Assembly: GCF_004010195.1 (NCBI RefSeq)
Contig: NC_057719.1
Span: 46,980,470 to 47,037,179, forward strand
Direction: 5' to 3'
Origin: Chiloscyllium plagiosum
Taxonomy: Eukaryota
Length of the DNA stretch: 56,710 nt
Part shown: one piece after another, positions 1 to 56,710 of the stretch
How positions within the stretch are numbered: the stretch's first letter is position 1
Layout: every line of letters starts with the position of its first letter
Translations under genes and position numbers: made by a program
The notes under the pieces: generated by a model
The model's input: the letters and a program-made list of their open reading frames with translations, nothing else
Databases searched by the model: none
Told to the model about the DNA's origin: nothing

Positions 1-390
1 CCATCTCGAGTATGGAAAACAATAGCTCTGTAAAATCTGGGAAGGTAAATAACCCAGCTTTACCGCATACCAGATTCAACACTGAGTCAACAATTTCACA
101 TCATAACCTCTGGTCCCCTAACATTTTTTTGTCAGTCTGTTTGTTTCAGTTCTCATTGGTAATGATTCTGCATTTCCCATTGACATCTCTCAGTACACCA
201 TTATCTCTTTACTTGCTCCCATGACCATCCCCTTGCATTCTACCATCATCTCTATATTGTCTTCTGTCTTTTACCCAATCATAGACCTTCCCCATCCAAT
301 TTCCATCATTTCTCAGCTAATGTACTTGCTTAAATCCTGTTGCATCTCTAATTTTCCCAGTGTTAAAGATCAACTGGAAACATGTTTGAA

Positions 391-1225
391 GACCATAAGT
401 TGTAAGAGTAGAAGAAGACCATTCAGCCCATCCAGTCTGCTCTGCCTTTCAATAAGATCGTGGCTAATCTGACAATCCACAACTCCACTTCTCCCTGTAA
501 TCTTTGATTCCCTTACTGATTAAATCTAATGACCCAGCCTCAATACTTCTATGGGATAAAGAACTCCACAGCTTCACTACCCTCTGAAAAAAGAAATTCC
601 TCCTCAAATCTGTTTTAAATGTGTGACCCTTTTATTCTGAAATTATGCCCTCTGGTTCTGGACTCACCACCAGGGGAAACAACTTTTGCACATCTAACCC
701 TGTCAAGTCCACTAAGAAACTTGTATGAGTCATGTATGGTCATCTTTCATTCTTCTAAATTCCTAAGAATACAAGTACAACGTACTCAACTTCTCCTTGT
801 CAGTCAATCCATCTATACCTGGTATCAACTAAGTGAAACTTCTATGGACTGCATCCAATATCAGTACATCTTTAATAAAAGCCAAATGCTGTAAATCAGA
901 AACAAAAACAGAAATTTCTGGAAAAGTTCAGCAGGTCTGGCAGCATTTGTGGAGAGAAATCTGAGTTAATGTTTTGGATCAAGGGACCTTTCCTCAGAAC
1001 TCTGAGGAAAGGTCACTTGACATGAAACATTAACTCTGATTTCTTTACACAGATGCTTCCAGAGCTACTGAGCTTTTCAAGAAATTCCTATTTTTGTTTC
1101 CAGTTTATCTTTATTTAAATAAGGTGCCCAAAACTGTTGACAGTAATCCAGCTGTGGTCTCACAAGTGACTTATAATGATTTAGCAAAACTTCCCTCCTC
1201 TAATACTCTATTTCTTTTGAAATAT
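391..1225 (-). mobile_element. Old CR1-type LINE 3' fragment, interrupted by a PLE-end palindrome at 874-1100
   Basis: Decayed CR1 3' end and ORF2 C-terminus pattern (ttcactaccctctg...aagaaattcctcctc...aaattatgccctctggttct). Sequence resumes as aaataaggtgcccaaaactg after the insertion. Confidence 0.65.
874..1100. mobile_element. Palindromic PLE-terminus insertion (family B), two inverted hammerhead-bearing arms
   Basis: Arms ~895-1000 and ~1001-1100 are imperfect reverse complements. Flanked by cagtacatcttt (862-873) and cagtttatcttt (1101-1112). Each arm starts CTGAGGA-AAGGTC-loop-GA..-(G/A)AAACATT-aact. Confidence 0.7.
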
Positions 1226-1279
1226 AGGCCACCCTCCCACGCTGTGTGTGTGTGTCCCTCCCTCGCTGTGTGTGTGTGT

Positions 1280-1501
1280 GTCCCTCCCACCCCAGTCTGA
1301 CCTATCACCCTCACCTTGACCTCTTTCCACCTATCACATTTCCGACGCCCCTCCCCCAAGTCCCTCCTCCCTACCTTTTATCTTAGCCTGCTGGACAAAC
1401 TTTCCTCATTCCTGAAGAAGGGCTTATGCCCGAAATGTCGATTCTCCTGTTCCCTGGATGCTGCCTGACCTGCTGCGCTTTTCCAGCAACACATATTCAG
1501 C
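1280..1501 (+). mobile_element. PLE 3'-terminal fragment (family A)
   Basis: Similar to the 3' end of the RT-bearing PLE at 26137-26401 (tgacctatcacc...ttcctga.gaagggctt.tgcccgaaa.gtcgatt.tcctg...gatgctgcctga). Confidence 0.75.
1408..1443 (+). ncRNA. Minimal hammerhead ribozyme motif (family A), one change in helix III
   Basis: attc-CTGAAGA-A-GGGC-TTAT-GCCC-GAAA-T-GTC-gatt. Confidence 0.6.
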
Positions 1502-2284
1502 ACAAATATCAGAAACCATACAGAGCAGCTCTGGACTAACAGTGTGTATCTGGGTGCACTAGCACATTTGAAATATGCATTCGATGGTTGGCATATGGCA
1601 TCACCTGGCAGTCGCAAGTTGTTATGGACATGGTCAACAATGGAATGTGGATAGAATTTGCCAAGTGCGGTGTAATAGGGATGTACTATGTAATTATGGG
1701 GTGTGTTTGATAAGGTACAGGAGATCTCACAAGACCTCATAGCAAAACAACCTCAGGGAAACTCAACAAAACTGATTAAGTTTATGCAGAGAGTCTAGAA
1801 AGTTGTTCCAGAAACATTGTACACTAAATGTTCTACTTAACACAGAATATTCTACAAGGATTGTTGACTACTTAAAGCGTGATAAACCACCTGACAAGAG
1901 GAGACAGACATCCCTTCACAACAAATACCATATGTGACAACATCAGTTCAAAATCCTAGGCAATCAAATGCAACAGTATCTTGTCCCAGCTGTGGTTTCA
2001 AAGCCCCACCTCAGTGAGGATAACACTGTCCAGCCTTCTGCCAACAATATATTCTTTGTAGGAGACATTACTTCCTGAAGAAGTGCTACAGTTTGAAGGA
2101 TATACAATGCATCAAACTAAATTGTTTCCATACCAACATGTATATTTATGACTTGGAACAGAATCTGGAAGAACAAGTCAGAATAGTAACAAGTCACAGT
2201 AAACCAATTCCTTTATGTTGGGGATAAGTAGCTATGAATGAATAATGTCATTCTGTTCTCAGAGATGCAGAAGAAGAAACAACC

Positions 2285-2420
2285 CAACTTCCCCTTACAT
2301 TCCTGCAGTTACATCAATGCAAAACCCTTTAGCAGGCACTGCTGATCGAACAGAAGCCAACAGAGACAAAGAAAGCTCACCAACTCCACCTCACCCGTTT
2401 CTATACCTTGTCATAGATAT
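2285..2420. repeat. Unclassified dispersed repeat, diverged second copy at ~17965-18105
   Basis: Shared blocks ttcctgcagtt.catcaatgcaa, gcactgctgatcgaa, gaagccaacag and tttctatac.ttgtca.agat. Confidence 0.6.
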
Positions 2421-3281
2421 TTTAAACCTGCACAGATAAATGAAATCAATGACTCTGTCAGCTTTGGGCCCTCAGCAACTTCTTACTGCCTGGGAGTGGA
2501 GATGAAGCCAGCTGTACACATGAAGTAGTGTAGATGCTAGATCTATTGACCATGATGCAGCCTGTGGTTGGAGTTGGCATTCAGACTAAGACAATGCTAG
2601 AGAGTGAAAAACAACTGAAAGAATTGTTTAGCTGGAAGCCAAATAAAGAAATCACCTGTAATTCTCATTGAAAGACCATTAACCTTATTGCAGTGGGAGT
2701 TCTGGAAGTAATCGGTTTAATAGCAGTTTGATCCCAAAGGAGCAGGTTATTGGAAAACAAGTGTACATTCTAATCATTAACCCACTGCGTAGGAGTCACA
2801 GGGAGGGCTGGGCTGGAGTTGTAGATTCAAAAGTTATGAGTTGGTCAAGAAATTGGAGCATTGTCCAGACAAAAGCTAATGGAAAATCCCCTATGAAATC
2901 TTGTAACTTGACAAATAGCTGAAACACTGAAGAGATATCAGAGTAAATTCTGGAAAGTGGTGACAAACCTCTTGAGTTGGTTACCAACAAAACTGAATAA
3001 ACCTCAAAAGATTTCACAAGGTAACTGAACTCTTTAGAGGCAAATTGAAATAAGAACTAAGTATAGAGCACAGTCTTTTATAAGGTATAGTGTTGTTAAT
3101 TGAGCTTACTTTGTTGAATTGTTTTTACAAAAAAGGCTTGCTTTTAGTTTAAAAGTGTGAAATCTTGTGCCGTAGCTCTGTCAGGTCATTGCTGGATGTT
3201 TGGATTTTTCTTTTAATGTTAATGGTCTCACAAAGAATCATTACAGAATCTCTAATTAACCACAAGAAGGTGGTGATGAAC

Positions 3282-3625
3282 TGGGGCTCAGTTGGTCATG
3301 CACTTTCCTCTGAGGCCGAACCTTATAGATTTAAGTCCCACTCCAGTTCTTGAGCTCAAACTTTCAAGGCTGATGCTCCAGAAGTAATTTCTTTTGAATG
3401 AAATGTTAAACTGAAGCCTGGTCTGCCCTCTCAGTAGGAAGGCTGGACAGGACTGTTAACTGTGATCCTATCTTCTTACAAAGGTTAACTGGATTCAAAA
3501 TGTTAACTCTGTTTTCTGTCTACAGATGCTGCCAGACCAGCTGTGTTTCTCCAGCACTCACTGTTCTTGTTTCAGGGATATTATCCCTGGAGTCCTGTCC
3601 CTTTAGCCCTTCATTAACCTCACAA
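3282..3625 (+). mobile_element. Ancient tRNA-derived Deu-domain SINE remnant (SacSINE1/AmnSINE-like), with a decayed family-B PLE end at ~3490-3575
   Basis: Head ggggctcagttggt...ctctgag...gatttaagtcccactccag. Deu-like core gaatgaaatgttaaactgaagcctggtctgccctctcag. Confidence 0.55.
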
Positions 3626-3661
3626 GAATTAAGTTATCACGTCTGTTGGTAAGAATTTATT

Positions 3662-3785
3662 GTGAAGGGCTTTTGTCCAAAGCATCGATTTTTCCTGCTC
3701 CTCAGATGCTGCCTGACCCGCTGTGCTTTTCCAGCACCACTCTAATCTTGACTCTAATCTCCAGCATCTGCAGTACCCACTTCTG
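3662..3785 (+). mobile_element. PLE terminal fragment (family A), degenerate hammerhead
   Basis: tgaagggcttttgtccaaagcatcgatttttcctgctcctcagatgctgcctgacc...ctccagcatctgcag. Confidence 0.7.
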
Positions 3786-4256
3786 TATAGGAATTTATTG
3801 TGCACAATTGTTGGCCCTACAACACAACACAGACTACACTTTAAAAAGTAGGAGGTCTGGGGCTTTAGCCTTCCAATGGGCAATACTGGTGCGTATCAGC
3901 AGCAAAAAGGGGAGAAAAATTATTGAAGCTTATTTGTCTGAATTCTAGCAATGGTATTATACATTCCATTGAGTCACTTGACTCTATCAGTCATTATGAA
4001 AATAGTGAAATCAGATTAAAGTAGTTTTGCAGTTCCCAAGACTACATTGTTTACGCTTGACTTTAATGTCATACCATTGTGTTGCCTATCATGTTAGTGC
4101 TTCTATTGAAATGTACCACAGAGTGTCTTCTTCTTAAGTAATGTTAGAATAATTTTGGTTGCTGTTTCTTTAGAATTCCAACATTTAACTTAGAACAGAT
4201 TAAACAAAACCTTTTTTTACAGTTGCAAATTACAGTATTATTTTCTGATTATTTTC

Positions 4257-4702
4257 TATCTGGATGTATCACTACCTGGTATGGCAACTGTACCATTCAA
4301 GATCGGAGACAGTTACAGAGAGCGGTGAACTCGGCCCGAACAATCACAAAGGCCAACCTCCCATCTATAGAATCCATCTACCAGGCCCGCTGTCAAGGAA
4401 AGGCCGCCAGCATTCTTAAAGATCCACCCCACCCTGGCAATGTTTTTCTACAACCTCTGCCATCGGGGAGAAGGTACAGAAGCCTGAACACACGCAGCAG
4501 CCAGTTTCGCAACAGTTTCTACCCCACTGTTGTTAGAATACTGAATGGACTCACAAACTCTTAACATTCGCCTGTACCTGTGTTTTTGTTTTTGCCACTG
4601 TTTACCTATCTATGCTAATTAGCTCTGTGATCTGCCTGTATTGCTTTTCACTGTGCCTCAGTAGACGTGACAATAAATTCGATTCGATTCGATTCAATTC
4701 AA
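4257..4702 (+). mobile_element. Rex1/Babar-type non-LTR retrotransposon, 5'-truncated
   Basis: ORF 4223-4564 carries CITTWYGNCT..DRRQLQRAV..LPSIESIY..ILKDPPHPG..LPSGRRYRS..FRNSFYP, typical of the Rex1/Babar ORF C-terminus. Ends caataaa(ttcga/ttcaa)n. Confidence 0.85.
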
Positions 4703-4743
4703 TGACTATTCATTTTCCCAGTGTTGAAAAAATAATTGGAATT

Positions 4744-4962
4744 CAGTCGGCTCTGCTATAACACACGTTTCTTCAAAGCAAATTGGCTATAATGTGATTG
4801 CAGAATTTAGACCATTATTTTTGGAACATGAATGTTCCTTATCTCTATTGGCTATAACGCAATTCCGGTCCCATTGGTTTGAATGGTGCTGCTATTATGC
4901 AATGTTCTTATAATGCGGGATCACATGGGAATGGAACAATCACGTTATATCATAACAGGCTG
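4744..4962. mobile_element. Tc1/mariner-pogo (Tigger-like) MITE
   Basis: Imperfect terminal inverted repeats cagtcggctctgctataac / gttatatcataacaggctg, TA at the right flank, non-coding interior. Confidence 0.55.
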
Positions 4963-5698
4963 TATCTTCACCAGTTTTAGAGTCTCAATCTTTATTAATT
5001 TGAGACCCAAAGATTTCCCTCATAAACCTGCTCAATTCTTCTGTTGTTCTCAAGGTCCCAATGCTGATGCCACTAGATTAGTGATGTATAGATATATAAT
5101 ACAAGTTGATATTACACATTATATTTTCTTAATTCTTTGACTCACCATATGCAACAACAAAGATTTACTATAAGTATGAAGTTCAGTTTTGGCTAATTTA
5201 TTGCTGATATAAATTTTCGTTCTACATCCCAATGACAACAATACCTACCAAACATAGCATGAAGGATTATTAAATGTAAATTAATTACTATTGATCCAGC
5301 AAGTGGTAATGGTTAACAGCTAATTACTGAGAAATAATATTGTCAGTATTATGTTTTTTCTTTTTTTTAGTGATTTAGCATTCAGTTTCTTTAATATTGC
5401 TTTTTCTCTGCAAAGATGCTCATGAACTGTAAATGCACTGATGATTACCACTCAAACTCTCATGCATAATTGAGTAATATTAGAGAGCTGCATATGATCA
5501 TGGAAACATTCCTTGTTTTGCTTTTCAACCTGTGGGGAAGACCTGACCTCCATTTGGCATCTTCTTCAGTGGCATGACGAAGATTTCAAACTCAACTTGT
5601 ATAATGCAACAGGAAATACCAATGTTAATCAGGAAATAACCACATTTTCCCCCCTTGATTTTCTCTCATTATGTCTGTTGTCCTTTGCTGAAGATCCA

Positions 5699-5822
5699 AA
5701 TACTGAATGGACTCACAAACTCTTAACATTTGCCTGTACCTGTGTTTTTGTTTTTGCCACTGTTTACCTATCTATGCTAATTAACTCTGTGATCTGCCTG
5801 TATTGCTTTTCACTGTGCCTCA
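5699..5822 (+). repeat. Second copy of the Rex1/Babar 3' region
   Basis: Near-identical to 4537-4660 but lacks the terminal tail. Confidence 0.8.
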
Positions 5823-6038
5823 ATTGAATTAACAATCTTTTATTACCTCATCTCAGGTGACTAGTTTTAGTTGGATCAGATTGAAACCAATTGGTGCATG
5901 GCATAAGAATACACTGAAAACAGAGAAATTGAGCTGTTAATATCAATCTGTTAATAGCTTAAACTTTAACAGTTTGATTTTTGCTTTCTCTTTTTCTTTC
6001 AGAATCCATTTCTTTTGTATCAATCTGTCTCACCATGC

Positions 6039-6341
6039 GGGGCGGCATGGTGGCTCAGTGGTTAGCATTGCTGCCTCACAGCACCAGGGACACAGGTTCA
6101 ATTCCAGCCTCGGGTGACTGTCTGTGTGGAGTTTACACATTCTCCCCGTGTCTGCGTGGGGGTGCTCCGGTTTCCTCCCATAGTCCAAAGATATGCAGGT
6201 CAGGTGAATTGGCCATGCTAAATTGCCCATAGTGTTAGGTACATTAGTCAGAGGGAAATGAGACTGGGTGGGTTACAGTTCGGAAGGTCGGTATGGACTT
6301 GTTGGGCCGAAGGGCCTGTTTCCACACTGTAGGGAATCTAA
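6039..6341 (+). mobile_element. HE1-type tRNA-derived V-SINE
   Basis: A box tggctcagtgg, B box ggttcaattcc, V-domain ttctccccgtgtctgcgtgg..gtgctccggtttcctccca, CR1-like tail. Six copies in the window. Confidence 0.85.
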
Positions 6342-8164
6342 AAAAAAACTCAGCTCCAGATTTTCACCTGATCATAAAATGTTGAGCATTTCTTGCAAAA
6401 AAAAACAAATACGTAGTTTTGAAAAAGTTGGTCCTAGCATAACAGTGCAACGCCCTACAAGTTTAGCATTTTCATATTTCCATGTACTTACTTCTTTTTG
6501 CCTCAAATTTCCTCTTATATTAGCAGATCTAAGACCATTAAGCTGGGACCTTGGTTTTTGAAAGGAAAAGCCATGTTATGCACAGATCCATGAATTATCA
6601 CCTACATTACACCATATCAAAACTCATCCTTCAAAATGAGCAATGAGCTAGATTATTTGTTGTACTGCAAAATGTATTCTAAAGAGATTTGAAAGCTATT
6701 CCACGTACAACATCTGGAAAAGTGCGTGGTAAATGGTTTTCTGTTTCACAAGCAAAGCTAGAGGTAACATCAAAAACTTAAACTGTCCTTTGAAACACTG
6801 ACATTTAATACAAGGATTTAAATCATTTTTGGAGCTATTATTCTTCAAGAATGTAGTTAAGTACTTTAAAATAAAACTGACAGAAGCAGCAGTTGGAAAA
6901 TGTTAAATGAGTTAAGCACAAGAGACAAGGATAGTGGAAATTTTTTTTTAGAAAGTGCAAATAGCTCTTGCCAGTTCTGCCTGAAGATGAAAAAACAGCG
7001 ATTTAAATTACACAAAAAGAAATAGCTGAATAAACATAGATATATATCTCGCCAAATGATCTTAAAGAAGTGTTTCAGTGCAATTATAAGCTTGATAGCT
7101 TGAAATTAATGTTTGAAATTAAGTATTTTAATGTTTTCCAATGTTAATTCGTGCTGCATCTCTAAGACAATGATGGCCCAACCAATCAGCATATTCTTCT
7201 CACACTATATAAAATGGTACCTTTTCGTTCAATTTTTTTTCCTATGTTATGGTTTTGAAGAAGGCATGACAAAAAGCTTCAACTTCTAGTCTCCATTTAG
7301 CAATGTCAAGTTCCTCAATCTAATTAATAAATTATCACCTTGGTCATACTTCAGGCTTTGTAATTCAACTGATAGAATTGCACTGTGTATAGTACAAGGG
7401 ATACAAATGCCCTGAATTTTTTTTGCCAAAATCTCAATTTAATCCCTTGTCAACATGAGGAATACACACCTTTATAGGTGTATGTCTCTACTGGAGGGAC
7501 AGAAAACTTGTATTTGGTTTAACTTTTGTAATATTCTTCCATTGGCTACCCCGCTTCTTCCCTTGAAATGCTATTTTACAGGTGCATTTCTAAAGGAAAA
7601 TCTGATCGACACAGAGCTGGAAAGAACAGAAGAAAACTGAAAACAGTTGCTTTAAAGGTTCCTGAAAATTTGAATGGCAACAGAATAAAAAGATCAAAGA
7701 AAGAAACAACTTGGCTGAAATGATTTAAAATCAATAATGAACATTCTTGTATTGTCCTTGTTATCCAAGCAACCTTGATTGTTATAAAAGGCACTCAACA
7801 ATGGGAAATAGAATGTAGGATAATGTAACATTATTCCTTGCTCATTTGAACATTGTTCCAAGACTTCGTCTGTTTAACTCACCTTATTCAGTCAGCTAAA
7901 TTTATGTTTGAAAAGTGTGAGATTCTAATTAAAAATATTAGTTTATGATCCCAAAAGAAAACAATTTGTGAAGGGAGCTAGTAATGAATACAGACTGTGC
8001 TTTCTGATCATCCAAGATCCAGTAATCAACATAATCGATCTTACTCATTGGTAGTTACTGCCATTTATATCTCAGTTATCTTTTTTTTTCAATAAATAAT
8101 CTGCCATTTAACACCCTTTGCTGTCAAAAGTGTTTTAAGCTCCTAAAATGCCACAGATCATCTG

Positions 8165-10060
8165 ATGTGTGTAGATGTAGAATATATGGATTTACAAAAG
8201 GCATTCAGCAAGGTGCCGCATCAATGTTACTACACAAACTAAGATCTCATGGTGTAGGAGATAACACAAAGAGTGAGGATTTAGCAAAAATAAGTCTGTG
8301 CCTACATTAATATGAATCATAACTAGTTGAAACTTCAGCATTGTTCCCTGTGGTACTGCACTATTTACAGCTTTCCATGTTAAAAATGATCTATTAACCC
8401 CAAACCACTGTTTCCTGTAAGTTAGCCAGTCTCTATCCAACAACCTGAACTCTTATGCATGAACTATAATGTGACATTTTATCAAATGCTTTTTGAAGCT
8501 TACGACACTGCTAAATTAGTGAAAACTGGGATATTTTCAGAAACAGCAATAAATGTTTAAAAATAATAGAGGGAAAAATTAAGAATATGAAAGAAAATTA
8601 TTAAGAAAAATAAAAAGACATTACAAGTTTCTAAAAGTTTAAGTCTCCCATGCCTTCAGAAATTCAAATACATTACTCTGACCAGTTCTCCTTTATTTAT
8701 CTGGCTTATTATATCCCCAAAAACCTCTATTATGAATGAATTCTATAATTTTCCCAAAAATAAAAAGTAACTGCTGGCCTAGTCTGCTGCTTTCTGGTCT
8801 TCCTCTTTTATAGATGTTAAAAGTCCACTTTTCTAATTCATTGGAAACTTTCCAAATTTGAGAAAATTTTATAGGATTTTAAGGTTCAACCAATCTCTAC
8901 CACCACCACTTTTAAGAGGTTAGGATACAGGCTGTTAGGTCCAGGGAACCTTTCAGCATTCCATTCCATTAGTTTTCATAGTATTTCTGCTCTATTGATT
9001 ATGATTTTAAGTCTCCCATGCCTTCAAACAAATACAAAATGTTTGTTTCAAAATGTCAGCCATTTACTTGTTTGCCAAAATTAACCTCCTAGTCTCAATC
9101 TCATAAACTTTTAGAAACTTGTAATGTCTTTTTATTTTTCTTAATAATTTTCTTTCATATTCTTAATTTTTCCCTCTATTATTTTTAAACATTTATTGCT
9201 GTTTCTGAAAATATCCCAGTTTTCACTAATTTAGCAGTGTCGTAAGCTTTTCTCTTTCAATTTAATCCAAAAATTAATTCCCTCAGTTAGCCACAAATGA
9301 TGCATTTTTCTCAATCTTTATTTTCAACAGAATATATTTTTGTTGAGGATTATGAATCATATTATTAGATCACTGCCACTGCTTCTCTGCCATTTTATCT
9401 TTTAAGCTATTTTCCAACTTTAGCCAATTTTGACTTCATTCCCTTTTAATGGCCTTTATTAAAGCTTAAGTCACTAGTTTTAAACCCATATTTCTCACCC
9501 TCAAACTAATTGTGAAGTTCTATTATGTGACAATCGCTCTTGCTTAGAGAATTTTTTCCTACGAAGTTATCAATTAATTCCATCTCATTAACATGTTTAA
9601 ATAGTTTGTTCTCTGAAAACCTTAGACTCTATTGTTCTGAAAAAACTGGCCCGAATTCACTGTAAGAATTCATCTTCCAGGTTACATTTATCAATATAAT
9701 TTATTTATTAAGATTACAATTGCCCATGACCTTTAAAGTTCTCTCTAAGCCCTACTTCTACCATTTGCCAGGACACTGATCCCAGTGCAGTTATATAGAC
9801 AATCCCAATGGTACAGCTCTCTCTTCAGCCAGCACTGGTGCCAGTGCCCCATGAATTGACCCACTCTCCGAAACCATCTTTTAGACAAATATTCAACTCT
9901 CTGACCTTATTTACCCTACACCAAGTTGCTTAGGTAGGAATCTAGAAATCATTAGCTTTACAGTTCTGCCTTTTAGTTTCACTCCTGGTTGCTCATATTC
10001 TTTCTTAGTCTATGTACTAAATAATGTTGTTACTACCCACCTGGACCACAGTAACAGGGA
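8165..10060 (-). mobile_element. Highly decayed CR1 LINE remnants (mostly minus; plus-strand RT piece at ~8165-8290)
   Basis: VDVEYMDLQKAFSKVPH on plus; WKAVNSAVPQGTML and KAFDKMSH on minus. AT-rich decayed continuation towards the 5' region. Confidence 0.55.
8496..9249. repeat. Perfect 146-bp inverted duplication (8496-8641 vs 9104-9249) plus 21-bp direct duplication (8638-8658 vs 9006-9026)
   Basis: Base-by-base reverse-complement identity read from the sequence. Confidence 0.95.
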
Positions 10061-10102
10061 TCAATATTATGTTCATAGAATCATGGACATAGAGATATAC
10101 TG

Positions 10103-10736
10103 TGTCATGGACTAGGCCAGACCACTCAAAACATTCTTAAGCAGGCAGCCCAGACCATAACTTTGTAATTTGTTTTGATAAGTGTACAGTAAAAATTACC
10201 CGGATTAAGTTAGCAAGGTGACTACCAGGTTTCAAAACAGACAAAAATTTATTCACAAAATTACACAATAAAACACAAAGAACAGAATAACAAACCCCTA
10301 CAGAACTTAATTTATCCAAACTAGACTTAATTATGCTGTTCCTAATATACATAACAGTCCCAAACCCCCTTAAAGACCAGTTAAAAAAAAGGAACTGATG
10401 CTTATAGGTTGAAGTTAGAAGGGGAGAAAGAGAGAGAGAGAGTTTCCACACACCTCACTGTTGAACTCCCAACCAGTTCTGGACTGAACTACTCAGCCAG
10501 AGAGCTGACCACTCCCCTTTCATTATATGGGTGACGTCTAAAAACATGACCACTTTGGCCTGAAGTCTCATCTGTTTACATATAACCAAAAAGGCCTCTC
10601 AATACCCTTTGAGCTTTGTACCAAACCAGTCTAATCAGCACCGGGAGCATTTAAGACCCCTCTGAAAAAAAACCAAGGGCATAGAATCCTTGAGGAAAGG
10701 AACAGCTTTTAGAAAATAGGAACCAGCTTTATGACA
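10103..10736 (-). repeat. 3' LTR (634 bp)
   Basis: tgtcatggactaggccag...ccagctttatgaca; direct repeat of 15954-16593. Confidence 0.95.
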
Positions 10737-10746
10737 CCTCCCCCCA
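10737..10746 (-). other. Polypurine tract
   Basis: Minus strand reads GGGGGGAGG immediately before the TGTCAT start of the 3' LTR. Confidence 0.8.
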
Positions 10747-10916
10747 TAAAATAAACCCCATCAATACTAAAAGATGGCTTCATTTTCAAAACCCTTCAAA
10801 AACCCAGTTAGTAGTCTAAAACACACGTATACACTATACTAACTGTAAACGTGCAAACATGCACAACCACATGCTAATTCAGGCCGTATACACCTGCTAC
10901 TGAATGCCTCCGTATC

Positions 10917-12530
10917 TCATTCGAGTCTCGATAACACATCGGCAATCACGTTTTCACAACCTGCCACATGTACAAATGGCAAATTGAATGGCTGCAATAA
11001 CAAGCTCCATCTAAACAGTCTGGCATTTCTGTCCTTAATGGGCGGTGGCTCAGTGGTTAGCACTGCTGCCTTACAGTACCAGGGACCTGGGTTCGATTCC
11101 AGCCTCAGGCGACTGTCTGTGTGGCATTTGCACATTCTCCCTATGTCTGCATGGGTTTCCTCCCACAATCCAAAGATGTGCAGGTCAAGTGAATTGGCCA
11201 TGCTAAATTGCCCATAGTGTTAGGTGCATTAGTCAGGGATAAATGTAGGGTCTGGGTGGGTTACTCTTTGGAGGGTCGGTGTGGACTTGTTGGGCCAAAG
11301 GGCCTGTTTCCATACTGTAAGGAATCTAATCTTAAATTTTTCCAAAAATATCAATGGGTTGTGATCAGTGTATACGATTGTCTCAGATGCATTGCTGGTA
11401 ATATCAACACTGAAATGTTATAATGCCAACTCCAAGTTTAAAGTCTCTTTCTGCACCATTGAATATTTCTGTCGATGAACATCCCACTTCCTGGAAAAAT
11501 ACCCAATGGGTCATTCTATCCCCTCGTTATCCTCCTGCAGGAGCACCGCACCAACACCTACATCACTGGCATTGATAGCCACCTTGAAAGGCTAGTGTAA
11601 TCTGGAGTGACTAATACTGAGGCAGTGGTTAAGGCTTTAAGCTGTCAAATGCCTTTTGACAGTCCACTGTCCACTGAAACTTCTTGCCCTTTTTTTAACA
11701 ATTCGATGAGCGGAGCAGCCATACTGCTAAAGTTCGGTGCAAATTTTCGGTAAAATCCACACAACCCGAGGAACCATAGTACTACTTTTTTTGTTGACAG
11801 TGTGGGAAATTCCCAATTACTTTTTTTTTCTCATCCCATGGGGCCATTTGTGCATGCCCAGTAACATGGCCCAGGAAGATGATTTGTGCTTTGGCAAGTT
11901 CACTTTTAGCTAGGTTTACCACCTAGCCTGCCTTCCGATGTCAATCGAACAAGTCCGATAACTGCTGTAAATGTTCCTTCTGTGGGTGACTAAAAACCAC
12001 CAATGTAAACAATACAGTTGGGTAACCCAGCAATTACCTTATTAGTCAGTCTCTGAAATGTGGCTGGAGCATTTTTCATACCAAAATGGCATGACCTAGA
12101 ACAGATACAGTCCATTCAGTGTTACGAAAACCGAAATTGCCTTTGCTCTTTCTGACAAAGGTACCTGCTAGTAGCTTCTGAGCATGTCCAACTTAGAAAT
12201 GTAAGTTGTTTGCCCCACTTTTTCGATACAGTCCTCCAACCGTGGAATTGGATATGCACCCATCTCTGTAATGGCGCTGACTTTGAGATGGTCCACACAC
12301 AACCAATGGGTACCATCTGGCTTTGGCACCATGACTATGGGTGAGTTCAAGTCATTGTAACTCACTTTGATTATGCCATCTTGGAGCATGCCTTCTTTCT
12401 CCGTCTGAATCTGTGCCAACTTTGGAGGGTTATGCCTATAAGGATGTTGCTTAAGTGGAACAGCATCTCCTATCTCTACATCATGCACAATTAGGTTAGT
12501 ACTTCCCAGTTTACTTCTGCATATCTTCAC
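10917..12530 (-). pseudogene. pol: reverse transcriptase and RNase H remnants
   Basis: PLKQHPYR, SPIVMVPKPDG, CVDH, YPIPRLEDCI, KLDML, MPFGMKNAPATFQRL. The YxDD motif is disrupted near 12000. RH motifs ASDVGVGAVL, YTDHNPL and NVIADVLSR. Confidence 0.85.
11039..11330 (+). mobile_element. HE1-type SINE inserted in the RNase H region
   Basis: Flanked by cttaa (11034-11038 and 11331-11335). Removing it restores YTDHNPLIFLEKFKDRNARLFRW. Confidence 0.9.
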
Positions 12531-12560
12531 ACGTAATAGTAATAACTCTTCCAGGTCATT

Positions 12561-13860
12561 TCAATTTTCTTGTGGAAGGTGACTCAGTAATTTATCCCAA
12601 TTTTTGACAACTTCTTCATTCTCCAATTTGATTTGAGGAATGTCCAATTCAGAATCCTCTGAACTTGGTTCTTCCTTCTGTGCTGCGATCATTAACACCT
12701 TCTCCTCTTGCTTTCCTTCCCTATCAAAATACTTTTTGAGCATATTCACATGACACACTCTCTGAGATTTCTTCCTGTCTGGAGTCCTTATCAAGTAGTT
12801 CACCTCACTCAATTTCCTCTCGATTTGATAAGGTCCGTGAAACCAGGCTTTTAAAAGCTCATCTGTTACAGGAAGTAACACCAATACCTTATCCCCAATG
12901 GCCAAAGTGCGAATTTGTGATTTCTTATCCACTTCCTGTTTCATTGTATGCTGTGATACTTTTAAATGCCAGCTAACCAGCTCTTCAGCTTTACAGCTCT
13001 ACTTAATCATTCTCTAAAATTTGGCAAATAGTCCAAACGTGTGGTCTCTGCATTCTGACTTATTAATTTCTTCTGAATCAATTTTAATGGTCATCTTACT
13101 TCATGCCCCAAAATTAATTCAAATGGATTGAATTTGGCCAATTCATTTGGTGCATCTCTGATCGCAAAAGTACCAAAGGAACTCCTTTATCCCAATCATC
13201 TGGGTAATCCTGACCATAAGCCCTCACCATGGTCTTTAATGTTTGATGCCATCTCTCTAGTGCTCCCTGTGACCCTGGATGATATGCAGTAGATTTGAAT
13301 TGTTTTATTCCCAAGTTATCCATAACCTCCTTGAATAGTTTGGATTTGAAGTTTGATCCTTGATCTGACTGGATCTCCACTGGTAGTCTGTTTCTAGTAA
13401 AAATTGTAAGTAATTCTTTTTAGCTGTGATGTTGCATAATGGATTGCCTCTGGAAATCTAGTCGACATATCCATGATTATCAATAGATACTTATTCCCAC
13501 CTTTGTTTGAGGTAGGAGACCTATGCAATCAATCAAGACTTGTGGAAGCCTCCTCAACTGTTGGAATTGGTATTAAAAGTGCAGGTGTTATTACTGCCTG
13601 TAGTTTTCCTATTAGCTGACATGTATGACACGTCTGGCAAAATTCAATCACATCCTTGTGTAGTCCAGGCCAGTAAAAATGTCTTTGTATTTTAGCATGT
13701 GTTTTTCTCACCCCTAAATGATCTCCAAGTGGTGGCTCAAGAGCCACTCGCAGCACCTCCATTCTATACCTACTGACAAAACAATTTGATGAATCTCTGT
13801 CCATTTCTCATCTGCTTGAATGTGTGATTGTCTCCATTTCCTCATAAAGACATCATTTGT
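12561..13860 (-). pseudogene. pol: integrase (zinc-binding, DDE core, GPY/F region) located upstream of RT
   Basis: DHLGVRKT..HFYWPGLHKDV..CQTCHTCQ, EIQSDQGSNF, AYHPGSQGALERWHQTLK and FHGPYQI. Confidence 0.88.
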
Positions 13861-14086
13861 TAAGTAATGATACACAGGAAGGCATTCACTCTCCTCCTCT
13901 GTGTATGCCTTTTGATATAACTGTTTTAAGCTCTCATCTTTCTGCTGTAATTCAATCAGTTTAGCAAAGCTAAAGGTAATTACATGTTTACCTATTTGCT
14001 ACTGCCCTGTGCCACTTATCTGACCAAAAAGGTCTTAGACAAAGCTATGTCAGCTTCCTTATCTGTGCCTTTTGATCTCTCTGGCT

Positions 14087-14500
14087 TCAACTTGTGCCTC
14101 TGTGTTCTTGTGACCACACAAACAGGGAAAATTTTGGGATAACATCCTTCATATGTTCAGTTGTTTGTGTCTCCACTGGCTTTTCAACTAGAATGGGCAG
14201 CACGCCTACTGGTGAATCAACTATTTCATTTGCAAGGACAAATTGTATTCCGGGAGCTGAGAGTTTGTCCAGTACTCCTATCACAAGTTCTCTACTCTTT
14301 TCTGGACACTCTATCCTCACTTTACATAATTGAGCACTTTTTGTCTACCATGAATTCCTGTTACAAGTACCTATTCTGGCAGTAGTCCCTCAGGAGTACA
14401 TATCTCCACATCCTTCAGCATTACAGACTGAGAGGATCCTGTGTCCCTTAATATTGTAACCTCTTTACCTGCTACTCCTGACCTGTGAATAAACTTTGCC
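14087..14500 (-). pseudogene. Aspartic protease remnant
   Basis: ILRDTGSSQS on minus (DTG at 14437-14445), followed by GIQFVLANEI. Confidence 0.75.
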
Positions 14501-14599
14501 CTTGCATGTGTATTTTTTAAAGCAGATTTGGCACTTCCTCCTTAATTAACCTCTGATCATCTTCTACACTCTGAGGCAGTTGTCTAACTTCCTTTGTGC

Positions 14600-15853
14600 T
14601 TTTTGTTACTAGTCCAACAAAACTCCCAGGCTTGTCTGCTTTTCCTACATCTAGCCCACTAACATTGTGATTTTGTGTGGCCCACTTTATTACAATGAAA
14701 ACACCGGAGCTTTTCAACTTCTTTGTTTCCCTCAATGGTTTCTTTTTTACTCTGTGGTAAGTTATCCTTATGATTTTCACTGAGATTTACCTTCCTTTTC
14801 CCCGTGAGGATTTCTCTTTGCCCCAGTTTCTATCCCTCATGGACTGAAATGGATTCTGGAAGCCAAACTGTGTTTTATGGACCAGTTCATAATCATCAGC
14901 CACTTCAGCTGCTAACCTTGTCATTTTAACTCTCTGCTCTTCCACATGAGTTTGCACTATTTCAGGCAGGGAATTTTTGAATTCCTCCAAAATAATTACC
15001 TCTGTAAGGGGATCATAGATTTGCTTGATTTTTAAAGCGCTTAGCCATCTATCAAAATTATTCTGTTTGATCCTTTTCAACTCAATATAGGTTTAACCAA
15101 GGTCCCTCCTTAGATTTCTGAAACATTGTCTATAAGCTTCTGGTACAAGCTCATATGAACTGAAGATGGCTTTTTCACCTCCTCGTACTCCCCAGATACC
15201 TCCTCTGGTGGTGATGTGAATACCTCACTAAACTTACCTACACGTTTCATTTGGATCAACAAAACCCACATTGCCACTGGTCATTGCATTTGTTTTGCCA
15301 CCCTTTCAAATGAGATGAAAAAGGCTTCCACATCCTTCTCATCAAATTTAAGCAATGCTTGAACATACTTAAACAGTTTCTCATTAGGCTTCTGACCACC
15401 AGGGGCTTGCTCATTCTCACTCTCTTCCACACTAAGTCTACCCTCAACCTTTATCTCCAGCCTTTTAAGCTGACTTTCCTTTTTAAGTGTCAGTTTTTGA
15501 AGTTCAAAAGCTCTCTGTTTTTCTTTCTCTGCTCTCCCTTTTTCCCTCTCTTCTGCTTCTAACTGTAACTCAAACTGTTTCATTTCTGATGCCCTTTCCT
15601 TATCTCTTTCCTCTAACTCAAGCTGCTTCATTTGCAATCGAATTCTTGCCATCTCTATAGATTCTGATGGTTTCCCAAGCAAGTTTAAATGCTGAGTTAC
15701 TGCTGTAATTTTCTCTCCTTTCCTCACAGAAGCAGGCAGGTCCAATTCCACCTTCTCTGCTAATTCCTACAGCTTGGTTTTATTCACTTTTTGCAAAATT
15801 TCCAAAGTCACCGCATCCACTTCCAGAAAACCTTTGATGACTGAAAGAGCCAT
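14600..15853 (-). pseudogene. gag remnant: coiled coil, SCAN-like capsid C-terminus, CCHC knuckle
   Basis: ATG at 15853 (MALSVIKGFL), KFDEKDVEAFFISFERVA, ILEEFKNSLPEIVQTHVEEQ..AAEVADDY, and CFHCNKVGHTKSQC at 14662-14703. Confidence 0.85.
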
Positions 15854-15929
15854 TTCTAACCCAAGCTTTGTCTACCCATCCAAACCAACACCCGAAATAA
15901 AGACACCAGCACCTACCACGTGCTGTTTA

Positions 15930-15950
15930 AAATCCTACAAAGAGCCCCCA
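15930..15950 (-). other. Primer-binding site, tRNA-Pro-like
   Basis: TGGGGGCTC...GGATTT starting 3 nt after the 5' LTR. The first 9 nt match the canonical tRNA-Pro PBS (TGGGGGCTCGTCCGGGAT). Confidence 0.7.
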
Positions 15951-15953
15951 ATC

Positions 15954-16593
15954 TGTTATGGACTAGGCCAGACCACTCAAAACATTCTTAAGCAGGCAAC
16001 CCAGACCATAACTTCGTAATTTGTTTTGGTAAGTGTACAGTGAAAATTACCCGGATTAAGTTAGTGAGGTTGACTACCAGGTTTCAAAACAAACAAAACT
16101 TTATTAGCAAAATTACACAATGAAACACAAAGAACAGAATAACAAACCCCTACAGAACTCAGTCTATCCAAACTAGACTTAGTTATGCCATCCCTAATAT
16201 ACACAACAGTCCCAATAAGCAAACCCCCTTAAAGACCAGTAAAAAAAAGGAACAGATGCTTACAGGTTGAAGTTAGAAGGATAGAAAGAGAGAGAGAGAG
16301 TTTCTACACAACTCACTGTTGAACTCCTAACCAGTTCTGGACTGAGCTGCTCAGCTAGAGAGTTGACCACTCCCCTTTCATTATATGGGTAATTTCTAAA
16401 AACATGACCAATTTGGCCTGAAGTCTCATCTGTTTACATATAAACAAAAGGGCCTCTTAATACCGTTTAGTCTCTGTACCAAACCAGTCTAATTGGTGCC
16501 GGGAGTGTTTACAAACCCTCTGAAAAAAACCAAGGGCATAGAATCCTTGAGAAAAGGAACGCTTTTAGAAAAAAAGGGACCAGCTTTGTGACA
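15954..16593 (-). repeat. 5' LTR (640 bp)
   Basis: tgttatggactaggccag...ccagctttgtgaca; differs from the 3' LTR by substitutions and small indels. Confidence 0.95.
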
Positions 16594-17298
16594 ACAGCAT
16601 GGAAAAAGACCTTTCGGTCCAACTCATCCACGCCGACTCAGATATCTTAAATAAATCTAGTCCCATTTGCCATCATTTGGCCCATATCCCTCTAAACCCT
16701 TCCTATTCATTTACCCATCCAGATGCCTTTTAAATGCTGTAATTGTACCAGCCTCCAGCACTTCCTCTGGCAGCTCATTCCATACACGCACCACTGTCTG
16801 CGTGAAAAAGTTACCCTTTAGGTCCCTTTTGTTTCTTTCCCCTCTCACCTTAAACTTCTGGCCCTCTAGTTTTGGACTCTTCCACCCCAGGGAAAAACCT
16901 TGTCTATTTACCATATCCATACCCCTCATGATTTTATGAACCTCTATAAGGTCATCCCTTAACCTCCGCTCCAGGGAAAACAGCCCTAGTCTATTCAGCT
17001 TTTCCATGTAGCTCAAACCCTCCAACCCTGACAACATCCTTGTAAATCTTTTCTGAATCCTTCCAAGTTTCACAGCATCCTTCCTATAGCAGGGAGACTA
17101 AAATTGCACACAATATTCCAAAACTGGCCCAACCAATGTCCTGTACAGCTGAAACATGACCTCTCAACTCCTATACTCAATGCTCTGACCAATAAAATAA
17201 GATATGCCAAACGCCTTCTTCACTATCCTATCTACCTGCGACTCCACTTTCAAGGAGCTATGAACCTACACTCCAAGGTCTCTTTGTTCAGCAACACT
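16594..17298 (-). mobile_element. CR1 (HER1-type) LINE 3' part; its extreme tail lies at ~10073-10102, split off by the LTR element
   Basis: IQKRFTRMLSGLEGLSY..LNRLGLFSLERRLRDDLIEV..FFTQTVVRVWNELPEEV. Confidence 0.9.
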
Positions 17299-17319
17299 AT
17301 TATTTATTCAATAACACAG

Positions 17320-17820
17320 GGAGTTGTCAAGCCTTATGGTCATGCAGAACTACCCTGTTTTTGTCATGGACAGTCATTTCTAAAATATTTTCTAGTAATC
17401 ACGTACAAATCATTTCTAGTGGTTTAGTAAGATATTTTCTAGCCAATCTAGTAAATCTTCTGGAACTGCTTCCAATGCATGAGCATCCTTCCCTAAGTAT
17501 CATAACCAGTAACAGTATTCCACTCTCACCAATGCCCTGTATAACTGAAGCATAACTTGGATACTCTTGCACTCAGTTCCCCTCTCAGTTAAACATAACA
17601 TTCTATTAGTTTTCCTGACCACTTGCTGTACCTCCATTCTAACCTTCTGAAATTCATGCACTAAGACTCTGCAACCTCTCTCCATTTAGATAATCTGCTT
17701 TTTTATTCTTTCTGCAAAAATATACAGTTTCACAGTTTCCCACATTGTACTCCATTTGTCAGATGTTTTCACTCACTTAACCTTTCTATGTCCTTTTATA
17801 AGCTCCTTATGTCCATATTG
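17320..17820 (-). mobile_element. Older CR1 RT C-terminal fragment
   Basis: VQQVVRKTNRML..VMLQLYRALVR.EYC. Confidence 0.65.
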
Positions 17821-18768
17821 TTTCCAAATTTTCTTACAGCATTGGTTTGAGTAGGAAGTTAGAGTTTTATTCAGCAACTGAGACCTTTAATCACTGAAAA
17901 GCAACATCACTCTGCGGAGACATAGTTTCGCACTCAATTCAAATGCTAATGGCGTAAAAGAAGGAATAACCCAACAAGCTTAAGTTCCTGCAGTTGCATC
18001 AATGCAAGACCTCTCACCAAGCACTGCTGATCGAATGGAAGCCAACAGGGAAGAGAAGGATCCGCAGTTTACCTCAAGCATTTCTATACTTTGTCACAGA
18101 TTGTCCTGACCTCCTACTGGCACTGATGAATCAAGTCAGACACTTGGGTGGGAGATGTAAGGAAAAAATGTTCAGTAAATGCTGTTACAAAAGGTAATCT
18201 AGATAACTCATTTGAGTACCTATAAATATTAACCATGGTTTGTGACAGGGTGTGGGTGTAAAATTCTTGGGGAGCATATTGTTTAAGGTTTTTAGGATCC
18301 TGGATCAAACTTCCCATGTCATGGAGCTGTTCCTCACTGGGTGTAAATGGGTGGAGTTAAAAAGAGGAGAGACATATGTATGGAAAGCTAGGCAGAAGCT
18401 AGAAGGCAAGACACTGCATTTTAGAAACATGTACGGAGAAGCATGTGGAGTCGATCATCTAGCATTGGGCAATAAAGTTTACCGAATTGTTTTCAATAAT
18501 ATTAGAGCTTGGCATAGTAATGAACAACATGTAGAACAGAACAGAGCATTGTTACCTGTGTGACCAAACTGCTTTTAATACATTTTCTTCTTTATGTCCC
18601 CCGCCCCAACCACCCCAAACACCCCCCCCCCCCCCCCACAACCCGAGGAAAATGTCTTAGTGAGTTCCCTGGCTCCACAGCTGGAGACAGCCTGCTGTGT
18701 AGTGGAGTCATTGGCCCTGGAGGATTGGTGTGGCACCCCCATGAGGTACTTGTATCCAGGCAGGCCAT

Positions 18769-18931
18769 TGACATTTCGGGCAAAAGTCCTTCATCAGGAA
18801 TAACGAAGGGCTTTTGCCCGAAACGTCCATTTTCCTGCTCCTTGGATGCTGCCTGACCTGCTGTGCTTTTACAGCACCGCTCTAATCTAGACTTTGGTTT
18901 CCAGCGTCTGCAGTCCTCACTTTTTGTCTAG
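18769..18931. mobile_element. Family-A PLE end with short inverted hammerhead arm
   Basis: 18769-18802 minus reads tattcCTGATGAAGGACTTTTGCCCGAAATGTC. 18804-18931 plus reads gaagggcttttgcccgaaacgtc...ctgcagtcctcactttt. Confidence 0.75.
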
Positions 18932-19259
18932 GTAGGCCATGCCTATCCTTAAGCTTCAACTTCCGAGTGTTGAAGGGTCCAGCCACCTCAGCATTGTCAT
19001 AAGTAGAGAAGTCTGCAGGGAGCTGTGTATATATGTCCCATTGAAAAGCTTTGTCTCCTTGTGAGGAAAGAGCAGCTAGCTGTACCAGGTTCCCTGCCTG
19101 GCTGTTGCCATACCTTCAGTCCTGAGACACCATTGGCTGGGCTGTTGGAGTGTAAGGTCTGAGCCTCCAGCAGATTCTATGGGAGCTGAATTTGGCTTCA
19201 CAAAGGCAGGCAGCTGATCACGTGTTTCACTGCACTGCTACAGGTTCAGGGCAATGAGG

Positions 19260-19351
19260 AGAAAGTGAGGACTGCAGATGCTGGACAGTCAGAGACAAAA
19301 TGTGTGGCACTGGAAAAGCACAGCAGGTCAGGCAGCATCCAATGAGCAGGA
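19260..19351 (-). mobile_element. 92-bp family-A PLE end with 9-bp TSD
   Basis: gcaatgagg at 19251-19259 and 19352-19360. Confidence 0.75.
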
Positions 19352-20454
19352 GCAATGAGGGCTAATGTGTCCCACATCCCAGTCTGCTACTCCTGTCCCT
19401 TCCCTGTGCATGTGGATGGAGTCCCTGGTGCCGATACCATTGAGAGTCCTCTCCTGCCTGGGCCTGAGCAAGGGCCTGATCTCTAACAGTCGTCAGAGTG
19501 CCAGCAGCATGGGCTATGTCTTCCTTGGCCAACTGCAGAGCTGTTGCAGTGAGGGGCTTGTGGTGTCCCACTATTTCTGTTCCTATTGTGCTGATGGGGG
19601 GAGGCAGAAGGCAGCCTTGATGCTGCTTTCTCTCAAACCTTTTGGCCTGAGAGGTGAGGAGGTGGTTTCTCAGGGGATCCAGCCATTTCTTCAGAGAGGC
19701 GGTGGGGATACTGGTGATACCTGCAAGTCACAAGATAGAGGAGGCATCATGGCTATTGATCAAAAATGGTGTGCCAGGATTGAGATTGACAGCAGGATTA
19801 CTGTGAGCAGAATGAAGAATGGTACTTCTCTCATGATGTGGAGTGAGGAGCTTAATATCCGAATCCCTTCCACACATGTGGGCTCTCTCTGTTACATTCA
19901 TGAAAAAAAGAGAGGGATTGAGAGAGGTGAAAGTGAATGTTCGTGCTGGTGCAAGTTGGTGAAAACTGGTGGGGTGTCCTGAGGTAATGAATAGGCAGCA
20001 CAGAGGCTATGCAGAGTTAGCAAAGAGAGTGGTTGTAGGTAGTGGGAGTGAGTAAAGGTGGATATTGAAGACAATAGTGAGGGAGTCAGAGCATGAGCCT
20101 TGGTGGGAGGTGGGTGCAAAAGAGTGAGTGTAAGGTAGCAGAGAGAATTTACACCAATGGAGTAGGGAAAGTAATTGACCTTCTTAGGGTAATGCTGGCC
20201 ATTCCTCTGCACTGCAATGTACTCAGAACAGTCTGCCAGAGTCTGGTGGAATGGTGTCCTTTACCGAAACCACATCCTTGACCAGGATCTATTGGGGAAT
20301 CATTGAGCCATTGTCCCCTTTTTCCAACATATTCAGATTCTGTCTGTCAACTTGCGGGCAGCTTGGGAAGGCCAGTTCTTGTCCAGGTATATGGCATCCT
20401 TTTAAAGTTGCTGCAGGCACTAGGGATGTCTATCTTTCAGTAGACACCTGCTGG

Positions 20455-21525
20455 TGATGAGTTGTCCTGGGGCCTGAATCAGAGGTGACAGACACTGTAG
20501 GCAGATAGACAGATGATACAACAAGTTTAGTAAGATATAACAAGAAAACATGCTATGTCTTGCAGTGGAAATCCTTCCAAAGAACTCAACACAGTTTGGA
20601 TTTAGTAAAAACAAGTAGGATCCAGCCTGGAAGTTTTTTTTTATATAACTTTCTGAATATTTTGTGGATACAAAATGAGTTCACCATGTGATTCCTTAAA
20701 AATGAAGCCAGCAATTTAATGTGTGCGTGGATTATGTGCTTTTCACTCAAAATCAAGTGACTTTGGAGAAACAGTTAAGCAACATTTTTGAGAAGATAAG
20801 TGATGGGTTTATTGTCTTAATTACTGAAAAAAATCACCTTATGAAGACTAGAGTCCCTGTGATGATTGTTGCTTAGCAACCCTCTCTGCACTTGGAGTTC
20901 TACAGACTCAAGAATCTGCATAAAGAAGATACAGCTGAAGTGGCAAAATCTCCTGAAATCCTGTTCTCAGTCAGAACCACTGGGAACCTGGCAGAGTTTC
21001 CAAATATCAGTATTTCTGACTACCTGGTGATACCTGAAGGGCCAGACTGGAATCCAAGTTGTTTGGAATCAGAGCTAAACATTCACCATTAACAACAGCT
21101 GGCTTCACTGACAGGAAAAAGTGGACATGAGAAATCATCACATTCAATCCTTTGTTTCCAAACCTTTGGCCAAAAGGGATTGTTTTTTCCATTTTTGCCA
21201 TTTTCAAAAATGCAATCAATTCTCCAGTGACTTGTCATTTTGTATTGTGTGTGTGCATCTGTGTGTGGGATTAAGTGGATATAATTTTAATTCTGGATTA
21301 TAGTTTAGAGGTCAACCTGAGTTTACCACTTGCTTTATGAAGACGTTTTGTTCATAATAAATGCATTATTTTGAGTTCATTGAAGAAGCCTGGTAATTTT
21401 ATTTTGTTTTGGATTATAGTACAAAACAGAAGCAATTGGCCAATTTGATAGATTTATACTAATGGTGAGACTGACAGTAGTGCAGATTGATTATCAGCAT
21501 ACACCCTCCCGTCACAGTCATAACA
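20455..21525 (+). mobile_element. Possible decayed solo LTR (5' boundary uncertain)
   Basis: aataaa followed by a T-rich U5-like region ending cataaca. A similar layout occurs at ~2550-3245. Confidence 0.3.
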
Positions 21526-21614
21526 CTATTTATCCACTTTGATGTCATGTGAGATCATTTTTTTGATTAAGCCATCACAGTTATATTTATATGAGGGCCT
21601 AATTAAATAGAGGA

Positions 21615-21895
21615 AGTTGTGTGGCACAGTGGATAACATCCTTACATCTGAGCCAGAGGCTCTAGGATCTGATCCCATTTTGGCCTCAGAGGGTGCATTC
21701 AAAGCACGGTAAAAGAGGTTGATTCATATCCTATAAAACCTTCTGCTACACTTGATGGCAGGCGATTAGAATCCAGAGTCTCCTGATCAGTCATCCTGTA
21801 GTAGGTGTTGGAAAACCACTGTCGTAATTTACCTGTGAGTGTGGACCAATTCAAGAGAAGTCCATGGCCCACACTTTGAAAAGACCAACACATAA
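21615..21895 (+). mobile_element. Old tRNA-derived SINE remnant
   Basis: tggcacagtggataac A-box-like head; ggaaaaccactg in the 3' part. Confidence 0.4.
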
Positions 21896-22025
21896 TTAAA
21901 TGCCATTAGCTATAAAAGGGTTCAAGCAAGGTAATATTGTGGTATTACAAACAAATTAGGAGCAGGAATAGGGCATTCGGCTTTTTGAGCCTTCAATTAG
22001 ACCATGTCTGAAATGATTTTAGAAG

Positions 22026-22352
22026 AGATTCCCTACAGTGTGGAAACAGGCCCTTTGGCCCAACATGACCACACCAACCCTCCAAAGAGTAACCCACCCA
22101 GACCCATTCCCCTATCCTATTACTCTACATATACCCCTGACTAATGCACCTAACCTACACATCCCTGAACACTATGGGCAATGTAACATGGCTAATTCAC
22201 CTAACCTGCACATCTTTGGATTGTGGGAGGAAACCCATGGAGATAAGGGGAGAATGTGCAAACCCCACACAGTCAGTCACCCACAGAGGCTAGAATCGAA
22301 CCCAGATCCCTGGCACTGTGAGGCAGCAGTGCTAAACACTGAGCCACCATGT
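22026..22352 (-). mobile_element. HE1-type SINE inserted in an old CR1 3' fragment (~21950-22570)
   Basis: Reverse complement of the 6039-6341 family. Confidence 0.85.
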
Positions 22353-23439
22353 CATAACTTCAACTCCAAGTTTCTGACTACCTTGATCATCTTATATTCC
22401 TTTGCTTTTGAAAAATCTACCGACCTAAGCCTCATAAAAGTCAACGACCCTGACTTTACTGCTTTTTGACAAAGGATGTTCCAAAGACTCAACGATCTGA
22501 GAGAAAACAATTTTTGGTATTTCTGTCTCCCGTGGGCGAGCCCTAATTTTTAAACAATGACCCCTGTATCAAAAGTATCTGTTCCATCTCTGGTTGCTCA
22601 ACTGGATGGAAAAATACTTTGAGCTCAAAGTTTAGGTACAGATGTGGCGAACAAGGGAAAGCCCAACTTGTTTGAATCACCTTATCACAAATGTAAAAGT
22701 ATAGGTATTGGCCAATATCAGTTCCAAACTAGGTGTGGAGACTTTATTGATTTGGATTAATACTTGAGACTGTTATTCCTTTACTGCATAAACTCAACAA
22801 ACACTGTGCAGCATTGTGAATGCCGTATCTCCGCCTGATTCACATTCAAGCTTTTCTAGTTAACTTCTGCCCTTAATCTTTCATGTGGCTTCACATTCTT
22901 ATACTGTAACCTGTGAGGTTCAGCTTGTAGAGTCATGCTGACCTCAGCTATTGTCACAACAGTGAGAAAAATCACATCAAAATGGTTTGCTAAAATCAAC
23001 AAAATCTCTATCAATAACATTAGGAAGAAAATGCAATTCAAACTGAATTTGATTTGCTCTTAACTACAATTTTAAAAATAGTTTTAGCTTCTTCCCACCT
23101 ATTGGGAACAGGACAAGAGTGGAGTTAAAATTAAATGATTTACCACCCAATTTGCATTCATCTTAACTTCAGAATATTTTTTGGTGTCTGAGATAGCCTG
23201 AGTAAGTGGAGTGCTGTGATCAAGTGCAAAAGGCTCAGTGTAAAAAATTCCACGCAACACTGAATTCCCTGAAGGCATTGTGACCAACCATGTTGCGTGG
23301 GACTGGAGTCCTCAGTAAAGGAGTCTGGATTCACTCCTTGAAAAATATCAATGCAATAGTTGAATTTTTACAATAATCCAGCAGTTTTCATTATGCTATC
23401 CAATAGATATGTTCAAAACAGATACGTTTCTGATGAAAC

Positions 23440-23582
23440 ATGGGATAAAGAAAGGGCTATGGGGAGCAGGCAGGAAAGTGCAGTTGGGACCAGGATAAGA
23501 AGAGCCATGATCATGTTAAATGGCGGAGTGGGCTCGGAGGGCAGCATTGCCTACTCCTGCTCCTAATTCCCATGTTCCTATC
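23440..23582 (+). mobile_element. Old CR1 3' UTR fragment
   Basis: gccatgatcatgttaaatggcggagtgggctcggagggc..gcctactcctgctcctaattcccatgttccta. Confidence 0.6.
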
Positions 23583-24289
23583 CTCTCTAATGCCAACCCA
23601 CTATTTTAATTCTGCAATGAAAAAAAGAAACTTTACTCTCAATGTTTAATATATATATACAACAACTGACAGCTTTGATCTACATGTTGGGATCCTTCTC
23701 TTTGGAGTGGTTTTGTGCACACCTCCAATTTTCCTCAAATCTGAACGATTTCCTTTGGGCAGTTCTTATTGAATATCCACATTGTGATTCTGAGGGATTC
23801 TGACCAGCAAGTGGGAGCTCATCAATGGAAATTCAGGGAAGCTGTAGTGGGATTGTCAGGTCAGTTACCATTAGCCATGCAGCTCGTGCAGCTCTCATCC
23901 CCACAGTGATCGATGACATCTCTCCCACCCACATCATGGCCGCTTCCACAGCCACTTCCGCCCCTCACAATTCCTCATGCACCACATGTGACATCACTTC
24001 CACCCCTTACATCATCGCTGATATCACACACTCAGTAATTTCCACCACCCCCCTCCCCCACTGCTGTGGTCGCCACCACTTCCGCCCTGACCTTTATCCC
24101 ACTCCGACCATGCATCAATGAATTTAATACGCGCTGTGTGTCGAACACTTCTTCCACCGCCTCAGAGCTTACTTTTACAATCAGGACTCCTGCCCACCTT
24201 CCGAGGACCCCTTCACTCGCCTCCAACACACCCCATCCACCTGGACACCCCGCGCTGGCCTATTACTCACCCTTGATCTCTTAATTTCC

Positions 24290-25786
24290 AATTGAAGCCG
24301 AGACATTAACTGCCTCAATCTGTCTACGCCCCTCCCCCACTCCAACCTCTCACCCTCACAATGCACTGCCCTCCACTCCCTCTGCTCCAATCCTGACCTC
24401 ACCATTAAGCCAGCAGATAAAAGGGGTGCAGTGGTAGTCTGGCGCACTTACCTCGTCACCACTGAAGCCAGACACCAACTCAAAGACACCTCCTCCTACC
24501 ACCCCCTTGACCATGACTCCACCCACCATCACCAAACCGTCATCTCCCAGACCATACATAACCTCATCACCTCAGGAGATCTCCCACCCACAGCTTCCAA
24601 CCTCATAGTCCGGGAACCCCGCACTGCCCAGTTCCACCTCCTTCCCAAGATCCACAAGCCTGACCACCCTGGCCGACCCATTGTCTCAGCATACTCCTGC
24701 CCCACCAAACTCATCTCTACCTACCTCAACACTGTCCTATCCCCCAGTCTAGGAACTCCCCACATACGTTCAAGACACCACCCATGCCCTCCACCTCTTC
24801 CAAGACTTCTGTTTCCCCGGCCCCCAATGCCTCATTTTCACCATGGATATCCAATCCCTCTACACCTCCATCTGCCATGACCAGGGTCTCCAAGCCCTCC
24901 ATTTCTTCCTCTCCCAATGTCCCCAACGTTACCCTTCTGCCGACACTCTCATTTGTTTGGCCGAACTGGTCCTCACCCTCAACAATTTCTCCTTTGAATC
25001 CTCCCACTTCCTCCAGACCAAAGGGGTAGCCATGGGCACACGTATGGGCCCCAGCTATGCCTGTCTATTTGTTGGCTACATAGAACAGTTGATCTTCCGT
25101 AATTACACGGGCACCACTCCCCACCTCTTCCTCCGCTACATTGATGACTGTATTGGCACCACCTCGGGCTCCCGCAAGGAGGTTGAGCAATTCATCAACT
25201 TCACCAACACATTCCACCCTTACCTTAAATTTACCTGGACCATCTCTGACACCTCCTTCCCCTTCCTGGACCTCTCCATCTCCATTAATGATGACCGACT
25301 TGACACCGACATTTTTTACAAACCCACTGACTCCCACAGCTACCTGGATTACACCTCTTCCCACCCTATGTCCTGCAAAAATGCCATCCCGTATTCCCAA
25401 TTCCTCCGCCTCCACCGTATCTGCTCCCAGGAGGACTAGTTCCACCACAGAACATACAAGATGGCCTCCTTCTTTAGAGACCACAATTTCCCTTCTCACG
25501 TGGTTAAAGATGCCCTCCAACACATTTCGTCCACATCCCGCACCTCCGCCCTCAGACTCCACCCCTCCAAACGTAACAAGGACAGAACCCCCATGATGCT
25601 CACCTTCCACCTTACCAACCTTCGCATAAACCAAATCATCTGAGGACATTTCCGCCACCTCCAAACAGACCCCACCACCAGGGATATATTTCCCTCCCCA
25701 CCCCTTTCCGCCTTCCGCAAAGACGTTCCCTCCGGTGACTACCTGGTCAGGTCCACGCCCCCCAACAACCCACCCTCCCATCCTGG
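24290..25786 (+). pseudogene. PLE reverse transcriptase (frameshifts; premature TAG at 25437-25439)
   Basis: ORFs 24431-24880, 24843-25439 and 25461-25643 are consecutive pieces of one PLE RT/thumb. Confidence 0.85.
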
Positions 25787-26136
25787 NNNNNNNNNNNNNN
25801 NNNNNNNNNNNNNNNNNNNNNNNNNNNNNNNNNNNNNNNNNNNNNNNNNNNNNNNNNNNNNNNNNNNNNNNNNNNNNNNNNNNNNNNNNNNNNNNNNNNN
25901 NNNNNNNNNNNNNNNNNNNNNNNNNNNNNNNNNNNNNNNNNNNNNNNNNNNNNNNNNNNNNNNNNNNNNNNNNNNNNNNNNNNNNNNNNNNNNNNNNNNN
26001 NNNNNNNNNNNNNNNNNNNNNNNNNNNNNNNNNNNNNNNNNNNNNNNNNNNNNNNNNNNNNNNNNNNNNNNNNNNNNNNNNNNNNNNNNNNNNNNNNNNN
26101 NNNNNNNNNNNNNNNNNNNNNNNNNNNNNNNNNNNN
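25787..26136. other. Assembly gap (350 N)
   Basis: N run. Confidence 1.
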
Positions 26137-26269
26137 CCTTCCCCCACCCTCCTCCCTGACCTATCACCTTCATCCCCACCTCCATTCATCTATTGTACTC
26201 TATGCTACTTTCTCCTCACCCCAAACCCTCCTATCATTTATCTCTCCATCCTGCAGGCACCCTGCCTCT

Positions 26270-26305
26270 ATTCCTGATGAAGGGCTTTTGCCCGAAACGT
26301 CGATT
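26270..26305 (+). ncRNA. Minimal hammerhead ribozyme motif (family A), intact core
   Basis: attc-CTGATGA-A-GGGC-TTTT-GCCC-GAAA-C-GTC-gatt. Palindromic ACGT helix III; predicted cleavage after 26301. Confidence 0.75.
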
Positions 26306-29300
26306 TTCCTGCTCCTCGGATGCTGCCTGAACTGCTGTGCTTTTCCAGCACCACTCTAATCTAGAATCTGGTTTCCAGCATCTGCAGTCATTGTTTTTAC
26401 CCTGTTACCATCCAGCAGAGTTGCTAGTGACACTGTCGTCATTTTATTGAAAATAAATCAACCAACAAAGCAGCCTCAATGCTGGATACTTTTAAGATGG
26501 AAACAAGAAGTTGCTTTTAGTGAGCCCTTTAAATAATAATGGACATAACAGTTTCACAACTTGTGTAGCCCATGATATGCAAGCTAGGTTGAAGAGTGCC
26601 AATTAACATGAGAATCATCTTGGGATCATAACTGTGTCATGGACCTCATATTTCAATATTTAATTAAACTCCTGTTCTATTTCCAGTGGGATCTTAAACT
26701 GAGGCCACACAGAATCAGAGAAGGTTGATGGTCAGTCATGAGCGTTTCAATTTTAATCTTGCTTTGGCTCTGTTCAATTCATTGCTAACAACTAACCCCA
26801 ATCTCTTAAACAAGGCAGGTGAACATAGATCACCATCTACAAATTGACCAGTGTCTACTTCTTAGCTTGAACAGCGCCAGTAATCCTTAAACTGATTATA
26901 AGTGTGAAAATGAATGAGCCTAAAGCCGTTAAATGAACTGGATTGGCACAATCTAAAAATCTACAGCAACGTAACTTTCAGATCTCAGCTGGTCTCAGTG
27001 GTCCTCAGAGATTGGGAATACAGCCAGAATTCCTGCTCCTGATTGCTATCCCCCTCTGAAAATGCACACGTGAATGATAGATGAGGTCAGGCTGTTGATC
27101 AATACATTCAAATGGGTTGCCAACACTCACCAATGAAGAATAGTTACTGAACTGAGATACAAGAAAGACACTGCATATGAAGTTATATATGGGTTTAATT
27201 TACTCCATTAAGGAGAGGAGATCAAAGGGCAAACAGGAAAAGATGGATAGAGAAAAAGTTAATTTTCAGTCAAGGGTCAATAGGCTGTTTGTAAACATTA
27301 ATGCACTTGTCAGCCTGATGTTAGTGTAACTCATGTGATTACTTTCAATTCTATTGTAATGAAGAGTGTGACTTATTCACCTACATTTGTGAATAGAGAC
27401 AGTGTAAAATTCAGGAAAAAGTTTTACAACTTTGCCTAAAAACATTAGGATGTGTCCATGTGTCTCTTTTATTGATTTTGATAAAATTCCATTAATTTGT
27501 CCTATCAAGTCCAATTTTACATTTTTAAATTCTTTTATTTTACATGCTGTTTCACCTGCCATCGCACTGTAGATAAAGGGTGCATTGTCTGTGTAGACTA
27601 TAACTGCTTCGGATACCAAGGCAAGGCCATCGATCAGATAGCAGGTGCTAATTTGTTTGGGCAAGCAGACAGAATAAATTTGTTGATATTTTACTGGAAG
27701 GCTGACTAAGAGCTATCCAAACAATGTGCATTGCTAAACATAATGGAGAATTTTGGAACTGGACTAATTCAAAGCTCCAATCCCAAGAGGTACAGAAAGA
27801 ACACTTTGACCACTAAAATGAGGCCATTTTAAGTACTTCTTGTCCTCACTGGGTTTAAAAACAAATATAAACAAAAATAAACTCTAAGATTAGTTGGTGT
27901 TCTTATAAAATTCTTTTCCCTGGAAATATTTACAAAATTAAATCATTTGCATTTTGCTCCTTGACTTTCACTTCCGTACCTGGGAGTAGTCAACAACTGA
28001 AATTATCTTGTTTATTTCACTAGTCTTGGCATTTTAATTTCAGTAAAGCTTGCTGGAACTACTTTAGCGATGATGAAGGACAATTATATTACTTTTGTCT
28101 TCTCTGTTCTCCCTTCAGTCAGTGCTGTACCTGAAGAATCATGGTCAAAATCAGAAACTGCCAAGCCCGTGCAAAGTTGAGGTATTGTGGGAGTAGCAAC
28201 TTAAATCAAAGGCATCCCATCCATGGTGCAGTATAATGGCTGAATAATCAATAGACTGCTTGCTTACCATTGTCAGCTATAGTGTGCTCACAGGTTTTCA
28301 CAGCTAATTTGAAGTCTTTACTTTGTTGCTCAAAAAGAGACATATCCAACTGGGGGAAAAGACATACTTCATTAATCTTAAAATGTCTCTGTATTTTTCA
28401 GGCTTCTAATGTATTTGTTTTTTGCTGATAACTTAATGGTTAACATATTTAGATAGCTCTGGTCATTACATTGTTAATGTCATGCTCTGGGACTTGAGCA
28501 AGCTTTTCCCCAGCTAAAGAAACATAAATGTTCAGCTGTGATAGAAGTTTGTGAGTTCTCCTGACATAAATTAAGCTGATATCATCAGAGGACTATAAAA
28601 CTGATTTATTATAAATACTGTTCTCATTTGTTTACAGCTTAAATTCTTTGGTTCTGGTCAATTAGCACATTAGCCATCTCTCAAATTGACAGGTGCTTAA
28701 AAGCATATTACACAAGCTTTCGGGCGTAAAAACACAAAGGAGCAGAACGAAAGTATTTTGCAGAGAAACCAGATATAATGGAGAGAAAATAACCTGCTGC
28801 TACCTCTATGACTGAAACATTTATGCCAAATGAGCACATTTACTTTCTCATAAAGGCAGAAGAGCTATTCTTAAAAAGAAATCTTCACCAATTTCCTTTG
28901 TTGTAAGCCAATTTTTTTGGGAGGAAGGGTGGTGTGGGGAATGGTTATTTTAAAAGCTCGAAGAGTTATCTCATTTTTGAGGATTTGAGATGTGAGACTC
29001 TTAAAGGTTCTTTCTCCACCCACCTTTCCACCTATCACCTACTACCAGTTGTGTGAGGGCCAGCAGAGGTTGAACTCTGTAGATAAAGATCATTTGGGAA
29101 CTAGTACTAGAATCTTAATGCTGATTAAATTAAACTCTCGTTCAATGAACTGGCAAGAGGCCACTTTTTTTTCATTGCACAATGGAATTCAGTGAAAAGT
29201 TAAGGCCAGGCAGCACTGCCTGTCATTTTGTTTTGGTTGCAAAATCACCTTATACTGTACCCTGAGTGAAAGGACTGCATATACACATCTTATTTATTCA

Positions 29301-30924
29301 GCTGGATCCATCAGGGCCCTGTTCCAACATATAAACAGATTTCATAAGTGGTTGCGTTTTCCCCTCCCCAGTGAGATTACCACTTAGGAAAGAGTGTGAT
29401 CGAATTAATGGAAGGCCAGAAATTCCACTTTTAAGGCCAGCCCTGATAGGAACCACATTGCCATTCACTAAAAATGTAGATGAAAAAGGTGATGGATACA
29501 AAAAGAGGCTGACAGTTATTTGACCTCAGGTCTATTATCTCATTATTGAAGCTATGAATCTAAAACATCTGGGTTAGCATTTTGAAACCTTACTCCTTTC
29601 AATCAGAAACTAATTATCTGGCCAATATAGATTAAACAGTAATCCACAATCTACAACGCATGAACTTTTCCCTTTAAGTTGTTTTGAATGCAATTTTTCT
29701 TGTCAGTAGTTTCAACGACGTGTTAAGAGAAGTTAAATATATGCGATTAGAAATACATTCATCACAACTGGATTTGGTACTGAGTCACACAAAGTCAGAA
29801 ATGTATGGTTTACCTGCCCCTGAGGTGTGTCATAATGTGTCCAAACTGGTTGATTTAAAACAAATATAAAACTAGCCACTCTGTGCGACTTAGCACTGGA
29901 GTGTGGGAATTAAACAATTAAAGGAATTCAGAATAGAAAGGGAAAGCAACAACAAAGTAAATTCATACAGCACATCTAATATAATTTTTTTTAATATATA
30001 TATGTATAATGGAAAGGACATGGCCGCTTTGATATAGAACAAGATTTTAGAAAACATAACCAAAACAGGCATTTTTAAGAATGGTTTTAAAGGAGAGGGA
30101 GAGGACAGCTGATGATTTCTGCAAGAAGATGCATGTCTCTAACAGAGTACTCATTAACAGATCGTTGTCTCTTAAAGTTGCACTTTCACTGCCTTGCACT
30201 GCAATATGTTCCAAACTTCTGTCCGGCATTGTTTTAGCGTCCTGTGCTTGCACAGCATTGCTAACCAAAGTAAACTGGAAAAGGACGTTCTTGGACATTG
30301 GCATTAGCTGCTTTGAAGACAGAACAACATAGAGGTAAGCATCAGGACAATCCTTACTTTAAGGATTCCTGCGCGATGGCTGAAAGAGGCATAACATTAG
30401 TAAAATAATTTAAGCTTTTAAACGTTGCTTGTCACTATTGCTAGAACCCTTCCACGTCTACATTTAAATAAGTGACAAATGGTTCTGTCCAATAGAAATC
30501 TTATAAAATCATATCATATTACATTTAATACTATTGGTTCTAGATGGCCATGTAAATCCTAATTCCCTCAATGAACAAGCAAATAGAAAATAGATATAAC
30601 CATTCCATTATGACTATTAATATAAGTGCATTAAATTCTCTTTCAAAAAAGATAACATCTACAATAGTCATAAACAAAATCTAGTAATTTTTGTGCCAGC
30701 ATTCTCTTAGGTGTCTAACCATGGCCTCCTTCCTTCTATGCTAGTCCTCCAGCTATTTGCAACCTAAAGGTTAAACCTCATGTATGCACTACTGCAGATG
30801 ACAAATGGCTTTTAAGCCAGTCTGAGAGTGTAATATCTGACAGGTGTGACTTTGGAGGTTATAGGCAGCAGCAAGATAGATTTTTCTGTCATTGCAGGAA
30901 TCAATGAATCATATTGGACTTCAT

Positions 30925-31458
30925 TAAAAATCACACAACACCAGGTTATAGTCCAACAGGTTTATTTGGAAGTACAAGCTTTTGGAGCGCTGCTTCTTCA
31001 TCAGGTAGCTATGGAGCAGGATCATAAGACACCGAATTTATAGCAAAAGATCACAGTGTCATGCAACTGAAACAATGTATTGAATAAACCTAGATTGTTG
31101 TTAAGTGGTTGCAGGTTTTGGTTCAATACTATGTAAATCCCAGAACATCTTTCCAGTCACATTCGCAAAGTAACTTGAGGTTTTATAAAAAAAGGTGACA
31201 TCTCAGCTCAGACAATGCATTAAAGGTGTGAGGTTAGACTCTATCTGTATCCCAGTCTTGAGTCAGACTGGTTCTATTTCCAAAGTCTGAATTTATAAGA
31301 TGTTACATGTTTTGACTGCCTGCATTGATTGCCTGGAGATTGTGTGCTTTTTAAACAAAATAGAATGTATCTGCAATTGCAATTCTGCAAGTGAAAATTC
31401 ACCCCATAGAATTATTCTTGTGTGTGTACATGAGGGAGCGAGAGCGAGAGAGAGAGAG

Positions 31459-31494
<36 letters not shown>

Positions 31495-31782
31495 TGTGTG
31501 TGGGAGAGAATGAGGGAATGCATGTGAGTGTGATTATGAGTGTGAGTGCATGTGAGCACGTGTGTTTGCATGTGTGCGTGCTTAGCAGAGTGTGTGCATG
31601 AGTGTGATGGAGTATCAGCTTCTGAGAGGGTGTGTGCGTGGGTGTGAGTGTGAGGGCTGTGTATGTGTCTGAGAGAGAGAGCATGTGTATGAGGACTTTT
31701 ATATGTATATGGGGTACTTTTCACACCTCTGATGCATTGTCTGAGCTGAGATGAGATTTTATGAAAAAAGATCACAAGTTAC
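30925..31782 (-). mobile_element. Family-C PLE 3' region with (GA)n/(GT)n tracts and a short inverted piece (~31722-31781 vs ~31170-31230)
   Basis: Homologous to 38485-39300 and to the reverse complement of 39800-40458. Degenerate hammerhead at 30973-31007 (minus). Confidence 0.75.
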
Positions 31783-32322
31783 CGCCATGTAGGTAGCCTA
31801 CAGGAAGTGACACTTGACTGTCCAGGTAGAATCTCAAAAGATACAATCCAGGGCAATTTTTCTTCTGAGGGGAGGACACGCCTTGTGCAATTAATTTTCC
31901 ATATTCCAAAAACAGGCAGCTACTCTTATGATTCAAGCTTCAAATAGCACAAGAGAAGTAGTGGAACGAGAGACAGACAAGCATGTTCAGATACACAGAG
32001 AAAACTTGCCACAGGATGGCTTGTGTTTGTTTATGAAATGGTTGCAATAAATGAAAAAGTACACAGTTTTATTCTCAACTATTTATGGAACTTGTAGTGA
32101 GGTTTACGATTTGAAAAAAACAAAGGTGTCTGTAGTGCAGTGGCATCCTGTAGTGCCTTTAATATAAAGCAACATGACCAGATTCAAAGTAATTGTCCAT
32201 TCAGATCTTGCAACCTCAATGGCATGGAGAAGACTGACAAAGCTACTGGCTCACTTGGCTTGGGACAAACTGTAGTTGCTGATGACATGCCAGCAGAATT
32301 GGTCAAGCACAGGAAACTGACA

Positions 32323-32535
32323 TAGGCAAAAGTGAGGACTGCAGATGCTGGAAACCAGAGTTTAGATTAGAGTGGCACTGGAAAAGCACAGCAGGTCAGG
32401 CAGCATCCAAGGAGCAGGAAAATCAATGTTTCGGGCAAAAGCCTGATGAAGGGCTTTTGTCCTAAACGTTGATTTTCCTGCTCCGCGGATGCTGCCTGAC
32501 CTGCTGTACTTTTCCAGCACCACTCTAATCTAAAC
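32323..32535. mobile_element. Palindromic family-A PLE-end insertion with perfect 15-bp TSD
   Basis: cacaggaaactgaca at 32308-32322 and 32536-32550. Arms invert at ~32442. Confidence 0.88.
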
Positions 32536-32667
32536 CACAGGAAACTGACACACCTAGAGCATCTGCTCAAAATTCTCTGCTGGAGGGAGAGGGCAGTGTC
32601 ACAGGACATGCATGGTACAAAGACTGTGATCCTGTATGAGAACAAGGGCAATGATAGCATATCTAAC

Positions 32668-33527
32668 CAGATTACAACAGGATCTGGACCAGATGGGCTG
32701 AGAAGTGGCAGATGGAGTTTAATTCAGATAAATACGAGGTGCTGCATTTTGGGAAAGCAAATCTTAGCAGGACTTATACAATTAATAGTAAGGTCCTAGG
32801 GTGTGTTGCTGAACAAAGAGACCTTGGAGTACAGGTTCATAGCTCCTTGAAAGTGGAGTCACAGGTAGATAGGATAGTGAAGAAGGCATTTGGTATGCTT
32901 CCCTTTATTGGTCAGAGTATTGAGTACAGGGGTTGGGATGACATGTAGCGGCTGTACAGGACATTGGTTAGGCCACTGTTGGAATATTGTGTGCAGTTCT
33001 GGTCTGCGTCCTATCAGAAGGAAGTTGTGAAACTTAAAAGGGTTCAGAAAAGATTTACAAGGATGTTGCCAGGGTTGGAGGATTTGAGCTATAGGGAGAG
33101 GCTGAACAGGCTGGGGCTGTTTTCCCTGGAGCGTTGGAGATTGGTGGTGACCTTATAGAGGTTTACAAAATCACAAGGGGAATGGATAGGATAAATAGGC
33201 AAAGTCTTTTCCCTGGGGTTGGGGAGTCCAGACTAGAGGGCTTAGGTTCAGGGTGAGAGGGGAAAGATATAAAAGAGACCCACGGGGCAACATTTTCACA
33301 CAGAGGGTGGGACATGTATGGAATGAGCTGCCAGAGGAAGTGGTGGAGGCTGGTACAATTGAACATTTAAGAGGCATTTGGATGGGTATATGAATAGGAA
33401 GGGTTTGGAGGGATATGGGCCAGGTGCTGGCAGGTGGGACTAGATTGGGTTGGGATATCTAGTCAGCATGGACGGGTTGGACCGAAGGGTCTGTTTCTGT
33501 GCTGTACATCTCTATGACTCTATGACT
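32668..33527 (+). mobile_element. CR1 (HER1-type) LINE, 5'-truncated
   Basis: MEFNSDKYEVLHFG, QRDLGVQVHSSLK and VRPLLEYCVQFWS; tail (tctatgac)n. Confidence 0.9.
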
Positions 33528-35049
33528 CATACACTCCCTGGTGAGCATTATGGCAAAACTACTTGCCGCTGTTCCGTGAGTCTGGAGATCCTGACTGAAT
33601 ACATTTACCCTGAAACCCAACATCGGTGTAAGAACTGAAAGGTTTACAATTGACTTTACTTATGAGTCAAGCAGTTACAAAACTAATGCTATGAATAAAA
33701 GTGGCCACTATAAACTGATCTCATTGACCTCACCACTGTATTTGACCATGTGAGCAGAGACAATCTATTTGGATTGCTGGGAAAAACTGGCCACCTGCAG
33801 AAAACATTCAATGTGGTCTTCTCTTTCCATGCCAACATGATTGAATCTCAAAGATGCTGGCATTACCATAGTTGTGCCGAACATGGTTGTGTCCTTGACT
33901 CGACACTCTTTAGCATATTCTTCTCTTTGGTAGTGCCAGCTGCTTTCACATCACCTGCAGGAGGTGTCTATCTACATCCTAAAATGATGGAAAGCTGCTT
34001 ATCCTTGCTTGCTGGAATCCAAGGTAAAGCTGTGTGTTCCTGTCAAAGAGTTACATTATGGCAATGAAGCTGCAGTGAAGTTTTCAATACTCAGGGACAC
34101 CTTCAGCAACCAATAGACTCTCTCACACCTGTAACAATTCTGGGTTTAGCATCAGCTTCAGAAAGACAAATGTCATCTTCCAGGCTGTTGCCATACCACC
34201 ATTTATCAGCATTGACAATGTGACCTTGAAGGTTGTTGATAAGTTCAGATTTCTAGGCTCCACAATCATCACTAATCTGTCATGCAATGCAAAAGTTGTT
34301 ATGTTCAGGAAGAAAGAGAAAGTGTGGTACAAGAGCCACATGACTGACAACACTAAATGCATACATACCAAGCTGGCATCCTTGGTGAAATGTGTAAGAG
34401 AGAAAATTAAACAGATTCCATCTTCTCAGTCTCAGACACATTCTAACATGATATCCTGGCAGGGGGAATACTCATTCCATTAACATACTTATTGCCAATC
34501 CAACAACGTCTGCAAGAAGTTAGCCATATTCATCAGATGGATAACAACCATAAACCCAAAGACCTTCTATGCAATGATTAGGCCACAGTATCATGCCATC
34601 TTGAGCACTTAAACCTCTGCTACAAGAATATGTGCAAGCAAGATAAAAACATGGTGGATATTAACATTGACACCTGGGAGGCAGTCACTGATGGTTGGGA
34701 CCTCTGGAAGTTGACTGTTTGAAGGAGAGGCAAGCAGAAGCAAAACACTCAGCTATGCAAAAAAAGGAGATCGGAGAGAAAGCAGAGGCTACCAAATCTT
34801 GCACACAATCATAGCCCACTGTCTTCATTTACAGCAAATGTGGTAGAGACTACTGCTCCACAGTGAGACCTCTGAGCCACACTGGGCAATGTTTCATGCA
34901 GAGTTGATCACCAAGACAGAAAGCAGTCAGCCATTTCACTTAGAATCATTTTATTGAGCCATTCCCAATCTAACAAAGCTGCAAAAGTGTTACCTTGAAA
35001 TGCCTCTGGTTGTCTCTGACATAATTTGAGGAGAAGCAAATATCTCAAT

Positions 35050-35297
35050 GAGTGGTGCAGCTGCTACAAATGGGAAAAGACCATCATCTAAGGCTTTTTA
35101 GCCAAAACAACTGGGTATACAACCTGGGGCTGCATGTTTGACATGTAATGAACCTTGTCAATTTTAGCAATAATTGTTAATGGAGTGTGTTAAATACAGT
35201 ATTGGCAAAGTGTTTGCATCTTATGTAATATCAACTTTGAATGGTCATGAAATTTACTATCATAAATTTTATAAATAAAGTTTATTTCTTAAAAAAA
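35050..35297 (+). mobile_element. Probable Tx1/L1-type LINE 3' end
   Basis: tgggaaaagaccatc...aataaagtttatttctt followed by an A tract. Confidence 0.4.
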
Positions 35298-35715
35298 GAG
35301 ATGCCTCACTCGCTGTGGCTCCATCCGATTTCCTGACACTCCCAGGCAGCGCACTGTCACAGGGATATGCTTCTCACCTATAAGCCATATGGATGCTTGA
35401 CTATCTTCCTTGGAGAGCTCAGAGTCGGCTAGAATTCTGGAGGATGAATGCATCATGCAGAATGGAGACAATTCTTTGCACACTCTGGACATTCTTTTGG
35501 TGGACCTGTTTTCTATTTCAAAGGTGAAAGGATTAAACAGTAGGAGCTCGAATTGCAACGTACAGCTTATCAAATGCAATCTGGATTTAGTGAAACTTAG
35601 CTTTGAGATTAAATTAGATGGGTCTATCACACGGGTTTTCTTGTTCTCACACCAAATTATTCAAAAACTGTGGCTCGATTGATGGCACTGATCTTATATT
35701 CTCTAGAATATAAGA

Positions 35716-35951
35716 CTCAGGCGACTGTCTGTGTGGAGTTTGCACATTCTCCCCGTGTTTGCGTGGGTTTCCTCTCGGTGCTCCGGTTTCCTCCCAAAGA
35801 TGTGCAGGTCGGGTGAATTGGCTATGCTAAATTGCCCGTAGTGTTAGGTAAAGGGGTAAATGTAGGGGAATGGGTGGGTTACACTTCGGCGGGTCGGTGT
35901 GGACTTGTTGGGCCGAAGGGCCTGTTTCCACACTATAAGTAATCTAATCTA
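35716..35951 (+). mobile_element. HE1-type SINE, 5'-truncated
   Basis: V-domain and (aatct)n tail; lies within old CR1 sequence. Confidence 0.85.
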
Positions 35952-36076
35952 AAAAAAAGAATTTAGAAAGGAGAGGAAATCTTAAAGAAACTTACAAAAT
36001 TCTTAAAAGTGTAGAAAGCTTATGGGTCTTATGGTAATAGATGCAAAAAGGATATTTTCCCTGTTTTTTAGACTAG

Positions 36077-36383
36077 GTTCCCTACAGTGTGAAAACAGGT
36101 CTTTTAGCCCAACCAGTCCACACCGACCCTCCGAAGAGTAATCCACACAGACCCATTTCCCTCTGACTAATGCACCTAACACTATGGGCAATTTAGCGTG
36201 GCCAATTCACCTAACCTGCACATTTTTGGATTGTGGGAGGAAACCGGAGCACCCGGAGGAAACCCACGCAGACAAGGGGAGAACATGCAACCTCCACACA
36301 GACAGTCACCCAAGGCAGGAATTGAACCTGAGTCCCTGGCACAGTGAGGCAGTAGTGCTAACCACTGAGCCACCGTGCCGCCC
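36077..36383 (-). mobile_element. HE1-type SINE, full length
   Basis: Minus strand starts gggcggcacggtggctcagtggttagcac. Confidence 0.88.
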
Positions 36384-36923
36384 ACTGAGCTGAGAGGCAC
36401 GTTCTCCAAATAAGGGGTAGGCCATTTAGGACTAAGACAAGAGTAAGTTCGTCACTCAAAGTTCTTTTTACTCTCCACAGATGTTGCAGGATTTCATTGG
36501 GATGAAGATGCTTCGACTGGTTATCTGACATTGAGAGTTGGAATAAAGGAAACTTGACAATGGGGTATCTCAACTGGAATGGACTAATATACAATTAGAA
36601 ATGAAAAGATATTAGTTTGAAGAAAAACAGCAGATAATGAAGATTAAGGAAAGAAAATATAGAGACAGAGTTTAGGAAATTTGAAAATGAAAGGGAGGTA
36701 TTTCCTGATGCTTCAAGTTATGAGGAGCATGGAGAGGGTAAATAGGCAAGTTCTTTTCGCTCAGCTGGTGGAGTCCAGAATTAGAGAGCATAGGTTTAAG
36801 CTGAGGGGGGTAAAGATATAAAATGGACCTAAGGGGCAACTTTTTTATACAGAGGGTGGTGTGTGTATAGAATGAGCTGTCAGAGGAAGTGTTGAAGGCT
36901 AGTATGATTACAACATTAAAAAG

Positions 36924-37127
36924 CTGAAAATGTGTTGCTGGAAAAGTGCAGCAGGTCAGACAGCATCCAAGGAGCAGGAGATTCGACGTTTCGGGCATTC
37001 CTGAAGAAGGGCTCATGCCCGAAACGTCGATTCTCCTGCTCCTTGGATGCTGCCTGACCTGCTGCACTATTCCAGCAACACATTTTCAGCTCTGATCTCC
37101 AGCATCTGCAGTCCTCACTTTCTCCTT
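36924..37127. mobile_element. Palindromic family-A PLE-end insertion with 13-bp TSD (1 mismatch)
   Basis: caacattaaaaag (36911-36923) and caacattataaag (37128-37140). Arms invert at ~36996. Confidence 0.85.
36997..37032 (+). ncRNA. Minimal hammerhead ribozyme motif (family A), intact core
   Basis: attc-CTGAAGA-A-GGGC-TCAT-GCCC-GAAA-C-GTC-gatt. The inverted arm reads GTC-gaat, fully complementary to attc. Confidence 0.75.
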
Positions 37128-37389
37128 CAACATTATAAAGGCATCTTGATGGGTATATGAATAGGAAAGGTTTAGAGGGATAGGGGCCAAATGCTGGCAA
37201 ATGGAAATACATTTATCTCGGATATCTGGTTGGCATGACAAGTTGGACTGAATGGTCTATTTTCTTTCTGTACATATCTCTGACTCTATGACTCTAAGTC
37301 AAGGAGGTGAACCAATAAAAAATACTGAGTGTGTCAATCACTGAGTGCTGGCTGATGGTACTGTTTGTCTTCTAGAGGGGTTAATGAAA

Positions 37390-38448
37390 AAGAATATATT
37401 AATTGGAAGTATTCATTGAGATTACAAATCAGTCTTATTATAAAGAGTTGGATTAAAGAGTTACTTTGTAAATGGAGAAATTGTAGTGGGAGCAGTGAAA
37501 CAAATTTCTATAGAAGGAATTAGCTTTATTTTGGGAAACGGTTCAAGAACATTGACTAAGAATACCACCTAAGATGCTTGAACACTCAGTAGAAAAGAAA
37601 GTGAAATGTTACAAGAGAAACATCTTGATTGCTCTCTGACTGTGGTGTGGCTAGATCTCAGGACCATCAAGTTAGATCGGAAGATAAGGACTCCACAAAA
37701 CAGGGAGATGATTTGTAAGTTCAGTCACTGAACATAATTTAACAAAAATGGGTGAAGGTTAAGAGAATACATTTAGCCTTTATTCATTAATAGAAATGCA
37801 AGAAAGAGATTGCATTTGAGTGTTGTTCTAAACTCTTTAGGCTAAATCTTTCTTTTTTTCCTCCTTAAGTTATTCAAATCAGTGCTATTTCGCAACCAGT
37901 GAAAGCTTTCACTGTATTTTATAGTATTCTTATTGTAAAATACATGTGACAATAAATTCAAATCAATCAAACAGCTGACTCAGTCATTGAATCAGAAAAA
38001 AGTACCTGTGTTAATCCTTGAAGAACAAAGTATTAATGAGGACATGGAGACTGCCTCAAGTACAGATGATAAGGAATGGACTGCGATCCATCAGGTGGTG
38101 GATCCATTTGTGTATCGCCATGAAATTTTATGAGGGACTCATGAAATTTCGATGGCAGATCACGGAGGTGTAAGGAGAACACAGGTAACATGTAAACACA
38201 TCTTTATCAGCCAGGGCTACATAAAGATATGATCAAATCTTGGCAGTTATGCCACATGTGGGTAAACCCTAACCCTCAATTAAACTTGAACTTTCAATTC
38301 TGATACCAGTTTTTGAAGAACTATTTAGCAGACTCTTAATAGATAGTGTAGGGTCCCTAGAAAGAACCAGGACTAGGGACTAGTGTCTTTTATTGTTTAT
38401 GGACACTTCCATTGGATTTCCTGAAGCAGTCTCTTCCTGAAAATTTAC
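37390..38448 (+). mobile_element. Older Gmr1-like Gypsy internal remnant (protease then integrase)
   Basis: VGAVKQISIEGISFILGN, EWTAIHQVV, DHGGVRRT, PGLHKDM..LCHM, IPVFEELFSRLLIDSVG and GFPEAV; collinear with 14300-13430 of the complete element. Confidence 0.7.
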
Positions 38449-38533
38449 TGTGGAGGTGCTGGCGTTAGACTGGGATGGACAAAGTTAAAGATCACACAAC
38501 ACCAGGTTATAGTCCAACAGGTTTAATCGGAAG

Positions 38534-38568
38534 TACTAGCTTTCGGAGCATCGCTCCTTCATCAGGTG
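38534..38568 (-). ncRNA. Minimal hammerhead ribozyme motif (family C), intact core
   Basis: cac-CTGATGA-A-GGAGC-GAT-GCTCC-GAAA-G-CTA-gta; palindromic AGCT helix III. Confidence 0.72.
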
Positions 38569-39454
38569 GTTGTGGAGCAGGATCATAGGACACAGAATTA
38601 TAGCAAAAGATCATAGTATCGTGCAACTGATGTGATATATTGAACAAACCAAAATTGCTGTTAAATCTTTCATCTTTTAAATTGGGTGCAGGTTTCGATT
38701 CATTAATATGAAAATGACAGAACTTCTTTCCAGTTGCATTCCTAAGATGACTTAAGGTTTTATTAAAAAAACGTTGTCAGCTCAGACAATGCATTAAAGG
38801 TGTGAGGTTAGAGTCTGTCTGTACCCCTATCTTGAGTCAAACTGGCCCTATTTCCAAAGTAGGAATTTATAAAATGTCACATGGATTGACTGCCTACAGA
38901 TTGTATACTTTTTGAACAAAAAGAATATATCTGCAATTACATATTCGCCCCATAGACTTGTGTGTGTGTGCATGCATGTGAGGAAAAGAGAGTGTGTGTG
39001 TGTCTCTGTGTGTAAAATGTCACATGGATTGACTGCCTACAGATTGTATACTTTTTGAACAAAAAGAATATATCTGCAATTACATATTCGCCCCATAGAC
39101 TTTTGCGTGTGTGTGTGTGTGCGCATGCATGTGAGGAAAAGAGAGTGTGTGTGTGTGTCTCTGTGTGCATGTGAGTGAGTGTGTGTGCATGAGTGTGATG
39201 GAGTATATGCCTGTGAGAGGGTGTGCGCATGGGTGTGAGTGCGGGGCTGTGTGTGTGTGTGTGTGTATATGTGTGCCGGAGAGACAGCGTGTGAATGAGA
39301 TAGGATCTTTGTGAGTGTGTGAGTATATAAGAGTGTGTGTGCAAGTGTGCTTGTGTGTGAGTGTAGTGGAGTCACCTGTAGTGTGACATGAACCCACGGT
39401 CCTGTTTGAGGCCATCTTCATGGGTACTGAACATGGCTATCAGCCTCTGCTCAG

Positions 39455-39760
39455 GCATGTATACGGCAGGTGCTCATGTGACTCGGCCAACGTTGTCTAT
39501 CCCATTTGTGGCAGGCAAGGATGTCCTGAGACATGGTACATTGCTGAGACAAAGCAGACACCACGGCAACACGCCAGACAGGGGAACACTTCAGCGGTCA
39601 GGGTCATTCGGCCTCCGATCTTCGGGTGACCATCCTCCAAGGCAGACTTTGGAATCAGCAACAACGCAGAGTGGCCGAGAGGACGCTGATAGCCAAGTTC
39701 GGTACCCATGGGGATGGCCTCAACTGGGACCTTAGGTTCATGTCACACTACTGGTGACCC
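39455..39760 (+). pseudogene. GIY-YIG endonuclease remnant of a PLE
   Basis: GRCSCDSANVVYPIC..CPETWYIAETKQT, then after a deletion EHFSGQGHSASDLRVTIL..LIAKFGTHGDGLN. Confidence 0.8.
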
Positions 39761-40374
39761 CACTGCACTATACACTCTCTCACACACACATACACATACA
39801 TTAACACACAAACTCTTACATACTCACCTCACCCTCTCTCATACACATGCTCTCACCTAGGCACGCGTGTGTATACACACACGTGCACACACTCTCATAG
39901 ACATATACTCCATCACACTCATGCACACAATCAATCAAGCGCGCGCACACACACACACACACACAAGTCTATGGGGCGAATATGCATTTGCAGAATAGTT
40001 TTTGCAAATAGTATGTTTTGTTCAAAAAGCACACAATCTGTAGGCAGTCAATCCATGTGACATTTTATAAATTCCTACTTTGGAAAATAGAGCCAGTCTG
40101 ACTCAAGATTGGGATACAGACAGACTCTAACCTCACACCTTTAGTGCATTGTCTGAGCGGAGATGTCACCTTTTTTTGTAAAGCCTTTAGTTATCTCGGG
40201 AATGTGACTTGAAAGAAGTTCTGCGGTTTATATGTTAATGAATCAAAAGCTGCAATCCAATTTAAAAGATGAAAGATTTATAGCAATCTAAGTTTTTTCA
40301 ATATATTGCATTAGTTGTCTGACACTATGATCTTTTGCTATAAATTCTGTGTCCTACAGTCCTGCTCCACCAGC

Positions 40375-40409
40375 TACCTGTTGAAGGAGCAGCGCTCCGA
40401 AAGCTTGTA
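40375..40409 (+). ncRNA. Hammerhead motif (family C), core mutated to CTGTTGA
   Basis: tac-CTGTTGA-A-GGAGC-AGC-GCTCC-GAAA-G-CTT-gta. Confidence 0.55.
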
Positions 40410-40699
40410 CTTCCAAAACCTGTTGGACCATAAGCTGGTATCGTGTGATTTTTAACTTTGAAAAATTACGGTTAAAAGATGATTTTCGTTGCCACCTCAG
40501 CCTTTCCATTTGACTGGGAATAATGTGGAATAGTAATATGGAGTTGAATGTTTCAGTCAGTTTTGAAGTGACTGAATTTTTGATTCGTGATTTAAGGGCG
40601 ATTTTCACACATCAAAGTTGGGGGTGCTTAACAACTGAAGCATGCTTTCAGGCATTCTAGATTTGCATTGGCAGTCATAGATGCCAGCAGTTCAACCTC

Positions 40700-40990
40700 C
40701 CAGTTGGTACAATAGTAGCTGATGGCAACAAGATGGTTACACATGCCAATTTGCCATTTCCACTACTCCGGAAGAGTATCAGCCAAGACAGCACAAGATG
40801 GTCAGTGATCTTCCTGGAGTGGACATTGTTGTGGATGATCTTCTCTATGAACATGGAAACACAATGGAAAAGCAATCACAGACCACCACCAGACTCAACC
40901 ATGGCTGCCAGAGAGAGAGGGATCAGCAAACAAACTGAAAGCTAAACAAGAAAAATATGTGATTGAAGATGGTTGAGGTCAAATACATTA
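40700..40990 (+). mobile_element. Decayed Ty3/Gypsy RT fragment (different family)
   Basis: STTPEEYQPRQHKMVSDLPGVDIVVDDLL, later KMVEVKYI. Confidence 0.65.
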
Positions 40991-42889
40991 ATCATGGTGC
41001 ATATGTTCAGGAATTACTATATGTGAGACAGGGGGCATAGAAATGTCCATGTTATTGTAATAAACACTGTCAATAGTTACATTTAAATCTGAGATTGAGA
41101 TGTGAGATTCAGTGTAAAGGACAAGAAACACCTGGTTAAAATCTTCGAGCTTTGTGCTATTGTAAGGGACATGCATCTACCCTGCCTTCACCAGTCTGGG
41201 AATGGTGTGGATAAGGCAATGGCTTTCTGTGTGTAGAAGTGTGTCAGTTATTTTAAAACAGATTAAGAAGGCAGTTCACCATCTGTTTCTCACATCAATT
41301 ATTGATTAACCATAATTGCTGACCTTGTCAGCAATGCTCTTATCCCATGAGCAAAGAAAAAACATTGTTAAAGTAATTTCCTGCCATTCAAGCAATCAAG
41401 CTTCTCTTCAAGGTGTGTCTGGGTTGCAAGCTTTAAAGTAAACCATTTGTGCCAGTATCAGGCCGTTCTGGCATTTGATCATTCCCATCTTATCTTCATT
41501 TTCAAGCACCTCCAATGCATGCAGGTGCAAGTCATGGTTTTTGACTATGCTTACATTACATATACCATTCTAACCTCATAGCAACATCAGTGCATATACA
41601 ACAGAAAAGTCCCAAACTCAAACATTATTAATGGGGCAGAAGTATGACAGAAAAAGATCATAATAAAATTGTATCCCAACTGAACTATACTTACATCAAA
41701 GTTCATTGCAAAATTCAAACAAAATTTAGTCATTTTTTCTTACAAATATTAATCCAATTCCTATATTCTCTTTAATTCCTGTGGACATTTGCCACACCAT
41801 GTCATCAGCATAGATTGTTCAAAAGATTTCTAAAGAAAAAAATCTCATTGTTCAGCAAGTTTAATTTCTGGGTACTTCAGTAATTACAAAACAGAGTTGA
41901 AGCAATTCAATTCACCACAGTCTGTGTTGAGTTAGCTGTTCACAGGTAGGGCTGTGCTTAGGAGAAGAATAATCATTGATCCTGGGATAGCAAAGAGAAC
42001 ATTGGCAAGGTTTTCACTTCTAAATGCCATCCAGTGGCTCCAAGTGCATTATATGTGTGGCCTTCAGGTGAAGGTAACATCACGCCTAGCAATTATATTA
42101 ATCAAAGTTTAGCATCCTGCAAGACCCACACAGAAATAATGGATCATAGATGAAGCTCTGAAAGACAATCGAAGGGCATAGAATCATACCTCAGCCAACA
42201 AGCCAAAGTATTCAAGAGAGTAAGGGACAAGAGAAAATCAGCTGATAAGCAAAGGGAAAGCTTTGTCTTGCCTAGATTAACTGTTTACTTGTGCTGATTT
42301 AAGAGAGCTTTGCTATAGCTCCATGAAGGACTGCAGAACGTATTTTACAGCATTAAACATTTTATCGCTTCAAAATCATGTGAACATTTCCATGACATTT
42401 TGGCAAAACAACTTGGAAATATCAGGTCGTATCCTTTCAACCACAATTTCTTCTTTGAATTCTGTTTTTCATTTGTTAAAGTAGTCAAGTGTGTGCTGGA
42501 ATACCCCTGAGACTATAGTTCATTGTCTGACTTGGAAAACATTGCTCAACTCCTAAGTATATCATACAAGATGGAAATCAAAATCCTGACAACAACGTTT
42601 CTTTTTTGTACTGAAGTCCTGCTTTAATGTGTTCAGAACATTAAAGCTCTTGGTCACAGCATGAGCAAATTCTACAGTTAACTTTGTTTAATTACTGTGA
42701 AGTTGCATCCTACGAATCCAGTAAAATACATATTTGAAGATTTCATTTAAAGGTTAAAATAGATTCATTTGTTGCCATACAGTAAATCAGGAGCAAATAG
42801 TATAAATTGAAATCGAGAACATTTTGTTTACAAGGAAGAAGTGCCATTAGAATTGAAACAAAATATAACTTTTCACAATTTTGTTTCAA

Positions 42890-43530
42890 TTCATTCACAT
42901 GATGTGGTCATCACTGGCTAAGCCAACATTTTCTGTCAACCCTAATTGCCCAGAGGGCAATTAAAAGTCAACCACATTACATTGGAATCACATGAAGATC
43001 ATCCGATCTGCTTCCCTGAAGGACATTGGAGAATCAGAGGGGCTTTTCCTGATAACACCAGTTTCAAGGCCATCATTGGGGTGGCAAAGTGGCTCAGTGG
43101 TTAGCATTGCTGCCTCACAGAGTCAGGGACCCGGGTTTGATTCCAGCCTTGGGTGACTGTCTATGTGGAGGTTGCACATTCTCCCCGTGTCTGCATTGGT
43201 TTCCTCTGGGTACTCCAGTTTCTTCCCACAGTCCAAAGATGTACAGGTCAGGTGAATTGGCCATACTAAATTGTCCATAGTGTTAGGTGCATTAGTCAGA
43301 GGGAAATGGGTCTGGGTGGATTACTCTTCAGAGGGTTGGTGTGGACTTGTTGGGCTGGACTTGTTGCGCTGAAGGGCCTGTTTTCACACTGTAGGGAATC
43401 TAATCTAAAAATGTTAGACTCTTAATTCCAAATTCACCATCTGCCATAGTGGGATTTGAATCCAAGTCCCCAGATCATTACCAGGGTCTCTGGGTTAATA
43501 GCCTGGCAATAACACCACCGGGGCCATTGT
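42890..43530 (-). mobile_element. Older tRNA-derived SINE split by an HE1 SINE
   Basis: Minus head caatggccccggtggtgttattgccagg..ggattcaaatcccac; tail side at 42890-43077. Confidence 0.5.
43078..43408 (+). mobile_element. HE1-type SINE
   Basis: Same family; small internal duplication ggacttgttg. Confidence 0.85.
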
Positions 43531-43696
43531 TATTATTGTCAGTTGTGTGGGGAATCACAGCAGCTAAGGAAGCCGAATGGAATAATGGTATGGTACTGAC
43601 AAATGAATAATTTTAAAACATGCACAAATACCCAATCAAGAGAAGCTGGTTTAAAGTCCTGACTTTCCTGATGTTGAGATATTCAGAGTTAACAAA

Positions 43697-44075
43697 GAAC
43701 TGCATTTATATAGAGCTTTTCATTACATTAGAGTGTTCACAAGAACCTGACAGTCTATAAAGTATTTCTGAGGTGAGATCACTGTTTTAGGAACTGTGGT
43801 CATTAATTTATTCACAGCAACAGCCAACAAAAAGCTATGAGCTAATGATCGGGTTTTTATTAGTGATGTCGATTGAAGGATAAATATTGCTCGTACACCA
43901 AACTCTTCTCTGCTCTTTAAAATAATCTAGCTATGGTCTCACTTTTACATCTCATCATAAAGAACAGCATTTCTGTAAGTTCATACTCAATACTGCACTG
44001 AAGTTCTAGCCCAGATTTTGTGCTCAAATCCCAAGAGGAAGTTAACCCAACAACCTTTTGCCTCTGAACTGCGTG
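43697..44075 (-). mobile_element. Ancient Deu-domain SINE remnant (SacSINE1/AmnSINE-like)
   Basis: aactgcatttatatag tail, ttttacatctcatc, tactgcactgaag...gattttgtgctcaa...cccacaaccttttgcctc. Confidence 0.55.
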
Positions 44076-44938
44076 TCATCACTGTTGCAAAAGTTAACAC
44101 CAAATTAAAAAAAAGCTTCCTCCTTTGCTGTACTGCAAATTACTAAGAATGCTTTCTTAATTGAAAACTATTTGCATGTGAGATAACAAAGTCCCAATGG
44201 GAAAGGCAAAACAACAACCAATTAGTTTATTGATGTAACTTCTCCACCCAATAGTATGGGAAAGAGTTCTTATTATAAAACATGTACCAACGACGGAGAC
44301 TGAAAAAAAGCAGAGAGCTAGAACGATCAAAATCTTATGAAATTGGTTGCAAATTACAAACAGATTAAAATGAGAGGTATTACATTAAAATTCTACATAG
44401 CTCTGCTAAGCTGCTCCAACTGACCTGTGCAATTGTAAATAGTCAAACTTCAAACCTTTATTGAATCATGAACACAAAAGACAATCAAAGCCCCAGTTAT
44501 CAACATAGCAACTCCAGATTTGTAAGCTGATTTGTCAGCATTCAGACCTTTTGTTTATTTGATTAGTAAAAGTAAGTTAAAATAGACACTTATATGATAT
44601 ACCTTAAAACCTGTCATACAGTCATAGAGATGTACAGCATAGAAACAGACCCTTGAATCCAACCTGTCCATGCCGACCAGATATCCCAACCCAATGTAGT
44701 CCCACCTGCCAGCACCCGGCCCATATCCCTCCAAACCCTTCTTATTCATATACCCATCCAGATGCCTCTTAAATGTTGTAATTGTACCAGCCTCCACCAC
44801 TTCCTCTGGCAGCTCATTCCATACACCCACCATCCTCTGCGTGAAACCATTGTCCCTTGGTTCCCTTTTAAATCCTTCCTCTTTCACCCTAAACCTATTC
44901 CCCTCCAGCTCTGGTCTCCCCCACCCCAGGGAAAAGAC

Positions 44939-46484
44939 AAAGAACAAACAGAACAAAGAAAATTTACAGCGCAGAAACAGCCCCTTCAGCCCTCCAAGTC
45001 TGTGCCGATTCAAATCCACTGTCTGAAACTATTGCCCAATTCCTAAGGATCTGTATCCCTCTGCTCCCCACCTACTCATGCATCTGGCCAAATGCACCTT
45101 AAATGAATCTACCACACCTGCCTCTACTACCTCTGCTGGCAATGCGTTCCAGGCACCTACCACCCTGTGTGAAGTACTTTCCACATGTATCCCCCTTAAA
45201 CTTTCCACCTCTCACCTTGAACACGTGACCTCTCGTTATTGAATCCCTCGCCCTGGGCAAAACACTTCTCTCTATCTATCTGTCTATAACCTTCACCATT
45301 TTGTAGACCTCAATCAGGTCCCCCTTCAATCTCCTTTTTTTCTAATGAAAACAACCCTAACCTACTCACCCTCTATTCGTAGCTAGCACCTTCCATACCA
45401 GGCAACATCCTCATAAACCTTTTCTGCACCTTCTCCAAAGCGTCCACATCCTTTTGGTAATGTGGTGACCAGAACTTACACAGTACTCCAAATGCAGCTG
45501 AACCAAAGTCTTGTACAATTTTAATATGACCTGCCAGCTCTTATACGCAATACCCCTTCCGATGAAGACAAGCATACTATATGCCTTCTTGACCATTCTA
45601 TCCACTTGTACAGCCACCTTCAGGGTACAATGGACCTGCACTCCCAGATCTCACTGCTCATCAACTTTTCCCAAGGCTCTTCCGTTTATGGTATAATTCG
45701 TTCTAGAATTAGACCTTTCAAAATATATCACCTCTCACATTTGTCTGGATTGAAATCCATCTGTCACTTTTCCGCCCAACTCTCCAGTCTATCTATATCC
45801 TCCTGTATTCTCCGACAGTCCCTTATGCTTTCTGCTACTCCACCAATCTTCGTGTCATCTGCAAACTTACTAATCATACCCTCTTCCAGATCATTTATGT
45901 ATATTACAAACAACAGTGGCCCAACACTGACCCCTGTGGAACACCACTGGTCACCTTTCTCCATTTCGAGAAACTCCCATCAACTACTACTCTCTGTCTC
46001 CTGTTGCTCAACCAGTTCTTTATCCACCTAGCTAGAACACCCTGCACACCATGTGACTTCACTTTCTTCATTAGTTTACCATGGGGAAACCTTATCAAAT
46101 GCCTTACTAAATTCCATGTATATGACATCAACAGCCCTTCCTTCATCTATCAACTTGGTCACTTCCTCGAAGAACTCTATTAAGTTGGTAAGACATGATC
46201 TCCTCCACGCAAAACCATGTTTCTATCACTGATAAGCCCATTATCTTCCAAATATAAATAGATCCTATGTCTCAGTACCTTCTCCTGCAACTTTCCCACC
46301 ACTGACATCAGGCTCACTGGTCTGTAGTTACCTGGAATATCTCTACTCTCCTTGTACAGGGGGACAACATGAGCAACTCTCCAGCCCTCCGGCACTTCAC
46401 CTGTGTTTAAGGATGCTACAAAGATATCTGTCAAGGCACCAGCTATTTTCTGTCTCGCCTCCCTCAGCAATCTGGGACCAGGAG
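44939..46484 (-). mobile_element. Second CR1 subfamily copy nested in the first
   Basis: Distinct (agaacaa)n tail; GNYRPVSL, SGVPQGSVLG and SKFADDTK. Confidence 0.88.
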
Positions 46485-46645
46485 GTTGCCGGCAAGCTAA
46501 GTGAACAGTATAAATACTTACCTTCAAAGGCAACGACCTTTTTCCTGTCTGGGAGCAGTGGGAGACAGAACGGAGGTGATGTTGGGAATAGGGGGTTGCG
46601 GAAAGGTAAGTGAACAGTATAAATAATTACCTTCGAAGGCCATGG
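46485..46645 (+). repeat. Short segment with two 34-bp direct repeats; possible inverted LINE 5' UTR piece
   Basis: taagtgaacagtataaata(c/a)ttaccttc(a/g)aaggc at 46498-46531 and 46607-46640. Confidence 0.6.
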
Positions 46646-47297
46646 GCTATAGACCTTGTCTATTTACTCTATCCATGCCTCTCATGATTTTATAAACCTG
46701 TATAAGGTCACCCCTCACTTACATTCTAGTGAAAACAGCTCCAGCCTGTTCAGCCTCCCCCTATAGCTCAAATCCTCCAACCCTGGCAACATCCTTGTAA
46801 ATCTTTTCTGAACCCTTTCAAGTTTCACAACATCCCACCTAGTGGAGGGAGACCAGAATTGCATGCAATATTCCAACAGTGGCCTGACCAATATCCCTTG
46901 CAGTCGCAACATTACCTCCCAACTCCTGTACTCAATAGCTGACCGATAAAGGAAAACATACCAAACGCCTTCCTCACTATCCTATCTACCTGTAACTCCA
47001 CATTCAAGAAGCTATGAACCTGTACTCCAAGGTCTCTTTGTTCAGCAACACTCCCTAGGACCTTACCATTAAGTGTATAAGTCCTGCTAAGATTTGCTTT
47101 CCCAAAATACAGCACCTCGTAATTATCTGAATTAAACTCCATCTGCCACTTCTCAGCCCATTGGCCCATCTGATCAAGATCCCTCTGTACTCTGAGGTAA
47201 CCTTCTTTGCTGTCCACTACACCTCCAATTTTGGTGTCATCTGCAAACTTACTAACTATACCTCTTATGCTCACATCCAAATCATTTATATAAATGA

Positions 47298-47444
47298 NNN
47301 NNNNNNNNNNNNNNNNNNNNNNNNNNNNNNNNNNNNNNNNNNNNNNNNNNNNNNNNNNNNNNNNNNNNNNNNNNNNNNNNNNNNNNNNNNNNNNNNNNNN
47401 NNNNNNNNNNNNNNNNNNNNNNNNNNNNNNNNNNNNNNNNNNNN
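47298..47444. other. Assembly gap (147 N)
   Basis: N run. Confidence 1.
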
Positions 47445-49779
47445 CCTTTATGTGTTTCAAGACATCCAGCACTTCCTCCTCTGTAATATGGACATTTTTC
47501 AAGATGTCACCATCTATTTCCCCACATTCTATATCTTTCATGTTCTTCTCCACAGTAAACACTGATTCAAAATACTTGTTTAGTATCTCCCCCATCTCCT
47601 CCAGCTCCACACAAAGGCCGCCTTACTGATCTTTGAAGGGCCCTATTCTCTCCCTAGTTACCCTTTTGTCCTTAATATATTTGTAAAAACGCTTTGGATT
47701 CTCCTTAATTCTATTTGCCAAAGCTATCTCATGTCCCCGCTTTGCCCTCCTAATTTCCCTCTTCAGTATACTCTTACTTCCTTTATATTCTTCGAAGGAT
47801 TCACTCAATCTCTGCTGTCTATCCTTGACATATGCTTCCTTCTCTTTCTTAACAAAAACCTCAGTTTCTTTAGTTATAGTGTAGCTTTCCCTACACCTAC
47901 CAGCCTTGCCTTTCACCAAACAGGAACATACTATCTCTGGACTCTTGTTATCTTATTACTGAAGGCTTCCCATTTTCCAGCTTTTACCTATGAACATCTG
48001 TCCCCAGTCAACTTTTGAAAGTTCTTGCTTCTTACCATCAAAATTGGCCTTCCTCCAATTTAGAACTTTAAGTTTTAGATCCAGTCTATCCTTTTCCATC
48101 ACTACTTTAAAGCTATTAGAAGTATTGTCACAGGCCCCAAAGTGCTCCCCCACTGACACCTCAGTCACTTGCCCTGCCTTATTTCCCAAGAGTAGGTCAA
48201 GTGTTGATATAAAGGCAGATTGTTTTCATTAGATTTAAGGGACATTCATAAGGCTTGATGCCATTTTCACTTCATACAGTGATGCAATCAATGCACCAAA
48301 CATAAGATTGCATATCCTGCTGCCAATGAATTTGTCACATGCATTATATCCACATTGGAGTACTGCAAAGCAGAAGCACATTATGAGTTCACATAACACA
48401 ATTTCCAGTAGATCACGAAAAGAAGCTGAACACTCCACCTCCCAAAATACAACTGGGGTAATCAGATTAAAGCACATAACCAGAAGATCCCCATCTCTAC
48501 AAGTCAGTTTCCAGACACAAGATTGCAAAATGGTCTCAGCTCTGCATGGATCAATATGTTTCAGATGAATGTGTATGGCCACACATTTGTTGCAGAAGAT
48601 TGCTGAGAAATTATTTCCACACTAACATTAAAAATGAACTGATGTTTGTACCTCAGGAAACAGAGCTTTGGACATGCCTGTATGTTTTTCTTAACAAAAC
48701 AGTGACATGAAACCAGGAGTATAAATCAGGATAACTCAGGGTTTGCAGCACTCTAAACAAATTTCCGTTAGTGTATCACCATGTTATCACCTTAATACTT
48801 CTTTTGGTAGCTGGAGACAGTGGTGCAGTATCTGTAAAGTTAGTCCAAAAATATCAAAAAATAAGTATCAATCAGTCTTAGATAGGAAACGTAAGAACGT
48901 ACAAGTAAAACAATCTCCAAGGAATGGATATTGTATGACCATTGCTTTGTTATGAATATACTCATTACATCATAATTGGTATTGTTTTGCAACTTGTCAG
49001 AAGTCACTTTTTATTTCCATGAAATTTATTTTTTGCTTTCCCTTAACATTGCGCAACTAGTATTGATTAACAGCTGCTAAATTATTTGTGACTCAATGCA
49101 GTTACCATTGATCCTTTCAATATCTGTGTTTCAATATCAATGTTAAAACTATCAAGCAAAGTGCATCGAGTAAGATTAAAAAATCTTCATCATGTGTTTT
49201 TTCAACTCAGAATAATGTTCCACTGAGACAGAGTAAACATAAATGTTATACACCTAACTGGAACAAAATCTTACTCCAGTGGTTATTTTCATCCTGACGC
49301 AAAGCATTGTAAACCTGTAACAAATGCTTTTTTGAAATACGGCTCTATGAGGAAATGTCAGGGAGAGAGACTGAGGGAGGAAATCATATTTGTACCGATG
49401 TCACAGGTAGAACTCAGAATGTAAAAATCAGTGACAGCTTTCCCAAATTCAATTTTGCCAGCATCTCAGCAAAGAAATTGGAACAGGGAGGAAAAGAAAT
49501 CTTTCACATGTCTGTCTTTCACCTGAAAATGGGGAACTGACAGTGAAAAATCTAATAGTTACCTTGAACACCTGTTCGTCAATTAAAAGATCACCCACCT
49601 ATTAGCTTGTCCAATTTAATTTTAAACTAGAATAATGTGTTGAAAATTGACCACTCCTGGGTCTGTGTCCATGTGAGTCGAGAAAGCAACAATTTTAAGT
49701 GATCATATGCAAGAAGAGGATCTCAGTTACCCAAAGATGTTTCTCAATATTACTGCGTTTATAGCACATAGAATTGCAA

Positions 49780-50531
49780 AGTCATAGAGATGTAGAGCAT
49801 GGAAACAGACCCTTGGTCCAACTTGTCCATGCCGCCCAGATATCCTAATCTAATCCAGTCCCATTTGCCAGCACTTGGCCATATCCCTTTAAATACTTAT
49901 TATTCATATACTCATTCAGATGCCCTGTAAATGTTGTAATTGTACCAACCTCCACCACTTCCTCTGGCAGTTCATTCCATACATGCACCACAATCTGTGT
50001 GAAAATGTTGCCCCTTAGGTCTCTTTTATATCTTTCCCCTCTCTCCTTAAACCTATGCTCTCTATAATTCTGGACTTCCCCACCCCTGGGAAAAAGTCCG
50101 TGTCTATTTACCCTAGCCATGCCCCTCATGATTTTATAAATCTCTATAATGTCACCCTCAGCCTCCGACACTCCAGGGAAAACAGCCCCAGCCTATTCAG
50201 CCTCTCCCTATAGCTCAAATCCTCCAACCCTGGCAACATCCTTGTAAACCTTTTCTGAACTCTTTCAAGTTTCACAACATCCTTCCAATGGGATAGAGAC
50301 CAGAATTGTACGCAATATTCCAAAAATGGCCTAACCAATGTCCTGTACAGCTGTAACATGACCTCCCAACTCCCGTACTCAAATCTCTGACCAATAAAGG
50401 AAAGCGTACCAAATGCCTTCTTCACTATCCTATCTGCCTGTGACTCCACTTTCAAGGAGATATGAACCTGCACTTCAAGGTCTCTTTGTTCAGCAACACT
50501 CCCGAGGACCTTACCATTAAATGTATAAGCC
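49780..50531 (-). mobile_element. CR1 (HER1-type) LINE, 5'-truncated
   Basis: ORFs 50144-50539 and 49845-50171 are the CR1 ORF2 C-terminus. Confidence 0.9.
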
Positions 50532-50892
50532 CTGAACATGCGTTCTCAACGACCTGAAGACCTCTGTTGTCTCAACCTTCAGTTTTGGATCTGCTAGTTT
50601 GCGCAGTGACTCGACCATTTTGTCTGGCCTTTAGTTCCTCTTATTTAGATGTTCCTTGTAACAATGAATAATATGCTTGCACAAACTGTGAACTAACCTT
50701 TTCAAAGCCACCCATGGTCAAGTATCATATTACACAAGGAAGAAATCAAGTGTAATTAAACCATTTATTTCGAGGCTATCATTTACTTTACTTTTAAACC
50801 TACTAACAGTAAATTCATGAAGCCCTATAAAATGCGTGCCTTGTAACTACCCAAAACAGGCTGGAGGCAGTTTAAATATACAATGTGGTGTC

Positions 50893-52275
50893 ATATAGTC
50901 CAACAGCATAGAAGAAGGCCCTTCGGCCCACCATTTCCATGGCGAGCAACAAACCACACTGATCCTATATGCCTGCACATTGACCATCGCTTACGATGCA
51001 CTGACATTTTAAGCTCTTCTCCAGCACCCTCTCCTTCCCTATTTGTATCAGTCCTCTGGGTGAAAAAGGGTTTCCCTCAGATCTCCTCGAAACCATTTAC
51101 TTCTCACCTTAAATCCATCCCCTCTGGTCTCAGACACGTCAGCCATGGAAAAAGGGATTCTCAAGATCTATCCTGTCGATGTGGGTCTACCCAAGCAGAT
51201 TCCACCCGCCATTTCCTGCTCCAAGGAAAACAAACCCAGCCTATCCATCCTCTCCTCATAACGGAGACTTTTTTGTGTCCCAGGCAACATCTTGGTGAAT
51301 TTCCTATGTATCGTCTCCAGTGCAATCATATCTGTCCAATAGTATGGCGACCAGAACTGTACACCATCCATGAGCTAAGCAATGGTTTATAAAGTTGTAA
51401 TAAGACTTGATTGCTCCTAATTTCCAAGCCCTGGCTAATTAAGACAGCATTCCATCTGCCTTCTTCTGTCTATCTGGACCTACCCAAAGGTCCCTTCATT
51501 CCTTAGTGCTCCCTCGGGACCCACCATTCATTGTGTATATCCTTCTCTTATTAAACCTCATGAAATGCATCACCTTACACCTATCGGAAGTAAGTTCCAT
51601 CTGCCATTTTTCTGCTCAGTTTACCAGTGGGTCAATATCAGACTGCAGCCTGAAACCATCGTCCTCACGATCAACAATGCCACTAATTTTCATGTCATCT
51701 GCAAACTTATAAATTATACCTTCAACATTCACATCCAAGTTGCTAATGTACATAACGAACAGCAAGATTCCCAACACCAGTCCCTGTGGTATATCCCTAA
51801 TTACAGGCTTCCAATCACAAAAACAACCCTCCATCACCACTTTTTGCTTCCCATTTCTAAGCCAAACTTCAATCAAGTTTTCCAACAACAGAGATGCCTT
51901 GAACTCTTTCCTTAAGGACCAGCCGTTCATGTAGAGCCTCATCAAAGGCCTGACTGAAGTTCATGTAAATCACACCAACTGCACTATCCTCATCAATGTA
52001 ATTAGTCATCACTTCACAGTGGTAGTGTCCCTACCCCAGACCAGGATGCCAGCGTTCAGGTCCCACCTGCTCCTGAGAGCTGTAATAACATCTCTGAACA
52101 GGTTGATTACAAAGATAGGTTAAATTAGTCAGACAGGCGCTCCCACTAACTAATCTATGCTGACTATCCCTGACCAATCCCAGCCTATTCAAGTGTTGAT
52201 CAATCCTGTCCCTCAGGGATTTTCCAATAGTGCCCTAACCACTGAGATCAGATTAACTGTCCTGTAATTTCCTAT
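50893..52275 (-). mobile_element. Older CR1 LINE, with a short SINE-like insert at ~52015-52115
   Basis: DIPQGLVLGILLF, YKFADDMKISG and VQFWSPYY. Confidence 0.8.
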
Positions 52276-52289
52276 TACAGAGAAACCAC

Positions 52290-55200
52290 CAGCTCAGCCG
52301 GAGCGGGAGAGGGAGCGGGAGCGGATCGAGGTCAGTCGGAGCGGGAGAGGAAGAGGGAGCGGATCGAGGTCAGTCGGAGCGGGAGAGGGAGAGGGAGCGG
52401 ATCGAGGTCAGTCGGAGCAGGAGAGGGAGAGGGAGCGGATCGAGGTCAGNNNNNNNNNNNNNNNNNNNNNNNNNNNNNNNNNNNNNNNNNNNNNNNNNNN
52501 NNNNNNNNNNNNNNNNNNNNNNNNNNNNNNNNNNNNNNNNNNNNNNNNNNNNNNNNNNNNNNNNNNNNNNNNNNNNNNNNNNNNNNNNNNNNNNNNNNNN
52601 NNNNNNNNNNNNNNNNNNNNNNNNNNNNNNNNNNNNNNNNNNNNNNNNNNNNNNNNNNNNNNNNNNNNNNNNNNNNNNNNNNNNNNNNNNNNNNNNNNNN
52701 NNNNNNNNNNNNNNNNNNNNNNNNNNNNNNNNNNNNNNNNNNNNNNNNNNNNNNNNNNNNNNNNNNNNNNNNNNNNNNNNNNNNNNNNNNNNNNNNNNNN
52801 NNNNNNNNNNNNNNNNNNNNNNNNNNNNNNNNNNNNNNNNNNNNNNNNNNNNNNNNNNNNNNNNNNNNNNNNNNNNNNNNNNNNNNNNNNNNNNNNNNNN
52901 NNNNNNNNNNNNNNNNNNNNNNNNNNNNNNNNNNNNNNNNNNNNNNNNNGTCGGAGAGGGGGCGGATCGAGGTCAGTCGGAGTGGGAGCGGATCAAGGCC
53001 ATTCGAAGAGGAAGCTGATCGCGGTCAGTCGGAGTGGGGACGGATCGCGGTCAGTCGGAGTGGGAGCGGATCGCGGTCAGTCGGAGTGAGAGCGGATCGC
53101 GGTCAGTCGGAGTGGGAGCGGATCGCGGTCAGTCGGAGTGGGAGCGGATCGCGGTCAGTCGGAGAGGGGGAGCGGATCGAGGTCAGTCGGAGAGGGAACG
53201 GATCGAGGTCCGTTGGAGAGGGAGGGGATCAAGGTCATTCGGAGTGGAAGCTGATCAAGGTCAGTCGGAGAGGGGACGGATAGAGGTCAGTCGGAGAGGG
53301 AGCGGATCGTGGTCAGTCGGAGAGGGAACGGATCGTGGTCAGTCGGAGAGGGAACGGATCGAGGTCAGTCGGAGAGGGAACAGATCGAGGTCAGTCGGAG
53401 AGGAAGGGGATCAAGGTCATTCGGAGTGGAAGCTGATCAAGGTCAGGCAGAGAGGGGACGGATAGAGGTCAGTCAGAGGGAGCGGATCGAGGTTAGTCAG
53501 AGGGAGCGGATCGAGGTTAGTCAGAGTGGGCGCTGATCATGGTCAGTCGGAGAAGGAGCAGATCGAGGTCAGTCGGAGAGTGAGTGGATCGAGGTCAGTC
53601 GGAAAGAGAGGGAGTAGATTGAGCCCAGTCAGAGCGGGAGTGGGAAATGGAGCGGATCAAGGTCAGTCGGAGAGGGAGGGGATCAAGGTCATTCGGAGTG
53701 GAAGCTGATCAAGGTCAGGCAGAGAGGGGACGGATAGAGGTCAGTCGGAGAGGGAGCGGATCGTGGTCAGTCGGAGAGGGAGCGGATCGAGGTCATTCGG
53801 AGTGGGAGCGGATCAAGGTCAGTCGGAGAGGGAATGGATCGAGGTCAGTGAGAGAGGGAGGTGATCAAGATCACTCAGAGCGAGTGGATCGAGGTCAGTC
53901 AGAGAGATAACAGATCGAGGTCAGTCAGAGAGATAACAGATCGAGGTCAGTCAGAGAGGGAGCAGATCGAGGTCAGTCAGAGAGCGAGTGGATCAAGGTC
54001 AGTCGGAAAGAGAGAGGGAGCAGATTGACCCCAGTCTGAGTGGGAGTGGGAAATGGAGCGGATGGAGCGGATCGCGGTCAGTCGGAGTGGGAGCGGATCG
54101 CGGTCAGTCGGAGTGGGAGCGGATCGCGGTCAGTCGGAGTGGGAGCGGATCGAAATCATTCACAGAGGGAACAGATCGAGGTCAGTCGGAGAGGGCACTG
54201 ATCAAGGTCATTCGGAGTGGAAGCTGATCGAGGTCAGTCGGAGAGGGGGCGGATCGAGGTCAGTCGGAGAGGGAGCGGATCGAGGTCAGTCGGAGAGGGA
54301 GCGGATCGAGGTCAGTCGGAGAGGGGGCGGATCGAGGTCAGTCGGAGTGGGAACGGATCGAGGTCAGTCGGAGTGGGAATGTATCGAGGTCAGTCGGAGT
54401 GGGAATGTATCGAGGTCAGTGAGAGAGGGAGGTGATCAAGATCAGTCAGAGCGAGTGGGACGAGGTCAGTCAGAGAGGGAATGTATCGAAATCAGTCGGA
54501 GTGGGATCGGATAGAGGTCAGTCGGAGAGGGAGTGGATCGAGGTCATTCACAGAGGGAACAGATCGAGGTCAGTCGGAGAGGGAGTGGATCAAGGTCAGT
54601 CGGAGTGGGCGCTGATCGAGGTGAGTCGGTGCGGGAGGGGATCAAGGTCATTTGGAGTGGAAGCTGATCAAGGTCAGTCGGAGAGGGAATAGATCGAGGT
54701 CAGTTGGAGAGGAAGGGGATCAAGGTCATTCGGTGTGGAAGCTGATCAAGGTCGGGCGGAGTGGGGACCGATCGAGGTCAGTCGGAGAAGGAGCAGATCG
54801 AGGTCAGTCAGTGAGCGAGTGGATCAAGGTCAGTCGGAAAGAGAGAGGGAGCAGAATTGAGCCCAGTCTGAGTGGGAGTGGGAAATGGAGCGGATGGAAC
54901 GGATCGAGGTCAGTCGGAGAGGGAGCGGATCGAGGTCAGTCGGAGAGGGAGCGGATCGAGGTCAGTCGGCGAGGGAGCGGATCGAGGTCAGTCGGCGAGG
55001 GAGCGGGTCGAGGTCAGTCGGCGAGAGAGCGGATCGAGGTCAGTCGGAGAGGGAGCGGATCAAGGTCAGTCGGAGGTGGGTCGAGGTCAGTCGGACAGGG
55101 AATGGATCGAGGTCAGTCGGAGAGGGACCGGATCGAGGTCAGTCAGAGAGAGAGAGGATCGAGGTCCGTCGGAGAGAGAGCGAATCGAGGTCAGGCGGAG

Positions 55201-56710
55201 AGGGGACGGATCGAGGTCATTTGGAGTAGGAGTGGATCGAGGTCAGTCGGAGAGGGAGCGGATCGAGGTCAGTCGGAGAGGGAGCGGATCGAGGTCAGTC
55301 GGAGTGGGAATGTATCGAGGTCAGTGAGAGAGGGAGGTGATCAAGATCAGTCAGAGCGAGTGGGACGAGGTCAGTCAGAGAGGGAATGTATCGAAATCAG
55401 TCGGTGTGGGATCGGATAGAGGTCAGTCGGAGAGAGAGTGGATCGAGGTCATTCACAGACGGAACAGATCGAGGTCAGTCGGATTGGGAGTGGATCAAGG
55501 TCAGTCGGAGTGGGCGCTGATCAAGGTCAGTTGGAGAGGGAGCGGATCGAGGTCAGTCGGAGAGGGAATAGATCGAGGTCAGTTGGAGAGGGAGGGGATC
55601 AAGATCATTCGGTGTGGAAGCTGATCAAGGTCGGGCGGAGTGGGGACCGATCGAGGTCAGTCGGAGAGGGAGCGGATCGAGGTCAGTCGGAGAGCGAATA
55701 GATCGAGGTCAGTTGGAGAGGGAGGGGATCAAGATCATTCGGTGTGGAAGCTGATCAAGGTCGGGCGGAGTGGGGACCGATCGAGGTCAGTCGGAGAAGG
55801 AGCAGATCGAGGTCAGTCAGAGAGCGAGTGGATCAAGGTCAGTCGGAAAGAGAGAAGGAGCAGAATTGAGCCCAGTCTGAGTGGGAGTGGGAAATGGAGC
55901 GGATAGAGCGGATCGAGGTCAGTCGGAGAGGGAGCGGATCGAGGTCAGTCGGAGTGGGAGCGGATCAAGGTCAGTCGGAGAGGGACCGATCGAGGTCAGT
56001 CGGAGCGAGAGAGGATAGAGGTCCGTCGGAGAGGGACCGATCGAGGTCCGTCGGAGAGAGAGCGAATCGAGGTCATTTGGAGTGGGAGCGGATCGAGGTC
56101 AGTCGGAGACGGAGTGAATCAAGGTGAGTCGTTTGGGAGCGGATCGAGGTCAGTCGGAGAGGCAGCGGATCGAGGTCAGTCGGAGTGGGAGCGGATCGAG
56201 GTCAGTCGGAGAGGGAGGGGATCGAGGTCAGTCGGAGAGGGAACAGATCGAGGTCATTCGGAGAGGGAGGGGATCGAGGTCAGTCGGAGAGGGAGCAGAT
56301 CGAGGTCAGTCGGAGAGGGAGGGGATCAAGTTCAGTCGGAGAGTGAACGGATCAAGGACAGTCGGAGATGGAACAGATCGAGGTCAGTCGGAGAAGGAGC
56401 GGATCGAGGTCAGTCACAGAGGGAGTGGATCGAGGTCAGTCGGAGAGGGAGTAGAGCGAGGTCAGTCGGAGAGGGAACGGATAGAGGTGAGTCAGAGAGG
56501 GAGTGGATCAAGGTCAGTCGGAGAGGGAGTGGTTCAAGGTCAGCCGGAGAGGGAGTGGATCGAGGTCATTCACAGAGGGAACAGATCTAGGTCAGTCAGA
56601 GAAGGAGTGAATCGAGGTCAGTCGGAGAGGGACCGGATCAAGGTCAGTCGGAGAGGGAGTGGATCGAGGTCAGTCAGAGAGGGAACGGATCAAGATCAGT
56701 CGGAGAGTGA
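52290..56710 (+). repeat. G-rich minisatellite, monomer GAGGTCAGTCGGAGAGGGAGCGGATC (26 bp; 38-bp units before the gap), with higher-order blocks; runs off the window end
   Basis: Period 26 (e.g. ggatc at 54901, 54927, 54953); period 38 at 52321, 52359, 52397, 52435; 500-N gap at 52450-52949. Confidence 0.95.

Follow-up and report, generated by a model that had tools for sequence, protein, structure and literature searches.

Minimal type I hammerheads in the terminal repeats of mostly decayed Penelope-like elements of the shark Chiloscyllium plagiosum

The window analysed here, a stretch of 56,710 nucleotides of the Chiloscyllium plagiosum genome (NCBI RefSeq assembly GCF_004010195.1, contig NC_057719.1, positions 46,980,470 to 47,037,179 of the forward strand), is eukaryotic, repeat-rich DNA of 41% GC with three N runs. 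It contains a hammerhead motif downstream of the remnant of a Penelope-like element (PLE) reverse transcriptase (RT), in the following arrangement.

24140-25786 (+): 5'-truncated PLE RT and thumb remnant (Pfam RVT_1, E 1e-7), with a frameshift near 24745 and a stop at 25437-25439
25787-26136 (no strand): 350-N gap at the expected place of the linker and GIY-YIG domain; the homolog P0004 aligns to 25787 and continues into linker and endonuclease
26137-26269 (+): C-rich 3' UTR of the element, 5' of the hammerhead; 61% homology to 1292-1407, covered by many genomic copies
26270-26305 (+): complete minimal type I hammerhead of family A, core 26274-26301 (46.5 bits, E 2e-10 with the covariance model R1 described below)
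26306-26401 (+): downstream end module, ending at 26354 or, with an optional tail, near 26401; loose-end piles at 26354, 26389 and 26401

No other copy in the window still bears an RT. The RT is 86-90% identical to the Chiloscyllium punctatum proteins P0002-P0004 and 65-76% identical to other shark and ray proteins. Its stop codon is absent from other copies in 125 of 127 reads of one direction. The initial annotation attached family A to a PLE RT; 350 Ns lie between the two and the RT is broken; because none of the listed contigs spans the gap, the link is drawn from order and orientation only. In P0004 (86% identical), a CX4CxxC linker precedes the GIY-YIG domain, and of the 71 homologs (among 120 listed) that extend as far as the YIGET motif, 67 have the linker zinc finger. 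According to PMC8557442, a CX2-5CxxC zinc-finger linker marks Neptune or Nematis and not Poseidon. The parent elements likely belong to the Neptune clade.

Three further features lie elsewhere in the window. Segments 8496-8641 and 9104-9249 form a 146-nt inverted repeat in AT-rich DNA, 100% complementary and 462 nt apart, which is possibly an assembly artefact or a local inversion. A fragment of the C-terminal part of an LTR-retrotransposon integrase occupies 12564-12998 (-) (Pfam PF22938, E 4e-13), and a long array of purine-rich 26-nt (and 38-nt) tandem units, interrupted by a 500-N gap, fills 52250-56710.

In the standard hammerhead numbering, which is used throughout, the 5' side of the motif at 26270-26305 (+) comprises the helix I 5' strand (26270-26273), CUGAUGA (26274-26280) and an extra A (26281). 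Helix II consists of four G-C pairs between GGGC (26282-26285) and GCCC (26290-26293), and the 3' side runs through GAAA (26294-26297) and the palindrome ACGU (26297-26300) to C17 at 26301. The predicted cut site falls between 26301 and 26302. In the complete A copies helix I is formed by a C-G and a U-A pair, followed by a U.U mismatch and an A-U pair, so that just two pairs are contiguous. The attc/gaat stem originally assigned to it occurs in no complete copy, GAAT being confined to the minus arm 36932-36997, which lacks the 5' half. The helix III sequence ACGT holds for the copies at 26270 and 36997 but not for the one at 1408, which has AUGU. From the predicted cut to the end of the element the distance is 53 or ~100 nt in A (ends at 26354 and 26401) and 53-88 nt in C, in agreement with the annotated position of the motif close to the 3' end.

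All ten motif sites of the initial annotation were found at about the coordinates it gave. They belong to three repeat families, A, B and C, whose remaining copies are listed below; numbers with a sign in the A entries give the 5' end relative to 26270.

1292-1492 (+): sister-subfamily A copy; hammerhead 1408-1443 with intact core and AUGU replacing ACGU
3663-3787 (+): A stub, 5' end inside the core (+8); 15-nt target-site duplication (TSD)
18769-18929 (both): head-to-head A pair; minus arm 18769-18802 from -1, plus arm from 18805 (+9); 11-nt TSD
19260-19351 (-): A stub, 5' end just beyond the hammerhead (+37); 9-11-nt TSD
32325-32535 (both): head-to-head A pair; minus arm from 32443 (+13) with tail, plus arm from 32442 (+3) with G12 changed; 15-17-nt TSD
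36919-37127 (both): head-to-head A pair; minus arm from 36997 (+19), plus arm from 36997 (0); 8-13-nt TSD
892-1107 (both): head-to-head B pair; arms from 997 (minus) and 1002 (plus), 0-3 nt before CUGA; neither motif complete, TSD doubtful
3480-3573 (+): decayed third B stub (75% over 71 nt), 5' end inside the motif
30924-31645 (-): C copy; hammerhead near 30973-31007, G12 and G10.2 changed
38449-39447 (-): C minus arm with tail; complete hammerhead 38534-38568, CUA triplet, predicted cut between 38537 and 38536
39400-40460 (+): C plus arm without tail; endonuclease remnant 39456-39772, hammerhead 40375-40409 with A6 changed

Only four of the ten listed sites hold complete motifs (CUGA at 1412+, 26274+, 37001+ and 38565-), one of them (1412+) with AUGU; the third is the plus arm of 36919-37127, with its hammerhead at 36997-37032. 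The core had been described as constant, whereas it is changed at four sites: G12 is replaced at 32442+, in the B minus arm and at 30973-, and A6 at 40375+. G12 and G8 are the catalytic residues of the hammerhead (PMC6155905). Stems are broken at two further sites, with an A.C mismatch in helix II at 18769- and, in the B plus arm, a broken helix II and no palindrome. The proposed compensatory changes in the stems are seen between families but not within them, where changes are pair-breaking or wobble and, as sequence changes, are consistent with CpG decay.

Family B was put forward as a hammerhead family with matching stems, and no complete B copy was found to sustain this. The palindrome is gone from both arms of 892-1107, and the B copies are without a coding remnant. 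All three (892-1107 and 3480-3573) have A at position 10.1 in place of the expected G; the family may represent an atypical variant, or its linker may have two bases. Family C has the palindrome AGCU and a helix I of 2-3 pairs, and its arms 38449-39447 and 39400-40460 constitute one insertion with an 11-nt TSD. Its reported attachment to a GIY-YIG remnant stands, the hammerhead being contiguous with the PLE-type endonuclease remnant at 39456-39772 (profile iE 4.6e-6; tblastn 1.5e-4). No RT is left in C; Pfam does not recognise the endonuclease remnant, and a homolog search with a 56-aa fragment of it returned 0 among 16 candidates.

Five of the insertions are head-to-head (B at 0.9-1.1 kb; A at 18.8, 32.4 and 37 kb; C at 38.4-40.5 kb). 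TSDs of 8-17 nt flank the A and C pairs and two solo stubs, and that of the B pair is at chance level. Four A insertions and the C pair have TSDs of 11-17 nt, for which the chance of at least 11 nt is 1.2% with 40-nt flanks and 7% with the wider C flanks. At the 32.4, 37 and 38.4-40.5 kb pairs the tail is present on just one arm. Judged by this layout, the combination of inverted pairs, one-sided tail and TSDs is the published PLE insertion pattern: endonuclease-positive PLEs are likewise described as showing 5' truncation, a head-to-head copy, a palindromic junction and a one-sided tail (PMC3846280; PMC8557442). The same two sources give TSDs of 8-10 bp, whereas those in the window reach 15-17 nt. 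The window also differs from published PLE insertions in that the inversion junctions of four pairs lie inside the hammerhead and the arms are just 35-130 nt long. As a single case, the arm 18769-18802 (-) extends from 1 nt before helix I to at most 3 nt past the predicted cut, approximately the span of a 5' cleavage product, with its end blurred by overlap with the TSD.

The motif was evaluated with a descriptor composed of the core, a helix II of at least 3 bp, a palindromic helix III and a helix I of at least 2 bp. It matches the window four times, at the four complete motifs (CUGA 1412+, 26274+, 37001+ and 38565-), versus a mean of 0.025 and a maximum of 1 in 200 dinucleotide shuffles. The outside set consists of 80 metagenome-contig loci chosen by RT similarity alone (the best 80 of 500 confirmed), for which helix II and helix I of at least 3 bp each and the palindrome were required. 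In these loci both stems and the palindrome accompany 13 of 25 sequence-only core matches, compared with 0 of 36 in 20 shuffles. The 13 matches represent seven families; 11 are on the RT strand and the other two are inverted copies. For the covariation set seven of the 13 were retained, one per family (L008, L010-, L020, L029 and both L035 were dropped as duplicates), and family B was excluded because it has no complete copy. In the seven outside families 94.6% of 56 cells are paired and 20 cells are changed on both sides, against 21-46% paired in slid controls, and none of 500 shuffles reaches this level. Inclusion of shark A and C brings the count to 75 of 81 paired cells, which 0 of 20000 shuffles equal (shuffle mean 48); both cell counts are inflated, the rows having been chosen by a pairing descriptor, and the unbiased test is the comparison of 13/25 with 0/36. 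The core columns CUGA, GAAGG and CGAAACGU are invariant in the seven outside families while the stems covary, and they are kept in the complete A and C copies.

The covariance model R1 was built from the seven outside families only, and every one of its training rows has ACGU. With E values from 2e-10 to 1e-4 it recovers six A sites, and the 80 loci yield 30 sites at E<0.01, of which seven are training rows; its scores for C (E 0.7-0.8) and B (E 2.4) are at chance level only. Of the claim that three families in the window covary, the part that holds is that pairing is kept across A, C and the seven outside families, but only two of the three, A and C, have a complete copy. Covariation is real across the class and in the comparison of A with C, but could not have been demonstrated from three families of a single window. 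No Rfam hammerhead family is matched at E<=5 in the window or at E<=10 in 26240-26340. Matches to Rfam microRNA families were rejected, being located on inverted repeats and far under gathering scores. Inverted pairs, with a hammerhead on each strand, are also present in the related elements of the metagenome contigs L005, L010, L035 and L048; L005, L008 and L030 have NUU triplets, as do two C copies.

The 5' ends of the copies are concentrated at the motif. Eight of the ten A copies start at -1 to +37 of 26270, seven of these upstream of the cut; under memoryless truncation the chance of eight of ten in any 39-nt span is at most 0.0035, with the qualification that pair arms are not independent. 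Starts at or in the motif are also seen in all three B copies and in none of the three C copies. The largest 5' loose-end piles among those listed are at 26270-26272, and of the nine opposite-strand joints listed, seven have their start at 26270 or 26272. Depth in two DNA runs, from two organisms, stays level at 0.06-1.6 million across the 1 kb upstream, apart from one bin at 3.3 million, and then rises at the motif from 1.1-1.2 to 10.6-12.1 million; the RNA run shows an 8-fold rise there. This step is confounded by sister subfamilies that diverge exactly upstream of 26270, the loose-end consensus ending like the sister type and about one third of the DNA depth at 26306 being sister type. Neither the direct joints nor the copies in the window are affected by this confound. 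The sister A subfamilies are 88% identical from 26270 onward versus 61% immediately upstream, which suggests that the end module was under selection during the elements' active period; the same module also contains the tail.

Two further classes of joint were observed. Opposite-strand joints from 26270 to 26303-26312 connect the start of helix I to positions shortly beyond its 3' strand, the arrangement expected if a cDNA folded back through helix I. Joints from 26352/26354 back to 26270 suggest rare head-to-tail tandems of an 85-nt module.

Templates with the 5' half of the motif preserved were uncut, and the starts of the A copies suggest that uncleaved RNA beginning at helix I was copied. 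As a tentative account of this boundary, to which we assign clearly less than even odds, we favor run-off, by which the many solo hammerheads of shark genomes would have arisen: the PLE transcript would start at the initiator-like 26270, reverse transcription would begin internally 85-130 nt downstream, and uncut RNA would be copied to its 5' end, often with joining by fold-back or to a second copy. An internal RT start is known for the anole element (PMC11167929). Stalling or fold-back at the structure is the alternative to run-off as the cause of the boundary. A26270 fits the initiator-like pattern in both A subfamilies, and a YYANWYY-type pattern occurs three times in 140 nt of the A 3' UTR (about every 45 nt). 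By eye, such a match 3 nt before the core is present in L003, L005, L008 and L030 and absent from L007, L010, L011 and L025, so that the outside families appear to lend the initiator idea little support. Our literature search found no paper that states a 5' boundary of stubs at helix I.

Folding predictions and RNA reads bear on whether the motif cuts. In predicted monomers the probability of helix I is 0.03-0.04 for A and 0.01-0.04 overall, and at 26270 the core is predicted to pair with the GUC region instead. The palindromic helix III is not formed in the predicted two-molecule fold, calculated with a program that does not model the tertiary core. The pair at 36919-37127 has a predicted hairpin of -137 kcal/mol over the motif, and the construct 36990-37040, proposed earlier for cleavage assays, would misfold. 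Head-to-head pairs cannot supply a dimer partner because their arms are on opposite strands, and they form long hairpins. On the same strand, the closest copies that have a CUGA box lie at distances of 6.2 kb, with G12 changed, and 10.7 kb. In the RNA run X21, of which ~2% was read, 3788 reads fall on 25300-26460, 38 of them at >=99% identity, and both orientations are represented over the motif (827 and 1087 reads). No pile of RNA ends is found at the predicted cut in the 3788 reads; being single-cell polyA data, they are poorly suited to revealing 5' ends. Run X22 contributed 0 reads. The strand ratio in X21 is ~4:1 over the RT region 25300-25500 and near 1:1 over the hammerhead.

Taken together, we consider it probable (about 0.85) that these are minimal type I hammerheads in the terminal repeats of PLEs, likely of the Neptune clade, now present mostly as decayed stubs and head-to-head insertions, and that their intact parents likely cut as dimers, slowly and probably with the help of a protein. 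Helix III would be built by pairing between the 4-nt palindromes of two motifs on one tandem PLE transcript, with cutting after position 17. Cleavage in the intact parents would likely be slow and would probably be aided by the element's protein. We infer cleavage in the shark families by analogy, dimer and protein-assisted cutting being known from other PLEs. Minimal hammerhead monomers are reported as inactive and dimers as weakly active (PMC4209133), one of nine Xenopus dimers cleaved (bioRxiv 10.64898/2026.07.22.740005), and cleavage of the anole Poseidon requires the element protein and is dispensable for insertion in vitro (PMC11167929). The in vivo role of PLE hammerheads is described as still open (PMC8557442). 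The initial annotation regarded the window's copies as real or recently functional ribozymes; this is made doubtful by the broken RT, the damage to six of the ten listed motifs, the inverted pairs in hairpins and, as a weak test, the missing RNA-end pile. We infer that the window copies no longer serve the element as ribozymes, and a function at this locus is unlikely.

One rival explanation is that the motif has lost its cutting activity in the shark families and persists as a structural or promoter signal, acting in protein binding, as a transcript start or as an RT boundary. The very short helix I and the inhibitory predicted fold would suit it, as would the uncut templates of the seven of eight short A copies that start upstream of the cut. 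Insertion of the anole element without a need for cleavage (PMC11167929) and the success of Naiad PLEs without canonical hammerheads (PMC8557442) point the same way. Against this, the core stays invariant in seven outside families while the stems covary and is kept in the complete A and C copies, and related minimal motifs cut in vitro (PMC4209133; PMC11167929). We regard the loss of cutting in favor of such a signal as unlikely.

Somewhat less probable still is that the stubs of 85-130 nt form a non-autonomous family of their own, resembling SINEs or retrozymes and copied from its own promoter, instead of being truncated products of full elements. The stubs have their own TSDs, depth rises ~8-11-fold at the hammerhead (two DNA runs and one RNA run), and the joints from 26354 to 26270 (15 contigs in X1, 7 in X9) suggest tandem units. 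However, their 5' ends are scattered from -1 to +37 and differ between the arms of one pair, stubs of both subfamily types occur and match the ends of long copies, and the window has no same-strand tandem.

It is very improbable that the host retains one or more copies as active ribozymes for its own transcripts. The motifs at 26274+, 37001+ and 38565- are complete with a perfect palindrome and related copies are transcribed in both orientations, but the copies show decay at CpG sites, a same-strand partner is no nearer than 6-11 kb and the motif at 37001 is buried in a hairpin. Furthermore, only 38 of 3788 RNA reads are at least 99% like the locus, with no end pile, and no host exon was identified among the 21 ORFs scanned. 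That the motifs are chance matches in repeats is a negligible prospect: B and C are non-significant under R1 and Rfam gives no match, but the descriptor counts against shuffles, the 80-locus test, the pairing counts and the R1 scores oppose it and for A already refute it.

Minimal hammerheads in the pLTRs of metazoan PLEs (Xena, Poseidon and Neptune) were described by Cervera and De la Pena in 2014 (PMC4209133), and by sequence A and C correspond to their definition. The annotation of a minimal type I PLE hammerhead with a palindromic, intermolecular helix III agrees with the published definition and with the descriptor, covariation and R1 tests. A and C share with the published motifs the type I topology, the lack of loop 3, the extra base after position 9, G10.1-C11.1 and the palindromic 15.2-16.2, and the window as a whole shares the presence of several families per genome and the predominance of solo copies with some opposite-strand pairs (PMC4209133). 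Helix I of A, with two contiguous pairs, falls short of the 4-5 bp found in Schistosoma motifs and resembles the 2 bp of D. virilis (PMC4209133). The host here is a cartilaginous fish, a group not named in the text of that paper or in the two of its supplementary files that were searched.

The Poseidon element of Anolis carolinensis (Frangieh et al. 2024, PMC11167929) resembles the shark elements in having a hammerhead in the pLTR, two alternative 3' ends (the tail) and no RNA-seq reads ending at the cut. It is intact and experimentally tested, in contrast to the broken shark copies, and the zinc-finger linker of A's close homologs is absent from Poseidon. Non-LTR retrozymes, reported in one chondrichthyan genome (bioRxiv 10.64898/2026.07.22.740005), are, like the copies here, hammerhead-bearing derivatives of PLE pLTRs. 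They need at least two tandem units, whereas the window has only solo and inverted copies; no tandem units with complete hammerheads were found in it, which places these copies outside the retrozyme definition. Our literature search turned up no report devoted to PLE hammerheads of sharks; some may already be listed by Lunse et al. (RNA Biol 14:1499) or in supplementary tables. A whale shark paper does no more than list Penelope.

The finding adds a cartilaginous fish example to the class described in 2014. The sharp boundary at helix I provides a testable handle on the role of the PLE hammerhead and on the start of the transcript, and the rare tandem 85-nt units would be natural substrates for dimer assays. 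If run-off is true, the hammerhead would mark the start of the transcript and remain mostly uncut in transposition, and the excess of solo minimal hammerheads over full elements would be accounted for.
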